Source: Epithemia pelagica (Eukaryota > Protista > Bacillariophyta). Taken from it: a DNA stretch of 64,000 nt. The notes under the pieces were generated by a model. It saw nothing but the letters and a program-made list of their open reading frames with translations. It had not been told where the DNA came from and did not search any database. The stretch lies in assembly GCA_946965045.2 (NCBI GenBank), contig OX337230.1, positions 3,348,001-3,412,000 of the forward strand, given 5' to 3'. The first letter of the stretch is position 1. Every line of letters begins with the position of its first letter. Position numbers and translations under genes: made by a program. Below, piece after piece: positions 1 through 64,000 of the stretch.

Positions 1-447
1 AAAACGACCAGAATAAAGGAAGCTGTCATGGTGAAATACGGTTGGATGGTTGGTTTCGGAGAAGAGGATTTTGAAAACACTGCAATGGTATCTTCACGAT
101 CAAAAATGTGAATGGGGGTTCTGACGCTATTCTCTCTGTCTCGCTCTTGCGCCTGATTTCTATCCTGTCTTGGTGTTGTGTCTGTTGATTGGGCTTTTCA
201 ATCAACTTTGGATGGTCTATTGTAGTGTCATCAATGGACTGAACGACCTCTTTCACTTCAAAAAGTGTTCGCTTCCGAGATCTTTTTTGGAGCCGGAAGT
301 CGGTTCCGAGTTCCGAGACCCTCGGACGACGGACGGACACGCCATCAGCCAGATTCCGCGACCTGGAAGTCACGCGTCACGGGTCACGCGTGGTCACCGG
401 TCACGGACGCCCATCGACATCCGACCGACATTCCATCAGGTTCGACC

Positions 448-1557
448 ATGAGCAAATCGTTGTCATTCTCGAAACGCGTCACCCGCTCTTCTTCTTCGTC
501 GTCGTCGTGCGCTTCTTCTGTGTCTCTGTCATCGTCCCCATTTTGCTACATTTTTGGATATGGTTCCCTCTTGTGTTGGGAATCGCGTTGTTACACATGT
601 CCCGAATGGCAGACCAATCGGAATTGGATTCCAGTGGCCATTCAAGGGGTGGAACGATGTTGGAACAAGCGAGCTTCTGCATTGAACATGACGGCTGTGG
701 GTGTCCAATTTCGATCGAGGGCGACTTGTACCGGATTGTTGCTTCCTCTGACCCAAAAAATCTCCTTGCAAGCCTTGGATGAACGGGAACAGGGATATCG
801 ACGAGTACGTTTGGATCCACAGATCAATGCCATGTCTTTGATTCCTTGTTTGGAAGAACCAACCGAAACAATGACAGACCACGAAATCAGTCATGATGAA
901 GACGATAGGACAGGCAAGGAATCAAAGGCTCCTCCATCACCCTACGAACACTGGAAAGAACAACTGGACCAACTGGTGAGGAGGGCGGCAACCGATTCGT
1001 CTCGTGGTGGTGGTGATGGTGGTGATTGTGATATTTGGGTCTATGTCCCTGAACTCTCCAATCCACCCACACAGCGATATCCCATTTTTCAATCCTACGT
1101 GGACACGATTGCTCGTGGATGCTATCAAATTGGTGCGGCGAGCCGTCGAAACACGATCAGCCCTTCTTTGATTCAGCAAGGACCCGGACAAGCCTTGTGT
1201 CGCACTGTGATGCAAACGACGTGGGGCTGGCACCCCGAACAATGGCCTGCATCAGCCTATTCTTCATCCTCTTCGAGAACTGGCTCTAGTCGAACCACCA
1301 AGAAGAACCATCCCAAAAAACAAAAGACTCTTGGCACCAAGGACAAGCGTATCGTGGAACCGGACAATGTGCCGGTAGCGGTATGGATCAATGACCGATC
1401 CAATCCTCGGTATCCAAGGGGACCTCCAGAGGACAAGACAATGCCTACAACCGATGAAATTGATGAGGTACTGGCTCAAGCCCTTCCAGATTACTTTTTG
1501 TTGCGTCAAACTGCGCCATCACCATCTAGAATAGAAGACAATGAAGATGATTACTAG
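448..1557 (+). CDS. Gamma-glutamylcyclotransferase (GGCT/ChaC/AIG2-fold)-like protein
   Basis: ORF 265..1557; likely start is the ATG at 448 (MSKSLSF). Contains 'YIFGYGSLL' (the GYGSL signature of the GGCT-like fold), followed by 'LDEREQGYRRVRL' and 'IWVYVP...YPIFQSYVD'. Confidence 0.7.
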   Translation: MSKSLSFSKRVTRSSSSSSSCASSVSLSSSPFCYIFGYGSLLCWESRCYTCPEWQTNRNWIPVAIQGVERCWNKRASALNMTAVGVQFRSRATCTGLLLPLTQKISLQALDEREQGYRRVRLDPQINAMSLIPCLEEPTETMTDHEISHDEDDRTGKESKAPPSPYEHWKEQLDQLVRRAATDSSRGGGDGGDCDIWVYVPELSNPPTQRYPIFQSYVDTIARGCYQIGAASRRNTISPSLIQQGPGQALCRTVMQTTWGWHPEQWPASAYSSSSSRTGSSRTTKKNHPKKQKTLGTKDKRIVEPDNVPVAVWINDRSNPRYPRGPPEDKTMPTTDEIDEVLAQALPDYFLLRQTAPSPSRIEDNEDDY

Positions 1558-1906
1558 CAACAACACAGCATAATCTATTCAATCGTTCCTAACAAAGTGC
1601 TTTTGTTTTCTGCAAAGCACAGCCAAACTGAAATAGTGCGAAGCTGTATGGCCAAATCCTTTAAAGGTGCGATTCAAAAAACTGAGATACTAGGAAGAAT
1701 ATGCAAAAGTACAAGGAAATTAAAACCTGATCAAAGAGGAACCAACACTTTTGGACGATGTGGGTCCCTCGTTATCATGAAGCGTAGCTTGGAAGTCAAA
1801 ACATTCGACAACCATTCACACACAAAACAATTTGTACAAACGACAGATTGACACAAAGCACTCGTCTCGAGATGTTGTTGGATCTGGGCGCGGTGTCTGG
1901 TTTTCC

Positions 1907-3952
1907 TTATTGAAAGGCATTGTCGCTGCTTCCATAAGAGGTCCAATCGACACCGTCATCACTGTCGTCCTTTTCCGTTGTGAGTGTGGAAGAGGGCAAT
2001 GACAAATCGGACAACGAAATGGACGATGGATCCTCTTCCTCCTCATCTTCGTCGTCTTCCTCCTCTTCTTCTTCTTCTTCGTCGTCCTGGGTTTGCAAAT
2101 CTTGCATCATTTCCCTCATCAAGAAGCGTCCCACAGGTTCGGCTCCGATTCCGGTTCCAAACAAGACGGAACCTTCCACTTCCAAAATCGATCGAGTGTT
2201 GTTACTTTGGTTGCTGTTGCTTTCGGCATTGCTGCTTCCCGTATTATCGTTGGAGGTTTCTCCGACGACGACATCTTCGTAGGACGATGCTTCTGGGAGC
2301 ACTGTGACATTGACCCGTCGAATACTTCCCCAATAAGTTTTGGCATCTTCATGTGTCAAGGTACGACCTTCACTGTAAACACTTCCCGAAACACTCCGGC
2401 CGAAACCAAAACGCATAATTTGCATCCACAATGCCACCGTCGGTGGCTGCGTGGATTGCGATGATGACTGAGAGGCAAATCGACCATTGTAGGTATCACG
2501 GACAAAGGTATCAAATTTGCCTCGTAAAATCACATCTCCCGTTCCCCAGATTGTGGCAAAGGTATTGTTGGGGAAAAACCGTACTTGCATGACCCGAATG
2601 GGAGCCGATTCCGCATGAGGATTGACGGCATTTGGTTCTTGTCCTTTTTTGGGTTTGTTCCACATTTCTTGAGTGTGTTGTTGAAAGGGTCGATGACGAG
2701 GTTTGTTGGGTTGTCGCAATGGATGGGAGGACAGTAAAAAGGTTTTGTTGTAGAAATCGCATCGTTCAAAGGGTGGTTTGCCCGTCCATTCGGATGCCGA
2801 GGTTTGGGAACTCGACGATTTTTCGTCGTCGCGGGCGCTGCCCAAGACTTGTTTGAGTTGAAAGCGTCGATGTGCTGTAGTGGGATTGTAAATGGGTTGT
2901 TCAAAGAAATGAGGATGATTTTTCGGATAAAAGAACTTGCCCATTTTCAACGATCCCTTGGGAACTGACAGGGATCGGGCTGACGACGCTGGAGTCGCAT
3001 CCTTATTGGGAGACGATGCTTCCTTGGATGGTTTCCCGGTCGATTGTTGCGACACTGGTTTGGTGGTGGTGGTGGAGGATGCTACCACACGTCCGACAAT
3101 GAGCTTGTCGAGACCACCACGATCACCACTGGATGAATTTTCCTCGTCGCCGTCATCGTCTTTGTTGGTTTGGGAAGAGGATGGTACATGACCATCACTG
3201 GCTTGTTGGAGTTGCAAATCTTTGGGATCGGGACGATCGGCCGCCAAAATCAATTTGCCATCGACATAATCCCAAACACCCTTGGCCAATTGATTGGACA
3301 AGACCGATAAATACGTCGCTTCGTCATCCGCGTCATTGCTGTCCACATGGGCTTGCAACGAGTTTTTGGAATTTGCACCTGTGGTTGTGGTTGGTTGCTC
3401 GTGTTCCGTTTGCTGTCGTTTCTGGAATTTGGACCATTGATCATTGACATCGACCAACGGTTTTCCTTTCTTTGAGGACATGGATGGCTCATCATCCTCG
3501 TCGTCGTCATCATCTTCTTCTACATCGGTGGTGAGAGAATCCATGTATTGTTGAAAGGATCCATCTTCATTCAAAATGAGCAAGAGTTCTTGCGAATGTT
3601 GTGCCTTGTTCCATGCCATGGTGGCACCTCTTGTTCCACTGTTCTTACTGCTGCTGGTTCGAGGATTGTTCTTGCTGCTGGTAGTGGTAGTAGTGGTTGT
3701 GAGGGAGGAGGGATGAACGGTAAATTCCTTGAGTGGATACAAGGGATGCGGTGTCAATCGCCACAATCCAGCAATGGCTTGTCGTGTGACGGGAGGTTGA
3801 TGTGGCGATGACGAGGACCCCTTATTATGGTTGGAAGATGACGAAGAAGAAAAGGCATGACTGCCATTTATCCAAAGAGCTACCACCAATAACCATAGAA
3901 GAATGGTAGAGGAGAGGTTGCCTCGCACTGTGCCACTGGTCGAACGAGGCAT
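1907..3952 (-). CDS. Hypothetical protein with N-terminal signal peptide/anchor and acidic low-complexity tracts
   Basis: 716-aa ORF (1907..4057); probable ATG at 3952 (MPRST...LLWLLVVALWINGSHA-F). Has poly-S, poly-T and poly-D/E tracts. No family recognised. Confidence 0.65.
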   Translation of the reverse strand: MPRSTSGTVRGNLSSTILLWLLVVALWINGSHAFSSSSSSNHNKGSSSSPHQPPVTRQAIAGLWRLTPHPLYPLKEFTVHPSSLTTTTTTTSSKNNPRTSSSKNSGTRGATMAWNKAQHSQELLLILNEDGSFQQYMDSLTTDVEEDDDDDEDDEPSMSSKKGKPLVDVNDQWSKFQKRQQTEHEQPTTTTGANSKNSLQAHVDSNDADDEATYLSVLSNQLAKGVWDYVDGKLILAADRPDPKDLQLQQASDGHVPSSSQTNKDDDGDEENSSSGDRGGLDKLIVGRVVASSTTTTKPVSQQSTGKPSKEASSPNKDATPASSARSLSVPKGSLKMGKFFYPKNHPHFFEQPIYNPTTAHRRFQLKQVLGSARDDEKSSSSQTSASEWTGKPPFERCDFYNKTFLLSSHPLRQPNKPRHRPFQQHTQEMWNKPKKGQEPNAVNPHAESAPIRVMQVRFFPNNTFATIWGTGDVILRGKFDTFVRDTYNGRFASQSSSQSTQPPTVALWMQIMRFGFGRSVSGSVYSEGRTLTHEDAKTYWGSIRRVNVTVLPEASSYEDVVVGETSNDNTGSSNAESNSNQSNNTRSILEVEGSVLFGTGIGAEPVGRFLMREMMQDLQTQDDEEEEEEEEDDEDEEEEDPSSISLSDLSLPSSTLTTEKDDSDDGVDWTSYGSSDNAFQ

Positions 3953-4226
3953 GATGGTCCTTCTCTTGAGAATTTCTAAAGCCTTTGTGAGAAACTTCGA
4001 TACTGCAATAGCAACTGAATTTGCTGAAGAGCAACGACTGCAGTAATCACAAAACACTGTTGAGAGAGATCAATCACCACACACAATGGCAAATGCGAAC
4101 CAGAAAACACACGCAAACATCAGACAAACATGGTCTTTTGGTTGCGTCTGCTTTGAAACCAATTGTGACACATGCACCAACCGCCTTTCATTGCATTCCT
4201 ACCCACAAAGAATCATTCCAGAGGCG

Positions 4227-4267
4227 CACACACACACACACGCGCAGAAAACACACACACACACACA
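4227..4267. repeat. (CA)n microsatellite, two tracts
   Basis: cacacacacacacac and acacacacacacacaca seen directly. Confidence 0.9.
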
Positions 4268-6299
4268 GTAGTGACATTTGTCGACGCGTGAAGTACCCTC
4301 CAGCTCCCGTTTGTTCTTCACACTCGACATTCAAGTGTCACACTTGGTTTTGTTTGTTGTTTTTTCATGGTCTCACCTAATGGAATCAATGAATCTCTTG
4401 GTTGGTTAGTCGTCGTGAAATGGTTCGACAATCCGCTTTTTTGGCTTGGGGTGACAAAATGCGAATAATGCTCCTCAATTCGTCGTCTGCTCTAAAGACG
4501 GCGTCTTGCACTCGTGAAAAGTTGTTCTTCTGTTACGAACTCGGTTGCCCGCTGTCGCCCTTGAAACCGACAGAGACTCGTTTGTACAGGCGTTAAGCTT
4601 GCTGGTAATGGATAGAAGAAGGACCTTCCTTGTCTGTGTGTTCTTGAGTTTCGTCGCACTCTATTTGTAGATGGAGTATCTTGATTCGTGAGAGTCACGC
4701 ACTCTGGACGACGACGACAATGATGGATCAACACAATGCCGAAATTCCCAAAAGACTGATACGATGTACCTTATTGTATACGCGAGAGATTTGCTCTGCC
4801 CAAAGCAACAAAGGCCAATGACACGAAACTTTCAAACCCAAAGTCTTCTTCTGCCAACCCAACAGAAGCGGCAGCAAGTCTTCTACGGTGCAATCTACAG
4901 AGTTCCCACTCGTAGGACATGCCAATGGATCGAATGTTGACAGATTTCGGCGTCCAAATTCTCCAACGACGATCGACGGCTGGACGGGGCACTGGATGTG
5001 CGACTGAGAATTCTTAGTCCGGATTCTCAGAATCCAGAACTTTTTCCATCATGTTCTGTTTTCTGTTCCGAGTTCCGAGACCGAACGCTCCAACCGGAAA
5101 CCATCGACGTACCCACCCTTCTGATGGCTGATACACCCGCTTGATGTTCTTCGCGACAACTCGACATCAATGATTGATGTCGTGTGGATTCGCTCGTCGA
5201 TCCGTGATGTTCACTGTAGCGCTAAACTGTAAGACTATAATACGTTTGTGTACTGTTCGGGTCTGGCTCGCGCCACAGGAAATCAGAACCCTCGAAGTGT
5301 TGCACATCTGTTGTTCGGTGAGGGCAAATCCGACGTGTCTGTGAAGAAGCAGATTAATCAAAGGAAGAACGGCCGCGTGGGGACGCGTGTCCTACACCCA
5401 TGAGCGCCATCTGCTTCTGTTCATATAAAGATCTGAACTCGAGTGTCTTTGCGAACGACGGGGAGAGCGGCCATTGGATCTCGGTTTCCGGTTTCGATTA
5501 AGCCCAAGAGCGTTCTCAAAAGATCCGAAGCGGTTCGGGATCTTGGATTCGATTCGATTCTGGATCGATCTCAAGACGGCTGGTGATGGCGGCTGTCGAG
5601 GGGAGCGAAGGCCTGCTTCTCAAAACCATTGATGGCCTTGATTCAGAGGTGATTTGATGGGTGCCTTCGCACATCCTTGTCATGGACTGGGCCATTCTCA
5701 CTACGAATTTCTTCGTGTTTGCTCCAAATGGTTTCTCTGGAGAGTAGGAATAGAGAGAGCGAATCTTCTCGCAAGAGGTGATTGCATCCATTGACAGATG
5801 ATGGAGGATGATGGCACGAGTGAAGATATGACATCTGCCAGAACAAGGAACCACACAACTCAATACCCGGAACACACTTCTTTGTCTTCTCTCTCTCTTC
5901 TTTGCGTATCATGTAGGTAGATCCCTGTAGGCGAAAAAATGAATCTTGCCATAATCAACTTGACGCTCGACATCTCGCTCACTCCAAATCTCTCTCCAGT
6001 TGATTGGTCTCATAAAACAAGTTTCCAACCGTTTGCGAAACACTTCCAAACACACACTCACTACCAGTAACCTTCCTTTGGTGTCATCGTCCTTCCTATC
6101 CAGTGGAAACGAACCGACCCTTACGAACCGCTTCGGATAACCAAAATCATCTTCACTTTTTGAGTATCGCCCTCTCTCTCTCTTTCTCATCAAGCTCTTA
6201 CGTCGTCCCCAAGTGTCAAGCATTGGATTCCTCGCTTCCGTCTCTTCAAGAACCACACCCAAGTTTTTCGACCACCTACTACGATCATTTTTTTTGAAC

Positions 6300-6674
6300 A
6301 TGTTGGCCATTTGGAGTTCCACCTGCAGTCCTACCGCCACGACGACATCTTCGTCCAGCACCACCACCACTACGACCACCGACATGGCTCGATCCTTTCT
6401 TCGACGCCATACGACATCCGTCGCCACACCCCCGGCTGCCATGCCAACGACCTTGTTGGATCAACAAGAGACCAAGTGCTTGGCATCGCAACATTCCGAA
6501 AGTACATGGGAACCCTATGGCTTTGAGAAAAAAGATGTAAGTATCTCGGAACGTTTCGAAAAAGTCCCAATGTCATTCCCCCTGTTGAGAAGAACCATGA
6601 GTCTCACATATGCGCTTTTTTATTTTTTGTTGACAAAACAGTGTGGTTGGGGTGCCTGGTACCTTGTCCCCTAA
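6300..6674 (+). CDS. Small two-exon hypothetical protein (exons 6300-6536, 6642-6674)
   Basis: ATG at 6300, donor GAT|gtaagt at 6537 and acceptor aaaacag| at 6641 (105-nt intron). The spliced product ends ...WEPYGFEKKDCGWGAWYLVP*. Confidence 0.45.
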   Translation: MLAIWSSTCSPTATTTSSSSTTTTTTTDMARSFLRRHTTSVATPPAAMPTTLLDQQETKCLASQHSESTWEPYGFEKKDVSISERFEKVPMSFPLLRRTMSLTYALFYFLLTKQCGWGAWYLVP

Positions 6675-7783
6675 GAGCTCAAGACTCTTTTTTTTCTGCC
6701 ACTTTTCCTCATGATACATCACAGCACACGCACCTACGAAACCACAAAAACTATACATCATTTTCTCTAAATACCACACCACGAATAGACCACACTCCAT
6801 CCTTGGATTGCAGCCCGCTACTGCAACCAGCAACAACAACAAGATCTTGGAACGAAGGACCCGGAATCCAAACTACAAGCCAATCTCGACGGTCCTTGTT
6901 TCTTTTTTATTTGACCTACCACAAGTGACGTTCCCTTTGTCGACATGACCACTCTCAACAAGGGACTCTACGAAAGAAGTTTGTATGATCAACAGCATGG
7001 GTTCGAATCCCTGTCGCTTGAAACCAAAAACGAAACCAAACCAAAAAAAAAACACCAGAACCACAAGAACGACGGAACCTCCATATCCAATTATGTACTC
7101 CTGGCCCACCTTGTCGTCGTCAAGACGTGTGGAACCTCCCATTCTTAGTTAGCAATACAACTTGGTAAAACTCTAAATACCTACTTGTTCCGTCAATTGG
7201 TCCTTGTCAAAAAACCTATCAAAGATTTCTGCCGGATTGAACTTGCAGTTCCCATGAACAAATCTTTTTCTTTCTCTCTCTTCATACAAGAGCTGCCAAT
7301 GCAAACAAGAGGTTCTCATACCACCAGCATGTCATACCAAAATCAATCCAACAGAAACGTGTTTTCCGAACACTGGCAGCTGTCGCGAGCACTCCGCGTG
7401 TCGTTGTGGTGTTGGGAGTCCAACAACGAACGTCAAACAAGCCATTGTGTTCCTACAATCAATACAAACAACAGCCTGGATCGGTCATGCTTGTGAATCA
7501 TGCATGCCGATCCAGTCCCTGCTACTAAAATCATAAAGTGCCAACAACAAGAAGGGACATTTCTGGAATGAGAATCGGCACACGACGAGGTTGTCAAGGA
7601 TGTGAACTAGATAGAAAGAGAGAAGGGATCGTTTGTTCATGTTGTTTTTTCGTTTATCATCCTTTGGGTGTCGTCTGGAGGTACTGTTCATTGTGCGAGT
7701 TTCACTCCCTGTGTTCGTGTCCTTGGTTTGAATCTGCTGTTTTGTATAGCGGTAGCTTGATGACTCTTGTTGTCCATGCCTTG

Positions 7784-8437
7784 TTACCCATCGTCGTCGT
7801 CATTGTCGCCACACGCCGCCAAATTGTCGGCTTGGTTGACGACCTGCAACACTACATTCGGAAGCATTTGTAACCCAGTTGCAGCGGTAGCATTGAAGCA
7901 CTGATCCACAACCATTGGTGTTGCCGCCATGGCAACCATGCGTCGCATTGGATTCAATGTCGTTGTAGTGGTGGTGGTCGTGAGAGAACGGCATGTTGTT
8001 GTTGCATACGGGGAGGACACAGACTGTGGTCGGCCCAGCACGGATGAGGAGGAGCGGGTCACCATTGCGGAAGGGGAAGACCCTCCGGTAGAAGTTGTAG
8101 TAGAAACATGGGAAATGGTTCGGTTCAAGACAGCGTGGTTGTTGTTGTTGCTGTGGCCATGAGGAGTCGTCGTCGTGATCCTCCAACGAGGAGCAGCAGC
8201 AGCGGGATGGTTGGAACCAAGCTGGGGAGGTGGTTGTTGTGCAGCTCGACTTTGTGAAATCATCCTGGAGGGACTTGTCGTCGTCGTCAAACTCACGTGG
8301 TGGCTGATGCTTGGATCGAAGGAATGTCCCCGTCGGGCTCCTCTGGTCGTAGTATTAGTGGCGTGTTGGGAGGACGACTCTCTTCGAAGCACCGTTTCAA
8401 AGAGCCTTCGTCGTTGACCTGCCATGGACCGCAACAT
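7784..8437 (-). CDS. 'DG-tail' array member A (217 aa)
   Basis: Arg/Ser-rich N-terminus (MLRSMAGQRRRLFETVLRR), S/T-rich body, ends ACGDNDDDDG*. Confidence 0.65.
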   Translation of the reverse strand: MLRSMAGQRRRLFETVLRRESSSQHATNTTTRGARRGHSFDPSISHHVSLTTTTSPSRMISQSRAAQQPPPQLGSNHPAAAAPRWRITTTTPHGHSNNNNHAVLNRTISHVSTTTSTGGSSPSAMVTRSSSSVLGRPQSVSSPYATTTCRSLTTTTTTTTLNPMRRMVAMAATPMVVDQCFNATAATGLQMLPNVVLQVVNQADNLAACGDNDDDDG

Positions 8438-8630
8438 TCTGAATCGAAAAAATATTCACACAAGTCTTTTTTTACTTGAGAGAGGATGAATGAAAACAAA
8501 CAATCGATGATCCAATCTTTCGCGTTGGCTGGATCAATTGCTCATGGGCGAGAGGGAAAAGATATTCTGTGTGAAGAAAGATCTTCCGCAACCAGACTGG
8601 TCAGATCCCTAAAAAGTGTGGAAGTCAGAA

Positions 8631-8749
8631 GGAACGACCATACCACGATGACAGCACCGCTTCCCGTCTGCTCAGCGAAGTTAAGCATCGTCGGGCCCGG
8701 TTAGTACTACGGTGGGGGACCACGTTGGAATCCCGGGTGTTGTTCTTTT
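8631..8749 (+). rRNA. 5S: 5S rRNA gene
   Basis: About 119 nt. Helix I ends GGAACGAC/GTTGTTCT. Conserved eukaryotic 5S segments CCATACC, GAAGTTAAGC (box A), GGGCCCGGTTAGTACT, GGTGGGGGACC (box C) and GGAATCCCGGGTGTTG. TTTT Pol III terminator at the 3' end. Confidence 0.93.
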
Positions 8750-8884
8750 GCAGTTTTCAATAATCTCATTGTCCCAGTCATCGGTACTTTACTCCATAAC
8801 AGATCGAAATATTATGATATCCCTTACGATTACAACCTTCTATGCGAATAGATAATACATGGACTGAGATGTTGCCTCTATGTA

Positions 8885-9100
8885 CTACCCAAAGTCGTCA
8901 CCATTGCAATCGTACGAAAACAACGAAACAAACACAGGAATTTTACAACTAATGACATAACTGCCACTAACAATGTCGAACCTGGTGGTGTCAAGAATCT
9001 TAGCAATCCAAGAGTCGTTACAGTATTTGTTCAGATACTCCAAAATGAATTTTATTCCATTCTTGGCGAGACGGTAGCAATGTCCACATGGTCCACGACG
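8885..9100 (-). pseudogene. Possible degenerate DG-tail array member B
   Basis: ORF 8885..9292 ends YDCNGDDFG*, with the same strand and position pattern as the array. The body is not convincingly similar. Confidence 0.25.
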
Positions 9101-9197
9101 TTTTGGCGTTGCGGCATTGCGTGGTCCATGTGACATATCATGATGATAGTACTGTCCCCCTGCATGTTTTTGGTCATGTCCAATCCAGCGAGAGTCG

Positions 9198-9563
9198 TTA
9201 AACTCCGTCATCGTCTTCGCCGCCTTCTCCCAGATCCAACATGGTTCCACCATGCGTCCATTCCAACAAGGACGGGCAAGAAGATGAACCAAGCTGACTT
9301 GGGGGTGGTGTCATGGTATTGTACAAAGACGGAACTGGACTTTCGTTTTGGACCAACCCCATCCTTGAACCAGTATTCATTGCGAGCGGAGGTTGGACCT
9401 GGATTGGAATGGTCGTCCATGTAGAGCAAGTCCGAATACGAGAGGATCCTTGTTCTCCGACACTGGACGCGACGGGTCGAACCCGCGATTTGTTGTTGCT
9501 GTTGCATCGCCTCAGAACTGAGCGAGCCGCATTGTGGATGGGAAGATTCTGATAGAGTTGCAT
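9198..9563 (-). CDS. 'DG-tail' array member C (121 aa)
   Basis: First in-frame ATG at 9563 (MQLYQNLPIHNAARSVLRR); ends MLDLGEGGEDDDGV*. Confidence 0.65.
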   Translation of the reverse strand: MQLYQNLPIHNAARSVLRRCNSNNKSRVRPVASSVGEQGSSRIRTCSTWTTIPIQVQPPLAMNTGSRMGLVQNESPVPSLYNTMTPPPSQLGSSSCPSLLEWTHGGTMLDLGEGGEDDDGV

Positions 9564-10088
9564 TCTGGAGAAGAAAGGTAAGGAGATGTTCTTTGAAAGG
9601 GGCGGTGGTGTGTGTATCTTGTTGAAAATGTGCGGACGAAGCAAAACCTTTTTTGTGCGTCCCTAACGCGACCAAAACAAGGAAAAGTACCATCACGCAA
9701 TGAGGAAGGCACCATTCAATGAAGCTCCTATGTACGAAACTGAAAAGGACCATTCGTCCCTTGTCCTATACCGCAGAGAGATTCCTCGGAGGCCTTCCGA
9801 ACAAGGCAAAGAAGAGAGGAATTGAGCCTTGAAAGAGCTTCTGCGTCTCTGGAGATTCTCTGGTGCCCCTCATTTTTGTCCGACCAACGAAACGCTTCCC
9901 TATGAATCTTTGCTTTCAGATTCTGGTGAACGAGAAGAAACATCAATTCAATCGCTCCGTAACAAACGAGCCAGAAAAGCATGAGCGCTGACGAGTCACA
10001 GTCGAAGAAAAGAGTCCATCTGACCACGGCAATCATCATTCATTAAGCAGAAATGGTTTCTAGCAATCTTCTTCTTTGATTCTCTGAC

Positions 10089-10547
10089 TCATACCCCGTC
10101 ATCATCCTCACCCTCGCTTTCTTCTTCGGCGGGTAGTCTAGCACTGCTTTTATGCTGGAGATGCGATGTACTTGTCGTCACAGAAATGCTGCTCGGAGCC
10201 GTGGCCCTCGGGTCGTAAGGACCGACAGTTGTTGAGTTGGATTGAAATTGATCCGCAATGAAGGAATGTGGTGAACATCCAGCCAACGAAGATGAGCTCA
10301 GTCTTCTTGTGGTCGTGATGGAAGTGGTAGTTGGTGATCCGTTCCGTGCAGTTCGAGTCTTGCCAGTGAAAGACGACGAAAAGCCAGCCATAGTGGTATT
10401 GGTCATTGTCGACAATGTCGCATAATGATAGCTTCCAACTTCTTGTATAGATGACACAACGTTTCTTGTGCGTTGTGGTTTGTTCAACGACTGGCAAAGA
10501 GTAGCTGCCCAAAAGATACTGCGTCGAGAGTTTGCAGTGATGGACAT
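10089..10547 (-). CDS. 'DG-tail' array member D (152 aa)
   Basis: ATG at 10547 (MSITANSRRSIFWAAT); ends LPAEEESEGEDDDGV*. Confidence 0.65.
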   Translation of the reverse strand: MSITANSRRSIFWAATLCQSLNKPQRTRNVVSSIQEVGSYHYATLSTMTNTTMAGFSSSFTGKTRTARNGSPTTTSITTTRRLSSSSLAGCSPHSFIADQFQSNSTTVGPYDPRATAPSSISVTTSTSHLQHKSSARLPAEEESEGEDDDGV

Positions 10548-11399
10548 TGTATTATGGAAAAACACTGCACTTTGTCGAACCCAACCTCACAATCACTGTT
10601 CCTCTACGAAATCAGATTCCTTGAAGAGTGGATTCAATGCAAAACAAGCCAGATGCGAATGGTTGTAGGAGCACCCCGAGCTGTGATGGACGCGTTGCAG
10701 TTGCTGTTGTCCATTGGCGTGACATCAAACGCGTGGTGAGGAACGACGTCCAGCAACAGCGACTAGTGTGCGATTCCTGAAGTTCGATGAAGGTAGAGAC
10801 GCTAGCTGTTTGCATCATGTCATTCCTTTCCCCTCTCTCGTATGGGAGATGTTTCTGATACCTGTCAAGTCCACTAAGAACTAGAATATCCGACTAGGTA
10901 CAGCCCCGGAAAACCCTCCAACCTACTATGTGGTTATATCTGGGGATCTGAATTGTTGTCGGTTTGTGCATCTGTGTCTCACACTCTCGTCGAGTGGCAA
11001 TGTTGATAGTGTTTCCAAAAGAGCTGTCCGGACTGGATTGACCTCTGCAAAACAGAGTTCCATTCATAAACTTGTCAAGGACCATACCGTTCAAAGAAAA
11101 AAGTATTAATTAGCCTGGTGAGTTTTCAGGAGCGTTCAACACAAGTCGTTGCAACCCGACCGCGTGCGTAATCCATCAGGAAGGCAGGAGATCCATGAAA
11201 TGGGGGACAACAGTAGTACAAGGAGAAAGAGGTTAACTGTGAGTATACAAAATGGACCAACACCACAGACAAGAGTACGCGCTTTTGATCCCAAGGCACA
11301 TGTATCGAAACAGCTCCCAAAGGAGGACATTTTTTTATGCCGCTGATTGATATTGATTTGTCATGATTTTCCGTACCATGCATTGTGTGGCAGGCGAGG

Positions 11400-11894
11400 C
11401 TACGCACCATCATCATCACCTTCATCGTCCAACTCTCCAGAATCGAGACCATTGGCCATGGCGGATGGACGCAAGGTCAGTTTGGGAAGATTGCTCATGA
11501 CGCTACTGGCATCCAAGTAGTCACTAGCCATTTGGGCACATTGCGTGGACAACGCCGCCATTCCCAATCGGGTTGTAGTTCTCGATGGCAGCCGTGTCGT
11601 AAACAAAGTGTTGCTGGTTGTTGTTGTGCTGGTCGTCGTTGTCATGGACCGAGAGACGGAGGAGGCAGGGGGTGATGTCTGCGACGGTAGAAATCGGCAA
11701 GGAAGATTGGATTGTGGATGTAAGGACGACCGGATTGGAATCGACGTGATCATTCTACTTGTCGCTGTTCCGGATGACAATGACGGCATCACTGTCGTTG
11801 GTGTCGTCGTGCTACCGGCAGTCAGTCCTCGTCGTGTGGTTGGCAACAAGGAATTTGCGGCTCGCCGACTGCTACGTCCCATGGTAGAAAGCAT
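11400..11894 (-). CDS. 'DG-tail' array member E (164 aa)
   Basis: Starts MLSTMGRSSRRAANSLL; contains AALSTQCAQMASDYLD; ends GLDSGELDDEGDDDGA*. Confidence 0.75.
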   Translation of the reverse strand: MLSTMGRSSRRAANSLLPTTRRGLTAGSTTTPTTVMPSLSSGTATSRMITSIPIRSSLHPQSNLPCRFLPSQTSPPASSVSRSMTTTTSTTTTSNTLFTTRLPSRTTTRLGMAALSTQCAQMASDYLDASSVMSNLPKLTLRPSAMANGLDSGELDDEGDDDGA

Positions 11895-12479
11895 GATGAA
11901 TCGATTTCAAGCGAAGAAGAACTGCGACAAAATACAAGGTCAATGGGGTATTTGCCTCACTGCAAATGTTTGGTACCCGTATGGCAACGAAAAGAGAAAA
12001 GATTGGTCCTTCCTCCTCGGTTTCGTCTTTATGCCACCCAAAGATCTCTTTTGGCCGTTTCTGTGAGTGGTTGGGGACTATCTTTTGAAAGCGACCAATA
12101 TGCGATATGTAAAATATGGTGAAGAGCGTCGGGAATGGCTTTGTTTTGTCGATCTCTCGACCTCCTGATGGGCAAGTCATACTACTTGGCAGTTCCAATT
12201 TCCCTTCCGAATAAAAGGGATTCTATTTGAAAGTAAGATTATTGCTATGGCATCGTTGAACTGGTGTGCAATAGACTCGCACCATTCGGGAACTACATGT
12301 CCACGGGATAAGATCCCTATCAAGTAGAAAGCTCAACTGTAAATTCCCTGCCACGGCTTGGAAGTCGTCAACTGACTCAAAAGATCCATTCCAACGACAT
12401 TAACATGATGGATATGGCTGGTCTTAGGAGACAAATATGCGACAGACTCCATCCCAGAAGAAGAGAAGCAAAATGTCAA

Positions 12480-12550
12480 CCATGCACTGGGCATGCCAGC
12501 AATCTTCCTTCACCATGTACTGGGCACGCCAGCAATCTTCCTTCACCATG
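12480..12550. repeat. 33-bp tandem duplication (2 copies plus a 5-bp partial)
   Basis: ccatgcactgggcatgccagcaatcttccttca / ccatgtactgggcacgccagcaatcttccttca / ccatg, downstream of member F. Confidence 0.85.
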
Positions 12551-12664
12551 CCTAACATCACAGCAGTACTATCCGTAGGCCAGGAGAAACAGTGGATCGA
12601 TAAAACCATACGTGTACGTGGTCGACCGGTTTTCATATTTTCAATACAACGTACACCAGACCGG

Positions 12665-13201
12665 CTACCTTCCCTCCTCGTCGCTATCCTCCTCCATATC
12701 TCCCGCGTCCAGACCATTGTCCATGCCTGGACACCGTAACGTCACTTTCTGAATATTGTTTCGGACAGTGCTCAGGTCAAAGTAGTCACGAGCCATCTGG
12801 GCGCATTGTGTCGATAAAGCAGCCCTTCCTATACGGAATGTGCTCTTCATGCTCGATGATAATCTCAATGTCGAATGTATGTTGTTTGTGGTAGCAGATG
12901 CTGTCCCAGAATGACAATGTGATGACAACTGTGAAGAATTCAACTGAAGATGAAATCGACAAACAGACTTGCTGGATGAAGGCACCGACGACGTTGATCT
13001 GACCAACGAAGGCAGATGGCTGCTTTTTCTGTTTATTCTTGTTGATGAGACTGTTACTTTCCTCGCCAAGAGCAATGTATTTGGAACCGATGCCGTCGCC
13101 GCCGTTCTCGTAGGCGGCCTTGTCGGTGGTGCCGTCGCCGTGGGTGGTCGAAATAACGAGCAGGCGGCACGTCGACCGCTTCTTGTCGTGTTTGACAACA
13201 T
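12665..13201 (-). CDS. 'DG-tail' array member F (178 aa)
   Basis: Starts MLSNTTRSGRRAACSLF; contains AALSTQCAQMARDYFD (shared with E); ends GLDAGDMEEDSDEEGR*. Confidence 0.75.
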   Translation of the reverse strand: MLSNTTRSGRRAACSLFRPPTATAPPTRPPTRTAATASVPNTLLLARKVTVSSTRINRKSSHLPSLVRSTSSVPSSSKSVCRFHLQLNSSQLSSHCHSGTASATTNNIHSTLRLSSSMKSTFRIGRAALSTQCAQMARDYFDLSTVRNNIQKVTLRCPGMDNGLDAGDMEEDSDEEGR

Positions 13202-13594
13202 TCTTCTGATTTCAAAACCGTGTTGCAGGGAAGCGTATTGTCTCTGAATTAAAGCATCTATCCTTCTGGAGGCTATGATTACGGATCACGTCGTCGTGCG
13301 TGTTCCAATGATGTGTGGTTTTGTGGTCGGTGTCATACTTTTAAAAGCGACCACAAAAGATAAAGTGACGAGTGACCCACAAAGGCTCCAATTGCATTGC
13401 CATCGTAACCCATGTCCTTTGTTTTGTGTGTAAAAGGTTCCACAAGACCATCACGGTTTTCTCCCAAAAAACAGACATCGATGAGTTTTACATAATAATG
13501 AGAGTGTTATCGGTTACAAGTTACAAACCAACTTTCGAAGTCGTGTTCCTGTTTAGTCTTTAGTACATGGACGCTTCTCAGCGTCCACTACGTA

Positions 13595-14197
13595 CTACCG
13601 TCCATCCTCATCATCTTCGTCCTCCATGTCTAAACCATCTCCAACACAAAATACCAATGATGAGGTTGGAAGAACTGTGGTTCCTTCTATCAACATTGGA
13701 TTGGAGGCTGATGGGAGCACGGAGCAGGAACTTGAGCCAACAGCCAACGACATTTGTCGATGACACACATTTCCCACAAGAAATGAGGTACTGGATTCTA
13801 CCATCACATCTGAGGACGCTTGATGAGTACGTTTCCTTGAGGAATACGGAAAAGAACGAGCTAACGACGATGATGAAACCATGGTGGTCGACCTTCCTTC
13901 ATTCGACACTGCAATATGTAAGTTCGAACCAATGGTCGCTTTCGATGTATGATTCTTTTGTTTGATTCCGTTGAGAAGATTTCTTGTTGCATCAATTGTC
14001 CCAACAGAGAACACCCCACGAGCCACCGTGGTTTCATGTGACGAAACCGAGCCGTACATTGTTCTTGTGGACAGGGACCCCATGACAGCTTTATTTCTAT
14101 TGATTGCACTCTGCGTTTTCGATGTTTGGCCTTGAAAGGCTTGAAGGGGACGAGTGAGCCCTTGCATGGCATTGCGGCCGTTCCATGAAACAACCAT
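13595..14197 (-). CDS. 'DG-tail' array member G (200 aa)
   Basis: Probable start accATGG at 14197 (MVVSWNGRNA), shared with H and I; ends VGDGLDMEDEDDEDGR*. Confidence 0.75.
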   Translation of the reverse strand: MVVSWNGRNAMQGLTRPLQAFQGQTSKTQSAINRNKAVMGSLSTRTMYGSVSSHETTVARGVFSVGTIDATRNLLNGIKQKNHTSKATIGSNLHIAVSNEGRSTTMVSSSSLARSFPYSSRKRTHQASSDVMVESSTSFLVGNVCHRQMSLAVGSSSCSVLPSASNPMLIEGTTVLPTSSLVFCVGDGLDMEDEDDEDGR

Positions 14198-14522
14198 GGT
14201 GGACTTACGCCGCGTATTTTGTTCTCGATCTGATGCCATGGCGCAGAAATCGAAATCTTTGAGTCTGTCTGTCACCAGTCCATCCATCGTTTTATGGAGA
14301 GCGATGACTGTCTTACACGCGTAACCATTTGGAGTGACGAAACAAATTCGTCTCTCTGAGAGCAACGATGGTTGCTTCTAAAGACCTCCAAATGCACGAA
14401 GATATTAACACTGTGCTTAGAAGACACTGGTTTCTATGGCAGCTCCTGGTTCAGGATACATCCATTCGCCCAGTCCCTCAATCTTCTTAGTAGACGCCGA
14501 AACTTATCGGCTTAAACTCGTG

Positions 14523-15164
14523 CTATCTTCCATCCTCGTCATCTTCTTCATCCATATCCAAACCATCTCCAACTATAAATGTCACTGAAGAGCTAGGAAG
14601 ATCTGTTGAACCTTGTACCACCACTGGAATGGTGGCTGGATATGTAGTCGGTGCCGGGGCCGGACACAGGGATGACAAGGTCACTCCACTCGACATTCGT
14701 CGATGTTGCATTGCACTCATTTTCCCAGCATTGTGAAGAAAACAATCTTCATTCGAAGCTGAGGTTCTCTGTAAAACCGTTCTTCTTGACGAGCATGATG
14801 ACGAACAGTGATCGCGTTGAGAAGATGGTGGAGACAACGTCATCCCTCCTTCATCCGACACTCCATTTGACAGGCTATGTCCACTCATAGAATGTATCAT
14901 CTGAGAACCTCGTGTGAATCCCTTGCCTCGAGTGTGTGTTGTATCTCTTGTATCTCGAAAGAGCATCGCATGAGGTTGAGCGTCGGAGTGAAGCGAAGCC
15001 AGTGCGTCCCGCGTTGTGGAGAAACAGCGAGTGTCAACTCGCTTTCGGTTCAATGCTTTTTGGGAATTCACTGATGTTTTCGAAGGACGAAAAGGGCCAC
15101 CACAGGTACGGGCCAACCTTTGCCCGGCACCACGGCTAAGGTTACTCGTCATTGAGACCACCAT
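14523..15164 (-). CDS. 'DG-tail' array member H (213 aa)
   Basis: Starts MVVSMTSNLSRGAGQRLAR; ends VGDGLDMDEEDDEDGR*. Confidence 0.75.
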   Translation of the reverse strand: MVVSMTSNLSRGAGQRLARTCGGPFRPSKTSVNSQKALNRKRVDTRCFSTTRDALASLHSDAQPHAMLFRDTRDTTHTRGKGFTRGSQMIHSMSGHSLSNGVSDEGGMTLSPPSSQRDHCSSSCSSRRTVLQRTSASNEDCFLHNAGKMSAMQHRRMSSGVTLSSLCPAPAPTTYPATIPVVVQGSTDLPSSSVTFIVGDGLDMDEEDDEDGR

Positions 15165-15524
15165 GGTCCGAATTCCGAATGTGATAGGAGTAGATATGAA
15201 ATATGAATATGAATAAGCGGACGATCTTTGCGTCTGTCTGTCACTGCGGCGAGATAGAGACTATGTGCTCCCATAGAAATTCATCCCCATAGCTAATGGG
15301 GTGTGGTTTTGCTGTGACAAAGATAGGGAAGACGATAGACGATAGGAGTAGAAGTTATGAACTGCACTATGTTCCAACACAGACAACGGGTCCCTGAACA
15401 ACAGAATATGAATACCTGAGGGACGTAGCGCAACTGCGGCCTGGATCTAAATCATCCGGTACTCCGAAACTGGGTATCTACAGAGGACAACACTCGACGG
15501 ACGTATAAATACGTCCAACCAATG

Positions 15525-16130
15525 CTAGTTTCCATCCTCATCATCTTCTCCTTCAATATCCAGACTATCTCCGACACCAGCTGGTGTTGAAGAGGAGCTT
15601 GGAAGAATTGAGGCGACCTGTGACACTACTGGATTGACGTCTGGATGGGAAGTCGGTGCAGACCCTTGAGGCATGGAAGGTGATGATCCCAAACAGGAAA
15701 TTTGCCGACTTGTCGTACACCTCTCGAGGGGATGAGAGGGTAGCATGGAATCCATCATGATGCCTGTGGAGACCTGGTTGTTCCTTCTTCTTGTCGAGCA
15801 CGAAGAAAAGCTTGCATGCTGCGAAGATGAAGAAGCCATGTTTGTCAATCTTCCTTCAATTGATATTCCAAAACTTGATCTGTTTCCACCAATGGTGTGA
15901 TTTGTGGTAATTTGATCCCTTTCCATGATGCGATTTCTGGTTGTATCAATGTTGACAGCTGTAATGGGCAGTCCATTTGGTTTGACGTTGGAGTGATGCG
16001 ACGCGAGCGCATACATTCTTGCCGACATAGATCCAACAACATTTCTTTTCCTTTCAAAGGCACTAGAGTGACCTCCATTGGGACAGGCCAACTTTTGAAC
16101 GGCTCTTCGGCCGCTCCAAGAAACCACCAT
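15525..16130 (-). CDS. 'DG-tail' array member I (201 aa)
   Basis: Probable start at 16130 (MVVSWSGRRAVQKL); ends VGDSLDIEGEDDEDGN*. Confidence 0.75.
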   Translation of the reverse strand: MVVSWSGRRAVQKLACPNGGHSSAFERKRNVVGSMSARMYALASHHSNVKPNGLPITAVNIDTTRNRIMERDQITTNHTIGGNRSSFGISIEGRLTNMASSSSQHASFSSCSTRRRNNQVSTGIMMDSMLPSHPLERCTTSRQISCLGSSPSMPQGSAPTSHPDVNPVVSQVASILPSSSSTPAGVGDSLDIEGEDDEDGN

Positions 16131-16836
16131 GGCGCATCCGAAAAATGTCTCCAGAGAACAAAACATCCCATCCATCGAAATCTTCTAGTCTGTCTGTCTG
16201 CCGCTTCGGCTAGCAGGCCTATCTGCCGTGGCAGCTTCGTCGTATCTAGGAGTACTCCTATCATCAAAAAGGTCTTCGAGCTTCGAGTTGCAGTCCTCTA
16301 TGGGAGAAAGTGTGTTAAGAAAAATCTCTCCCAACAACGAATGTGTATCTTTCGTCTTTCAACACGTATCAAGGCGACCATGAACCAAAGAACAAACAAT
16401 TGTTCTTACTTTTTGGCTAGATCGTCTCGTCCGACTACCAAACCAAGTCACGATGTCAGTGATAGCGAGAAGACGGACCAAGAGCCGAGTATTGCACAAA
16501 TATGAGAAAGCTCTAATGATAGGTATATCTAGAACGAGCATGAAGCTGTATGCGTCACAATGAGCTTAATCCTGTTGGCCTATGTACTGTTCAACCGATT
16601 GGTCTTGGTGACTCAACCTTTCATCTTTGCTAGCGATCTGACAAGATGAAAACACCACAAAGAATATATCCACAAGTCACAAAGAAGTAAAGTGTGTGAG
16701 TCGTTGTCTTGCAAGTTCTTTTCACGGTTGAGGAAACATCTTGACAGCACACTTCACCGCATTGCTTTTTCCCCGGGAACGCATCGCAGTGTGATCCTGT
16801 CATTTACGATAGAGCCATACTTACGTACAGATTCTG

Positions 16837-17337
16837 CTACATACCATCATCGTCCTCTTCTCCATCGCCATCCGCAGCGCAGTCCAGTGCATGTGGTCGG
16901 AGAAGGTGCAGAATCTTGGGCAAACTTGGTGTGTAGGTTGGTTCATGACAATCCCATGCCACTTGGGCGGTATGAGCAATCATTCCAATGGTATTCTTGC
17001 TGTACTGCCGTCGTTGTTGTTGCTGTTGTTGATTTTGCTGAAACAGTCCCCGACGACTTGCGTTGTGGTTGTTGTTGGACGAAAGACTGTGCGTCGTTCG
17101 GCATGTACTTGTCGACGTTGTAGATGTGGACGGTACGGACTGTGTTCGCGTCGTCGGCGCCAGCAGGGGGCACCGAATCGAATTTGTTCTGACTTGACCT
17201 ACATGAAGGTGACTTTGGCCAGTCGTCTTCAATGACGATGATAGTGACGCCGAATTCTTTGTTCCTGTTCGGGCGGACAGCGATTTCGACCAACACGAGA
17301 AGGCCATTCTCTGGCATCGACCAGCGGCGGACGCCAT
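16837..17337 (-). CDS. 'DG-tail' array member J (166 aa)
   Basis: Starts MASAAGRCQRMAFSCWSKSLSAR; 'TAQVAWD' resembles E/F 'CAQMA.D'; ends ALDCAADGDGEEDDDGM*. Confidence 0.7.
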   Translation of the reverse strand: MASAAGRCQRMAFSCWSKSLSARTGTKNSASLSSSLKTTGQSHLHVGQVRTNSIRCPLLAPTTRTQSVPSTSTTSTSTCRTTHSLSSNNNHNASRRGLFQQNQQQQQQRRQYSKNTIGMIAHTAQVAWDCHEPTYTPSLPKILHLLRPHALDCAADGDGEEDDDGM

Positions 17338-17548
17338 GCTTCACGCCAAACACCAGCAACGCAACAGACGGGGACAGTCCACCAAGACAAAGATGGCGTA
17401 GGGGGTTGTCAGAACGGACGGTGGCGATCCAAAGAAGGCAGCGCCATTGATGGACGGATGCGGCAGCGTCTGGCCGTCGCTCATATTCCGCCAGAAATTC
17501 GCGATCAATCCGCGATGGATCTTTTTAGCCAACCATCACACACAAATA

Positions 17549-18727
17549 ATGGAGGTGGCCCTATCGACATCATCAGAGTATGAGAATGAGATGCTATCGT
17601 TGCAGCAACTGTTCGGGGACATTGAGAGTGACAGTGACGATGCCAGTGAAAGAGGATTGGTTATCACTGCGGAAACGGAGCCAAATCACAGTGCCGTCTC
17701 AAACTCAACGACTACAAGCGATCAAGAATCCAATGATTTTCCGGTACCCTCCTATTACATGAAAGCGATTCTGGCCGGTCTCTACGAAATCCCATCCGAT
17801 CATATTCTCCGTCATCAAACTGGTTGGGGACGCAAAATTCGATATGATCACGTTTGTCGATTGGCGTCATCCTTTCCTTGCATCGCGATATGGACCGTTG
17901 GTGACGAGAACTCGTCGTCGACAACAAGTACGACATTGCGGATTGATTTACATCAAGAAATTCTCTGTCGGCACCAAAACTTTGACCCCGGCACAGAATT
18001 GTCTCAGGAAATGGCAGAGTTTGCCATTTACCGTGCCCGGATCAGTGACGTTACCTCATTGAACCAGCGACTGACTCGCATAGCCATTCAAGATGAACAG
18101 CAACAGCCTTCCTCCTTGAATGTGAGCAATGCTGGTGGAGGTTGGCACGGACCACCGCATTTCTTTAATTCGTCTTGTGAAGATGATGCTCAATTCACAC
18201 TATGGACACTCGTCAAGCAGGTGATACAGGCGATTGAAGCACGACAAGAACCTGTCCATGAATTGAACTTGTCTCAAGAAAATGTGGAGGCATGGATAAA
18301 TATATCTCGTCATGAAGCATGGAATCGTCTTCATACGCATCAAGGAAGTGCTTGGAGCGGTGTTTACTACGTCCAGCGTCCATCTTCCTCTACAGCAACG
18401 AGTGGCCGGTTGGTTCTGAAACCAACGGCGCATCCTGTGGAAGACGCCCAATATTCCTTATCGCTGCGTGAACAAGAACGGCTTCGTAACGTGCAGTCAT
18501 GCCTGGATGGTAGTTCGAAGGGCACTGTTCCCATGCATAAGGACACGGCCGCGTTTTTGGATATTGAACCGGAACCGGGAGATATGATTGTGTTTCCTAG
18601 CTGGTTGCATCATTGTGTGCTACCATCCATATGCCGTGGTGGAGGAACGACGGAACAAGATGGTAATGAGGTAAAGGCACGAATATCGATCGCTTTCAAC
18701 ATCAACTGGAAAGAACAAGATTCTTAA
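17549..18727 (+). CDS. 2OG-Fe(II) oxygenase (2OG-FeII_Oxy_5-like)
   Basis: ORF 17447..18727. Motifs AWINIS...WNRLHTH (HxH), WSGVYYV, PGDMIVFPSWLHHCV and RISIAFNI are typical of this double-stranded beta-helix family. Confidence 0.85.
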   Translation: MEVALSTSSEYENEMLSLQQLFGDIESDSDDASERGLVITAETEPNHSAVSNSTTTSDQESNDFPVPSYYMKAILAGLYEIPSDHILRHQTGWGRKIRYDHVCRLASSFPCIAIWTVGDENSSSTTSTTLRIDLHQEILCRHQNFDPGTELSQEMAEFAIYRARISDVTSLNQRLTRIAIQDEQQQPSSLNVSNAGGGWHGPPHFFNSSCEDDAQFTLWTLVKQVIQAIEARQEPVHELNLSQENVEAWINISRHEAWNRLHTHQGSAWSGVYYVQRPSSSTATSGRLVLKPTAHPVEDAQYSLSLREQERLRNVQSCLDGSSKGTVPMHKDTAAFLDIEPEPGDMIVFPSWLHHCVLPSICRGGGTTEQDGNEVKARISIAFNINWKEQDS

Positions 18728-19480
18728 ATTGATGTATGTTGGGATAAGTGGATGCTGATCAAAGCCATTCGTGAACAACTGCTTTGATTGTCGCCATCGT
18801 AAGTTGATACGACGAAATTCATTGTAAGCAAACATTGCATAGTCAAGATCTATGGAATCGAAGTGTGGTATGTTTACCGACACAGTACTGTCGAAGTCCC
18901 GAAATGATGGAAACACGAAACAAGATACCCTTGACATTTCCCTTGTTTGGGGTCGAATCCCTTTCGCGGTACGGATCTTTGCGAAACCAGACGTGTCACG
19001 TCTCACTCTCGTCATGGACTTTAGGCCTGAGCAGCCATTGCTTTTGTCGACGTTGAGATTGTGTGTGTGTGTTCGCATCGAGGGACGAAATCCAAAAAGG
19101 GTCGTCGTCGTCCTAGTCTGGATTTTATTGTAGATTTTACCATGGGCAATTTTGATCATATTGTACGCGTACTTAGGAGAGCCAGTGGAATGCCGATTAT
19201 TGCCAGGTGGAGTTGACGCGATCAAAGCGCGGGGTCCCGTTTGGGGATCGCCGTGACTCCAACGTAGAAAATATACTGCTCTCTACACAATCATTTATAT
19301 AGTGTATGTGAGTGTATGTAATTGTTGCCTTGATTGGATGATGCTCCCCCAACATGGCAGGCGGCTAGAATAAAGATTTCGACTCTTAGAAATTTTATCG
19401 GGTAACACTTTCGCGCACGCGCTTCTCCAGATTCCTCGAAGTACTTCTTATTCTATAGTCTTTCCTCATTTGTTCGTGTG

Positions 19481-19558
19481 GTCCAAGTGAGCGTCGAGAA
19501 TCGCTGTCTTTGCGTGACTGTCGTCCAAGTGAGCGTGGAGAATCGCTATCTTTGCGTG
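19481..19558. repeat. 42-bp-period tandem duplication upstream of the TIR gene
   Basis: gtccaagtgagcgtcgagaatcgctgtctttgcgtg (19481) and gtccaagtgagcgtggagaatcgctatctttgcgtg (19523). Confidence 0.85.
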
Positions 19559-19617
19559 TGACTTTATAAGAGCAGTCTGTGTCAGTAGGCCAAGGGCCCT
19601 AGTGATGATGAAAGAGA

Positions 19618-20802
19618 TTGGATGAGGTGCAATCTTACACTCTCCAAGCCATTGTCATAAAATCAAACTGTACGTCGACAATGACTATCATCCGGAACTT
19701 TCGAGATGAATACGAAAGGAAAGACTTTCAGGACGGTCTCCATCGCATTTACGCTGACGTTGAAAAAGAAGCTGGTTTAGAAGCGTGGGCTGTCAAGGTA
19801 CTGCTCACACATCGAAATGACCCACAGAACGCCCATGTTGCGAACATTCTCACTGATATAAATAAGTGCATCTCGTTGTTGTGTGGTATTGTGAGAACAT
19901 GGGAACATGCTTTGGATCCTGATTTCATTGAGCAAGAAATCCACGAAATCTTTGAACCGTGGCGATTGAAAAGATTGATGGTAGTATGTTGTGCGATGAA
20001 CCAAGTACGGTTGCACCGCAATATGTGTGTTCCCATCTGTTGCTTTTGCAACAGGAAAAGTTTTAGAACGTTGGTTCCCAATGGTCGAGAAGTATCTCAG
20101 TGTGAGGAACAGGATCCACTGACCACCACATGGTACAATCCAATCGAAACGGCCGACGTTCAGCACTGTCTCCTCCGACTGCTTAGAACAAAGCGTTTTT
20201 GTCTTCTAGAGGACAAGAATCTGGAGCGCTGGTTCCCACACATAACAGAACGACAAACTCAAGGAGATCTCCAAAACGCAATGCCTCTCAGTGCTTCTGC
20301 GAATGTAGGTTCGCCTAGACGATCCCAAAGTATCCAGCGCATTTCAAGTATTCTTAGTGTACGGTGGAGCCGACACTTTCCCAAGGTGAAAGACAATCTG
20401 GTCTTTCTGTGCCACACAGGTGCCAACAAGGAACTTGTTCGTGAGGTCAATCGCCGCTTGAGACTGAATCTTGGCGTACCCACGTTTTTCGATGAGCAAG
20501 CAGTAGAACCGGGAAACACCATCTCCGAAAAAGTGTATCAAGGTATTGTGAATGCAAGTGTGGTGGTCTTCTTTTTCAGTCACCCGTTCTTTAACAAGAA
20601 GTGGCCACCAGCGGAGCTTCAAGAGTTTCTCGACCGTCGCAACCAAGGCGACTGCATCTCTTTCCTTCCAATCGTGATTGACATGACCCGTGAAGAATTT
20701 GAAGCCAAGGCACCTCGTGCTCCTCCATCTTTTGTCGCCATGTCAAAGGTGAGGACGTTTTCCTTGTGGAGAAAGTCGTCCGTTGGGTGGAGCAAACCTT
20801 GA
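19618..20802 (+). CDS. TIR-domain (TIR_2-like) protein
   Basis: C-terminal region reads VFLCHTGANKELVREV...LGVPTFFDE..VEPGNTISEKVYQGIVNASVVVFFFSHPFFNKKWPPAELQEF...FLPIVID. First ATG is at 19681. A possible intron starts at AAG|gtgagg near 20750, so the 3' end is uncertain. Confidence 0.8.
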   Translation: MDEVQSYTLQAIVIKSNCTSTMTIIRNFRDEYERKDFQDGLHRIYADVEKEAGLEAWAVKVLLTHRNDPQNAHVANILTDINKCISLLCGIVRTWEHALDPDFIEQEIHEIFEPWRLKRLMVVCCAMNQVRLHRNMCVPICCFCNRKSFRTLVPNGREVSQCEEQDPLTTTWYNPIETADVQHCLLRLLRTKRFCLLEDKNLERWFPHITERQTQGDLQNAMPLSASANVGSPRRSQSIQRISSILSVRWSRHFPKVKDNLVFLCHTGANKELVREVNRRLRLNLGVPTFFDEQAVEPGNTISEKVYQGIVNASVVVFFFSHPFFNKKWPPAELQEFLDRRNQGDCISFLPIVIDMTREEFEAKAPRAPPSFVAMSKVRTFSLWRKSSVGWSKP

Positions 20803-22040
20803 AAAAGTAGCAGACGTGTCACTTGTTACCAGCCTTGAAACGCTCTCAAGAAAGCAGTAACAAAGAGTGATTTGTCATCCTTGACTATGCCTTCGTCATA
20901 CCATTGTTTTGATGTCCTGAATGTGGATTGAAAACATGACCGTCCTTCTTCATAGCTTCCTCGTTTCGCAACACTGCGCTGAAGGGAAAAGTCAGTTCAT
21001 ACAGGCTTCTGCATAAGTACAATTCATATGGAGATACCAGAGCAACACACCCTCCGACTCATTCAATAGAATGAATCTCATTTAGTAGTATGCTTGTTTC
21101 ATGTTACAAAGGAGGGAGCCTTTGTCTACTCGCTTTTCAGAATGGCACTCAGTCTGGGATGGTAGACGGGACCAAAATTCCATTTTTTTGGCGGGATCAA
21201 AGGCTTCCGTACAACCTATCTCTTTTAACAGTTTCATGTCAATAATAATTTAAGAACATAAACATCTCCTCCACGCTCTGGTTGTTTCCGTTTGCCTTTG
21301 GTCTACTATCGGGAAAAAAGTTACCTACTCCTAATTAAAGAGAAATCGATGTTGTCTTCGCACGGCATTCCCGTGGTTTCCATTGACATTTGACATATAG
21401 TAACACAAGACCTGTGTCGTATGATTGAGATCTTTACCTGGGGAAATGGCGCATTTCTTGTTTCACCTGTTTCTGGATGCCCAACCAGCCTTGTTTTATC
21501 GATTGGATTTTTTTCTTCTTCTACGGTCCGTCTTGATTGCTACCATACGGTGGTCCAGAATCTTCCAACTTTCTAGGTAGAATTACATTCCATCCATAAT
21601 GTCCAATTTCGTGTCAAAAACCACCCACGTGACTGTCTACCAAGGTAGTTGGTCGATTCCCATGGCTGACCCGAAGATCATCACATGTCACAATGATCTC
21701 TGTACCCTGTCTTTTGTCCGCATGATTTGAACATTTGTCTAACTAATAGGATTGTCGCTACATCTATGCATGTTTTGAATCGAACGTGATGTCGCTCGCT
21801 CCAGCCAATGGGTGGCGCGTTGGGTCGATCGGATCTTTTTGTTCTAGTTCCGAGTCTAGTTTTATTTTCATGGAGCGATACTGCAACTCGGTTGTCGATT
21901 GGAAAAGCTCCGCTCCGGAAAGCCGTATTGTAGGATCCACACACCCACATTCGGCATTTGGAGGATCGTTCCACCCCTCATAGTAATGATGGCTTTCTCT
22001 TGTGTTGTTGTTGTTTTTCTGGATTGCTTGCATGCCAGTG

Positions 22041-22457
22041 TTATGCACCATCGTCATCCTCGTCGTCTCCCAATTCGTCCAGGGCGGTTCCGAGAATGGT
22101 CCAATCCACGAGCCGCGGTGGTGGTGATGATGTACCAACACGACTGTCGTCGTGGAACGTGTAAGGAGGCGACGACGACAGGTGGGATCCACAGAACGAC
22201 GATTGTCCAAGAATATTCGTATTCGTTGAAACGGATCGAGTTGTTGTTGCGGTACGTGAAATGGTAGGAGTGTCTGCTGCTGTCGTACTTATCCAACTGG
22301 TCAGCAGAGACCGACGACTCTGTCGCAGCAACGGTCCGTCGAATGGGCGTGTGACTGGAGTTGTTGCTGGTTTTCCAGTCGAGGATCGCACGGCCGACAG
22401 GGCAGGACGACAGGTCCGGACCAGGAGACGAGGAGCAGCGTTGGATACCAGAGACAT
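22041..22457 (-). CDS. 'DG-tail' family outlier K (138 aa)
   Basis: Presequence-like start MSLVSNAAPRLLVRTCRPALSAVRSS; ends ALDELGDDEDDDGA*. Confidence 0.7.
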   Translation of the reverse strand: MSLVSNAAPRLLVRTCRPALSAVRSSTGKPATTPVTRPFDGPLLRQSRRSLLTSWISTTAADTPTISRTATTTRSVSTNTNILGQSSFCGSHLSSSPPYTFHDDSRVGTSSPPPRLVDWTILGTALDELGDDEDDDGA

Positions 22458-23420
22458 CTTATTCTACGATTGTAGTGCGGCGGAAGGTTCTTGGGCCATT
22501 CATTGTGTGGTGGTGGGGTTGGGTTGTTGGGTTTCTAGGATGGATCCTTACAGGGGATGTGGATCCGATGCGACCGCCGAACGCACGCCTGGCTGGATCA
22601 CGAGTACCGATTCTATGGCATGGAGAGTACCATACTTTTTACTTAAGGAAATTGGTGGAGTATACCAGCGCGCGACTGAAAGACATAAGGAGGCACGCCG
22701 GCATTTCCGTTGCGGACGAAAAAGGCATGCCGAGAGCGAGCGTCGGCAGTCCATTCCGGAGTGCGTGGAGAGATGGGGCATGGGGTGTGATTTCTGCAAA
22801 CCGCAGTGTAAATTATGGGCTTGGGCAAGAGGACATCGGTTCTTGTTGTGGTTGTCGGATCACCTCTCTCTTGGCATTGACGTTGTGTTGTTGGCCTCTT
22901 TATATACTCGTTTTGGAACCTCTGGTCTCTGTGTACAGTGGTGACAACAAACCCAAACTTGGAACGAGATTCCTCAATCGTGGTGGAAGAGCGACATATC
23001 GCGCACCGTTTGTCTTTGGATCGAGTCTTGGATTGTGGAAAGGGTGTGTGGTTTCGAGAAACCCATCTCTCTGTATACGTTTTTGGGGTGTGTGTTGGGT
23101 TTGGATTCGTGGAAGCGTAGAATCTACAAGCGAGTTTCGTTCCTTGCCATTGGATTCCTATTGTACCAAGGCCTTTGGCAACAACACATACACAACAAGA
23201 TTATCGAGAGCTGCACTCGCGACGAATTGGTTGGATCATTGAATTGCTCTGGTCCACAAAGGAAACAAGCTCCAATCCTTTTCCTTCCTCCAGTGATTCT
23301 GAGAACAGTGGACGCTTTTGAAGCACATTCGGACGTTTGGATCACCCATTGCTATTGCGCGTTCTTGGCTAGTACTTGCACAACTTTTTGGCGTAGAGTC
23401 TTTGACACATTATCATCATC

Positions 23421-25838
23421 ATGGCGCCGTCTTCTACTACTACCACAGTCGTGGTCCAAACCACATCGCCGACGGGAACCGTGACGAGCACCAGCAGTAC
23501 CCCGCAAGCCTTTTCACCATCGTCCTCGTCTGGAACCAAACCCAACAAGCCACACCGTCCTTTGCCGTCTCGAACGACCACAACATCCAACAACCACAAC
23601 CACAAGAGCCAAAAGGGTCGACGACGACACAGCAATCCGTCTCCTTCGACGAATCCTTCCAATACAACGCGTCATCGATTGGATCGATTTGGCTTTATTA
23701 CCAACATGGATGCGCAGGGGCATGTGACGGATATCGAAGACGACGAAGACGACAATGATTGGGAAGAGAGACATTCGGAACGAAACGTCTTTGCGATACG
23801 AGTCCAACAGACTCGCCACAACATTCAGGATCGGATCCCCACCTTTGCCGAACATGTCCGAACGCAACGTCGCGCCAAAAAATGGGATGCCATGATGGGA
23901 CGATGGTCCATTCCGGAGCAAAAGAGTGCGGCTACGGCATCGAAAAAACGTCGTTCGACCAACACATCCACAACCACATCCACAGCAGTGGCTCCTCCCA
24001 AACGGGCTCCTCCTACTCCCGTGGCGACTGTGACAGCCGCCGCCGCCAAGGTTCCCAAAGCCGTCCATCGTCGCAAGGTGGTGACGCGATTGCGCAAAGG
24101 GGTTCCCGATCATGTACGGGGCCAAGTCTGGCAATACTTGGCCCGGGTGCCGCAAAAAATGAAAGTCCACAAGGGCCTGTACCATAGATTGGTCCAACAA
24201 GCCATTGATCAACATGTCCAAGCGGCGCAACAGTTTTCCTCCCCCGACAGTACTTCCTTGACGGCTTCCATGGTGGAGCATGCCAAAACCTTCAAGAGTA
24301 TTCAAGATACAATTGAACGAGATATTCATCGAACCTATCCACGACATCACTTGTTTTATGAATCCGAAGAGGAAGAAGAGGAGTTGCAGCCGCCGCCGCA
24401 GCACGGAGGTGAGTTGGCCGCCCAGCCGGCCGTGTCGTCTCCTTCTTCTCCCACTAGCAGTCCACGAACCAGCGACGCCAACAACAACAACAACACTACT
24501 ACAACGAGTACGGTCCATACCGTTGCATCGGGGGATGACAACCAGCCCGAAACCGATACCGAAGTCGTATTGGCTGCCGCATCGTCTTCCTCCTCCTTAC
24601 TTCGGAATCCGACCTTGCGTCGTGGCAGTGGTGGTGTGTCTCCACGGGAAGCCCCACAAGGGGAAACTGACAAGGAGGACGAAACAGATGGACACAAGGA
24701 GGAACATACCGATGACGACGACGATGATGATGATGATGAAGATCGATTTCAAATGGGTGGATTTTGTGGCAATGAAGAAATTTCCAATATGATTCGAGAA
24801 TTGGAAGGAGTTGTGGCCGGAGACGATGCGGGTGGTAGTAGTTCCTTGGCCACATTTGCTGCCGCTTCGGCTCAATCGACATTGACACCACAGTCTGCCC
24901 AACCATCGTCACGGCCCATGAATGGACGAAACAGTCCTGTCTTGCCGGGACGGGTGGCCGATGCGGTGGGGGGCCAAGCCTCGTTGCGGCGTGTCCTCAA
25001 GGCCTATTCCGTCTATGACCGAGAAATTGGATACTGTCAAGGGATGAATTTTGTGGCGGGCATGTTTCTGACCCTCATGCCGGAAGAAGAAGCCTTTTGG
25101 CTCTTGGTGTCCGTCATGAATGAAGAACCCTGTCGAATGCGTGGACTCTTTGGGGAAGGCATGAGAGAAACCCATTTGGTATTGCATGTGGCGGAACGGT
25201 TAATTCAACTGCATTTGCCCAAGATTTACAAACAATTGGACAAGGAGCATGTTCACATTACCATGTTTGCGACACAGTGGCTCTTGACACAATACACTTC
25301 GTCCTTTCGGTTTGATTTGGTCTTGAGAGTATGGGACGCCTTTTTGGGAGAGGGATGGAAAGTCACCTACCGTGTCATGTTGGCCTTGTTGAAATTGCAC
25401 GAAACGCAATTGCTGCAATCGTCCTTTGAAGATGTCTTGACCTTGGTTCGGGAATTGCCGGATCGTGTGAATGGCAATGACGTGTTGGAATTGGCCTTGC
25501 AAATTCCCTTGCGACGACAAACCATTCAAAAGTTGGAAACCGAATGGCAGACCAACCATGCACCGCCCGCGCAACCCAGTGCCACCGTCTCGGCGTCGTC
25601 GTCGGGGTCTTCCAAACCCAAGAAACAACACAACAGCAACAACAAGGGAGCAGCCAAACCAGGGACGACTCGAACGTCACCACCCCGCAAATCCAACCCC
25701 AGTGCTGCGGGCAAAACAGTGACCCGTCCCAAGACCAAAGGGACCACGACGACGACTCGTGCCAATTCACCACGCAAATCGAGTGCCACCACCACAACTG
25801 CGGCGGCGGTGCCCAAGAAAAAGGTGGCCACCAGCTGA
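23421..25838 (+). CDS. TBC-domain Rab GTPase-activating protein
   Basis: Motifs RLRKGVPDHVRGQVW, IERDIHRTYP (Arg finger), LRRVLKAYSVYDREIGYCQGMNF (Gln finger) and FATQWLLTQYT...VLRVWDAFL; 805 aa. Confidence 0.93.
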   Translation: MAPSSTTTTVVVQTTSPTGTVTSTSSTPQAFSPSSSSGTKPNKPHRPLPSRTTTTSNNHNHKSQKGRRRHSNPSPSTNPSNTTRHRLDRFGFITNMDAQGHVTDIEDDEDDNDWEERHSERNVFAIRVQQTRHNIQDRIPTFAEHVRTQRRAKKWDAMMGRWSIPEQKSAATASKKRRSTNTSTTTSTAVAPPKRAPPTPVATVTAAAAKVPKAVHRRKVVTRLRKGVPDHVRGQVWQYLARVPQKMKVHKGLYHRLVQQAIDQHVQAAQQFSSPDSTSLTASMVEHAKTFKSIQDTIERDIHRTYPRHHLFYESEEEEEELQPPPQHGGELAAQPAVSSPSSPTSSPRTSDANNNNNTTTTSTVHTVASGDDNQPETDTEVVLAAASSSSSLLRNPTLRRGSGGVSPREAPQGETDKEDETDGHKEEHTDDDDDDDDDEDRFQMGGFCGNEEISNMIRELEGVVAGDDAGGSSSLATFAAASAQSTLTPQSAQPSSRPMNGRNSPVLPGRVADAVGGQASLRRVLKAYSVYDREIGYCQGMNFVAGMFLTLMPEEEAFWLLVSVMNEEPCRMRGLFGEGMRETHLVLHVAERLIQLHLPKIYKQLDKEHVHITMFATQWLLTQYTSSFRFDLVLRVWDAFLGEGWKVTYRVMLALLKLHETQLLQSSFEDVLTLVRELPDRVNGNDVLELALQIPLRRQTIQKLETEWQTNHAPPAQPSATVSASSSGSSKPKKQHNSNNKGAAKPGTTRTSPPRKSNPSAAGKTVTRPKTKGTTTTTRANSPRKSSATTTTAAAVPKKKVATS

Positions 25839-26510
25839 ACGACAATGACGACGACGACGACAACAACAAGAAGAACAACAACAAGTGGGAACACTCATTC
25901 ATTTCTGTACACGCATTCGTCTTTTGTACCCGTTTCGGTGGTGGCGCCTTGTCATTTATAACACGAAGGGCCAAGAGAGAGAATGGCAGTGTATGGAACA
26001 TTTCTGTGTGTTTGGAACGACGACGAGAGTTGCCTTGGGGACATGCCTCGATGCACTTATTGGTTGGGACAAACCACTAGAAAGGAAAACAAGTAATAAT
26101 ACAATATCTTTTAACAAAAACACTCTAGCGCATAAAAGTGGAGACAGTTCTCGTTCCGCTTGGTGGAGAACAAATTCCTCTTTGGAAACTCCTCGGTGAT
26201 TGGAAATCCACTCTCGAAACTACCATGGTTACCCTGCAGCTATAGTCTCGGAAGCACTTCTCTTCATTGACTCGTTGCATCGGAAAGGGCTTCTTCAAAA
26301 GGCCTTTCATTCCCGAAGACCACCAATGACTGCCAAGGAGACGCAACAAAGGAACAACCAGTTCTCTTCATTTTGCCAAGCCAAAAACAAGCTCTTTGCG
26401 TTGATGAAACGTGTATGCTCACAAAAAGTGTAGATGCTTTGCCAGACAGTACGGAGTACATCTAGGTTTTCCTTCTGCGCCAAGTTTTGGTGCTCTGGTT
26501 GTCTACAAAT

Positions 26511-27906
26511 TCATCCTACCTGGTTGCTCTCTGTCAAACGTCTGCCGTCCTCATCTAGAAACTTTTTGGAACAAGCTGCCACCAAACGATAGTACAGTTC
26601 GAGCCCATGTACGTTCTTCACATGTTGATGAAACAGTTGGTCATGTGACTTTAGGCTGGTTCTGCGCCGTCTCCCATACGGATGATTCATATGAACCACA
26701 AAGTCATCTGGGAATACTCGAAACTTGAACCCGAGCAAGACACATTCCACAATCAAACTTGCTTTGTTGAATCCAGACCCACGATACTCGGGGAAAAAGA
26801 GTGGCAAGTGGTCTTTTCGCGCAACCACATAGGGTTCAAATTTGTTGCAAGAATAGGGAACCCAATAGGGCTGATGTATTGCTTCTTCATCTTTGGATTC
26901 TGCCAGCGAAAACCAGTGGGAGAAGTTTGTTGCTCCATGTCCAGGTTTCCAACCATTGTGGAAGATATCCACACGTTTTTGCTCAAATGCATTGATTAGT
27001 TCCTTCTTAGTCTTTGGTACAGTTGTCACATCACTTACAATCTTGGTACCCTTTACCGGAAACTGTTCAAAGGCTGGCATGATGTACAAGGTTTTGAAGT
27101 GTTTGCTGACGTCTCCATCGCTGTTGTTGCTAATACGCCTTTCGGTTTGTTCTTTCTGTTCCTGGGATCGCATGATTCGTGTAATCCGATCATTGGCACC
27201 CTCGCTCGGAACAAAATCCACATCCAGTAACAGGACATAATCCGTCTGTACATGTTTGAGGGCCAGTGAGCGAAGCATGTGGATTGGGTACTCCTTCTTG
27301 TTCTCGCTTCTATCATCTACAGGCTCCACCACTACGTGCAATGACACAAATCTCGTCCACAAACCCTCATGATCACTTTGAGTTTCTTGTTCCACAATGT
27401 CGACAAACGATTCCAAATCCGTTTCATTCGTGATGTAGACCGCGCAGCTGATGGGTGCCCTCCATCTTTGCAGTATGGCCTTGATCCGTGACAATTTGTT
27501 GACACTGGCTTGTGTAAAGGCTGTAATGATATATTCCATGTCATGACTCCATGTTGTGTTCCGGCTGTCCGTGACAAAGGGTAATTCGTAATATGGATTG
27601 TCGGTGCTGTTGTTCTGAACCGTGTTGGACAAGAAAGGTCGAACTCGATCACGAATGTTGTGGCTGCTTTGATTTTGGCCACCAATAATTTCGCCATTGG
27701 ATTGAATGTTTGCAGGGATGGTCATTTTTCGTCCCAGGTCGTTCGAGCCGAGAATGTACGTATTGATGATGGAGGTTGGCGAAACTCAGCAACTGGTCCA
27801 ACAGAAACAGTGCCAAACGACCACCAAGGAGGAACTTGATATATTTTCTGGTCTGTGTGTTGGTCAAGTATGTGGTTAGAGAGCTGATCGAATGATTCAG
27901 TGTCAT
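26511..27906 (-). CDS. LARGE/B4GAT1-like glycosyltransferase (GT49), with an apparent 1-nt frameshift near 27726
   Basis: Motifs WRAPISCAVY, DYVLLLDVDFVPS (DxD), MPAFE, FEPYVV and GFNKAS...FVVHMNH. The signal-anchor (KFLLGGRLALFLLDQLLSF, from ATG 27906) is in another frame and joins if ACG-AAAAA-TG has 4 A instead of 5. Confidence 0.8.
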
Positions 27907-28526
27907 GGTGGGAGGCGCACGGTGTCATCCGCAAACTGCAAAATGTGAGCGCGCACCATCGCCGATATGCCCGCGCCGACAAGACGTTTGCCCGCCGAGT
28001 CAAGCCGGGCACGGGGCACGCCCGAGCGACGCGAAAGGAAGGAGAGGCACTTGACTGTCCCGACTGATTGAGTTCTTTGTCATAAAGATTCCAAGATGGC
28101 ATTGGGTAAGAAGGACGCTGGGATTTGTAGCATGACCATGTTTACTATCATGCTATTACAGGTAGGGGGAACTCCTTCCCAATGGAGTGGTGTACCGATT
28201 CATCAAGGTGAATCGGTGTTGACCAAATCGACGACCACGTGCTTCTGTCCAAGCTCGTAGACTCTCAACCACCGTAGAACACCAAAAGTTTAACGAACCA
28301 AAGTCCTCAGACAGGTCCGAGTTAGCACGCGGGGCGAACCTCCGCTTTCAGCTATCTGTTCAGACGGTCACTTGCCACAGTGACCGCATTCCAGAACTCC
28401 TTTATCGTTAACCCCTCAGTAGCTCCAGCAGCGGAATCGTTAACGACAGACATGGACGGTCCGAAACCAGTCCTGTCCTCTCCCCCCCCATAATCGTCCA
28501 CATGTATTCTTGAAGTACCTTGTTTC

Positions 28527-30059
28527 TTACAAGGCTTCTGAGTATTGCAATAAAGTTTCCAACGCGGCAACCACGTCCGTGTAGAGATCCACCATGTCGG
28601 CTTGAGCGAAACGCCCACGCGCTTGTTCTTGAGAGCGCCATCGATTATTTAGCACTACCACATCCTTGGGAACCCTTTTGTTGCGGGCCTGTGTGGTTGA
28701 CCCTCTTCTTAGAGACCGACAAAAGCTAAAGCGTTGTATTGCTTCCCAATCGTTGCCCACCAAGCTTGGATTTTCCTCTTGTAATTTGGTGAGGGCTTCA
28801 TGCAACCATATGTCAAGTTGACGAATGCTGATAGCCTTCTCTTGAGTTGGTCTGCTTCTAAGCAACGGGCCATGTACGACATCATAATGCTGATATGCCA
28901 ATAGAAGATCTACCAACCATTCTTCGTTTTCGATGCCTGATGCCGTGACCGGGCACAATGGGATTTTATGTCTTTGTCTTGCTATCATCCCCTTGAAACG
29001 ACCCTCCAGGGCAAGCAACACATGTCGCTTGGTCGGGTGTCGGAGTCCTTGCGTAGTGAGCACAATGGTGTCGTGTAGGCGTATATGCCCTAATTCTTCT
29101 CCTCTCAGAGCGCTTGAAAAACCCAGAACCAATGCCGCTCCCAACGTTGCGTACTTGAAGCGCATAAGCTTGTCTCCGGTTTCTTTAGCTAGGAACAACT
29201 CTTTTCTCAATGACTTTTGTAACGCCAACACGACTTCTATCGACATGGCTGCGTCTTGCAACTTCACGTCTCCCATTCTCTCATGAGAACCTTGCATGAA
29301 CCTCTTGAACCATATGGAGTTTGAAGCACTTTCAGTAATATGAGTGGAACGTTTACCGTCACTCAATACTGCTCCCTTGACCCCTTGAGGGGTTGTGTGA
29401 ATAAAATTTGAATATGCAGAGCGCATCCCACGCATAGTGTCCCATTGAATCGTCTTGGAATTTTTTCCCCTGTCCAGCGATCGCTGTAGCGATACAACCG
29501 CTGGGATCATGCCGAATTCGTCCGCCTGTTCAAAGGGACCTCGTTTGAACGAGGTGGATGGGCCTGGAATTCTCAAGTCCGATAAGATTTTCATAAATTT
29601 GCTCATGTCCCTGAGATTCCCTTGAACTGTACTGGGCCGCCGTGCCCAAAATGCGTCGAGATTGGCTCTAACAATACATTTGATCATCCACCGATCCTCT
29701 TCGGAATTGCAATTCGGATTCCTGCCTGTGATGTTTCTAAAATGGCAGATCTCACACTGGAACAGAGTCATCAAATGGTCGCCTGGTCGCGCTACCTTGA
29801 ACCATTCCTTCATTTCATTTTTCTTGGTCTCGGTGGCTTCCCATCCTTCTTCTTCTTCCACAGTGTTACCCTCAGGATCAACTTCCATTCTACGTGGTTG
29901 CAAATCTTTGGGGAAAGGATCATATCCTCCGGGAACCTCGTAGCATGGAGCATGATAGGCCGCTCGGCACGGGCTCCAATGTCCGCGCGTGTGACCATAA
30001 TTGGCGCACACGATCCCTTGAGTGTGGCATAGGCTGCCTGTGCAACGTACGCAACTCAT
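28527..30059 (-). CDS. Tyrosine recombinase of the retroelement
   Basis: Catalytic-type motifs SALRGEEL (R), RSLRRGSTT (xxR), NNRWR (W) and DLYTD (Y). Cys/His-rich N-terminus. Overlaps the RT-RH ORF end by 140 nt. Confidence 0.88.
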   Translation of the reverse strand: MSCVRCTGSLCHTQGIVCANYGHTRGHWSPCRAAYHAPCYEVPGGYDPFPKDLQPRRMEVDPEGNTVEEEEGWEATETKKNEMKEWFKVARPGDHLMTLFQCEICHFRNITGRNPNCNSEEDRWMIKCIVRANLDAFWARRPSTVQGNLRDMSKFMKILSDLRIPGPSTSFKRGPFEQADEFGMIPAVVSLQRSLDRGKNSKTIQWDTMRGMRSAYSNFIHTTPQGVKGAVLSDGKRSTHITESASNSIWFKRFMQGSHERMGDVKLQDAAMSIEVVLALQKSLRKELFLAKETGDKLMRFKYATLGAALVLGFSSALRGEELGHIRLHDTIVLTTQGLRHPTKRHVLLALEGRFKGMIARQRHKIPLCPVTASGIENEEWLVDLLLAYQHYDVVHGPLLRSRPTQEKAISIRQLDIWLHEALTKLQEENPSLVGNDWEAIQRFSFCRSLRRGSTTQARNKRVPKDVVVLNNRWRSQEQARGRFAQADMVDLYTDVVAALETLLQYSEAL

Positions 30060-33000
30060 TCCTTGCTGTTGCCAGAACGTCCGAGAATTTAGCTCTCCAC
30101 GGTCGTCTGTTTAGCAATGGAAAGATAAAAGCTAACGTTAGTGGTTCATGCTCGGAGTCCTTAGGCCAAACATTGTGAGCAAAAGGAAGGACGCAATACA
30201 TGTCAGACACTTTTGTGAGCATTCGTCTCCAACGACCACTCAAAATGGATGGAGCAAGAAAGATGTGAGTATTCCACGGACGGATTTGCCACGCTTCTGC
30301 GATCATGAACACTGCCACGTCTGCAATGCAGGGTGGAGGGGTCCAGATGAAAGTTCCATCCATGGTCTGGGGCTTAGTAAACCAGTCTTGGATTGATAAG
30401 GGGATGACACTTGAAATGTCATCGATGATATAGTGGAGTAAGTTAGTGACCACCCGAGGTTGTCGCTCTGGTGCAGATTTGTGGAGCGGAACGAAGTTGA
30501 GCATTGCGTCTCCTCTCATAACTCCGCTAGTTAGATCTGACCTTGATAAACCGTCCGTGCCTTGGACAATCATTCTCTTTCCGGCTACCCAGACCACATG
30601 AATAAACACATCTCCGTGTAGTAGGATCTTGTGTAATCGTAGCATAAGTCTCAGCACTTCGGGCGATTTTGCGGATCCTCTGTAGAATGCAGCTTCCGCG
30701 TGCATGTTGTCCGTGAAAATAAAGGTCTCAGACAATTCATTTAGCTTGTGTTCGGCAAACATCTGCTCAATCTTCATGACGATGTTCGCCAGCTCTCGAA
30801 AGTTAGAAGACGACTTGGACATTTTCTCGCGATCCCAGGAGCCGAAGTCAACTTCGATTTGATCGTCGCCTGGAGACCAACCCGACATTCCAAATCCGGC
30901 TCCCGAGGCATCACCGAAATAGTATCTGGCTACCGCCCCGTGCTTGACAGGGCGAAGCGTTCGTTGAGGAGGTTCTTTACTTGCCGTGAGCTTTTCCAGA
31001 GCCTCCACATCAAATAACATCCTGGGCACCATACGAACTCTCGCTGGATTATTGAGAATGGGCTTCCTCACACTCTCATTCTCGAGAATGACATCCGAAC
31101 CAAGCTTCCACCCTTCCTCGTCCCTGTCGGGACGCCAGCTATTCATAGTCGCATAGATACCGTTCAAGTAAATGCGAACCACCCAATAAGCTTGGCCAAT
31201 ATGGTTCAAAAATCCTGTGACTTGCTCCAGAACTTTGCAGTTCACTGTCCCTTTAGGCGAAGCCTTGTCTCTGGCTTCCACTTCATCACGTAGACGTTGA
31301 ATTTCGGATTGCGTCTTTGACCATTTCTCTTGTGTCACAGACATGTATGGACGCTTCGGATGAGTGCCGCATACAACTCCGGCCCACGCACCAGGGCGTT
31401 GTGTCTGCTCGCGACGCTTTTGCGCGGCGTCTTGGACTCCATGAAAAGAAGCAGTTTTTGCTATGCGGGAACTCACTCTCCAGGCATCTTCCGCGGTCGG
31501 AGCTGTTCCTCTTAAATCATCGACGTAATCGTGTGCGTCGGCCGCTATCTTTCCGTCACGTCGGAATTAAGCTATCCACGGTACTCCAGGTTTGTAATCG
31601 ATAGTCCCGGGTAGGTTGATCTTTACTGAGTCCCATCTAAACACATTCTCCGAATCTTGTGGGTTTCCCAACATGATTTGTTTGAGGCGTCGGGTTTGTT
31701 GGACCGTATTGAACGGCGACGGGCTTTGGCCCATCGGACATCGTTTCCAACCTTCGAGATATAGTTCTCCGTCGTCCGTGATTCCTATGAGTTGAGTCAG
31801 ATCTATGCCGCTGAACTTTTGGAGCTCCGGATGGAGCCAAAAGTTCAGGAACATTTCTCCGTAGTCGTTGTCTACGCACCAGTAGTCTTCGTCTAAGGTG
31901 CGTATCAATACATCAGAGTCTGGCAACGGGAACCACGGCGCGTATAAACAATCGTTTAAGCCGCTTTTGGTTCCATCGTATACCATTCTGATGTCAGAGT
32001 CCCCCTTTGGGACTGCAAAATAATTCATCGTTGCCGACCATGATCCTGGTCCGACGTATCCTTTGTTTCGCACGTCGTCAATTTTCTCTCTGATCTTCTC
32101 AATCATTTCGGGTTCTCCCAAACCTTGTTGCCTTTCGATAATAGGTTTTGGAATATTTGTCCATAATGGGGGAACTCCGATGGCCACATCGTTCAAATAT
32201 TCTTCTGGCCATCTCCAGAAGAAGACTCCCGAACCCTCAGGCCAAGCCCAGAAAGTTGCCTTCATAGCTTGTCGACACGCTTGCATCCCGCGTTCCTGCA
32301 CAAGTTTCCACCATGTGGGTTCGTTCGACTTGATCGTTGATTCGTACTGACTCCACCACTTGAACCATGATGTTCTAACGTTGCGCTTCCATCGGGTGAG
32401 CATTACATTGCGTAGCGCATCGAAGGCTCGGAGATGGTGTTCCTCCAACTGAGTAAGACCCAGTAAATAACGAATCCGATCATTCCACAAGTGAATAGGG
32501 ACTGCGGCTTTGTCATGTTTCACCGCCTTTTCTGCGGACACTTCTTCCCCGATGGTCCGAACGTATCCTCTCATGCGTTCCGCAGAGTCGAAAGTAGGTC
32601 CGGCGTCCTCGTCTACTTCGTTGCACACATTAACTGACGCTCGATTTATCATTTCCGTATCGCCCGTCCTTGGCGTACTCTTCTCTCTGTGTGTTGACCA
32701 CTTAGAAATGCAAGACCCGAGTGCCGCTGCCATTTTGATTGGTGCAGTCAACTCCCGTGCCACCGTCTCTATTGTGGCGTCATTCCATTGTTTGAAGAGC
32801 GCCGCAGGGACATCCAAACTTGAGCAGACCTCGTCTCCCTCTAATGTGCGCTTGACAAGGGCGTCCTTTCCAAAAACTGTGGGTAGAATCCACTTCTTTC
32901 TTCTGTCCTTTTGCAGTGTCTCCATTGCCACTACCGGAGAATTTCCAATTCGAAACGCGTCCGTTCCTGGCCTCACGCGTTTGCTGGTCCGCGTTTTGTG

Positions 33001-33522
33001 TATCAGGTCTGTGAAATGACTGGGCGCCCCCGTGATACAATCTGGTTGGAAGAAATTCCAATCGGTATCTCGCAACCAAACATGCATTGTTTTGCGACAA
33101 TCCGTGACTCCTCCCAGTTCGATATGAGTTACCGTTCGCGTGCTTATTGTCCAACCCTCCGCTGGTTTCCCCCGATTCGTTCTTTCGGCTAATACCAATT
33201 TCAGATGAGGATTCTTCCACATACTTGACGCTTGACGAGGCGGGCGAAATCCTCCCTCGAACACGAGAACGTCGATTCCACCGTGACTTCCCGCGTCAGT
33301 TCCTTCGACGTCGCGGAGGATCTCTTCTGTACTCGATTGGTCATCCATCAACCATTGCACTTGGGTATCTGGAGGAATGAGATGCTGCCAGTGGCTTTGA
33401 GAGTATGGGAGAACAATCCATTTCAATTTGCAATCCGTCAGATTATCCGAAACAAAGACCCACGGAGATACACCCACCGTCACTACGCCCATAGTCAATC
33501 GTCCAGCTGTCAACGGCACCAT
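29920..33522 (-). pseudogene. RT-RNase H-MT polyprotein interrupted by one in-frame TAA (31567-31569)
   Basis: RT motifs YFAVPKGDSDIRMVYD, DYGEMFLNF and MGQSPSP. Reading through the stop gives PWIA*FRRDGKIAADAHDYVDDLRG (YVDD). RNase H: YFGDASGAGFG, SSNFRELAN, FIFTDN, DGLSR. DIRS methylase-like tail: WTPPP...IFLAP...W. Confidence 0.88.
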
Positions 33523-33699
33523 GCGTCTAAGCCACGCCGAATAAGACTCGTTGAGTAGTTGATTGGGTGCTATATCGAGAGTTGCAGAACTATCGACTGT
33601 TTTTGTTCTCTTGGTCTCCTGTGAATTTGTTTCATCATCTGGTTTATTCGCGATGTCTTGTTTTCGTTTTCGGCCCTTGTTGAACCGTTCGTCACTTAA

Positions 33700-36639
33700 T
33701 CATTCCGTTGCTTTTGCCTTCTTTGAGGGCAGACGCGACTGCATATTTTTCACCTGGCTCTCAATGGCGTCCACCTTCCTCTTGGCCTGTTGCGCGTCTG
33801 CGAGAGCTTTCTTGACGTCGTCCAGAATGGGTGTCACGTCGTCGTGATAGCTAACCACGTCCAAAAGGAAGTGAGTTAGCATCGGGCCCACCTTCGGGTG
33901 GTTCTTGAAATTATGTTCCAAGAAGTCTTTCTGAATGCGATGGGATTGAAGTACTGCCCACAGTAATTCCGGTGCTCTTTCCGCAGACGTCGCTTGCGTG
34001 ATAGTGATCTCACTGCACGCTCTTCGAGGTTGACTGAGCACCTCAAACACGATCCTGGTAATGTTTTGAACGAGGTCCCAGCGTCTCTCCTCCGAGAGGT
34101 TGGTGTCCGCGCCGTAATCCTCAACTTGATCCTTCATGTAAATAAAGAGTGTATCAAGGAAACGACGCAACTCAGCAACCAGACATCTAGCGAGCAGTTT
34201 CCCGTCTGGTGACATTGTGGACTTGCTGATCTCAGCTAGATGAGCAGGGTATCGCTCCGCCAATAAACTGCGGATGCCGTTTGCTGCTCCCGAATCCCTT
34301 GATCCCGACCCTTTGAACTTGGTGTATGTCTCCATTTTCGGAAGTTTTCGAGGGTGGCTTCTTGCTTGCTCTGGAGTTCCCACAAGAGCGGTAGGAGCGG
34401 CCAACTGAAACGAGTAAGCCACCTTCTGATCCCCAGGCGACTCCATATTAGACTTGTTTCCTTCATATTGGACCTTCATGTTCTCAGAGAAACTTTGAGT
34501 GGTAGAGGTCGTCCTTTCCATCATACCGATCGGATCCGTGCACTTCAAGATGTAGGGTGCCATGCCATTCGCCGACACGAACGCTGCCACTTGAGACAGC
34601 GACGCGAATTTGAAGCCTTCTATCTCAACGGTCTGATTCTCAGACCGGGCTTCCAAATCAGTAAGTCGAATATGGTTTTCCTGCCCGTCCGCTTCCAGCT
34701 TGCTTATCAACTTCTTGAACTCCTCGATGTCTGCTCCAGAAAGGTTGAATACAGAGTTGCCGTTGGAATTTGAAGGTCCACCCGCCGCTTGCATGGCTGC
34801 TGCAGTCGTGTGTCTGATGTGTTGCTCGAACTGAGTTAAACCACCCTTGAGGAAAAACTTTTCGGCGAGATCCAAGGTTGGGGCCGACTTAGACAATTCC
34901 GTCCAGATAATTTGATTTGCTTGCTTGGTAATCAAAGCAACAATTTCCTTGCGCGACGATTGCAACGATTCTGTTTTGATCGTCTTAACTTGTTTATTTA
35001 ATGCATCCACGGATTCGTACATTCTCTGGAAGCTAGCTCCGTGTTTCGCTTGCGTTTCTCGAATAGCAGTCAACAGGTTCGGGTGAATCCTGGTTTCGTC
35101 GCCGTTCATCTCACCTGTGCTCTCAGGCTGACTGACAATAGCTTGCCACACAGTTGCCGACTTCACCCCTTCTGGAGGTGAACCAACTAGACCGCTGAGG
35201 ACATTCACTTTATCCACTAGTTTGTTGATCAGCCGCATCTGCTCTTGTTGCCGAACACGCAGAGTAGATACTTCTGCCGTTGTCGCACGATATAGCAGCA
35301 CCGCAGCTTGAGAGTTTGAACTGACCAACGCCTTGAACGACGAGTCATCCAGTTCAGTTGGGATTTCCTTAAGGCCGTGGATATCTTCGGACAACAGAGA
35401 CGGCACCTCGACCTGGTCCAATTGGAGGCGTCTCGCTGGAGTAAATGCAGCTTGAGTCGCTTGATGTTGAAGTTGTTGCAACGTTTTCAAACGCAGTGGA
35501 GTTCCCTCCAGCTTGGCTTTGTGCTCCGCTGCCCCCTTGCGTGTTTCCTTGAATTCAGGTTCCGAATCGTTGCCCTCATCCATTTCACCTTCTAACATAG
35601 AGAACACCGACGTCCATAACCACACCGGTTTCTGGGCTTGTAGCAATTCATTGATCTTGTTCGAAGGAAGGCGCTCCGCATCCAGGAATGGTTCCTGGAA
35701 AGCCAATCTCTGTCCTCTCGGCGGTCCTGGTACATCGATAAAGATACACTGCCGGAGTCCTTGATCCTTGAGAGTGTCGAGAAAAGATACTCCTTTCTTG
35801 TGCGATTTCTTCGTACACTGTACCTTGAGTGAGCGGCAAAACTTACCGGCCGCTCCCACTACTGCACCACAAAGCGAACTAGACGCAACATCAACGGACA
35901 CAAGCGCGACAGAATTCTCTAACTCGTACAAGATTGGCTCACCATTAGACGAAATCGGATTATCCGACTTCGGGTCCATCACTCCCTTCGGGATATCTCC
36001 CTCAGCGATTCCGGGTAACAACTGTGACGTGTCCGGGCGTAGGGTTTGCAAGTCGGAAGGGCCTCCTGTCGTAGGTTCTTTGCTACTAGAAGGGAAAGGC
36101 GTCTTGACCAAAGTCTTACGTTGCGGCACCTGCTGCTGCGACAGCGAGAAAGGCGGAAGAATGGATGTGTCTTCCATGGCTTGGTCCAGCTGCCATGCCG
36201 CCGACAACATGTCAGAATCAGTCACACCACCGTCCAACAAAAAGGTGTCGCGAGCGCCACCAGCAACGGTGCCAATACCATCAACACCAGAACCTGACAC
36301 GCCAGTCCCTTCCAGAAAACAATCTCCAAACGCACGAGAATGGCTCGGAATCGCTTCGAAATCATCTCCCCCCCCCCCCGTATCACCGAAGAGCGCCAAA
36401 CGCGACGCCGGAGCGGCAGCGAACGACACACCAGGAGCCGGCGCACGAGAATCCCGCAAAGTCGCTGCGTCCACCCCCAAGCCGATGCGGGAAAACGCGG
36501 ATGAAAGCAGACCCGAAGGACTGCCGACACCAAGCGCAGCGGGAGGAGGCTTGGCCTCCGGAGAGTCACGCCCGCCACGAGAGGCGGAACGCAAATCGCG
36601 GTACAAAGACGCACGGGCAGAGAAACCAGCAGACGACAT
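33700..36639 (-). CDS. Gag-like ORF1 of the retroelement
   Basis: Long ORF (988 aa from 36666, ATG at 36639) upstream of RT. Has a Cys/His cluster LCGAVVGAAGKFCRSLKVQCTKKSH and coiled-coil segments. Confidence 0.75.
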   Translation of the reverse strand: MSSAGFSARASLYRDLRSASRGGRDSPEAKPPPAALGVGSPSGLLSSAFSRIGLGVDAATLRDSRAPAPGVSFAAAPASRLALFGDTGGGGDDFEAIPSHSRAFGDCFLEGTGVSGSGVDGIGTVAGGARDTFLLDGGVTDSDMLSAAWQLDQAMEDTSILPPFSLSQQQVPQRKTLVKTPFPSSSKEPTTGGPSDLQTLRPDTSQLLPGIAEGDIPKGVMDPKSDNPISSNGEPILYELENSVALVSVDVASSSLCGAVVGAAGKFCRSLKVQCTKKSHKKGVSFLDTLKDQGLRQCIFIDVPGPPRGQRLAFQEPFLDAERLPSNKINELLQAQKPVWLWTSVFSMLEGEMDEGNDSEPEFKETRKGAAEHKAKLEGTPLRLKTLQQLQHQATQAAFTPARRLQLDQVEVPSLLSEDIHGLKEIPTELDDSSFKALVSSNSQAAVLLYRATTAEVSTLRVRQQEQMRLINKLVDKVNVLSGLVGSPPEGVKSATVWQAIVSQPESTGEMNGDETRIHPNLLTAIRETQAKHGASFQRMYESVDALNKQVKTIKTESLQSSRKEIVALITKQANQIIWTELSKSAPTLDLAEKFFLKGGLTQFEQHIRHTTAAAMQAAGGPSNSNGNSVFNLSGADIEEFKKLISKLEADGQENHIRLTDLEARSENQTVEIEGFKFASLSQVAAFVSANGMAPYILKCTDPIGMMERTTSTTQSFSENMKVQYEGNKSNMESPGDQKVAYSFQLAAPTALVGTPEQARSHPRKLPKMETYTKFKGSGSRDSGAANGIRSLLAERYPAHLAEISKSTMSPDGKLLARCLVAELRRFLDTLFIYMKDQVEDYGADTNLSEERRWDLVQNITRIVFEVLSQPRRACSEITITQATSAERAPELLWAVLQSHRIQKDFLEHNFKNHPKVGPMLTHFLLDVVSYHDDVTPILDDVKKALADAQQAKRKVDAIESQVKNMQSRLPSKKAKATE

Positions 36640-36665
36640 GGGGGCTTTGGCAGGACGCAACAACA

Positions 36666-36787
36666 AAAAACAAAGTCAGATCAACGCAAGAGAGATACTA
36701 AACCTGCAGGGAAAAGCACCTCAACCAAAAACAAAGTCAGATCAACGCAAGAGAGATACTAAACCTGCAGGGAAAAGCACCTCAACC
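36666..36787. repeat. Perfect 61-bp tandem duplication at the element 5' end
   Basis: aaaaacaaagtcagatcaacgcaagagagatactaaacctgcagggaaaagcacctcaacc occurs twice (36666, 36727). Confidence 0.92.
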
Positions 36788-36996
36788 AATAATCAACCTG
36801 ATAGACAGTGACCCAATTCAAGCTGACGCTCCCAACCACAAAGCTTGATCTGATATCTTATGAGTTCAAGCTGCGTGCGAATCTCTGTTGGGCTTGTCAG
36901 TTGAACTTGGAATCCTTGATAACTTCAGTCCGTCAACATTCTTGTCTGTCATTGCCGAATTAGCTTTGACACATTCATGTAGGATCATCAGACGTA

Positions 36997-37601
36997 AGGG
37001 CTGGGTAAGCCGATCCATGTTCGGCTAAGTAGGTTCAGTACAAAAGCTACGTAGCGTACATAAAATCCCATAGTACACGTATTACCTGAAATGGTAGGAA
37101 GTCCGAAAAAATGCAAAAACACTCCACGATGACGGCGAGATCCGTTGATGCCGCATGCATTTACCGATGCATCGCATCAACATCCTACTACTGTAAGTTG
37201 TTTGAGTTTGCTAGTATTACTGTGTTCTGCAGCTACAGAAGATTTGTCGCGTTGGATCAAAAGGTATACTCATTTTTCTGTGGTGATGTAATCCAAAAAC
37301 CTTCCTAACTCATTCATTTCTCAACGGTGACTCGACCGAATTGAAAGCATAGTCACTCTAGTAGTAAATAATCTTATTGTCAAAGCGGTCGAGTCAAGCT
37401 CTATTATTGAGGAAGTTATGGTCATGGGGGTGATGGCTTCCACCATTGTCGAGCGATGGTTTCCGGATTGCATTGTTTCTCGTGGCAGCAAGTTTTCGAT
37501 TTGTGACCATTCGCCCCACTTGTTACAGTGATGAAAATAGTACTACGTAGCTTAATGTACTGAGCCTACTTAGCCGAACATGGATCGGCTTACCCAGCCC
37601 T
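36997..37601. mobile_element. MITE copy 1 (605 bp, about 46-bp TIRs, TA flanks)
   Basis: TA|AGGGCTGGGTAAGCCGATCCATGTTCGGCTAAGTAGG...CCTACTTAGCCGAACATGGATCGGCTTACCCAGCCCT|TA; no long ORF. Confidence 0.88.
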
Positions 37602-37884
37602 TACTTGCCAGTGACGGCCTGGCGCGCCGGCGATAGGGTCTGCCTTTGGTGTCGTCTTTGAAAACATCAGCTTCATGCGTTCCATCCTCTTTTCACTGGT
37701 CCAAGTCATTCCAAGGAATATGGAATGATTTGGACCATTACGAAGAGAATGAACCGCAAGAAGTAGACAGATTAAGTGGGTTTCCCGGAGTATCGAACCG
37801 CGGATTGCGCTTCTTGTTGGGTGACAGTCCTGAGACAATCTGCGCATAGGTGCAATTGGAAATTGGAATTGACTCACATTTTAG

Positions 37885-38300
37885 TCAGTGAATCGGTCCA
37901 ATGTCCACTAGTTCCTTCCGTCGTGCTTCAGGGAGTGGTTTTGTAAATTAATCTACCAAATTGGTAGCGGTTCCTTCTTTGGCTACCCGCATGGTTCCCG
38001 CGGCCACTGCCTCTCGTGCCTGATGGTAACAGATACTCATGTGTTTCTTTTTCAGAGTTGATTCAGGGATCGAAGTATTCTTGAAGACTGATTCGTTGTC
38101 GCAAGAGACCTTTGTGGATCCTTCAACAGGTATCCCAAACATGCGAAGTTCATGGTGGAACAATCTCCGCTTGGGGTTCGCCTTCTGGTAGGCAAGCATG
38201 TTCCATAACTGTTCCAAATGACCAACTCTGGGCATGGCTAGATGAACTGACATCATGACAATCTCAAGGTGTTTATTGATCGCGCCTACTTCAACCACCT
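37885..38300 (-). mobile_element. Ty1/Copia relic (RT fragment joined to RNase H C-terminus)
   Basis: HLAMPRVGHLEQL (RT) and LRMFGIPVEG...CDNESV...TLKKKHMSICYH..REAVAAG...NLVD*FTKPLP (RNase H). Internal deletion and a stop codon. Confidence 0.8.
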
Positions 38301-38951
38301 AGCGAAGGATTGTCTCCACAATCACTCGTCGGAGGAAACAGGCCAGGATATGGACGATGGTGGTGCTTTGGAATGGTGGCAACATGATCAGTTTTACTTT
38401 GTCTATCGCGTCTGTCATACCACCTGAGTTTCTTCATTTGTGGTTGCCAGCATCTGTTACGGAAGGGATGCTTTATTATTCAATGGTCCTGCTCTATATA
38501 ATCCAGTATCGCTGGCATTTGGGCGTTTCCTAGGTCCCCGCAGTTAACCGGCCTTGCCCTGTCTTTAGCCCTCTCCAGCCAGTGTCCACAGCGCTAGGAA
38601 TCGTAAGTACATTGCGTTTTGGTCGACAAGCTATAGCACTCCTCTTTTCGGACGAAGGTGTAATTGAATAGTAGCGCAATAAACAGGACGCATGGAAGCG
38701 CAAAATGGTTGAAGCGTTCCGTGGTCCACCTCTGTTGGAAAATTCGGATCTGTGTATCGGAGGGCAGGCATATCATGACCATCAAAAAGAAAGTACACAC
38801 TTCCCTCAGGTACATGGCCCTCAAAACTCCTTCCTGCGCTATCTCCTCCAGTTCCAACGAACTCGTCGCCAGGATCTTCGCTGGATATGATGTATACGGT
38901 TTCATGTATGCTCACAAAAAGTGAACTATATGTCTTTGTGGATCAACGAGT

Positions 38952-40700
38952 CTACACAAAGGAAACCAGTGCAGAGGTGTCTTTGTGGCTCGTGTTCGTT
39001 TCGTCTTCTTTTTCGGCATTGGTACGAACCAGTCTTCGCATGTACATGTGTTGGGTGGAGGACGAAGATGCCGCGGCTTGGGTTTTCGCTGTGGTAGCCC
39101 TTGAAGTCTCAGAATCACCCACATCCACCTTGGTCTTTTTCGGACCCATCCACAACACTGGAGCAATCAGTGTTCTCCACGTTCCAACCCCGCAGCTGCC
39201 ACTAATGACGCCTGGAGGACAACCACAAATCCTGCGACAACAGCGCGATAAACAGTACAGCATCATGAACAAAAGGGACAGGATGAATAGAATATAGGGC
39301 CATACCGCAAATCCTTCCGAGATCAACAAGTGTCCATTGCGTTGTTGTTGTTGTTGTGCTATCAACCACTCGGCCATGGCGGGTCCCGTTGCACTGTATC
39401 GTTCCAGTGTTTGCCACACCTCGGTGGCATTCTCGCACCATCGATTGCTGCAGGGCGGTGTCACTTCCATCACAAGGGAGAGTGTTCCAATGGAATGCAT
39501 CCAATCAATGGTGGATCCTCCAGCCGTGTATCGAATGGCTTGTTGGGCAGTGCCTACAATGTAGAAATGATCGCGATTCAAGGCACGTCCCACGGACTGG
39601 TAGAGTTGTTGATTGTGTGGGTGCATGCGTTCCAAGCGCCGTGTCGAGGCATAGGGATGAATGAGCAAGGGTGGAACTTGTCGTTGCCGACGCGAATGAA
39701 AACTTAAGGCGGCCGTCGGTGGTCCATGCTTCAAGACCACATGTCGAATGGCTCTCGATTCCGGTTCACTCCAGGGAAACCAGGCGCCTCCTCCTCCTCC
39801 TCCCGCACGCATCCAATCAAAATCACGGGGATGATTGCGATTCAAATCCACTCCACGATGTGTAATGGATGGACAGGGCTTCACTTGAGCCGGTGACCTT
39901 GATGGAACAGTAGCAAGGCCCAACCATGCCAGGGTGGTCCACCATCCATATCGACTGTCATTCAGGTTGGTACGCCGACAACCATATTGGTTTCGACTTG
40001 GTGTCTCAACATTGTTCGTTTCATGGTAGTCCAGATTGAGTTGATAGGCATCGACATTGACCAAGGGAAACACGATGAGTTCGATATTGTTCCTTGTCAA
40101 AGAACTGTTGTTGTTGGTGATTCGACGCACAGTTTCCAACAACGTCAGTAGCCCCATGGGTTCATTGCCATGGACCATGGACAGTAACAAGAAGGAAACC
40201 GTCGTCTTCTTCTTCTTGTGGAATGTGTGGCGCTGTCGTTTGGGCCAATGATAGACTTTCAAGGGACGATTTTCGTAGCTGTATCCCACAATTTCCGATT
40301 CCAAACCCAAATCCTGAACCAATATCGTATCCACTTGCGAAATGCTAGGTGCTGTGGTATTGAGAAGAAAATCATGATTGGGTCTATGGTGGTGCCTTTG
40401 GTAGACCAGAGCCGTGTCGGTAGCAAGGCTACGATGATGAGAGCGAGATGACACTGTCAACATGGACTTTGGAGAAACATAAGTTTGATCACGGAGGGTT
40501 GACGAAGCGTCCGCCATGGTGCAAGGGGTTTCTGTGCAAGGGACTTGCTGCTGTAGCGTCGTGGATTTGTTTAGGAGTAGCACTGTCGAATCACAAAGAT
40601 CCTCTCCTGCTTCATGCCAATGCGTCACTGAGCCAAGTCTCACGTTGAGCGATGCGTTCAACAACTGATCCTCGCTTTCTTCCTCCTCCACCGATATCAA
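38952..40700 (-). CDS. M14 zinc carboxypeptidase with a C-terminal hydrophobic segment
   Basis: Motifs SMVHGNEPMG (HxxE), GVDLNRNH, WSEPESRAI, LSFHS, AGGSTIDW and VMEV; hydrophobic WPYILFILSLLFMMLYCL. Start uncertain (first ATG about 40517). Confidence 0.85.
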   Translation of the reverse strand: MISVEEEESEDQLLNASLNVRLGSVTHWHEAGEDLCDSTVLLLNKSTTLQQQVPCTETPCTMADASSTLRDQTYVSPKSMLTVSSRSHHRSLATDTALVYQRHHHRPNHDFLLNTTAPSISQVDTILVQDLGLESEIVGYSYENRPLKVYHWPKRQRHTFHKKKKTTVSFLLLSMVHGNEPMGLLTLLETVRRITNNNSSLTRNNIELIVFPLVNVDAYQLNLDYHETNNVETPSRNQYGCRRTNLNDSRYGWWTTLAWLGLATVPSRSPAQVKPCPSITHRGVDLNRNHPRDFDWMRAGGGGGGAWFPWSEPESRAIRHVVLKHGPPTAALSFHSRRQRQVPPLLIHPYASTRRLERMHPHNQQLYQSVGRALNRDHFYIVGTAQQAIRYTAGGSTIDWMHSIGTLSLVMEVTPPCSNRWCENATEVWQTLERYSATGPAMAEWLIAQQQQQRNGHLLISEGFAVWPYILFILSLLFMMLYCLSRCCRRICGCPPGVISGSCGVGTWRTLIAPVLWMGPKKTKVDVGDSETSRATTAKTQAAASSSSTQHMYMRRLVRTNAEKEDETNTSHKDTSALVSFV

Positions 40701-41020
40701 AGAATCACCAATGAACTTTAGAACACAGAATCGCCGTCGGATTCTATATGTTTGCTCCGTTCATCACAGGACTTCCTCGTTGTTCGTCTGCCGACTCGCA
40801 AACGGAAGCAGCACAAAATGGCGCTGATCCCATTCCAGCTCCAGCCACAGAGCCATTTCCTTTGGGGGTCGCAGTCCATACATAGCTCCGGTAGCTCGTG
40901 TCGCTTGGTAGGAGTAAGGTTAGGAGTCTCGGCACATTCGAATCTATAGTCAATCAGTTTCCTAACTTTGTATTTCAAATGGAAGACAGATGAACAAATA
41001 TATCTCTAAAAACAGTTTTG

Positions 41021-41689
41021 CTATCCTGTATGTTTTCGGGAATATCTCTGGTTGACGACTAGGTGGCTATTCTTGAGCAACAACAAAAACCGACGAGAGT
41101 TCTCATGACGCATTACCGCTCTCTCATGGACCATGTTGATTGCAGTTTGAAACATGCTCACAACATTTTCACCGCTGGCTGCAGACGCTTCAAACATTTC
41201 ATCAAACCCATGATCCTTACAAAATTGAAGGGCTTTCTCTTTCGGAACCTCTCGTTGAGATTTTAGATCACTCTTGTTTCCAACCAATATCTTGACCACA
41301 TTTTCTTGAGGGACATGGTCTTGAAGTCGTGGCATCCATCGTTGCGATAGACTTTCAAATGACTTGAGATCCGTGATATTGTACACCAGAATGACACATT
41401 TTGCTTTTCGAAAATGCGTTGGAAGGAGTATACGAGGAAACCGCTCTCCTCCGGAGACATCCCATAGCTGCGCCCTGGCGGGTCCGGCCCACGGTGTATG
41501 CAAGGTGTGTGTGTCAAATTCCAATCCCACAGTCGCGCAACAATCATCTTTGTGAGGCTTGTCGGGTCTCACGAGCCGTGCCACCAAACAAGTTTTGCCG
41601 ACCTTGGAATCGCCTGCCATGACAATCTTGTAAATTGGCGGTTTGGGTGCTCGTTCTTCCTTGCTCTCAGATGTTGACATGGTTCTCAA
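41021..41689 (-). CDS. Divergent Rab-family small GTPase
   Basis: G1 GDSKVGKT, switch I TVGLEF, G3 WDVSGGERF, G4 GNKSD, G5 EASA. Confidence 0.85.
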   Translation of the reverse strand: MRTMSTSESKEERAPKPPIYKIVMAGDSKVGKTCLVARLVRPDKPHKDDCCATVGLEFDTHTLHTPWAGPARAQLWDVSGGERFPRILLPTHFRKAKCVILVYNITDLKSFESLSQRWMPRLQDHVPQENVVKILVGNKSDLKSQREVPKEKALQFCKDHGFDEMFEASAASGENVVSMFQTAINMVHERAVMRHENSRRFLLLLKNSHLVVNQRYSRKHTG

Positions 41690-41999
41690 TGGTCCTTCAC
41701 TTTCACTCGTCTATCACAAAAAATGACGATCATCATTGGATCTCTGATCCGCATCCCCGTACGATGGCAAGACGCTTCTACCCATTCAAACTTCACTTAG
41801 CACATACTCCTACTCCACTAGAGCACGAAGGAAAGTCTTCGAGTTTGTCGATGTGGGACACCAAGAGACGCAAGGACCTTCTGGATCTACAACAAGAGAA
41901 GGAATCGGCAAGACACGCACACCAAATGTCTATGGCGGTATAATTTGGGCTGAAATTACACGTTCCACCTTCCACCTTCCGAAGCTGACTAGCTGTTGT

Positions 42000-43184
42000 C
42001 TAGGGATCGCTGTTGGGTGTTTTGACCAAAACAAAGAGTCCCCCTGGACTATTTTGCCGAATAATAAGAATTTCATCATCCAAATAGGTAACATCAAAGT
42101 AACCAGGTCGATTGTTCGGGTCTTTGTTGCCCACCACAGCACTAAGCACTTGATCACTCAATCGGGGCAAATTGACACTAAACGGTGGTAATGTATCTTG
42201 TACCGACTGTCCAAAAAGTTCGACTGGTTGCAACTGGACCTTTTCAAAGTCCAATCCAATACGCAAGGGAAGATTGGGCCGTGAGGAGGCTCGTGTCGTG
42301 ACTTTGGCTCGGAGCAAATTGGACATTGTCATGGACGGAGGGAGTAAGGCTTGTGGACGGGGAAGAAAGTCAATGATATTGGTCACAATGGGTGGAGTAA
42401 ACACTTGATAAATGGCACCGACCGTCACCAAGGGCGAAGCGCCCAATACCAAGACATCTTGTGCCGTTGTCCAAATCATGCGCCAACTTCCAGCCAAGGG
42501 CGATACGAAAATCTCCTCACCCGTTTCGGCATCGCGTGTTTTGGCACCATCGTCAATCCCCATGGATACGTCCGTGACTTGACTCAAGGTCTCCAATTCC
42601 ATAATTACATCATTGACTTGTCTCCTTGCTATGGGACTGGCACCGTAGCCTCGATCATACGATGCTCCATACTGCAACAAGGACCTCTTGAGATCATTTC
42701 GTCTTTGTTGGTTTTTCGTTTCTGAATTTTTGCTGCTTTCGTCCTCTGCATCTGGTACAGGGCTGGAAAGATCATTGGTCGTCAAGTCGTCCGTGTCAGA
42801 GCCTTCTATTGTGAGTGGTTCCTCTTCTGCAGTCTGCTCATCTTGGTCCGAATCATTCTTTTCCACCACCTCGTCGTCTATGCTGCTCGAAACATTGGAT
42901 GATGGAGTTTTTGTTGTTGGTGGTGGTGCCGTTTCATCGTTCACTTCGTCTTCCTCGTTATCCTTGTCATTGGTTGGCGAGGCATACAGTGTATGACGAG
43001 ACACTGCAAATGGCTTTGACCAGGCAACGGCGTTTGCCCTGAAGCCAATTCTATTGGATGCCAAGGAGACGCTATTGAATGCGTTTCCATGATACAAGAA
43101 GCTGCAAAAGAACAACACGAGCCAAATGTTCCACATGTTTCGATCGGTTGTCGTTGCTGGGATTGTCGTAGTCCCCGACGCCAT
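42000..43184 (-). CDS. Plastid lipid-associated protein (PAP/fibrillin) with bipartite targeting peptide
   Basis: Signal MWNIWLVLFFCSFLYHGNA-F (ATG 43136). Motifs DRGYGAS...VIMELE, LAGSWRMIWTT, IYQVF and GYFDVTYLDDEILIIR. Confidence 0.88.
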   Translation of the reverse strand: MASGTTTIPATTTDRNMWNIWLVLFFCSFLYHGNAFNSVSLASNRIGFRANAVAWSKPFAVSRHTLYASPTNDKDNEEDEVNDETAPPPTTKTPSSNVSSSIDDEVVEKNDSDQDEQTAEEEPLTIEGSDTDDLTTNDLSSPVPDAEDESSKNSETKNQQRRNDLKRSLLQYGASYDRGYGASPIARRQVNDVIMELETLSQVTDVSMGIDDGAKTRDAETGEEIFVSPLAGSWRMIWTTAQDVLVLGASPLVTVGAIYQVFTPPIVTNIIDFLPRPQALLPPSMTMSNLLRAKVTTRASSRPNLPLRIGLDFEKVQLQPVELFGQSVQDTLPPFSVNLPRLSDQVLSAVVGNKDPNNRPGYFDVTYLDDEILIIRQNSPGGLFVLVKTPNSDP

Positions 43185-43517
43185 GGTCGAGGAAGAATTT
43201 TTAGAATCTTCATGACGTCAACAACCAACGCGAACATCAACCGGGGAAAGTACCGGATCCCGGAAAAACCACCGTCGATATGAACGAATTTGGGTCGCGC
43301 ATGACATGTGAAGACGGTTCAGCGACCGCGTTCGGAACATCGACGAAGATACCATGTGATCCAACGACCATGGTGGTATCTTGCTCAAGACAAGAACTCC
43401 AACCGCAATGAACCTTGCCCTGTCGAGATTCTAATCTCATAACTCAAGTGATTGGTTACTGTAAAGTTTCCAGCAAAATCGAACAACAGCAAGCTCGACA
43501 AATCAGAACTATAGACT

Positions 43518-44594
43518 ATGCGATACCCTTCCCTCTTTGTCAATCATGGTGCCGGTCCATTTCCCTTATTAGGTCGGCAACCTCATTTGGTACACCACAT
43601 GAAGGAAACTGTAACAAAATGGTTGCCCTCCGAACCTCCCAAATCGATTGTGGTAATATCGGCTCATTGGGAAAGCGATCCGATTGAAATTACATCGTCG
43701 CCCCATCCCTCCATGTACTATGACTATTACGGCTTTCCTCCCGAAACCTATGAGGTGCAGTATCCCGCACCGGGAGAGGTGGATTTGGCCCATTAAATTC
43801 AACAACTCCTGCACGACAAGGCAGGTTTGGAATCCAAATTGAACCCAGATCGAGGGTTTGATCATGGAGTGTTCATTCCCCTCATGATTATGTACCCCGA
43901 GGCCCAGATACCAGTAGTCTGTGTCTCCTTACATTCCTCCATGTCCACCGAGATTCATTGGAAACTAGGTCGGGCCTTGAGTTCCTTGCGAGACGAGGGT
44001 GTCTTGATATTAGGGTCAGGTAAGTCCGAGCCTTGTTGTATGTGTTTATGTAGTGCGGCAAAGCTTCGAACCAAAACTCATCCATACGCCGTTACGACAG
44101 GGTATGCCTTTCACAACTTGAAGCATTTTTATCATCCCACCAAAGAGAGTTTGCAATACAGTGAAGACTTTAACAATTGGCTCAAACAAACGTTGCTCAT
44201 ACAAGAGGAGGATAGCACGAAAACGACCAATGACGATTCCAAAACAACTTCACCAACACGGTCCCTGGCACAACTCAAGGCCAACATTCTGAAATGGGAT
44301 CAAGTACCAGGAGTTCGTACGGTACATCCACGAGAAGAACATTTGTTACCTCTCTTTGTGGCTGCCGCGGCGGGATGTCGAGACGACGACGACCAAACGA
44401 CAAATAATGGCGACGACACTTGTGACCAAGATAAGGGACTACCTCCCCAAACCACCTTGATTTATGATTCTTCCACCATGAACCAAACAACAGCAGACAA
44501 GCAACCAAAAGCGAAACTGGAACAAGCAGCAAGTCAGAGGAGATTGTGGAACATTCCATATCCGGTTACATGTTTGAGTGATCCAGCATCATAA
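43518..44594 (+). pseudogene. LigB/YgiD/DODA-type extradiol dioxygenase with one in-frame TAA (43794-43796); intron 44020-44100
   Basis: Motifs SLFVNHGAGP, IVVISAHWE, YYDYYGFPPETYEVQYPAPG, then LAH*IQQLL in frame, RGFDHGVFIPL, GVLILGSG|YAFHN and HPREEHLLPL. Confidence 0.85.
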
Positions 44595-45129
44595 TGCTAT
44601 CGCTATTTGTAGACTGTGTTGTTTGCTATTTTTCGACCATTTTGTTTGCTCGTGAGAGCTAAACTCGTTGCCTCGCTTAAGCATCTAGGTACAGCTCTGG
44701 ATATCCACATTCTGTTGTTTATTTCCCTGTCCCCACAAACCAAGACGAGGAATTTTTGTACCGACAACTTCGCGAGCCCTGGACCCTTTCCAGTTTCAGC
44801 CACGTGTCTTCCAATTCTTGTCTTGTACAACAAAAACGGAGAGGTCAGCAGACCCAGTACTGATGTATCAAGCCCATGTCATATTGAAAAACGGAAATGA
44901 GACACCCGTATTGACTTAGGTCAAGGAGAAATGAGTACTTTGGTACCATTTGATTCCTTGTCGTGAATTTAGGCCTTATTGATAAGGTAAAAGAATCTGG
45001 TGAGAGCGGCGAAACTTGCCCAACCGCATCTTGATCCATGTCTATGAAGAGGAGTGCAACGGCAAAATGTCTGACCGCATATTTGCTTTGTGTAAATTCG
45101 ACGTCGTACGCCGTTGACTCGACATGCTG

Positions 45130-46191
45130 TTACCACGAAGAACTGGATCGGTATCCACTGGCATTGTATTCTTCCATAGGTCCATTGCAGTACAATGCGG
45201 TGGAATAGTCTTCATCTTCTTCCATGTCCTCATAATATTCAAGGCTGCTCCACGAGCCTTGGTTGGAACATTTTGTCCTGAATTCGTTTCGAGAAGATGG
45301 ATCGACAACAGTCGAAGATTCATTGGAAGTTGATAGTGGCGGTTGTAAATCTGGCTTCATGGTCAAGACTGGTTGGCCATGGCGACCACTGCCTGACACA
45401 GCCGAGGCCACTGTGCTCCGCAAGAAACTTTTGTTGTAATCTTGTTGTCGTTGTTGCTGCTGTTCGCCTTGAAGAAAGAGTGCTTCTCTTCGTTGTTGTT
45501 CTTCTTGAATGGCCCTTTCCAATTGGTCCAATCCATAGTACGAGGCTAGTGCAAATAAATGAGAGGCATTTTCGTCCGTCAGCGATGATTGAAGGTAGGA
45601 ATCCCCAATGGCCAACCATACAATCAACCAATCAAAGGATGACACCAAGGCTTCGTCGACCCACAGCTCTTTGGTGGAACGTGCAGTCGTTGTCGTTGTT
45701 CTCGACAATGTACTATTTGTTTTCCATTTTTCAGGACCATCATCCTCCGTCCCAGTGCCCAAGACGAGTTTGGACAAAATGGAACCACTGGCTCGACCAT
45801 CCCCCTCCAACCACTGTGGATCCAAAAACTTTTGGAGTCTCCCATTGACCATGACACGAATCGCATTGTCTTGATTCAGGAGGGCAAAAACGTTCATGGG
45901 TGTGGTTGCGACTGACGGCGCAGTTGCCGGTGAGACTGCCGGTGCTTCGCAAACTGATGGTGTAGACTGGAGTGGAGGACCACAAGACAATTCACGGTGG
46001 GGATTGTATCGATCCGAATCACAACGACGACGAGATTTCCGTTGAAAATTGGAGTGGGTAGGTGCCATATTGTTTGCGTTGGTCGATTCGTGAGAGTCGA
46101 CCGTAAATTGTGTGTCGATACGACGCTTTCGGGACAGGTTCATGTCTGACACCTGGGCCAATCCTCGAGGTGTAGTGGTTCGGTACTCCAT
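45130..46191 (-). CDS. BTB/POZ-like domain protein 1
   Basis: NAIRVMVNG...FDWLIVWLAIGD...LTDENASHLFALASYYGLDQLE; the 'A.YYGL..L' ending is typical of BTB folds. Paralog at 50076-50504. Confidence 0.65.
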   Translation of the reverse strand: MEYRTTTPRGLAQVSDMNLSRKRRIDTQFTVDSHESTNANNMAPTHSNFQRKSRRRCDSDRYNPHRELSCGPPLQSTPSVCEAPAVSPATAPSVATTPMNVFALLNQDNAIRVMVNGRLQKFLDPQWLEGDGRASGSILSKLVLGTGTEDDGPEKWKTNSTLSRTTTTTARSTKELWVDEALVSSFDWLIVWLAIGDSYLQSSLTDENASHLFALASYYGLDQLERAIQEEQQRREALFLQGEQQQQRQQDYNKSFLRSTVASAVSGSGRHGQPVLTMKPDLQPPLSTSNESSTVVDPSSRNEFRTKCSNQGSWSSLEYYEDMEEDEDYSTALYCNGPMEEYNASGYRSSSSW

Positions 46192-47477
46192 TCTTTTTTA
46201 TAGAAAACGTTGGCGGACCTCAACTCGTTGAAAATTCCAAGAAACGTAAGAACACGAAGCAAATGGAGGAGATGCAACCGTGCCAAATGAATGTCCCACA
46301 ATTCAAACGCCGACGGGGAACATTGCGGCCAAATACGCCATTGTTTGCGTGTGCGAAGGCACCGGTTGAAAAAGCGACCCCAGCGACCAGAAGGTCTCTT
46401 TTAGGTCGCTTTACATAAACGGGACCTACGACCTATCAAAATTACCTCAAACATAATTATCAGGGGCAATTATTAGTTTTGACTATGTCGAATTGCTTCT
46501 AAGGACATTTTCTGTCAGTGGGATTCTCTTCAAGTTGTAACCATTAAAGACAATTAACATTTCGCGAGATCTTGGGCTCAAAACTCAAGTCACGGTCTTA
46601 GTACAATCTTTCTGCCATCTCTTTCTATGATAGTGTGTTGCTTCTGGCTAGCGAGCAAGAAGAGCTTCTACTCATAGATCCTCTCTAGCTAGAAACTGGA
46701 GAGTCGAAAAGGAGAAAGCACTCATAGCTCGTCTCTAGATCGATACAACCCAGAGCTAAATAAGTGGTCTCACCCGAGACTCTTCAGTCTCCTCCGAGTA
46801 TGTGGACCAAGAGAAATCATGGCCTCCATGTCTGCGCAGATAGGGAGAAAAGGCGAGTGAGAGCAACCCTCCAACTTAGAGCTACTCCTAAGTTTTGAAG
46901 CTAGGCGAAAGAACTCGAGTGAGAGGTAGGGTAGCTCTTGGAATCAGGGCAATGATGAACTTCATTGGGCCCCTACGACAAGGACGTGGAGAGTGGAGAA
47001 GAGAGAAGAGAGAAGAACATATGGGCTATTATGTGACTTTTTACGAATTCCCAACTTCCGAAATTCTACCACTTGGAAGTTGGGAAGTTGGGTCATTAAT
47101 CCAGTCGCGACTTTAAGATTTTCCTTTGGGAGTTTTTATGCTCCGTTGAAACGCGAAGGATGTGAGAACCTGACGCTGTTCTCTGCCACCACAAGAAACA
47201 AGAAGACAGAATCCGGTTGGAGTTTGGAGTTTGCGTCGTTGCTGTTGGCTGTCTGCCAATCCTCGTTTCTGTTGTTGGTGTTGGTAGTTGGTAACCCTGT
47301 TCCTGCGCACTTAATTATTTCAAACAGACAGCATCGATCTTTGGCTCAGGCCTTTCTTCTGGCCTCTCATTCAACTCGTCCTCCTCGTACGATCCGAGGG
47401 TAACCGATAATTAATTGCCAACTGCAAAACTGACTGTCACTTCAGAGTCTACACCGCTATTGTCAGTGTCATTCAAA

Positions 47478-49510
47478 ATGACCTCGCCTTCCACCAACAT
47501 TGCAGAAACTATTGGCACCGCAGAAGGAGCATCGTCACCATCTGCAGTACCGGAAGCTGCTCCGCAACAACAGCAAGAGCCATTGGAAGAAAACAAGAAC
47601 AAGGAACCTTTGCAAACTGTGGATCTCAATGACAGTGCCACCAAGAAGGAGGAAACAGTGGTGCCAACGTCGGCCACAACCTTGGGAGAATCTAGTTGCA
47701 CTTCTCAAAGACTTCCTCCCGATGAACCCAGTATCGACCTTGGCCAACCTGTAAGTGTTTGTTCTCATCTTTTGCTGCTTCGCGTTGTATGGACAAGCAG
47801 CGACTGAACGAGAGGTTGCGGGTTTTCATTGCTAGTATGGATACTCTAACGCACATCCCCCGAAACTGGACACCATTCTCACTGTACTGTTCTTCGAATC
47901 TACAGACGGAATGGAAAAAATATTCTAGTTACAGCGTTCCAGTGGATCCCAATCAAGATGATAAGGCAACGGAAATTAATTTGTTTGATTTCCGTCGAAG
48001 TCGCTCCGAAATGGAGGAACGACCCGGTCTCCGGTTTCCCTGTTGCAAGTTTATCTATTTGGATTTAACAAGACCTCATATGCGGGCCTTTCATTGTTCC
48101 TGGTGGTGTTTCTTTATTGCCTTTTTCATTTGGTTTGCCATTGCGCCGCTCCTTTCCGAGATCCGGGATGATCTGGGGTTGAAAGATTCACAAGTTTGGA
48201 CCTCCTCCATTGTGGGTGTAGGCGGCACCATTGTGATGCGGTTCATTCTCGGTCCGCTATGTGACAAGTATGGTGCTCGTATACTCTATGCGATTGTACT
48301 CTGTGTGGCATCCATTCCCACAGCCTGTACTGGTTTGGTCAATAGTGCTGCCGGATTGTCCATTTTGCGCTTGTTTATTGGAATTGCGGGAGGGACCTTT
48401 GTCATGTGTCAATATTGGAGTAGTCGCATGTTTTCCAAAGAAGTGGTGGGTACGGCCAATGCCCTGTGTGGTGGATGGGGAAACTTGGGTGGTGGTGTGA
48501 CACAGCTTGTCATGGGAACCATGTTGTTCCCCCTCTTCAAGGTATTTTTCGATGGTGATTCCGAAAAGGCCTGGCGCACAGTCTGCATTGTCCCTGCGGT
48601 CGTGGCATTTGCCAGTGGTATCATGGTGTACTATGTGTCTGATGATGCCCCCAAGGGCAATTTTGACGAATTGAAAAAGCATGGCGCCATGCCCCCTGTC
48701 TCAGCGACCCAGTCCTTTCGACGAGGCGCAATCAATTTCAATACCTGGCTCTTATTTATCCAATATGGCTGTTGTTTTGGGGTGGAACTTACCATGAACA
48801 ATGCCGCGGCACTTTATTTTAAAGATGAATTTGGACAATCGACCGAGTCCGCAGGAGCCATTGCCTCGCTCTTTGGGTGGATGAATCTCTTTGCTCGTGG
48901 CATGGGTGGATACCTCTCCGATTATGCCAACGCCAAACACAATGGTGTACAGGGACGATTGAGGGTTCAAACAGTATTGTTGGCTTTCGAAGGCGCCTTG
49001 GTGTTGGTCTTTGCAGCGTCGAGAACTTTGGGTGGAGCGATTGTGATCATGGTTGCCTTTTCCCTCTTTGTACAAGCGGCCGAAGGATCCACCTATGGAA
49101 TTGTTCCCTATGTCGATCCATCTAGTACCGGAAGCATTGCCGGTATTGTCGGAGCTGGTGGGAACTTGGGTGCTGTCCTCTTTGGATTGGGTTTCCAACA
49201 ATTGGAATATCGGCAAGCCTTTTTCATAATGGGCTTTGCCATTTTGGCGTCTTCCATTCTCACCTTATTTGTAGACATTCGAGGACACCCCTGAATGCTG
49301 GAACGACAAGCAATTGTCGAAGAAGAAATGATGAAAGAGACTGTCGAAGATACGGAGGAACCCAAACAACCCGAGGAAGCAGAAGCAGCGGTCGTTCAAG
49401 AGCACGATCCAAAGTATAGTGCCTCTATCAATACCGACAAGAAGGAAGAGCCGCTGACTCTGATTGTTCCCGAAAAGAATGAAGAATTGACGCAAGAAGT
49501 GAACTCGTAG
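47478..49510 (+). CDS. NRT2: High-affinity nitrate transporter (NRT2/NNP, MFS); exon 1 47478-47750, exon 2 from 47906; TGA at 49292 followed by an open acidic tail
   Basis: Motifs PHMRAFHCSW, GPLCDKYGAR, CQYWSSRMF...VGTANALCGGWGNLGGGVTQ, FGVELT, ARGMGG and AEGSTYGIVP...GIVGAGGNLG. Donor CCT|gtaagt and acceptor tacag|ACG are both phase 0. Confidence 0.93.
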
Positions 49511-49841
49511 ACCACCATTTCGCCCTTTCCAGTAGCTGTGATGCCTGCGTCATTGTTTTTCAAACACGAAGACATGTGGCGTTTTGACGTGGACTCCATT
49601 CGATCTTTTCCCTTGGCCCGCCCTGCACTTTTGCACATACAGACGCTGACATGTGGGCTTGGCGGTTCACGATTGTTGGTTTTTGCTTTTTGCGAATCGA
49701 TGAGAATAATGAAAATGTGCCCGCAACAGTAGTGACTTGGGTGTACACACCATGAATACCCAAACGGCTAATACATGTTCTCTCACTGTCGTTGGTAATG
49801 GCTAACTCACAAATCGAACTTTTTGCCTGTTAATCTTTTGT

Positions 49842-50504
49842 TTAAAATGAACCCGCACTATACTCATCGTCGTAGTCGTAGTAGTCGTCGTCAGAGGAAT
49901 CATATCGGTCCACCATGTCCATGTCATCCATGTCATAATCGAAATGGAGGACACGTCGGCAGCTGAAGCATCTAGGCCTGTTCCCTCTGTACGACGGGGC
50001 CACCGTTGTCTCTTGCCCGCAATCTACGCAGAGAACCACGCCACGGGCTAAGCGGTCCCGATGTTCTCGTAGGCGTCACTCTTGCTCTTCCCTTGCCCGC
50101 CGCGCTTCTTCTTCCACTTTGTGAGCTTCTTCCTCGCGGTGTTCCTGTTCTTGTTGAATGACTTGTTCGAGTTGGTCCAATCCATAGTACGATGCCAAGG
50201 CAAATAGATTCGACGCGTTCTCATCTGTCAGAGACGACTTGATGTGAGAGTCACCAATTGCCAGCCATATCATCAACAAGTCAAACGACGATACCAAGTC
50301 TTCATCCACATTGAGTTCGGTGGTTCCAGTAAAGCCTTGGTCTGTTCCCAGGACTTGTTTCGCCAAGATGGAGCCAGCGGCACGACCCTCGCCTTCCAAC
50401 CAACTTTTGGCCAAGAACTTTTCTTGATTGTTGACCAGAACGCGAATGGCATTGTCCTCATTCAAGAGTGCCAGGTCATCTAATGAAGTCACTTGAGGCT
50501 CCAT
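49842..50504 (-). pseudogene. BTB-like + coiled-coil + CxxC..CxxC zinc-ribbon protein with one in-frame TGA (50076-50078)
   Basis: BTB region closely matches the 45130 gene. In-frame continuation EEQE*RLREHRDRLARGVVLCVDC...RPRCFSC...DMDDMDMVD...SAGSF*. Confidence 0.7.
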
Positions 50505-50775
50505 CTCTTGCTTGTCAACTTGGTCATGTTCGTGAGGGGAACTGAGATTTTTCTGGAAAAGTGCTCTACAGAGATTTTTTTGGAAAAGTACAAGGTTCCA
50601 GGAAAAGATATGCCTATACTTTGAGCGCATTGGGTGACGTTATCCAGAAAGGGACAGGGAGGCAGGATGTGCTAGATAAGAACCATTTACACCAACAGAC
50701 CATACATGTATCAGTCTTAATACTTTCGTGTTTTTGAGATGTACAGGGATACCACAATGACATGACGCCTTGTTT

Positions 50776-51582
50776 TCAAAACGAACCCGCACTGCGCTCA
50801 TCGTCGTACAAGAAGTCAAAGGGATTATATGGGTCCACCATGTCCATGTCATCCATGTCAAAATCGCAATCATTGTCACGTGAGCAGCTACGAAAATGGA
50901 GAAACACCGAAGGCATGTCCAGGGATACCACAAAACGACCAAGCGTTAATGTCAACACCCCTGGATGGAGCGGTCGTGCTCCTCCATTTCGAAAGCCATT
51001 CACTTCAGTTCGAAAGCCATTCAAATCAGTTTGAAAGTCATTCACTTCAGTTTGAAAGTCATTCACTTCAGTTCGAAAGGCATCCGCTTCACTCTCTTCT
51101 TCCATCACTCTCTTCGCATAAGATCGTTTCTGTAGGAGTTGCCACATGTATTGAAACTGGTCATTCAAAGCGACAACAAGGTCGGGACTCACGAAAGCCA
51201 TCAATGTTACCAGCGCAACCAGAATGGGAAAACAAGCCATAACGATCAACAAGGCATAGAAAATGGTCATAGTCAAATGACGCAATGTAGCCAACAGAAC
51301 CGTTCCAACCAAAGACATGACCGACCCGACCAGGCCGACTCCAACGAGGAAACCAGCTGTTACCCAAGCAGAGTGGATTCCACTCCAATTTGAGCCAGAA
51401 CGATGAGTGTGTTTATTGCTGTGATCCAGTTGTCGTCGGCGTTCATTTCGCCTACCCGATATGGCTTTTGGAACGCATGTTTGAAGTTTTGCGGTTGAAG
51501 GAGGATTCCCCGTACTCCCTGAGACAGGGAGTGTGGGTGAAACACTCCTGCGAGGAGAACGAAATGGAATCCATCGAGGCAT
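50776..51582 (-). CDS. Membrane protein (2-3 hydrophobic segments), chimeric C-terminus with heptad repeat
   Basis: N-terminus MPRWIPF..SVSP.LP and the hydrophobic block are shared with 52733..53455. The tail DFDMDDMDMVD...SAGSF* is shared with the 49842 gene. Confidence 0.6.
   Translation of the reverse strand: MPRWIPFRSPRRSVSPTLPVSGSTGNPPSTAKLQTCVPKAISGRRNERRRQLDHSNKHTHRSGSNWSGIHSAWVTAGFLVGVGLVGSVMSLVGTVLLATLRHLTMTIFYALLIVMACFPILVALVTLMAFVSPDLVVALNDQFQYMWQLLQKRSYAKRVMEEESEADAFRTEVNDFQTEVNDFQTDLNGFRTEVNGFRNGGARPLHPGVLTLTLGRFVVSLDMPSVFLHFRSCSRDNDCDFDMDDMDMVDPYNPFDFLYDDERSAGSF
50988..51080. repeat. 21-bp coding minisatellite (about 4.4 copies; EVN(D/G)F(Q/R)T heptads)
   Basis: tt(c/t)gaaag(c/t)cattca(c/a)(t/a)tcag units at 50988, 51009, 51030, 51051 and a partial at 51072. 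Confidence 0.9.
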
Positions 51583-51823
51583 GATGGGAAGTGTCTACGT
51601 CAAAAGAGCCAGAGAGCGGCTGTTTGTCAAGGTCGGGGCATGTCTCAACTGAAGTACGATCTCCTGTTTGTCCTCGGTGCCGTTCTGCGTTGTCTTTACC
51701 AAACTGAAACCATCCACTATGAGCCTTTGTGGGTAACACTGTGGGGATGAACCAAAGGAGCATACCAAAGTGCACAACCACCCAGGCGCCCATCTTGGTT
51801 CGTTACGCAACATGAAAGTTGTA

Positions 51824-52428
51824 AGGGCTGGGTAAGCCGATCCATGTTCGGCTAAGTAGGCTCAGTACATTAACCTACGTAGTACTATTTTCGTCTGTGT
51901 AAGAAGTGGGGCGGATGGTCACACCGAGTCGCAAACTGAAAACTTGCTGCCACGAGAAACAATGCAAATCGCTCGACAATGGTGGAAGCCATCACCCCCA
52001 TGGCCATAACTTCCTCAATAATAGAGCTCGCCTAAACCGCTTTTAGAATAAGACTCTTTACTACTAGATCAACTATGGTTTCAATTCGGTCGAGTCAGCA
52101 TTGAAAAATGAGTGAGTTAGGGCGGTCGTTCGATGTCATCACTGCAGAAAAATCAGCGTACCTTTTCAGCCAACTTGGCAAATCTTCTGTAATTTCAGAC
52201 AACAATTTCAAAGGTAAAGGCAAAGGACTTACGGTGGTTGGATGTTTATGCGATGCATGGGTGAATGCATACGGCGTCACCGGATCTCGCCATCATTGTC
52301 GAGCGTTTTTGCATTTTTTGGAAATTCCGACCATTTCCGGCGTGACGTGTACTATGTGATTTTATGTACTATACGTAGGTTTTGTACTGAGCCTACCTAG
52401 CCGAACATGGATCGGCTTACCCAGCCTT
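51824..52428. mobile_element. MITE copy 2 (605 bp), inverted relative to copy 1
   Basis: Same TIRs and TA flanks (51822-23, 52429-30). The internal sequence is the reverse complement of copy 1 with scattered substitutions. Confidence 0.88.
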
Positions 52429-52732
52429 TAACACGGGACATTACGTATATGACACGTGGCAGACTGGTCCATGATATGGTATCCCTGAAAATCTCAAAAA
52501 AATCCGTCGAGACATGGGTTGGGCGTGGGATTTAGACTTTTCTGAAAAAGTACCTTGTATGTTGCATGTTCACCGCCGGTGAGCGTGAACGCACACAACA
52601 GACCCCGGAGATCGGCCTTTTGATTTCACGGATAAACTTGACATAAGAAGACCCCAAAGCAATTTCTAGGCTTGGACAGTCCACATACGTATATAGCATG
52701 AAAGTCATTTACGTACTATGATTCTTTCCTGC

Positions 52733-53455
52733 TCACTGCTCGTCTGATTGCAAGGTAGTCCTGTTCCACCAGTGCACGCCCCCAAATCCTTTCCTTGGGA
52801 ACTTGCACGCGTTTTCCCAAATTTCATGCAAGGTGACAAGGAGAGCGGGAGCCAGAAAAATCGAAAATGGCCCCAGTGCAATCAGAATGGGTAAACAGAC
52901 CAAAAAGGCAAACAAGGCATAGAACATGCCCACAATCACGAGGCACATTTCAACAAACAGTACCATTGCAGTGCAAACCAGAAAAATGACCCATCCGACC
53001 AGGCCGATCACAATGAGAAAACCAGCGATCATCAAAGCCAAGTCGATACCACTCTGATTCGAAGCAGAAGGACTAGTGCTTTCATTACTGTGATCCAGTT
53101 GTCTTGTCTCTTTCGTTCGCCATCCAATTTTGCATTTTCTTGGCCTTGTTTGAGGTTTTGTTGTTGTTGTAGGAGCATTCACGAGACCGGCGATCCCCGA
53201 CGTGGATCGAAGAGAACCAAGGACTTTATCGTTTCGTCGTTGTTTCCTTTGCCGTTGAAGAAGTTTGCTGAGTTCGGATTCCGATCTCTTTCGTGCGTTG
53301 TGTTTCGCTGTGGGAGGGCGGATTTTGTTTTCTGAGGTGGTAGAAGAACGCCAACCGAGTGGACCAAAGGATACGGAACTAAAATGACGTTTCGAGCTAG
53401 GAAGAGCCGGTGAAACACTTTTGCTGAGGGAACCAAATGGAATCCATCGAGGCAT
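52733..53455 (-). CDS. Membrane protein paralogous to 50776..51582
   Basis: Shares MPRWIPF...RQLDHSN...SGI...AGFL.. and the long hydrophobic block. Upstream sequence 53440-53700 also resembles 51566-51800. Confidence 0.6.
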   Translation of the reverse strand: MPRWIPFGSLSKSVSPALPSSKRHFSSVSFGPLGWRSSTTSENKIRPPTAKHNARKRSESELSKLLQRQRKQRRNDKVLGSLRSTSGIAGLVNAPTTTTKPQTRPRKCKIGWRTKETRQLDHSNESTSPSASNQSGIDLALMIAGFLIVIGLVGWVIFLVCTAMVLFVEMCLVIVGMFYALFAFLVCLPILIALGPFSIFLAPALLVTLHEIWENACKFPRKGFGGVHWWNRTTLQSDEQ

Positions 53456-54048
53456 GCTGGAAATGTCTAAGTCTAGAGAGTTAGAGAGTCGATGATTGCA
53501 AACTAAATAGTGCCAGAAAACTCCTTTCCAGTCGGTCTGGATAGATCATACCTGAGGTACGATCTCCTTTCCGTCCTCGATCCCGTTCCGAAACCTTGTG
53601 GTGTCGCTGAAACCAAGAGCGAGGTCCACCAACAGGAGCATCCTTCATGGGCAATCCTGTGGGGAGGAACCACAGGAGGAGCATAATACCAACGTGCTGC
53701 ACGCCAACTTTCCAGCCACCCATTGTGGTCGATCTGAGGAGTCGCTGTCAAACTCGTTACGTTGTCTGTAATATGCATAGCACCTGTCAGATGCACGACG
53801 CACGGGTTTGAGACAAGACGATTCCATGGTGTTAGAATCCTTGAAAATCTCAAAAGATCTGTGTTCGGTCGGACCTTTTACCGCGACCGAAGACGCGCGA
53901 TGGACAGGCGGGGAAAGAACTCCTCCGAACCATTCGCCATGACACAAACCAACGCCGAGTTGAACCCAGATTGACCAAGACGAACGCTTCACTTGGGTAT
54001 CCACGCTATTCACTATTCTCCTTTCGATATCGTATCAACAGCATCACC

Positions 54049-54422
54049 ATGGCTGACGCAGGAATGGATTTGGGATCTCAAATTGGCAAATTGACGCCAC
54101 AACAACGACAGGCGGTCTTGATGCGAGCGCAACAAGAAGCCAATACGCAAATCATGCAAAAAATGATGGAGAAAATGGTGGCGGCATGCTACGAAAAATG
54201 TGCGGGAACATCGGTGCGTGATACGGAAACAATTGTCTCCTTGGGAAGGATCTGGTGGTGTCTCACAGCAAACTCTCCCACGCGTTGGTACAGGGGGACA
54301 AGTTGGATTCTCGTGAATTGTCGTGTTTAACGGGATGTCAAGATCGGTATCTGGAAGCGCGAGCTCACGTACAAGAAACTCTGATGAAACGACAAGAACA
54401 ACAACAAGGCGGTCTCATGTAG
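54049..54422 (+). CDS. TIM13: Mitochondrial intermembrane small Tim chaperone (twin CX3C), Tim13-like; exons 54049-54213, 54294-54422
   Basis: Spliced product ...MEKMVAACYEKCAGTS|GDKLDSRELSCLTGCQDRYLEARAHV. Assignment to Tim13 rather than Tim8/9/10 is tentative. Confidence 0.8.
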
Positions 54423-54835
54423 GGCTAAATTTGTATCATTGGACGGATTCGCCGACTTGTATGGATACTGTCCGTCTCGACTGTAGAAAGAAACGAACGC
54501 GAAAACCAATATCCAGTACAGCACAGGAACAAAAGTATCCTAGTTTTTTTGCTTGAGAACATGGCTCACTTCCATCGGCTCCTATACGTAACCTGCTGAC
54601 ATTTGCACTGTGGCTTCGTGGCAGTCATAAATCTTTTTAGTCCATTCCCCTTTTTAGTCCAGTCCATACCGTCGTTGCCACATGAAACGTGTCCTTTGTA
54701 TGAGATTTTGAAGGGTCCATGTTCTTGTTTGCAACGTGCAAACTCCTGCGTGGCCACCGAAAAATCTTAACTTGCTGTGAGTTGTGGCCCATCCTTCAAC
54801 ACAAGTAGAACCATCCGTTCCTATAAAGAAAAGAC

Positions 54836-55392
54836 ATGAGGGGACTGATCACTCTCTTGATATGCTTTCTAACGTTGGCCAAGGGATTGGCCTGGAGGAA
54901 AGGTAAGTAAAGGTTCTCTGACGAGAGATTCGCCGTTGCAAGTGTGATAGAAATGCAGTTTCTCTGACTTTCTTGTTTTCCCGTACAACCACTTTGTGAC
55001 ACAACACATTCTGTCCAGACCACGACCATCAGCCGGGAGAGCGTGCAACACTTCATGTAACGAATCGTGGTAGAATACCGATGATATCGCGCTCCTCAAA
55101 GGCCATCGAAACAGCAGAAGAACGTTTCGAAAGGCTCGAATGGAAAGTAGAGGACGCTATGACGCAAATCTCCAAGGCTATTAAGACAGTAGAACGTCGC
55201 TACGAAAGACTGGAAAAGAGATTGAAAAAACTGGAGAAACAAAGTTCTTTTGAAACCACGCTCTTGAAAGTCTTCCAAGGGATGATGATTTACATGGTTC
55301 CACTTCATTTTTTGGCGGCTGTAATCAATGAATATTTTCCGACCAGCTCACCTGAGTATGATTTTCAAAGTTCTCGGACAGCATTCTGTTGA
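54836..55392 (+). CDS. Signal-peptide/coiled-coil/hydrophobic-tail family copy U0 (exons 54836-54902, 55019-55392)
   Basis: Exon 1 MRGLITLLICFLTLAKGLAWRK; G|gtaagt...ccag|AC joins in frame to DHDHQPGERATLHVTNRGRIPMISRSSKAIETAEERFERLE...LLKVFQGMMIYMVPLHFLAAVI. Confidence 0.75.
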
Positions 55393-55976
55393 GTTACAAT
55401 AGTTCTGGGAAGTGTCAAATGGTTAGAAAATATTTAGTGCTTATCCCTATCATTGGAACTTGTCCAATCTAGGTGTCTGAGAGCACAACCGAAACGGGTT
55501 CATGAGAATCTCGTTTTCAGTTTGATTGAACGTGCAAACTCCTGCGTGGTCACCGAAAAATCTCAATTTGCTGTGAGACTTTTGTGCTCAACACAAGTAG
55601 AACCATCCGTTCCTAAAAAGAAAAGACATGAGGCGACTGATCACTCTCTTGATATGCTTCCTAACTTTGGCCAAGGGATTGGCCTGGAGGAAAGGTAGGT
55701 AATGATTCTCTCACGAGAAATTCGCCGTTGCAATCGTGATAGAGTTACAGTTTCTCTGACATTTTTGTTTTCCCGTACAACCACTTTGTGACACAACACA
55801 TTCTGTCTAGACCACGACCATCAGCCGGGAGAGCGTGCAACACTTCATGTAACGAATCGTGGTAGATTACCGATGATATCGCGCTCCTCAAAGGCCATCG
55901 AAACAGCAGAAGAACGTTTCGAAAGGCTCGAATGGAAAATAGAGGACGCTATGACGCAAATCTCCAAGGCTATATT

Positions 55977-56145
55977 TGAAAAGGGGATGAATTGGGAAAA
56001 TTATGATAGAAGATTAACTAGTTCGTACGTTCCTAAAAGATATGCAAGTAGTGCGTCAGTCCAAGTGTGAGGCTGGTTGGGCAAGGTGACGTAGGACCTT
56101 GTGAGTCAGCTCTAGGCTAGTCTCCATTAGGTCGCACCCTTTTCA
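55977..56145 (-). repeat. 3' LTR of the Copia element
   Basis: tgaaaagggg...gtcgcacccttttca, adjacent to the PPT. Confidence 0.95.
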
Positions 56146-56215
56146 CTCCCTCTCAGCCGAACACGGATGAGATAATGGACTTTAAAGATGTAAATTGTGA
56201 GAATAGATTTGGTGG

Positions 56216-58936
56216 TCACCATCCACAGAGGAGCTTCCGAATGTGCTCAAACGTGGATTGGGTGAGACCTTTGGTCAGAATGTCGGCGCGCTGTTGTGTC
56301 GTATCAACTTTGACGACTCGCAGCCGATCGCTTATATGTTGTCGAAACCAGTGCATCTTCACTGCGTAGTATTTCGACCGAGGTGTGATCCGTCCAGGTT
56401 CTAGGTTGGCCAAAGTCAAGGCTCCCATGTTATCTTCCCAGACTGTCGTCTTAAATGTTGTTGTATATTCTTTGCTGAGCCCAACTCCTTCTGCAACGTG
56501 GGTCAACAGCTCTCGTAGTGGTAGGACCGACTTCAACGACTCACTCAGTGCGTTGTATTCGGCCTCCATGGTGCTCAAGGCAATCGAACTTTGTGATTTG
56601 CTTGTCCAGACCATGGGACAGTTTGCCAAACAGATAGCGAATCCCGTGCGACTTTTCACACAGGTCGAATCCAATTTTTCTTCATAGGGCCACAAACCAG
56701 CGAAGTCGGCGTCGACGAAACAGTCGATGTCCAGATTCGTGGAGGGCTTAAGGATCAGTCCTTGATCTTGCGTATGCTTAAGGTACTGTCCAATCTTTTC
56801 AACGGCTTGCTCATGTGACCTCTTTGGGCTAAAGGCAAAGCGTGCACATTGACTCACCGCATAGGTGATGTCGGGGCGACTGTGCGCTTGTAAATACTGA
56901 AGCATCCCAATCACACTTGCGTAGTTGTATCTACCTTGTGGGGGATCTCCATTCTTGTCTTCTACAAGGGGCTTAGATAAAGCTGGGGTACAGCTTCGGT
57001 CCAAGTCACCAACTTGTAAGGCAGTTAGAATTCTCTTAATCAGACCTTGTTGGGTCAATTTGATTGTTCCTTGGGTCTCGTCACGTTCGATATGGACGCC
57101 CAAGAATCCAGCCACGCTGTCTTCAACATCGAGCTCAGCGTTCTCTTGTTTCTTGAGTTTATCAAGTACTTCATCGATGTACTCTCTTTTGGGACTGTAA
57201 AATAGCGTGTCGTCGACATAGACTACCGCTATTACCTTGTCTGAAATAAATAGGCAGGGATCAACCGAGTCCTGGGCAACAAAGCCGACTCGTTCCAACT
57301 GCCCTTTGAAGTGTTGGAAGAAATTCCGTGGGGCTTGTTTCAACCCGTACAGTGATCGTTGTAGTTTTAGTACCTTTCCGTCTTGTCCAAATCCTCTGGG
57401 CATCTCGACGTAGACACCGCTTCTTTCACGCTCTTGACGTGTCATTGAGTCCCATTTGGGATCACGATCAATTGGGGCGTGAAGGAATGCCGCGGTGTAG
57501 TCTACCTGCACTGTGGCGAGGTTTAGGATAATAGATAGGATGAGCATCAAGCGGACTGTGGTCCAGTTTACCACTGGGGCAAAGGTATCGAAGAAGTCCA
57601 CTCCTTCCACTTGAAAGTCTCCTCGGGCGCAAAATCTTGCTTTCAGTTTCTTGACAGAGCCGTCAGGGAATCGCTTCCTTTTGAAGGCCCATGTAGATGG
57701 GATTACGTTCATCCAAGGTTGGCGATCGACGACTATCCAAGCCTTCATGAGGCGGAATAGCGTGTCTATTTCCTTTTTACATGCCTCCATGAAGCCAGCG
57801 GCATCTGGACCGCTCATGGCTTCATTCCATCTGGGGTTATCCGCTGCATCGGCCTTGGTGATCAGAACCATTGGATGCATAGCCTCGACAGTTCCTGTCT
57901 TAGGGTTGGTGTTCATGTCCATCATGCGACTCATCAGCGTTGACTGTGTGGATTTGAGGTCACGGATGGTTGAATTCCAGTCAAGTCCTGCCAGGAATGA
58001 ATCGTTTAAGCAGTCACGCTTTACCTTTAGTCGCGCATAATCATCGTGACCAAAGAGCGCGTGCTCCTGCCAACGTTCACGCGAGTACGAGGCGTACTTG
58101 GGATTCGGTTTGCGTGCGCGCTTTCCACGACCAAAGTGCATCTCGTCCGGCTGTTCCAAATGTTGCGCACGTCTTGACTTCTCTTGTGCGCGAACTGGGT
58201 CTTCCTCATCCTGTTCCTTGTGCTCAAAGATTACAATTTCGTCTCCAGAGTCGATGGTGGAGTTGTTGGGACCGTCCCACATTCCATCCACCACCAAAGG
58301 TTGAATCAAGTCATCTGGAGGAGCGGCTGGTGGATTTGGCTCCACGTTATCCAAAGGAAAAAGGTGAGGGAAAATGGGTTCTCCATCCAGTTGAATCTCA
58401 CTGCCGTCGTCTCCCTCTGGAGCCAAGGGCACCAGAGCTCCCTCTGGAGCAGCAGCTCCCTCTGGAACAGGGATGGGAGGAGGAGGAGGCAAAGGTAAGG
58501 GATTGATCCAAGCTGCGTCGTTTTGTTGATGGCGAAGAGCATCGGTTTCCTCAGGGGTCAGCCAGTCGTGGTGAAGGGGTGGTGGCTGAGGCTGTTCGTC
58601 GTCAAAATTGCCATCGTCAATCCACTCCAGGCCAGAGGCCACAAGATGGTCCCAAAAGGACCCTGTGAACATGTCTTGTTGTAGGACACCGCCAGTTTCG
58701 GCGCTAGGGACACTTGAAAAGAGGTCGTCGTAGACGACGTGATATTGCGGACTCACATAGCCGGTAGAAATATTGAGAATTAAGCCCACCGTGCTACAAT
58801 GGTCGGGAGAGACTCCGAGATATTGCCCTCGACGGGCACGAGGCGACCACTTGGGAAGTTTCTTCCCGTCTTGGATCTTAGGGTCCAAAACGTACACTGG
58901 GCAACCCCAAACATGGCTCCGATGTAGATGGGCCAA
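56216..58936 (-). CDS. Copia pol remnant: integrase C-terminus + RT + RNase H
   Basis: Motifs HVWGCPVYVL...KLPKW..RARRGQYLG, KLKARFCARG, QVDYTAAFLH, SLYGLKQAPR, VYVDD, FVDADFAG, STMEAEY, WEDNMGA and QRADILTK. Confidence 0.93.
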   Translation of the reverse strand: MAHLHRSHVWGCPVYVLDPKIQDGKKLPKWSPRARRGQYLGVSPDHCSTVGLILNISTGYVSPQYHVVYDDLFSSVPSAETGGVLQQDMFTGSFWDHLVASGLEWIDDGNFDDEQPQPPPLHHDWLTPEETDALRHQQNDAAWINPLPLPPPPPIPVPEGAAAPEGALVPLAPEGDDGSEIQLDGEPIFPHLFPLDNVEPNPPAAPPDDLIQPLVVDGMWDGPNNSTIDSGDEIVIFEHKEQDEEDPVRAQEKSRRAQHLEQPDEMHFGRGKRARKPNPKYASYSRERWQEHALFGHDDYARLKVKRDCLNDSFLAGLDWNSTIRDLKSTQSTLMSRMMDMNTNPKTGTVEAMHPMVLITKADAADNPRWNEAMSGPDAAGFMEACKKEIDTLFRLMKAWIVVDRQPWMNVIPSTWAFKRKRFPDGSVKKLKARFCARGDFQVEGVDFFDTFAPVVNWTTVRLMLILSIILNLATVQVDYTAAFLHAPIDRDPKWDSMTRQERERSGVYVEMPRGFGQDGKVLKLQRSLYGLKQAPRNFFQHFKGQLERVGFVAQDSVDPCLFISDKVIAVVYVDDTLFYSPKREYIDEVLDKLKKQENAELDVEDSVAGFLGVHIERDETQGTIKLTQQGLIKRILTALQVGDLDRSCTPALSKPLVEDKNGDPPQGRYNYASVIGMLQYLQAHSRPDITYAVSQCARFAFSPKRSHEQAVEKIGQYLKHTQDQGLILKPSTNLDIDCFVDADFAGLWPYEEKLDSTCVKSRTGFAICLANCPMVWTSKSQSSIALSTMEAEYNALSESLKSVLPLRELLTHVAEGVGLSKEYTTTFKTTVWEDNMGALTLANLEPGRITPRSKYYAVKMHWFRQHISDRLRVVKVDTTQQRADILTKGLTQSTFEHIRKLLCGW

Positions 58937-59019
58937 GGTAGGGAAGACTGTTCCGGTAAATAATTCCAGCGGGGCAATAAAGGAACCTCGCTTGGGAAGA
59001 TTATTCTACAACCAGATGG

Positions 59020-60288
59020 AGTCTTGTTCCAACGCTTGGAAGAGGCATCCCAGTACATGGTCTTGCCGTCAATGACTCGTTTTCCGTTCTCTTCAGACGA
59101 AGGGGGACGCCATTTGCTGGAGGTACGAGAGCGATCACCCGATCCATTCTCGCGAGCTTTCTTCTTGGCATTGTACTTCTGGCGGTTGGCTTCGATCAAG
59201 GCTTCATTTTTGGGTTTGGGACAATCCTTGATCGTATGCTCTCCACCGCAGTTCCAACAGACGGGCTTCCACTTGCGGCCACCAGAATCGGTCTTGGTAC
59301 CACCAGCTGTGAAGGTCGAGGGACTTCCTCGTGTCTTGATGCCCGTCCAGTCGTTGGAACGGCACAATGAGAGGTACTCTTGTTCGGCTAGATCCAACAA
59401 GGCTTCAACAGAAGGGATCTCGAATTGAGCTTGGGTAGAGGGTGTAGATCGTGACAGAGCACCGGCGATTCGTGCTTGACTCTCGATTAGTTCAAAGACT
59501 TTGTTGAACTGATCCACAGAACTAGTCTGTAGAACTTTTAGAACAGTTTTAGAGAGGTCGTCGGGGACATTTGCAATAGCTTCCAATCGCTCGTGTGCGC
59601 CAAGGATAAGGCTCACAATTTTTGAGACGTTCTCACCGCAAACTTTAGAGATTTTAAGATTCTCAACAGTGTCTACTAGCGTCTTCGTAGCTTGTTCCGT
59701 ATGGGTAACAAGTAGTTTCATCATGATGACGAAAAGTAAGGGACCTCCTTGTTGCTCGGTCTCATACCGTTTATACCGTTCATAGACTTTCGTCCAAAGG
59801 GCATTTTTCATGCTTGCTTCAAGTTGCTTCGCCGTGAGCATCAAATTTTCACGATACCAGGACTTTCTTGGCCAAGTTGAGTACCACTCATTACTGGCAG
59901 CAACGTCTTCTTCAGAAAGCTCTCCATAGTACGTATATAAGTCTTTCGGAGGAGCGTCTGTCTTGAGGTTTGGTCCTGTACCATCGGGTGTAACAATCGT
60001 GAACACGTCGTGCATGTCATACATGATGTGTTAACTCTTAAGACGAGAAACCATCAAGTTAAGATTATAACACTCTTCCAGCTGTTTCACGTCTGTGATA
60101 TTGGCTGAGAGCAGATCGAATTTGGCAGGGGTCGAAGCAGCAGACTTCGAGAACAGTTCTTGGCGCTTCTCTGCGCCCATTCCTTCACGGTCTTCTTTCT
60201 TGAACAGGGCTGTTTCCACATCTTGGGACGGAGTGGCACTGGTATTCACTTCAACCTCTTCTCCGTTTATAACGACCTTAGTACTCAT
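59020..60288 (-). pseudogene. Copia gag with an in-frame TAA (60031-60033)
   Basis: Starts MSTKVVINGEEVEV; reads LKS*HIMYDMHDVF in frame; contains QQGGPLLF and the zinc knuckle CWNCGGEHTIKDC. Confidence 0.85.
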
Positions 60289-60599
60289 TGTTTCAATACT
60301 ACTTATGCTTGATTCGTCAGAGGACCAGCCTGGAATTCTTGAAGAGTCAGAGTCTTCTTTGTTAGCAGCTGCTCCGAGTCTGAGGAAGTCAGCTATCGTT
60401 TCCATTCACTGGAAAATCGCAATGAAACCACCTGGTTCTTGCTTCTTCGATGCAACACTGGCTATCGAAACTGGTAGGTCTTGGACTTCAACGGCCGTTC
60501 AGACGGATTTCCTCAACGTCGAACGCTTGAACTGGTCCACCGAAATCGTTATGGTCTTCTCGCAACAGGCTTTATCGCGTGATACTTGGGCTCATAACC

Positions 60600-60768
60600 T
60601 GAAAAGGGGATGAATTGGGAAAATTATGATAGAAGATTAACTAGTTCGTACGTTCCTAAAAGATATGCAAGTAGTGCGTCAGTCCAAGTGTGAGGCTGGT
60701 TGGGCAAGGTGACGTAGGACCTTGTGAGTCAGCTCTAGGCTAGTCTCCATTAGGTCGCACGCTTTTCA
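60600..60768 (-). repeat. 5' LTR of the Copia element
   Basis: tgaaaagggg...gtcgcacgcttttca, adjacent to the PBS at about 60587-60599. Confidence 0.95.
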
Positions 60769-61218
60769 CTATTGAGACAGTAGAACGTCGCTACGAAAGA
60801 CTGGAAAAGAGATTGAAAAAACTGGAGAAACAAAGTTCTTTTGAAACCACGCTCTTGAAAGTCTTCCAAGGGATGATGATTTACATGGTTCCACTTCATT
60901 TTTTGGCGGCTGTAATCAATGAATATTTTCCGACCAGCTAACCTGAGTATGATATTCAAAATTCTCGGACAGCATTCTGTTGGGTTACAATAGTTCTGGG
61001 AAGTGTCAAATGGTTAGAAAATATTTAGTGCTTATCCCTATCATTGGAACTTGTCCAATCTAGGTGTCTGAGAGCACAACCGAAACGGGTTCGAGAGAAT
61101 CTCGTTTTCAGTTTGATTGAACGTGCAAACTCCTGCGTGGTCACCGAAAAATCTCAATTTGCTGTGAGACTTTTGTGCTCAACACAAGTAGAACCATCCG
61201 TTCCTAAAAAGAAAAGAC

Positions 61219-61766
61219 ATGAGGCGACTGATCACTCTCTTGATATGCTTCCTAACTTTGGCCAAGGGATTGGCCTGGAGGAAAGGTAGGTAATGATTCT
61301 CTCACGAGAAATTCGCCGTTGCAATCGTGATAGAGTTACAGTTTCTCTGACATTTTTGTTTTCCCGTACAACCACTTTGTGACACAACACATTCTGTCTA
61401 GACCACGACCATCAACCGGGAGAGCGTGCAAAACTTCATGTAACGCCTCGTGGTAGAATACCGATGGTATCGCGCTCCTCAAAGGCCATTGAAACAGTAG
61501 AAGAACGTTTCGAAAGGCTCGAATCGAAAATAGAGGACGCTATGACGCAAATCTCCATGGCTACTGCAAAACTGGAAAAGAGATTGAAAAAAGTGGAGAA
61601 ACAAAGTTCTTTTGAAACCACGTTCTGGAGAGTCTTCCATTGTGTGATGATTTACATGGTTCCACTTTTTCTTTTGCTGATTTTGGCGACTGCAGTGGAG
61701 GAATATTTTCCTAATCTGAGTATGATATTCAAAGTTCTCGAACAGCATTCTGTTGGGTTACAATAG
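61219..61766 (+). CDS. Family copy U2 (exons 61219-61285, 61402-61766)
   Basis: MRRLITLLICFLTLAKGLAWRK|DHDHQPGERAKLHVTPRGRIPMVSRSSKAIETVEERFERLE...FWRVFHCVMIYMVPLFLLLILATAV; reading frame intact. Confidence 0.75.
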
Positions 61767-62061
61767 TTCCGGGAAGTGTCAACTCGTGAGAAAATATTAA
61801 GTGCATATCTGTATCATTGGAACTTGTCCAATATAGGTGTCTGAAAGCACAACCGAAACGGGTTCGAGAGAATCTCGTTTTCACAACCGAATCAGTTTGA
61901 TTGATGGATTCGGTCTGGTAGTACCTTTTTGGCCCATAGCATTCGGGATGAGAAGGGCATTCAGCCTTTAAAGGAATGGGGTTTTGGTGCCTGTATCATA
62001 CACCTGATACCTGATGTTTGTCGGACCGCGGTTACTTTCTCTCGTGCATTCCCGTCGCGTT

Positions 62062-62092
<31 letters not shown>
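62062..62092. repeat. (GA)n microsatellite
   Basis: agagagaaagagagagagagagagagagaga seen directly. Confidence 0.9.
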
Positions 62093-62582
62093 TATATGTT
62101 GCATTCGCTGAGACGATCGACTCGCCCAGATCCCGGTCTTACAGTTTTATAGCTCCACGCCCGTCGCCGCGATACATTCGGCGGCCATCTACTCGCCTGT
62201 TCCAAACAGCACACAACCAAGCTCGCGAACTAAATCCGGGATGCCAGCATGTCATTTACTTCCTTCTCCAATACCTTCCTCGTCTATCCAACACATTCCG
62301 TAATGCATCAGACATAAATCTTGAAGAACCCACTAACCTGATCCCTCATCATCCCTGTGATGTTCGACCAGCGGACATTGGACCGCTATCTACTTCAATA
62401 TGTTGCGAATTATGTCACTGTCTGTCCTTGTCAATTTCGCTGCGCAGCAGTGACGGGCAATCGGCGAAGTAAAGGCGAAGTTCTATGGTCACCGAAAGAT
62501 CCATACTTTTCGACGAAAACCTGAGAGGGCCACCCTCAGCAGGATCACACAATTACAAAAAGTGTCATTGGCTCCAAAAAAC

Positions 62583-63315
62583 ATGAGACTGTTCACCCTG
62601 TTGCAATGCTGCTCAGTCTTGGTCAACGGATGTCTCTGGAGGAGAGGTAGGAAATGGATCTCTCACAAGAGATGCGTCATGATGACGGTGATAGTGTTGC
62701 AGCTCTCTGACTTTATTCTTCTCTTCCAACCATGTTACATCATTTTGTTCAGATCAACTGCAACCAGGGGAGCTTGCAATACTTCATGTTACGCATCATG
62801 ACAGGATGGTGGCCATGACGCTTTCCTCAAAGGCCCTTGAAGCAGCGGAAACGCTTGATTCGAAAATAGAGGACGCTATCACGGAATTCTCAGAGGCCAT
62901 TGAAACAACAGAACGTCGTTACGAAATGTTTGATTAGGAAATAGACGACGTCATGACGCAATTGTCAGAGGTCATTGAAACAGCGGAACATCGCTACGAA
63001 ATACTGGAAGGTGACGCCATGACGCACCTCTCAAAGATCATTGAAACAGCCGAACGTCGATACGAATCGCTTGAATCGAGCATGGAGCACGCGATGGACC
63101 ACTTTTCAAAAATCATTGAAACAGCAGAACGTCGATACGAAATGCTTGACTCGAAAATAAAAGACACTATGACGCACTTCTCAAAGGCCATCGAAAGACA
63201 TGAGGGTACTGTCTTGGAAGGCTTCCCAGCGGTGGCCAAGCGTGTCTTCTGGAAAAAAGGTAGGAAAGGCTTCTCTCACGAGAGATTCTCCATCTCAATG
63301 ATCTTTTCTTTGTAG
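62583..63315 (+). pseudogene. Family copy U3 with an expanded 25-aa repeat and an in-frame TAG (62935-62937)
   Basis: Exon 1 MRLFTLLQCCSVLVNGCLWRR (62583-62646); exon 2 from 62753. About 4-5 units of SKIEDAMTHFSKAIETAERRYEMLD. The hydrophobic tail is absent and the ORF runs into a degenerate next unit. Confidence 0.65.
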
Positions 63316-63600
63316 GTCTCTGACTTTTGAGTTCTCCGTTCCAATAACTTTCTGACACGACACGCTGTTCAGACGACCGTCAAACGGGCGAGCTTGCAAT
63401 ACTTCATGAAACACATCGTGGTAGAAACCCCATAACGTCGCACTTCTCAAGGGCGACTGCAGAACGTCGCTATGAAAAGCTTGATGCAAAACTAGAGGAT
63501 GCGATCACAATGATAAAAGATCTGATTGACCAAATGGAACAGAGATTGGAGAAAGTGGAGAACCGGCGTCCTTCTGATTACATGACACTCGATCGTTCGA
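63200..63600 (+). pseudogene. Degenerate family copy U4
   Basis: Contains remnants ggccaagcgtgtcttctggaaaaaag|gtagg...ctctcacgagag, gagcttgcaatacttcatg, gaacgtcgctatgaaa and agagattggagaaagtggag. Confidence 0.5.
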
Positions 63601-64000
63601 AACGCATGGATATCTCTTCGCCTCTGTTGGTTCTCTCGGTTGGTGTCGAGATCGGATTCTTTCTTTTTCTCGCCTTCTTGTTGAACTAAAGCTCAACTTT
63701 CTTATTCCCATGGACTTCGCATAATATTCATTGTGACTAAAAGTGCGATATTAGATTCAGTGTGTGCTTTTCAGCTTGTTCCCGTCAATATGGCGTGTTT
63801 TTGGATGCTAGGAATCGGTTGGATGGATGGATTCGAGCCTGGTGGCGCCTCACCCTCTCACGGAATGGGATTTTGGTCGAACCGTTTGGTACCTGTATAT
63901 TCGTCGGATGCTTCTCGGACCTCAGTGGTTTTGTCTCTTGCATTCCCGTCGAACAGCACCACTTGTGTTTCCGAGACTGAGTCGCGTAGATCCTGCTCTT

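Follow-up and report, generated by a model that had tools for sequence, protein, structure and literature searches.

The analysed window comprises 64,000 nucleotides of contig OX337230.1 from the diatom Epithemia pelagica, and between positions 7784 and 22457 it encodes ten ORFs of 121–217 aa (here m1 to m10), all on the minus strand and all ending in the form [DE]3-G-x-stop. The first, m1 (7784..8437, 217 aa), has Gly as its last residue (end ACGDNDDDDG), and the nine others carry one residue more. It is followed by m2 (9198..9563; 121 aa from the first ATG, beginning MQLYQNLPIHNAARSVLRR and ending MLDLGEGGEDDDGV), m3 (10089..10547; 152 aa from an ATG, beginning MSITANSRRSIFW and ending EEESEGEDDDGV), m4 (11400..11894, 164 aa, end GLDSGELDDEGDDDGA) and m5 (12665..13201, 178 aa, end GLDAGDMEEDSDEEGR). 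The next two are m6 (13595..14197), with 200 aa from an ATG (MVVSWNGRNAM) to the end VGDGLDMEDEDDEDGR, and m7 (14523..15164, 213 aa, end VGDGLDMDEEDDEDGR). They are followed by m8 (15525..16130; 201 aa from an ATG, MVVSWSGRRAV; end VGDSLDIEGEDDEDGN), and the set is completed by m9 (16837..17337, 166 aa, end ALDCAADGDGEEDDDGM) and m10 (22041..22457, 138 aa, end ALDELGDDEDDDGA). Stop-to-stop distances from m1 to m9 are 0.89–1.41 kb, and m10 lies another 5.2 kb away, beyond two plus-strand genes encoding a 2OG-Fe(II) oxygenase (17450–18727) and a TIR protein (19618–20802). The spacers contained no further conserved ORF according to the ORF listing and a six-frame motif scan of the window.

The strand, the endings, the mixed Gly codons (GGG, GGA and GGT) and the mixed stop codons (TAA, TAG and TGA) described in the original prediction hold for all ten ORFs. 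The pattern [DE][DE][DE]G.? followed directly by a stop has 11 matches across the six frames of the window, compared to 0.18 in shuffled sequences (maximum 2, n = 50 shuffles), and ten of these 11 matches are the array ORFs, all on the minus strand and within 15 kb. The six frames contain 961 segments between stops with a length of 40 aa or more; 11 of these had at least six Asp or Glu among their last 12 residues, nine of them array members. The endings found are DDDGV, DDDGA, DEEGR, DEDGR, DEDGN, DDDGM and DDDDG, the last residue thus being V, A, R, N, M or G. The "LD" that had been included in the shared ending precedes the acidic run in eight members and is missing from m1 and m3.

Internal ATGs are the likely starts of m2 (9563), m3 (10547) and m6 (14197). 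For m6, a longer ORF of 256 aa can be read, but on the other haplotig a 2-nt indel disrupts its upstream part, and the 200-aa version starting at 14197 was therefore adopted; the read depth of run X4 also drops to 1.3 upstream of this position. Similarly, m8 probably starts at 16130 rather than at 16175, which would give a possible 216-aa version, since X4 depth is 0 from 16180 onward. Run X4 is presumed to be RNA; its contigs are unstranded, and most members have low depth in it. It covers the ORFs of m4 to m9 with short UTRs and falls to zero or near-zero depth between the genes, with contigs at 11435–11896 (over m4), 12438–13278 (unbroken over m5, its stop codon and 3' UTR), 14511–15114 (crossing the m7 stop) and 15355–16081 (over m8). 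The highest depth of the stretch examined (46) was found at m9, and 34% of the words sampled from the m1–m3 stretch were present in X4. No splice joints were seen in X4 over m4 to m9, and the ten genes are intronless and apparently transcribed. These data bear on the possibility, already raised with the original prediction, that the ORFs belong as exons to larger spliced genes and that their C-termini are not real ends. A GT dinucleotide does lie within the last three codons of eight members, as in GGTATGTAG of m9 and GGGGTATGA of m3, but m7 and m8 have none there, at m5, m7 and m8 the X4 contigs continue past the stop codon into a 3' UTR without joints, and the spacers offer no further conserved ORF; we consider this explanation highly improbable.

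The members had been described as sharing only their tail, which is correct for m1, m3 and m9: these matched the other members through the tail only, and beyond it no statistical support was obtained for homology to the rest. The others fall into three subfamilies whose members are significantly similar over their full length or C-terminally, namely m4–m5 (E 2e-25), m6–m7–m8 (E 3e-8 to 7e-22) and m2–m10 (E 3e-5, the C-terminal 34 aa of m2 being 50% identical to m10). The closest relatives adjoin each other (m4–m5 and m6–m7–m8), and the likeness of neighbouring members suggests a tandem origin. Outside the locus no relatives were found: no Pfam-A match had an E-value below 0.04 or came close to a gathering score, PDB sequences gave no match at E up to 1, and the ESM Atlas clusters gave no significant match (best scores 0.73 and 0.80). 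An exhaustive HMM search of 1.84 billion representative proteins returned nine matches, all members of this locus; the C-terminal 43 aa of m1 were retrieved by the profile search as P0008. Metagenome contigs likewise held no relative, the matches being this locus itself. The original view that no named family accommodates these proteins is thereby upheld; the family is undescribed, species-restricted and found in one organism only. The label "system" given to it is unjustified, as the array is a one-locus gene family.

A comparison with the second haplotig of this heterozygous diploid (L001, 87–96% identical; both haplotigs are contained in ENA ERZ21939226) allowed the constraint on the ORFs to be estimated. 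Both forms are present at near-equal depth in the DNA runs X1 and X2, and all ten ORFs are intact on both haplotypes. Indels occur at 1.16 per kb in the ORFs and at 6.8 per kb in intergenic DNA, a six-fold lower density, and all six ORF indels are multiples of three (ten of ten when the whole of m10 is included) compared to 22 of 79 (28%) between genes. The m1 alleles are identical, the m5 allele (P0001) is 96% identical, and that of m9 is open. The m2 allele is open with two 3-nt indels, the m7 allele is open at 7% divergence with indels of 9 and 3 nt, and the m10 allele has six indels (3, 3, 21, 6, 18 and 3 nt), all in frame, with the final GEDDDGA kept. The m3 allele is also open at 7% divergence with its last eight residues unchanged; its pN/pS is about 1.5, on few sites, and it evolves at about the neutral rate. 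Over the array, pN/pS is 0.59 (120.5 non-synonymous and 67.5 synonymous changes), with values of about 1 or more in m3 and m6; the two neighbours that carry domains have 0.30 and 0.41. The ends are more conserved: the last six codons have no non-synonymous change where 4.5 were expected (P about 0.011, on few sites) and two synonymous ones, and the first 15 codons have a pN of 0.012 compared to about 0.030 for the genes overall.

The ten ORFs are thus genes under selection. That this selection targets the peptide and not a DNA repeat, as originally proposed, is supported by the varied tail codons (GAT, GAC, GAA and GAG), the frame kept between the haplotypes and the absence of non-synonymous change in the last six residues. 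A trinucleotide or low-complexity repeat artefact could be dismissed, as the codons are mixed, the indels between haplotypes are all in frame and TRF found no significant array in the tails; its sole result was a weak 9-bp row of three units in m7. The bodies have diverged beyond alignment, in line with the original description. The further statement that the family is rapidly diversifying has to be moderated, as the allelic pN/pS of 0.59 denotes weak purifying and not positive selection. The same weak overall constraint, together with the lack of homologues in any search and the low X4 depth of several members, could indicate young transcribed "proto-genes" or decaying duplicates without a present function, with the tail a leftover of recent common ancestry. 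We find this improbable: the tail persists with synonymous variation although the bodies have diverged beyond recognition, and all ten members are intact on both haplotypes, with only in-frame indels at a six-fold lower density than elsewhere.

Between their ends the proteins are rich in Ser and Thr (23–38%) and in Arg and Lys (8–13%) and poor in Asp and Glu (1–6%), with a body net charge of +6 to +19, while the last 15 residues hold 6–9 acidic ones. AF2 gave a mean pLDDT of 51 without secondary structure, the m4 model being disordered, and the proteins are predicted to be completely disordered, in agreement with the original description. The first 30 residues contain 3–6 Arg or Lys and no Asp or Glu in eight members (one in m8, two in m1). 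In all ten, the strongest helical hydrophobic moment falls within the first 25 residues, with a peak of 0.50–0.80 that is equalled or exceeded by 0–1.6% of windows elsewhere in the protein; the test is crude (11-residue window, 100 degrees), and compared to shuffles of the same N-terminus the moment is only marginal. Moreover, the N-terminal composition is not discriminating by itself, as the whole body is presequence-like in composition. The start thus resembles mitochondrial matrix-targeting presequences, whose 15–40 N-terminal residues are rich in Arg, Lys and hydroxylated residues and lack Asp and Glu: it is Arg-rich and nearly acid-free, and the most amphipathic helical segment of each protein lies there. 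A presequence, however, is a property rather than a family, and the rest of each array protein has the same amino-acid bias. A signal peptide can be discarded since no hydrophobic h-region was found in the first 30 residues of any member and Arg is spread through the leader, which eliminates a diatom secretory or plastid protein with an ASAFAP-type bipartite leader. The mitochondrial presequence of the original prediction is therefore retained as probable on heuristic grounds, namely the composition, the position of the peak moment and the constraint on the first 15 codons.

The same features could also belong to basic disordered proteins of the cytosol or nucleus that are not imported at all, the tail folding back in autoinhibition as in HMGB1 or SSB, mimicking a polyanion or nucleic acid, or driving condensation through charge patterning. 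The polarity between a strongly basic body and a tail of 6–9 acidic residues, the complete predicted disorder and a body as presequence-like as the N-terminus are all compatible with this explanation. Pure charge would not account for the invariant Gly at -2 or for the fixed distance from D-G to the terminus, nor would it explain a distinct amphipathic leader that is more constrained than the body, and we regard this reading as unlikely.

The tail was compared with known acidic and C-terminal motifs. With the Gly taken as position 6 of a DxDxDG-type loop, every member has Asp or Glu at positions 3 and 5, and the tail might be a Ca2+ half-site, perhaps completed by a partner or by dimerization. 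Position 1, where an EF-hand loop has Asp or Asn, varies, however (N, G, G, E, D, E, E, E, E and D, with Gly in m2 and m3), the chain stops at position 7 (6 in m1) so that it lacks both the Glu ligand of position 12 and the exiting helix, and there is no match to an EF-hand or other Pfam family, making a metal site quite improbable and an EF-hand assignment inapplicable. No member ends in -E-E-V-D, which eliminates a TPR-clamp ligand of the Hsp70/Hsp90 type (EEVD-COOH). In Gly-end C-degrons, the substrates of CRL2-KLHDC end in Gly. Only m1 does so here, the nine others being one residue longer, and this class was likewise set aside. The acidic tip of SSB, nine residues on a disordered linker, recruits at least 17 partners (PMC7145534). 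This tip (DDDIPF) shares with the array a disordered linker and an Asp-rich end at the free C-terminus, and it is a docking site that is also able to fold back onto its own protein's basic region. SSB has, however, an OB fold and a hydrophobic I-P-F end, where the array ends in G-x (x = V, A, R, N or M) without an OB fold, and no sequence homology was found in Pfam or PDB sequences. With no domain detected by Pfam, AF2 or PDB sequences and with a last residue of V, A, R, N, M or G, the tails do not qualify as SSB-type tips.

Another precedent is found in Chlamydomonas pyrenoid proteins, where a Rubisco-binding motif, [D/N]W[R/K]xx[L/I/V/A], lies at the exact C-termini of otherwise unrelated proteins and is sufficient for targeting (10.1101/2020.08.16.252858). 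These too are largely disordered proteins with a short exact-C-terminal motif; the free carboxylate matters, and the motif by itself is enough to bring them to a partner or compartment that they share. Their motif is basic and aromatic whereas that of the array is acidic D-G-x, they reside in a green-algal plastid whereas the array lacks a diatom plastid signal, and their genes are not in tandem; binding by the array tails is putative.

Taken with slightly better than even confidence, our preferred reading is a taxonomically restricted, tandem-duplicated family of ten nuclear genes whose disordered products begin with a probable mitochondrial leader and end in a short linear motif for binding, where localization and mechanism are what we infer. 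Selection holds the frame and two short terminal modules of these short (121–217 aa), net-basic, Ser/Thr-rich proteins, while the middle drifts in sequence and length. The first module is a basic amphipathic leader of about 20–25 residues with no or few acidic residues and a recurring R-R-A-x-x-x-L-hydrophobic pattern, most likely an organelle import signal and probably a mitochondrial presequence. The second, at the exact C-terminus, often begins with a small hydrophobic patch (LPxxxL/V), which is followed by G-x-L-D, an acidic run and the invariant D-G-x-COOH. It is most likely a short linear motif through which the free acidic end docks on a shared partner or sub-compartment; the disordered basic body would then be a flexible tether or offer a second surface for interaction. 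By analogy with the pyrenoid proteins, [DE]-D-[DE]-D-G-x-COOH might even be a new exact-C-terminal targeting or docking signal that gathers diversifying, imported disordered proteins at one partner or sub-compartment, a tentative idea to which we assign a low probability; candidate destinations would be, for instance, a mitochondrial nucleoid or condensate, or an import or quality-control receptor. If true, this would constitute a new class of short linear motif in diatoms, where very little of organelle cell biology has been worked out, and the ten natural linker variants on one constant motif would offer a simple experimental handle. If not, the array would be one more species-specific family of unknown role.

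Such orphan arrays are common in diatoms, and this locus resembles others encoding disordered proteins in its tandem duplication, fast divergence, predicted disorder and lack of homologues outside the lineage. Tandem duplicates and species-specific genes are reported for Seminavis robusta (PMC7335047). What sets the present family apart from these arrays is a fixed motif at the exact C-terminus together with a leader-like N-terminus. It provides a clean natural case in which duplicated disordered proteins lose all alignable similarity while selection holds the two ends only, which makes it a good subject for work on how orphan genes arise and on how far homology detection reaches.

The ten intronless ORFs of the array (m1–m10) lie on the minus strand between positions 7784 and 22457, and their translations agree exactly with the ten C-terminal endings claimed in the original prediction. 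Counted from the first ATG consistent within each subfamily, m1–m10 encode proteins of 217, 121, 152, 164, 178, 200, 213, 201, 166, and 138 aa, respectively. The stop-to-stop spacing from m1 through m9 is 0.89–1.41 kb, and m10 is set 5.2 kb beyond m9, past two plus-strand genes that interrupt the array: a 2OG-Fe(II) oxygenase of the PF13759/TIGR02466 type (17450–18727) and a protein with a C-terminal TIR domain (19618–20802). The m1–m2 spacer holds a solitary, full-length 5S rRNA gene on the opposite strand (8630–8748, plus strand; Rfam RF00001, 103 bits, E 5e-22).

The protein bodies comprise 23–38% Ser+Thr, 8–13% Arg+Lys and 1–6% Asp+Glu, giving net charges of +6 to +19, with 6–9 acidic residues found in the last 15 positions. 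Such endings are commoner than chance predicts: at least six D/E among the last 12 residues were found in 11 of 961 six-frame stop-delimited segments (at least 40 aa), nine of them array members, and the 64 kb contains 11 instances of the pattern [DE][DE][DE]G.?-stop (10 in the array) compared to 0.18 (maximum 2) after shuffling. The acidic tails draw on all four Asp/Glu codons and on three codons each for Gly and stop, Tandem Repeats Finder detected no real repeat in the acidic tails, and a DNA-repeat origin failed its membership test. A 33-bp tandem repeat (2.2 copies, 92% match) is located at 12479–12551, in the probable 3' UTR of m5.

Comparison by BLASTP revealed three subfamilies, m4–m5 (E 2e-25), m6–m7–m8 (E 3e-8 to 7e-22) and m2–m10 (E 3e-5, last 34 residues only), while m1, m3 and m9 had no significant match within the array. 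Leave-one-out HMMs, built with and without the tail, did not unite the subfamilies; m1 and m3 were not recovered, m4 and m9 barely so, and nearly all recovery was lost when the last 15 residues were removed. The common descent of m1, m3 and m9 consequently rests on architecture and position. The earlier description of the proteins as sharing only their tail is thus essentially right across subfamilies, although it does not hold within the three subfamilies. Outside the tail, the shared features are weak: a block resembling R-R-A-x-x-x-L around residue 10 and often an L-P-x-x-x-(L/V) patch that lies 15–25 residues from the C-terminus and precedes G-x-L-D. Sequence similarity is highest between adjacent genes, which fits tandem duplication and subsequent fast divergence of disordered sequence, and AlphaFold2 run on the family alignment returned a disordered model (mean pLDDT 51, pTM 0.12, no secondary structure).

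Four public sequencing runs of the same organism contain the region. Three of these (X1–X3) cover it evenly and represent DNA, and the fourth (X4, 40 Mb of contigs from 2024, kind of run unrecorded) behaves like a transcriptome. Over m4–m9, the part covered by the X4 depth and contig data, depth is 4.6–46 across the ORFs and zero or near zero in the spacers 12180–12379, 13380–13579 and 16180–16779, and the contigs correspond to single genes with short UTRs (11435–11896, 12438–13278, 13860–14209, 14511–15114, 15355–16081, and 16935–17360). That the ORFs are exons of larger genes is extremely improbable: the stop codons of m5, m7 and m8 are crossed by unbroken X4 contigs, no splice joints were reported in X4 over m4–m9, and a splice-donor reading of the G-x-stop codons does not fit the sequence of all or most members. 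For the m1–m3 stretch (7700–10650, about half of which is ORF), X4 contains 34% of the sampled words. An environmental metatranscriptome labelled 'subsurface metagenome' (X5) contains 8% of them, and the array organism, or a near-identical one, may thus be present in nature and transcribing part of this stretch. Upstream of m6–m8, at approximately 14270, 15240 and 16200 and roughly 50–80 nt before the ATG, an element GACAGACAGAC-N-(C/T)AAAGAT was found; no promoter motif common to all ten genes rose above shuffles.

A word-indexed search with m5 matched one protein with 96% identity, its own allele on contig ctg1286l of ENA assembly ERZ21939226 (L001). This contig is colinear with window positions 3564–23178 at 87–96% identity, ERZ21939226 also contains the window's own haplotype (ctg1314l), and the two forms have near-equal depth in the DNA runs X1 and X2, which together identify L001 as the other haplotype of a heterozygous diploid. 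L001 preserves all ten ORFs intact. Indels inside the ORFs amount to 1.16 per kb and are all multiples of three (3, 3, 3, 3, 3, and 9 nt; counting the whole of m10 adds indels of 21, 6 and 18 nt), compared to 6.8 per kb in intergenic DNA, where 22 of 79 are multiples of three. A 2-nt indel upstream of the methionine of MVVSWNG fixes that residue as the start of m6. Across the family as a whole, the alleles differ by 120.5 non-synonymous and 67.5 synonymous changes (pN 0.029, pS 0.049, ratio 0.59), a departure from the neutral 3:1 split of sites with P of about 5e-4 (our own chi-square); the two domain-bearing neighbours, the oxygenase and the TIR protein, are both polymorphic between the haplotypes and have ratios of 0.30 and 0.41, respectively. 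The last six codons carry no non-synonymous differences where 4.5 are expected (Poisson P of about 0.011) and two synonymous ones, and the first 15 codons have a pN of 0.012 compared to about 0.030 overall. Constraint on the array proteins is concentrated at both ends. That the ORFs are functionless proto-genes is improbable on these data, and we conclude with high confidence that m1–m10 form a real, selected, orphan gene family.

Allelic divergence between 3600 and 23200 forms a fine-scale mosaic, being about 0% at 3600–6400 and in most of m1 (8000–8400), about 1% in m6, m8 and m9, and 5–7% in m2–m3, the 3' side of m5, m7, and m10, pointing to very old haplotypes that have undergone recombination or gene conversion. 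The m4–m5 spacer additionally contains a 901-bp presence/absence polymorphism (window 12436/12438, L001 10766–11666), with the joint found in DNA runs X1–X3; the insert resembles nothing else in the window and lacks an acid-tailed ORF.

The array family belongs to no described family. None of the ten members matched Pfam, a PDB sequence profile search gave no match at E up to 1, and the best ESM Atlas scores for m7 and m5 (0.73 and 0.80) were in the range reached by shuffled proteins. When 1.84 billion representative proteins, drawn from a collection with MMETSP and EukProt source tags, were searched exhaustively with a 13-row profile of the family (hmmsearch), nine matches resulted, all from the array locus on either haplotig. 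The C-terminal 44 aa of m10 found no match as a query, scans of JGI metagenome contigs with LD[MI][DE][EDG]EDD and with ALSTQCAQ / MA[RS]DY[FL]D confirmed nothing, and no relevant diatom acidic-tail or presequence family was found in the literature. These nulls do not reach tail-only relatives, as a tail of 10–15 residues alone cannot attain significance in databases of this size. For the oxygenase inside the array, the nearest foreign relatives share only 39–43% identity, indicating that the searched collections hold no close sequenced relative of the array organism, which partly explains the orphan status. The loci of two oxygenase relatives (P0011 and P0014) contain no acid-tailed ORFs.

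At the N-terminus, the first 30 residues contain 3–6 Arg/Lys and no acidic residue in eight of the ten members (one in m8, two in m1). The helical hydrophobic moment, obtained from a crude calculation rather than a trained predictor, peaks within the first 25 residues of every one of the ten proteins, and no more than 1.6% of the windows elsewhere in the protein match that peak. This result and the lower pN of the first 15 codons favour a functional leader that is set apart from the body despite its similar composition. Basic, amphipathic and acid-poor N-termini of this kind are typical of mitochondrial presequences. A signal-peptide-like hydrophobic core is absent from all ten N-termini, which failed the signal-peptide membership test, arguing against secretion and against the diatom bipartite plastid route. 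We infer, with slightly more confidence than doubt, that these are probably mitochondrion-imported disordered proteins that dock via their acidic D-G-x end; a role of the same proteins in the cytosol or nucleus, based on charge polarity, is rather unlikely. Constraint falls on the frame, the leader and the exact C-terminus, and the middle drifts and varies in length, a pattern expected when the function of a disordered protein resides in short linear motifs.

The Gly, which is invariant and lies at a constant distance from the free carboxylate, follows D/E-D-D/E-D; this argues for stereospecific recognition rather than mere negative charge, and the acidic end may dock on one partner. Motifs at the exact C-terminus are already known to bring otherwise unrelated or disordered proteins together on a single partner, as do the Rubisco-binding motif of pyrenoid proteins (10.1101/2020.08.16.252858) and the acidic tip of SSB (PMC7145534). 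Known motif classes did not account for the tail: SIM, clathrin-box, PDZ class III, KDEL-type, amidation (G-R) and Gly-end degron readings do not fit all or most members, for a LIR/AIM reading, D-W-T-I-L is present in m10 only, and membership tests failed for the KDEL-type ending, the Gly-end degron, SSB-Ct, EEVD, and the EF-hand loop. That the tail is a Ca2+ half-site of the DxDxDG type is very improbable.

The assignment of the genome to a diatom draws on its gene content, for example a PAP-fibrillin. Tandem arrays of lineage-specific orphan genes for disordered proteins are a familiar phenomenon in diatoms. What is unusual here is that paralogues with otherwise unalignable sequences retain a sharply defined motif at the exact C-terminus. 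The array is real, experimentally tractable and so far confined to one organism, and its function is putative. An ORF with an M14 zinc carboxypeptidase domain (38952–40700, minus strand) is located 16 kb from the array, a relation of proximity only; some M14 enzymes trim acidic C-terminal tails.
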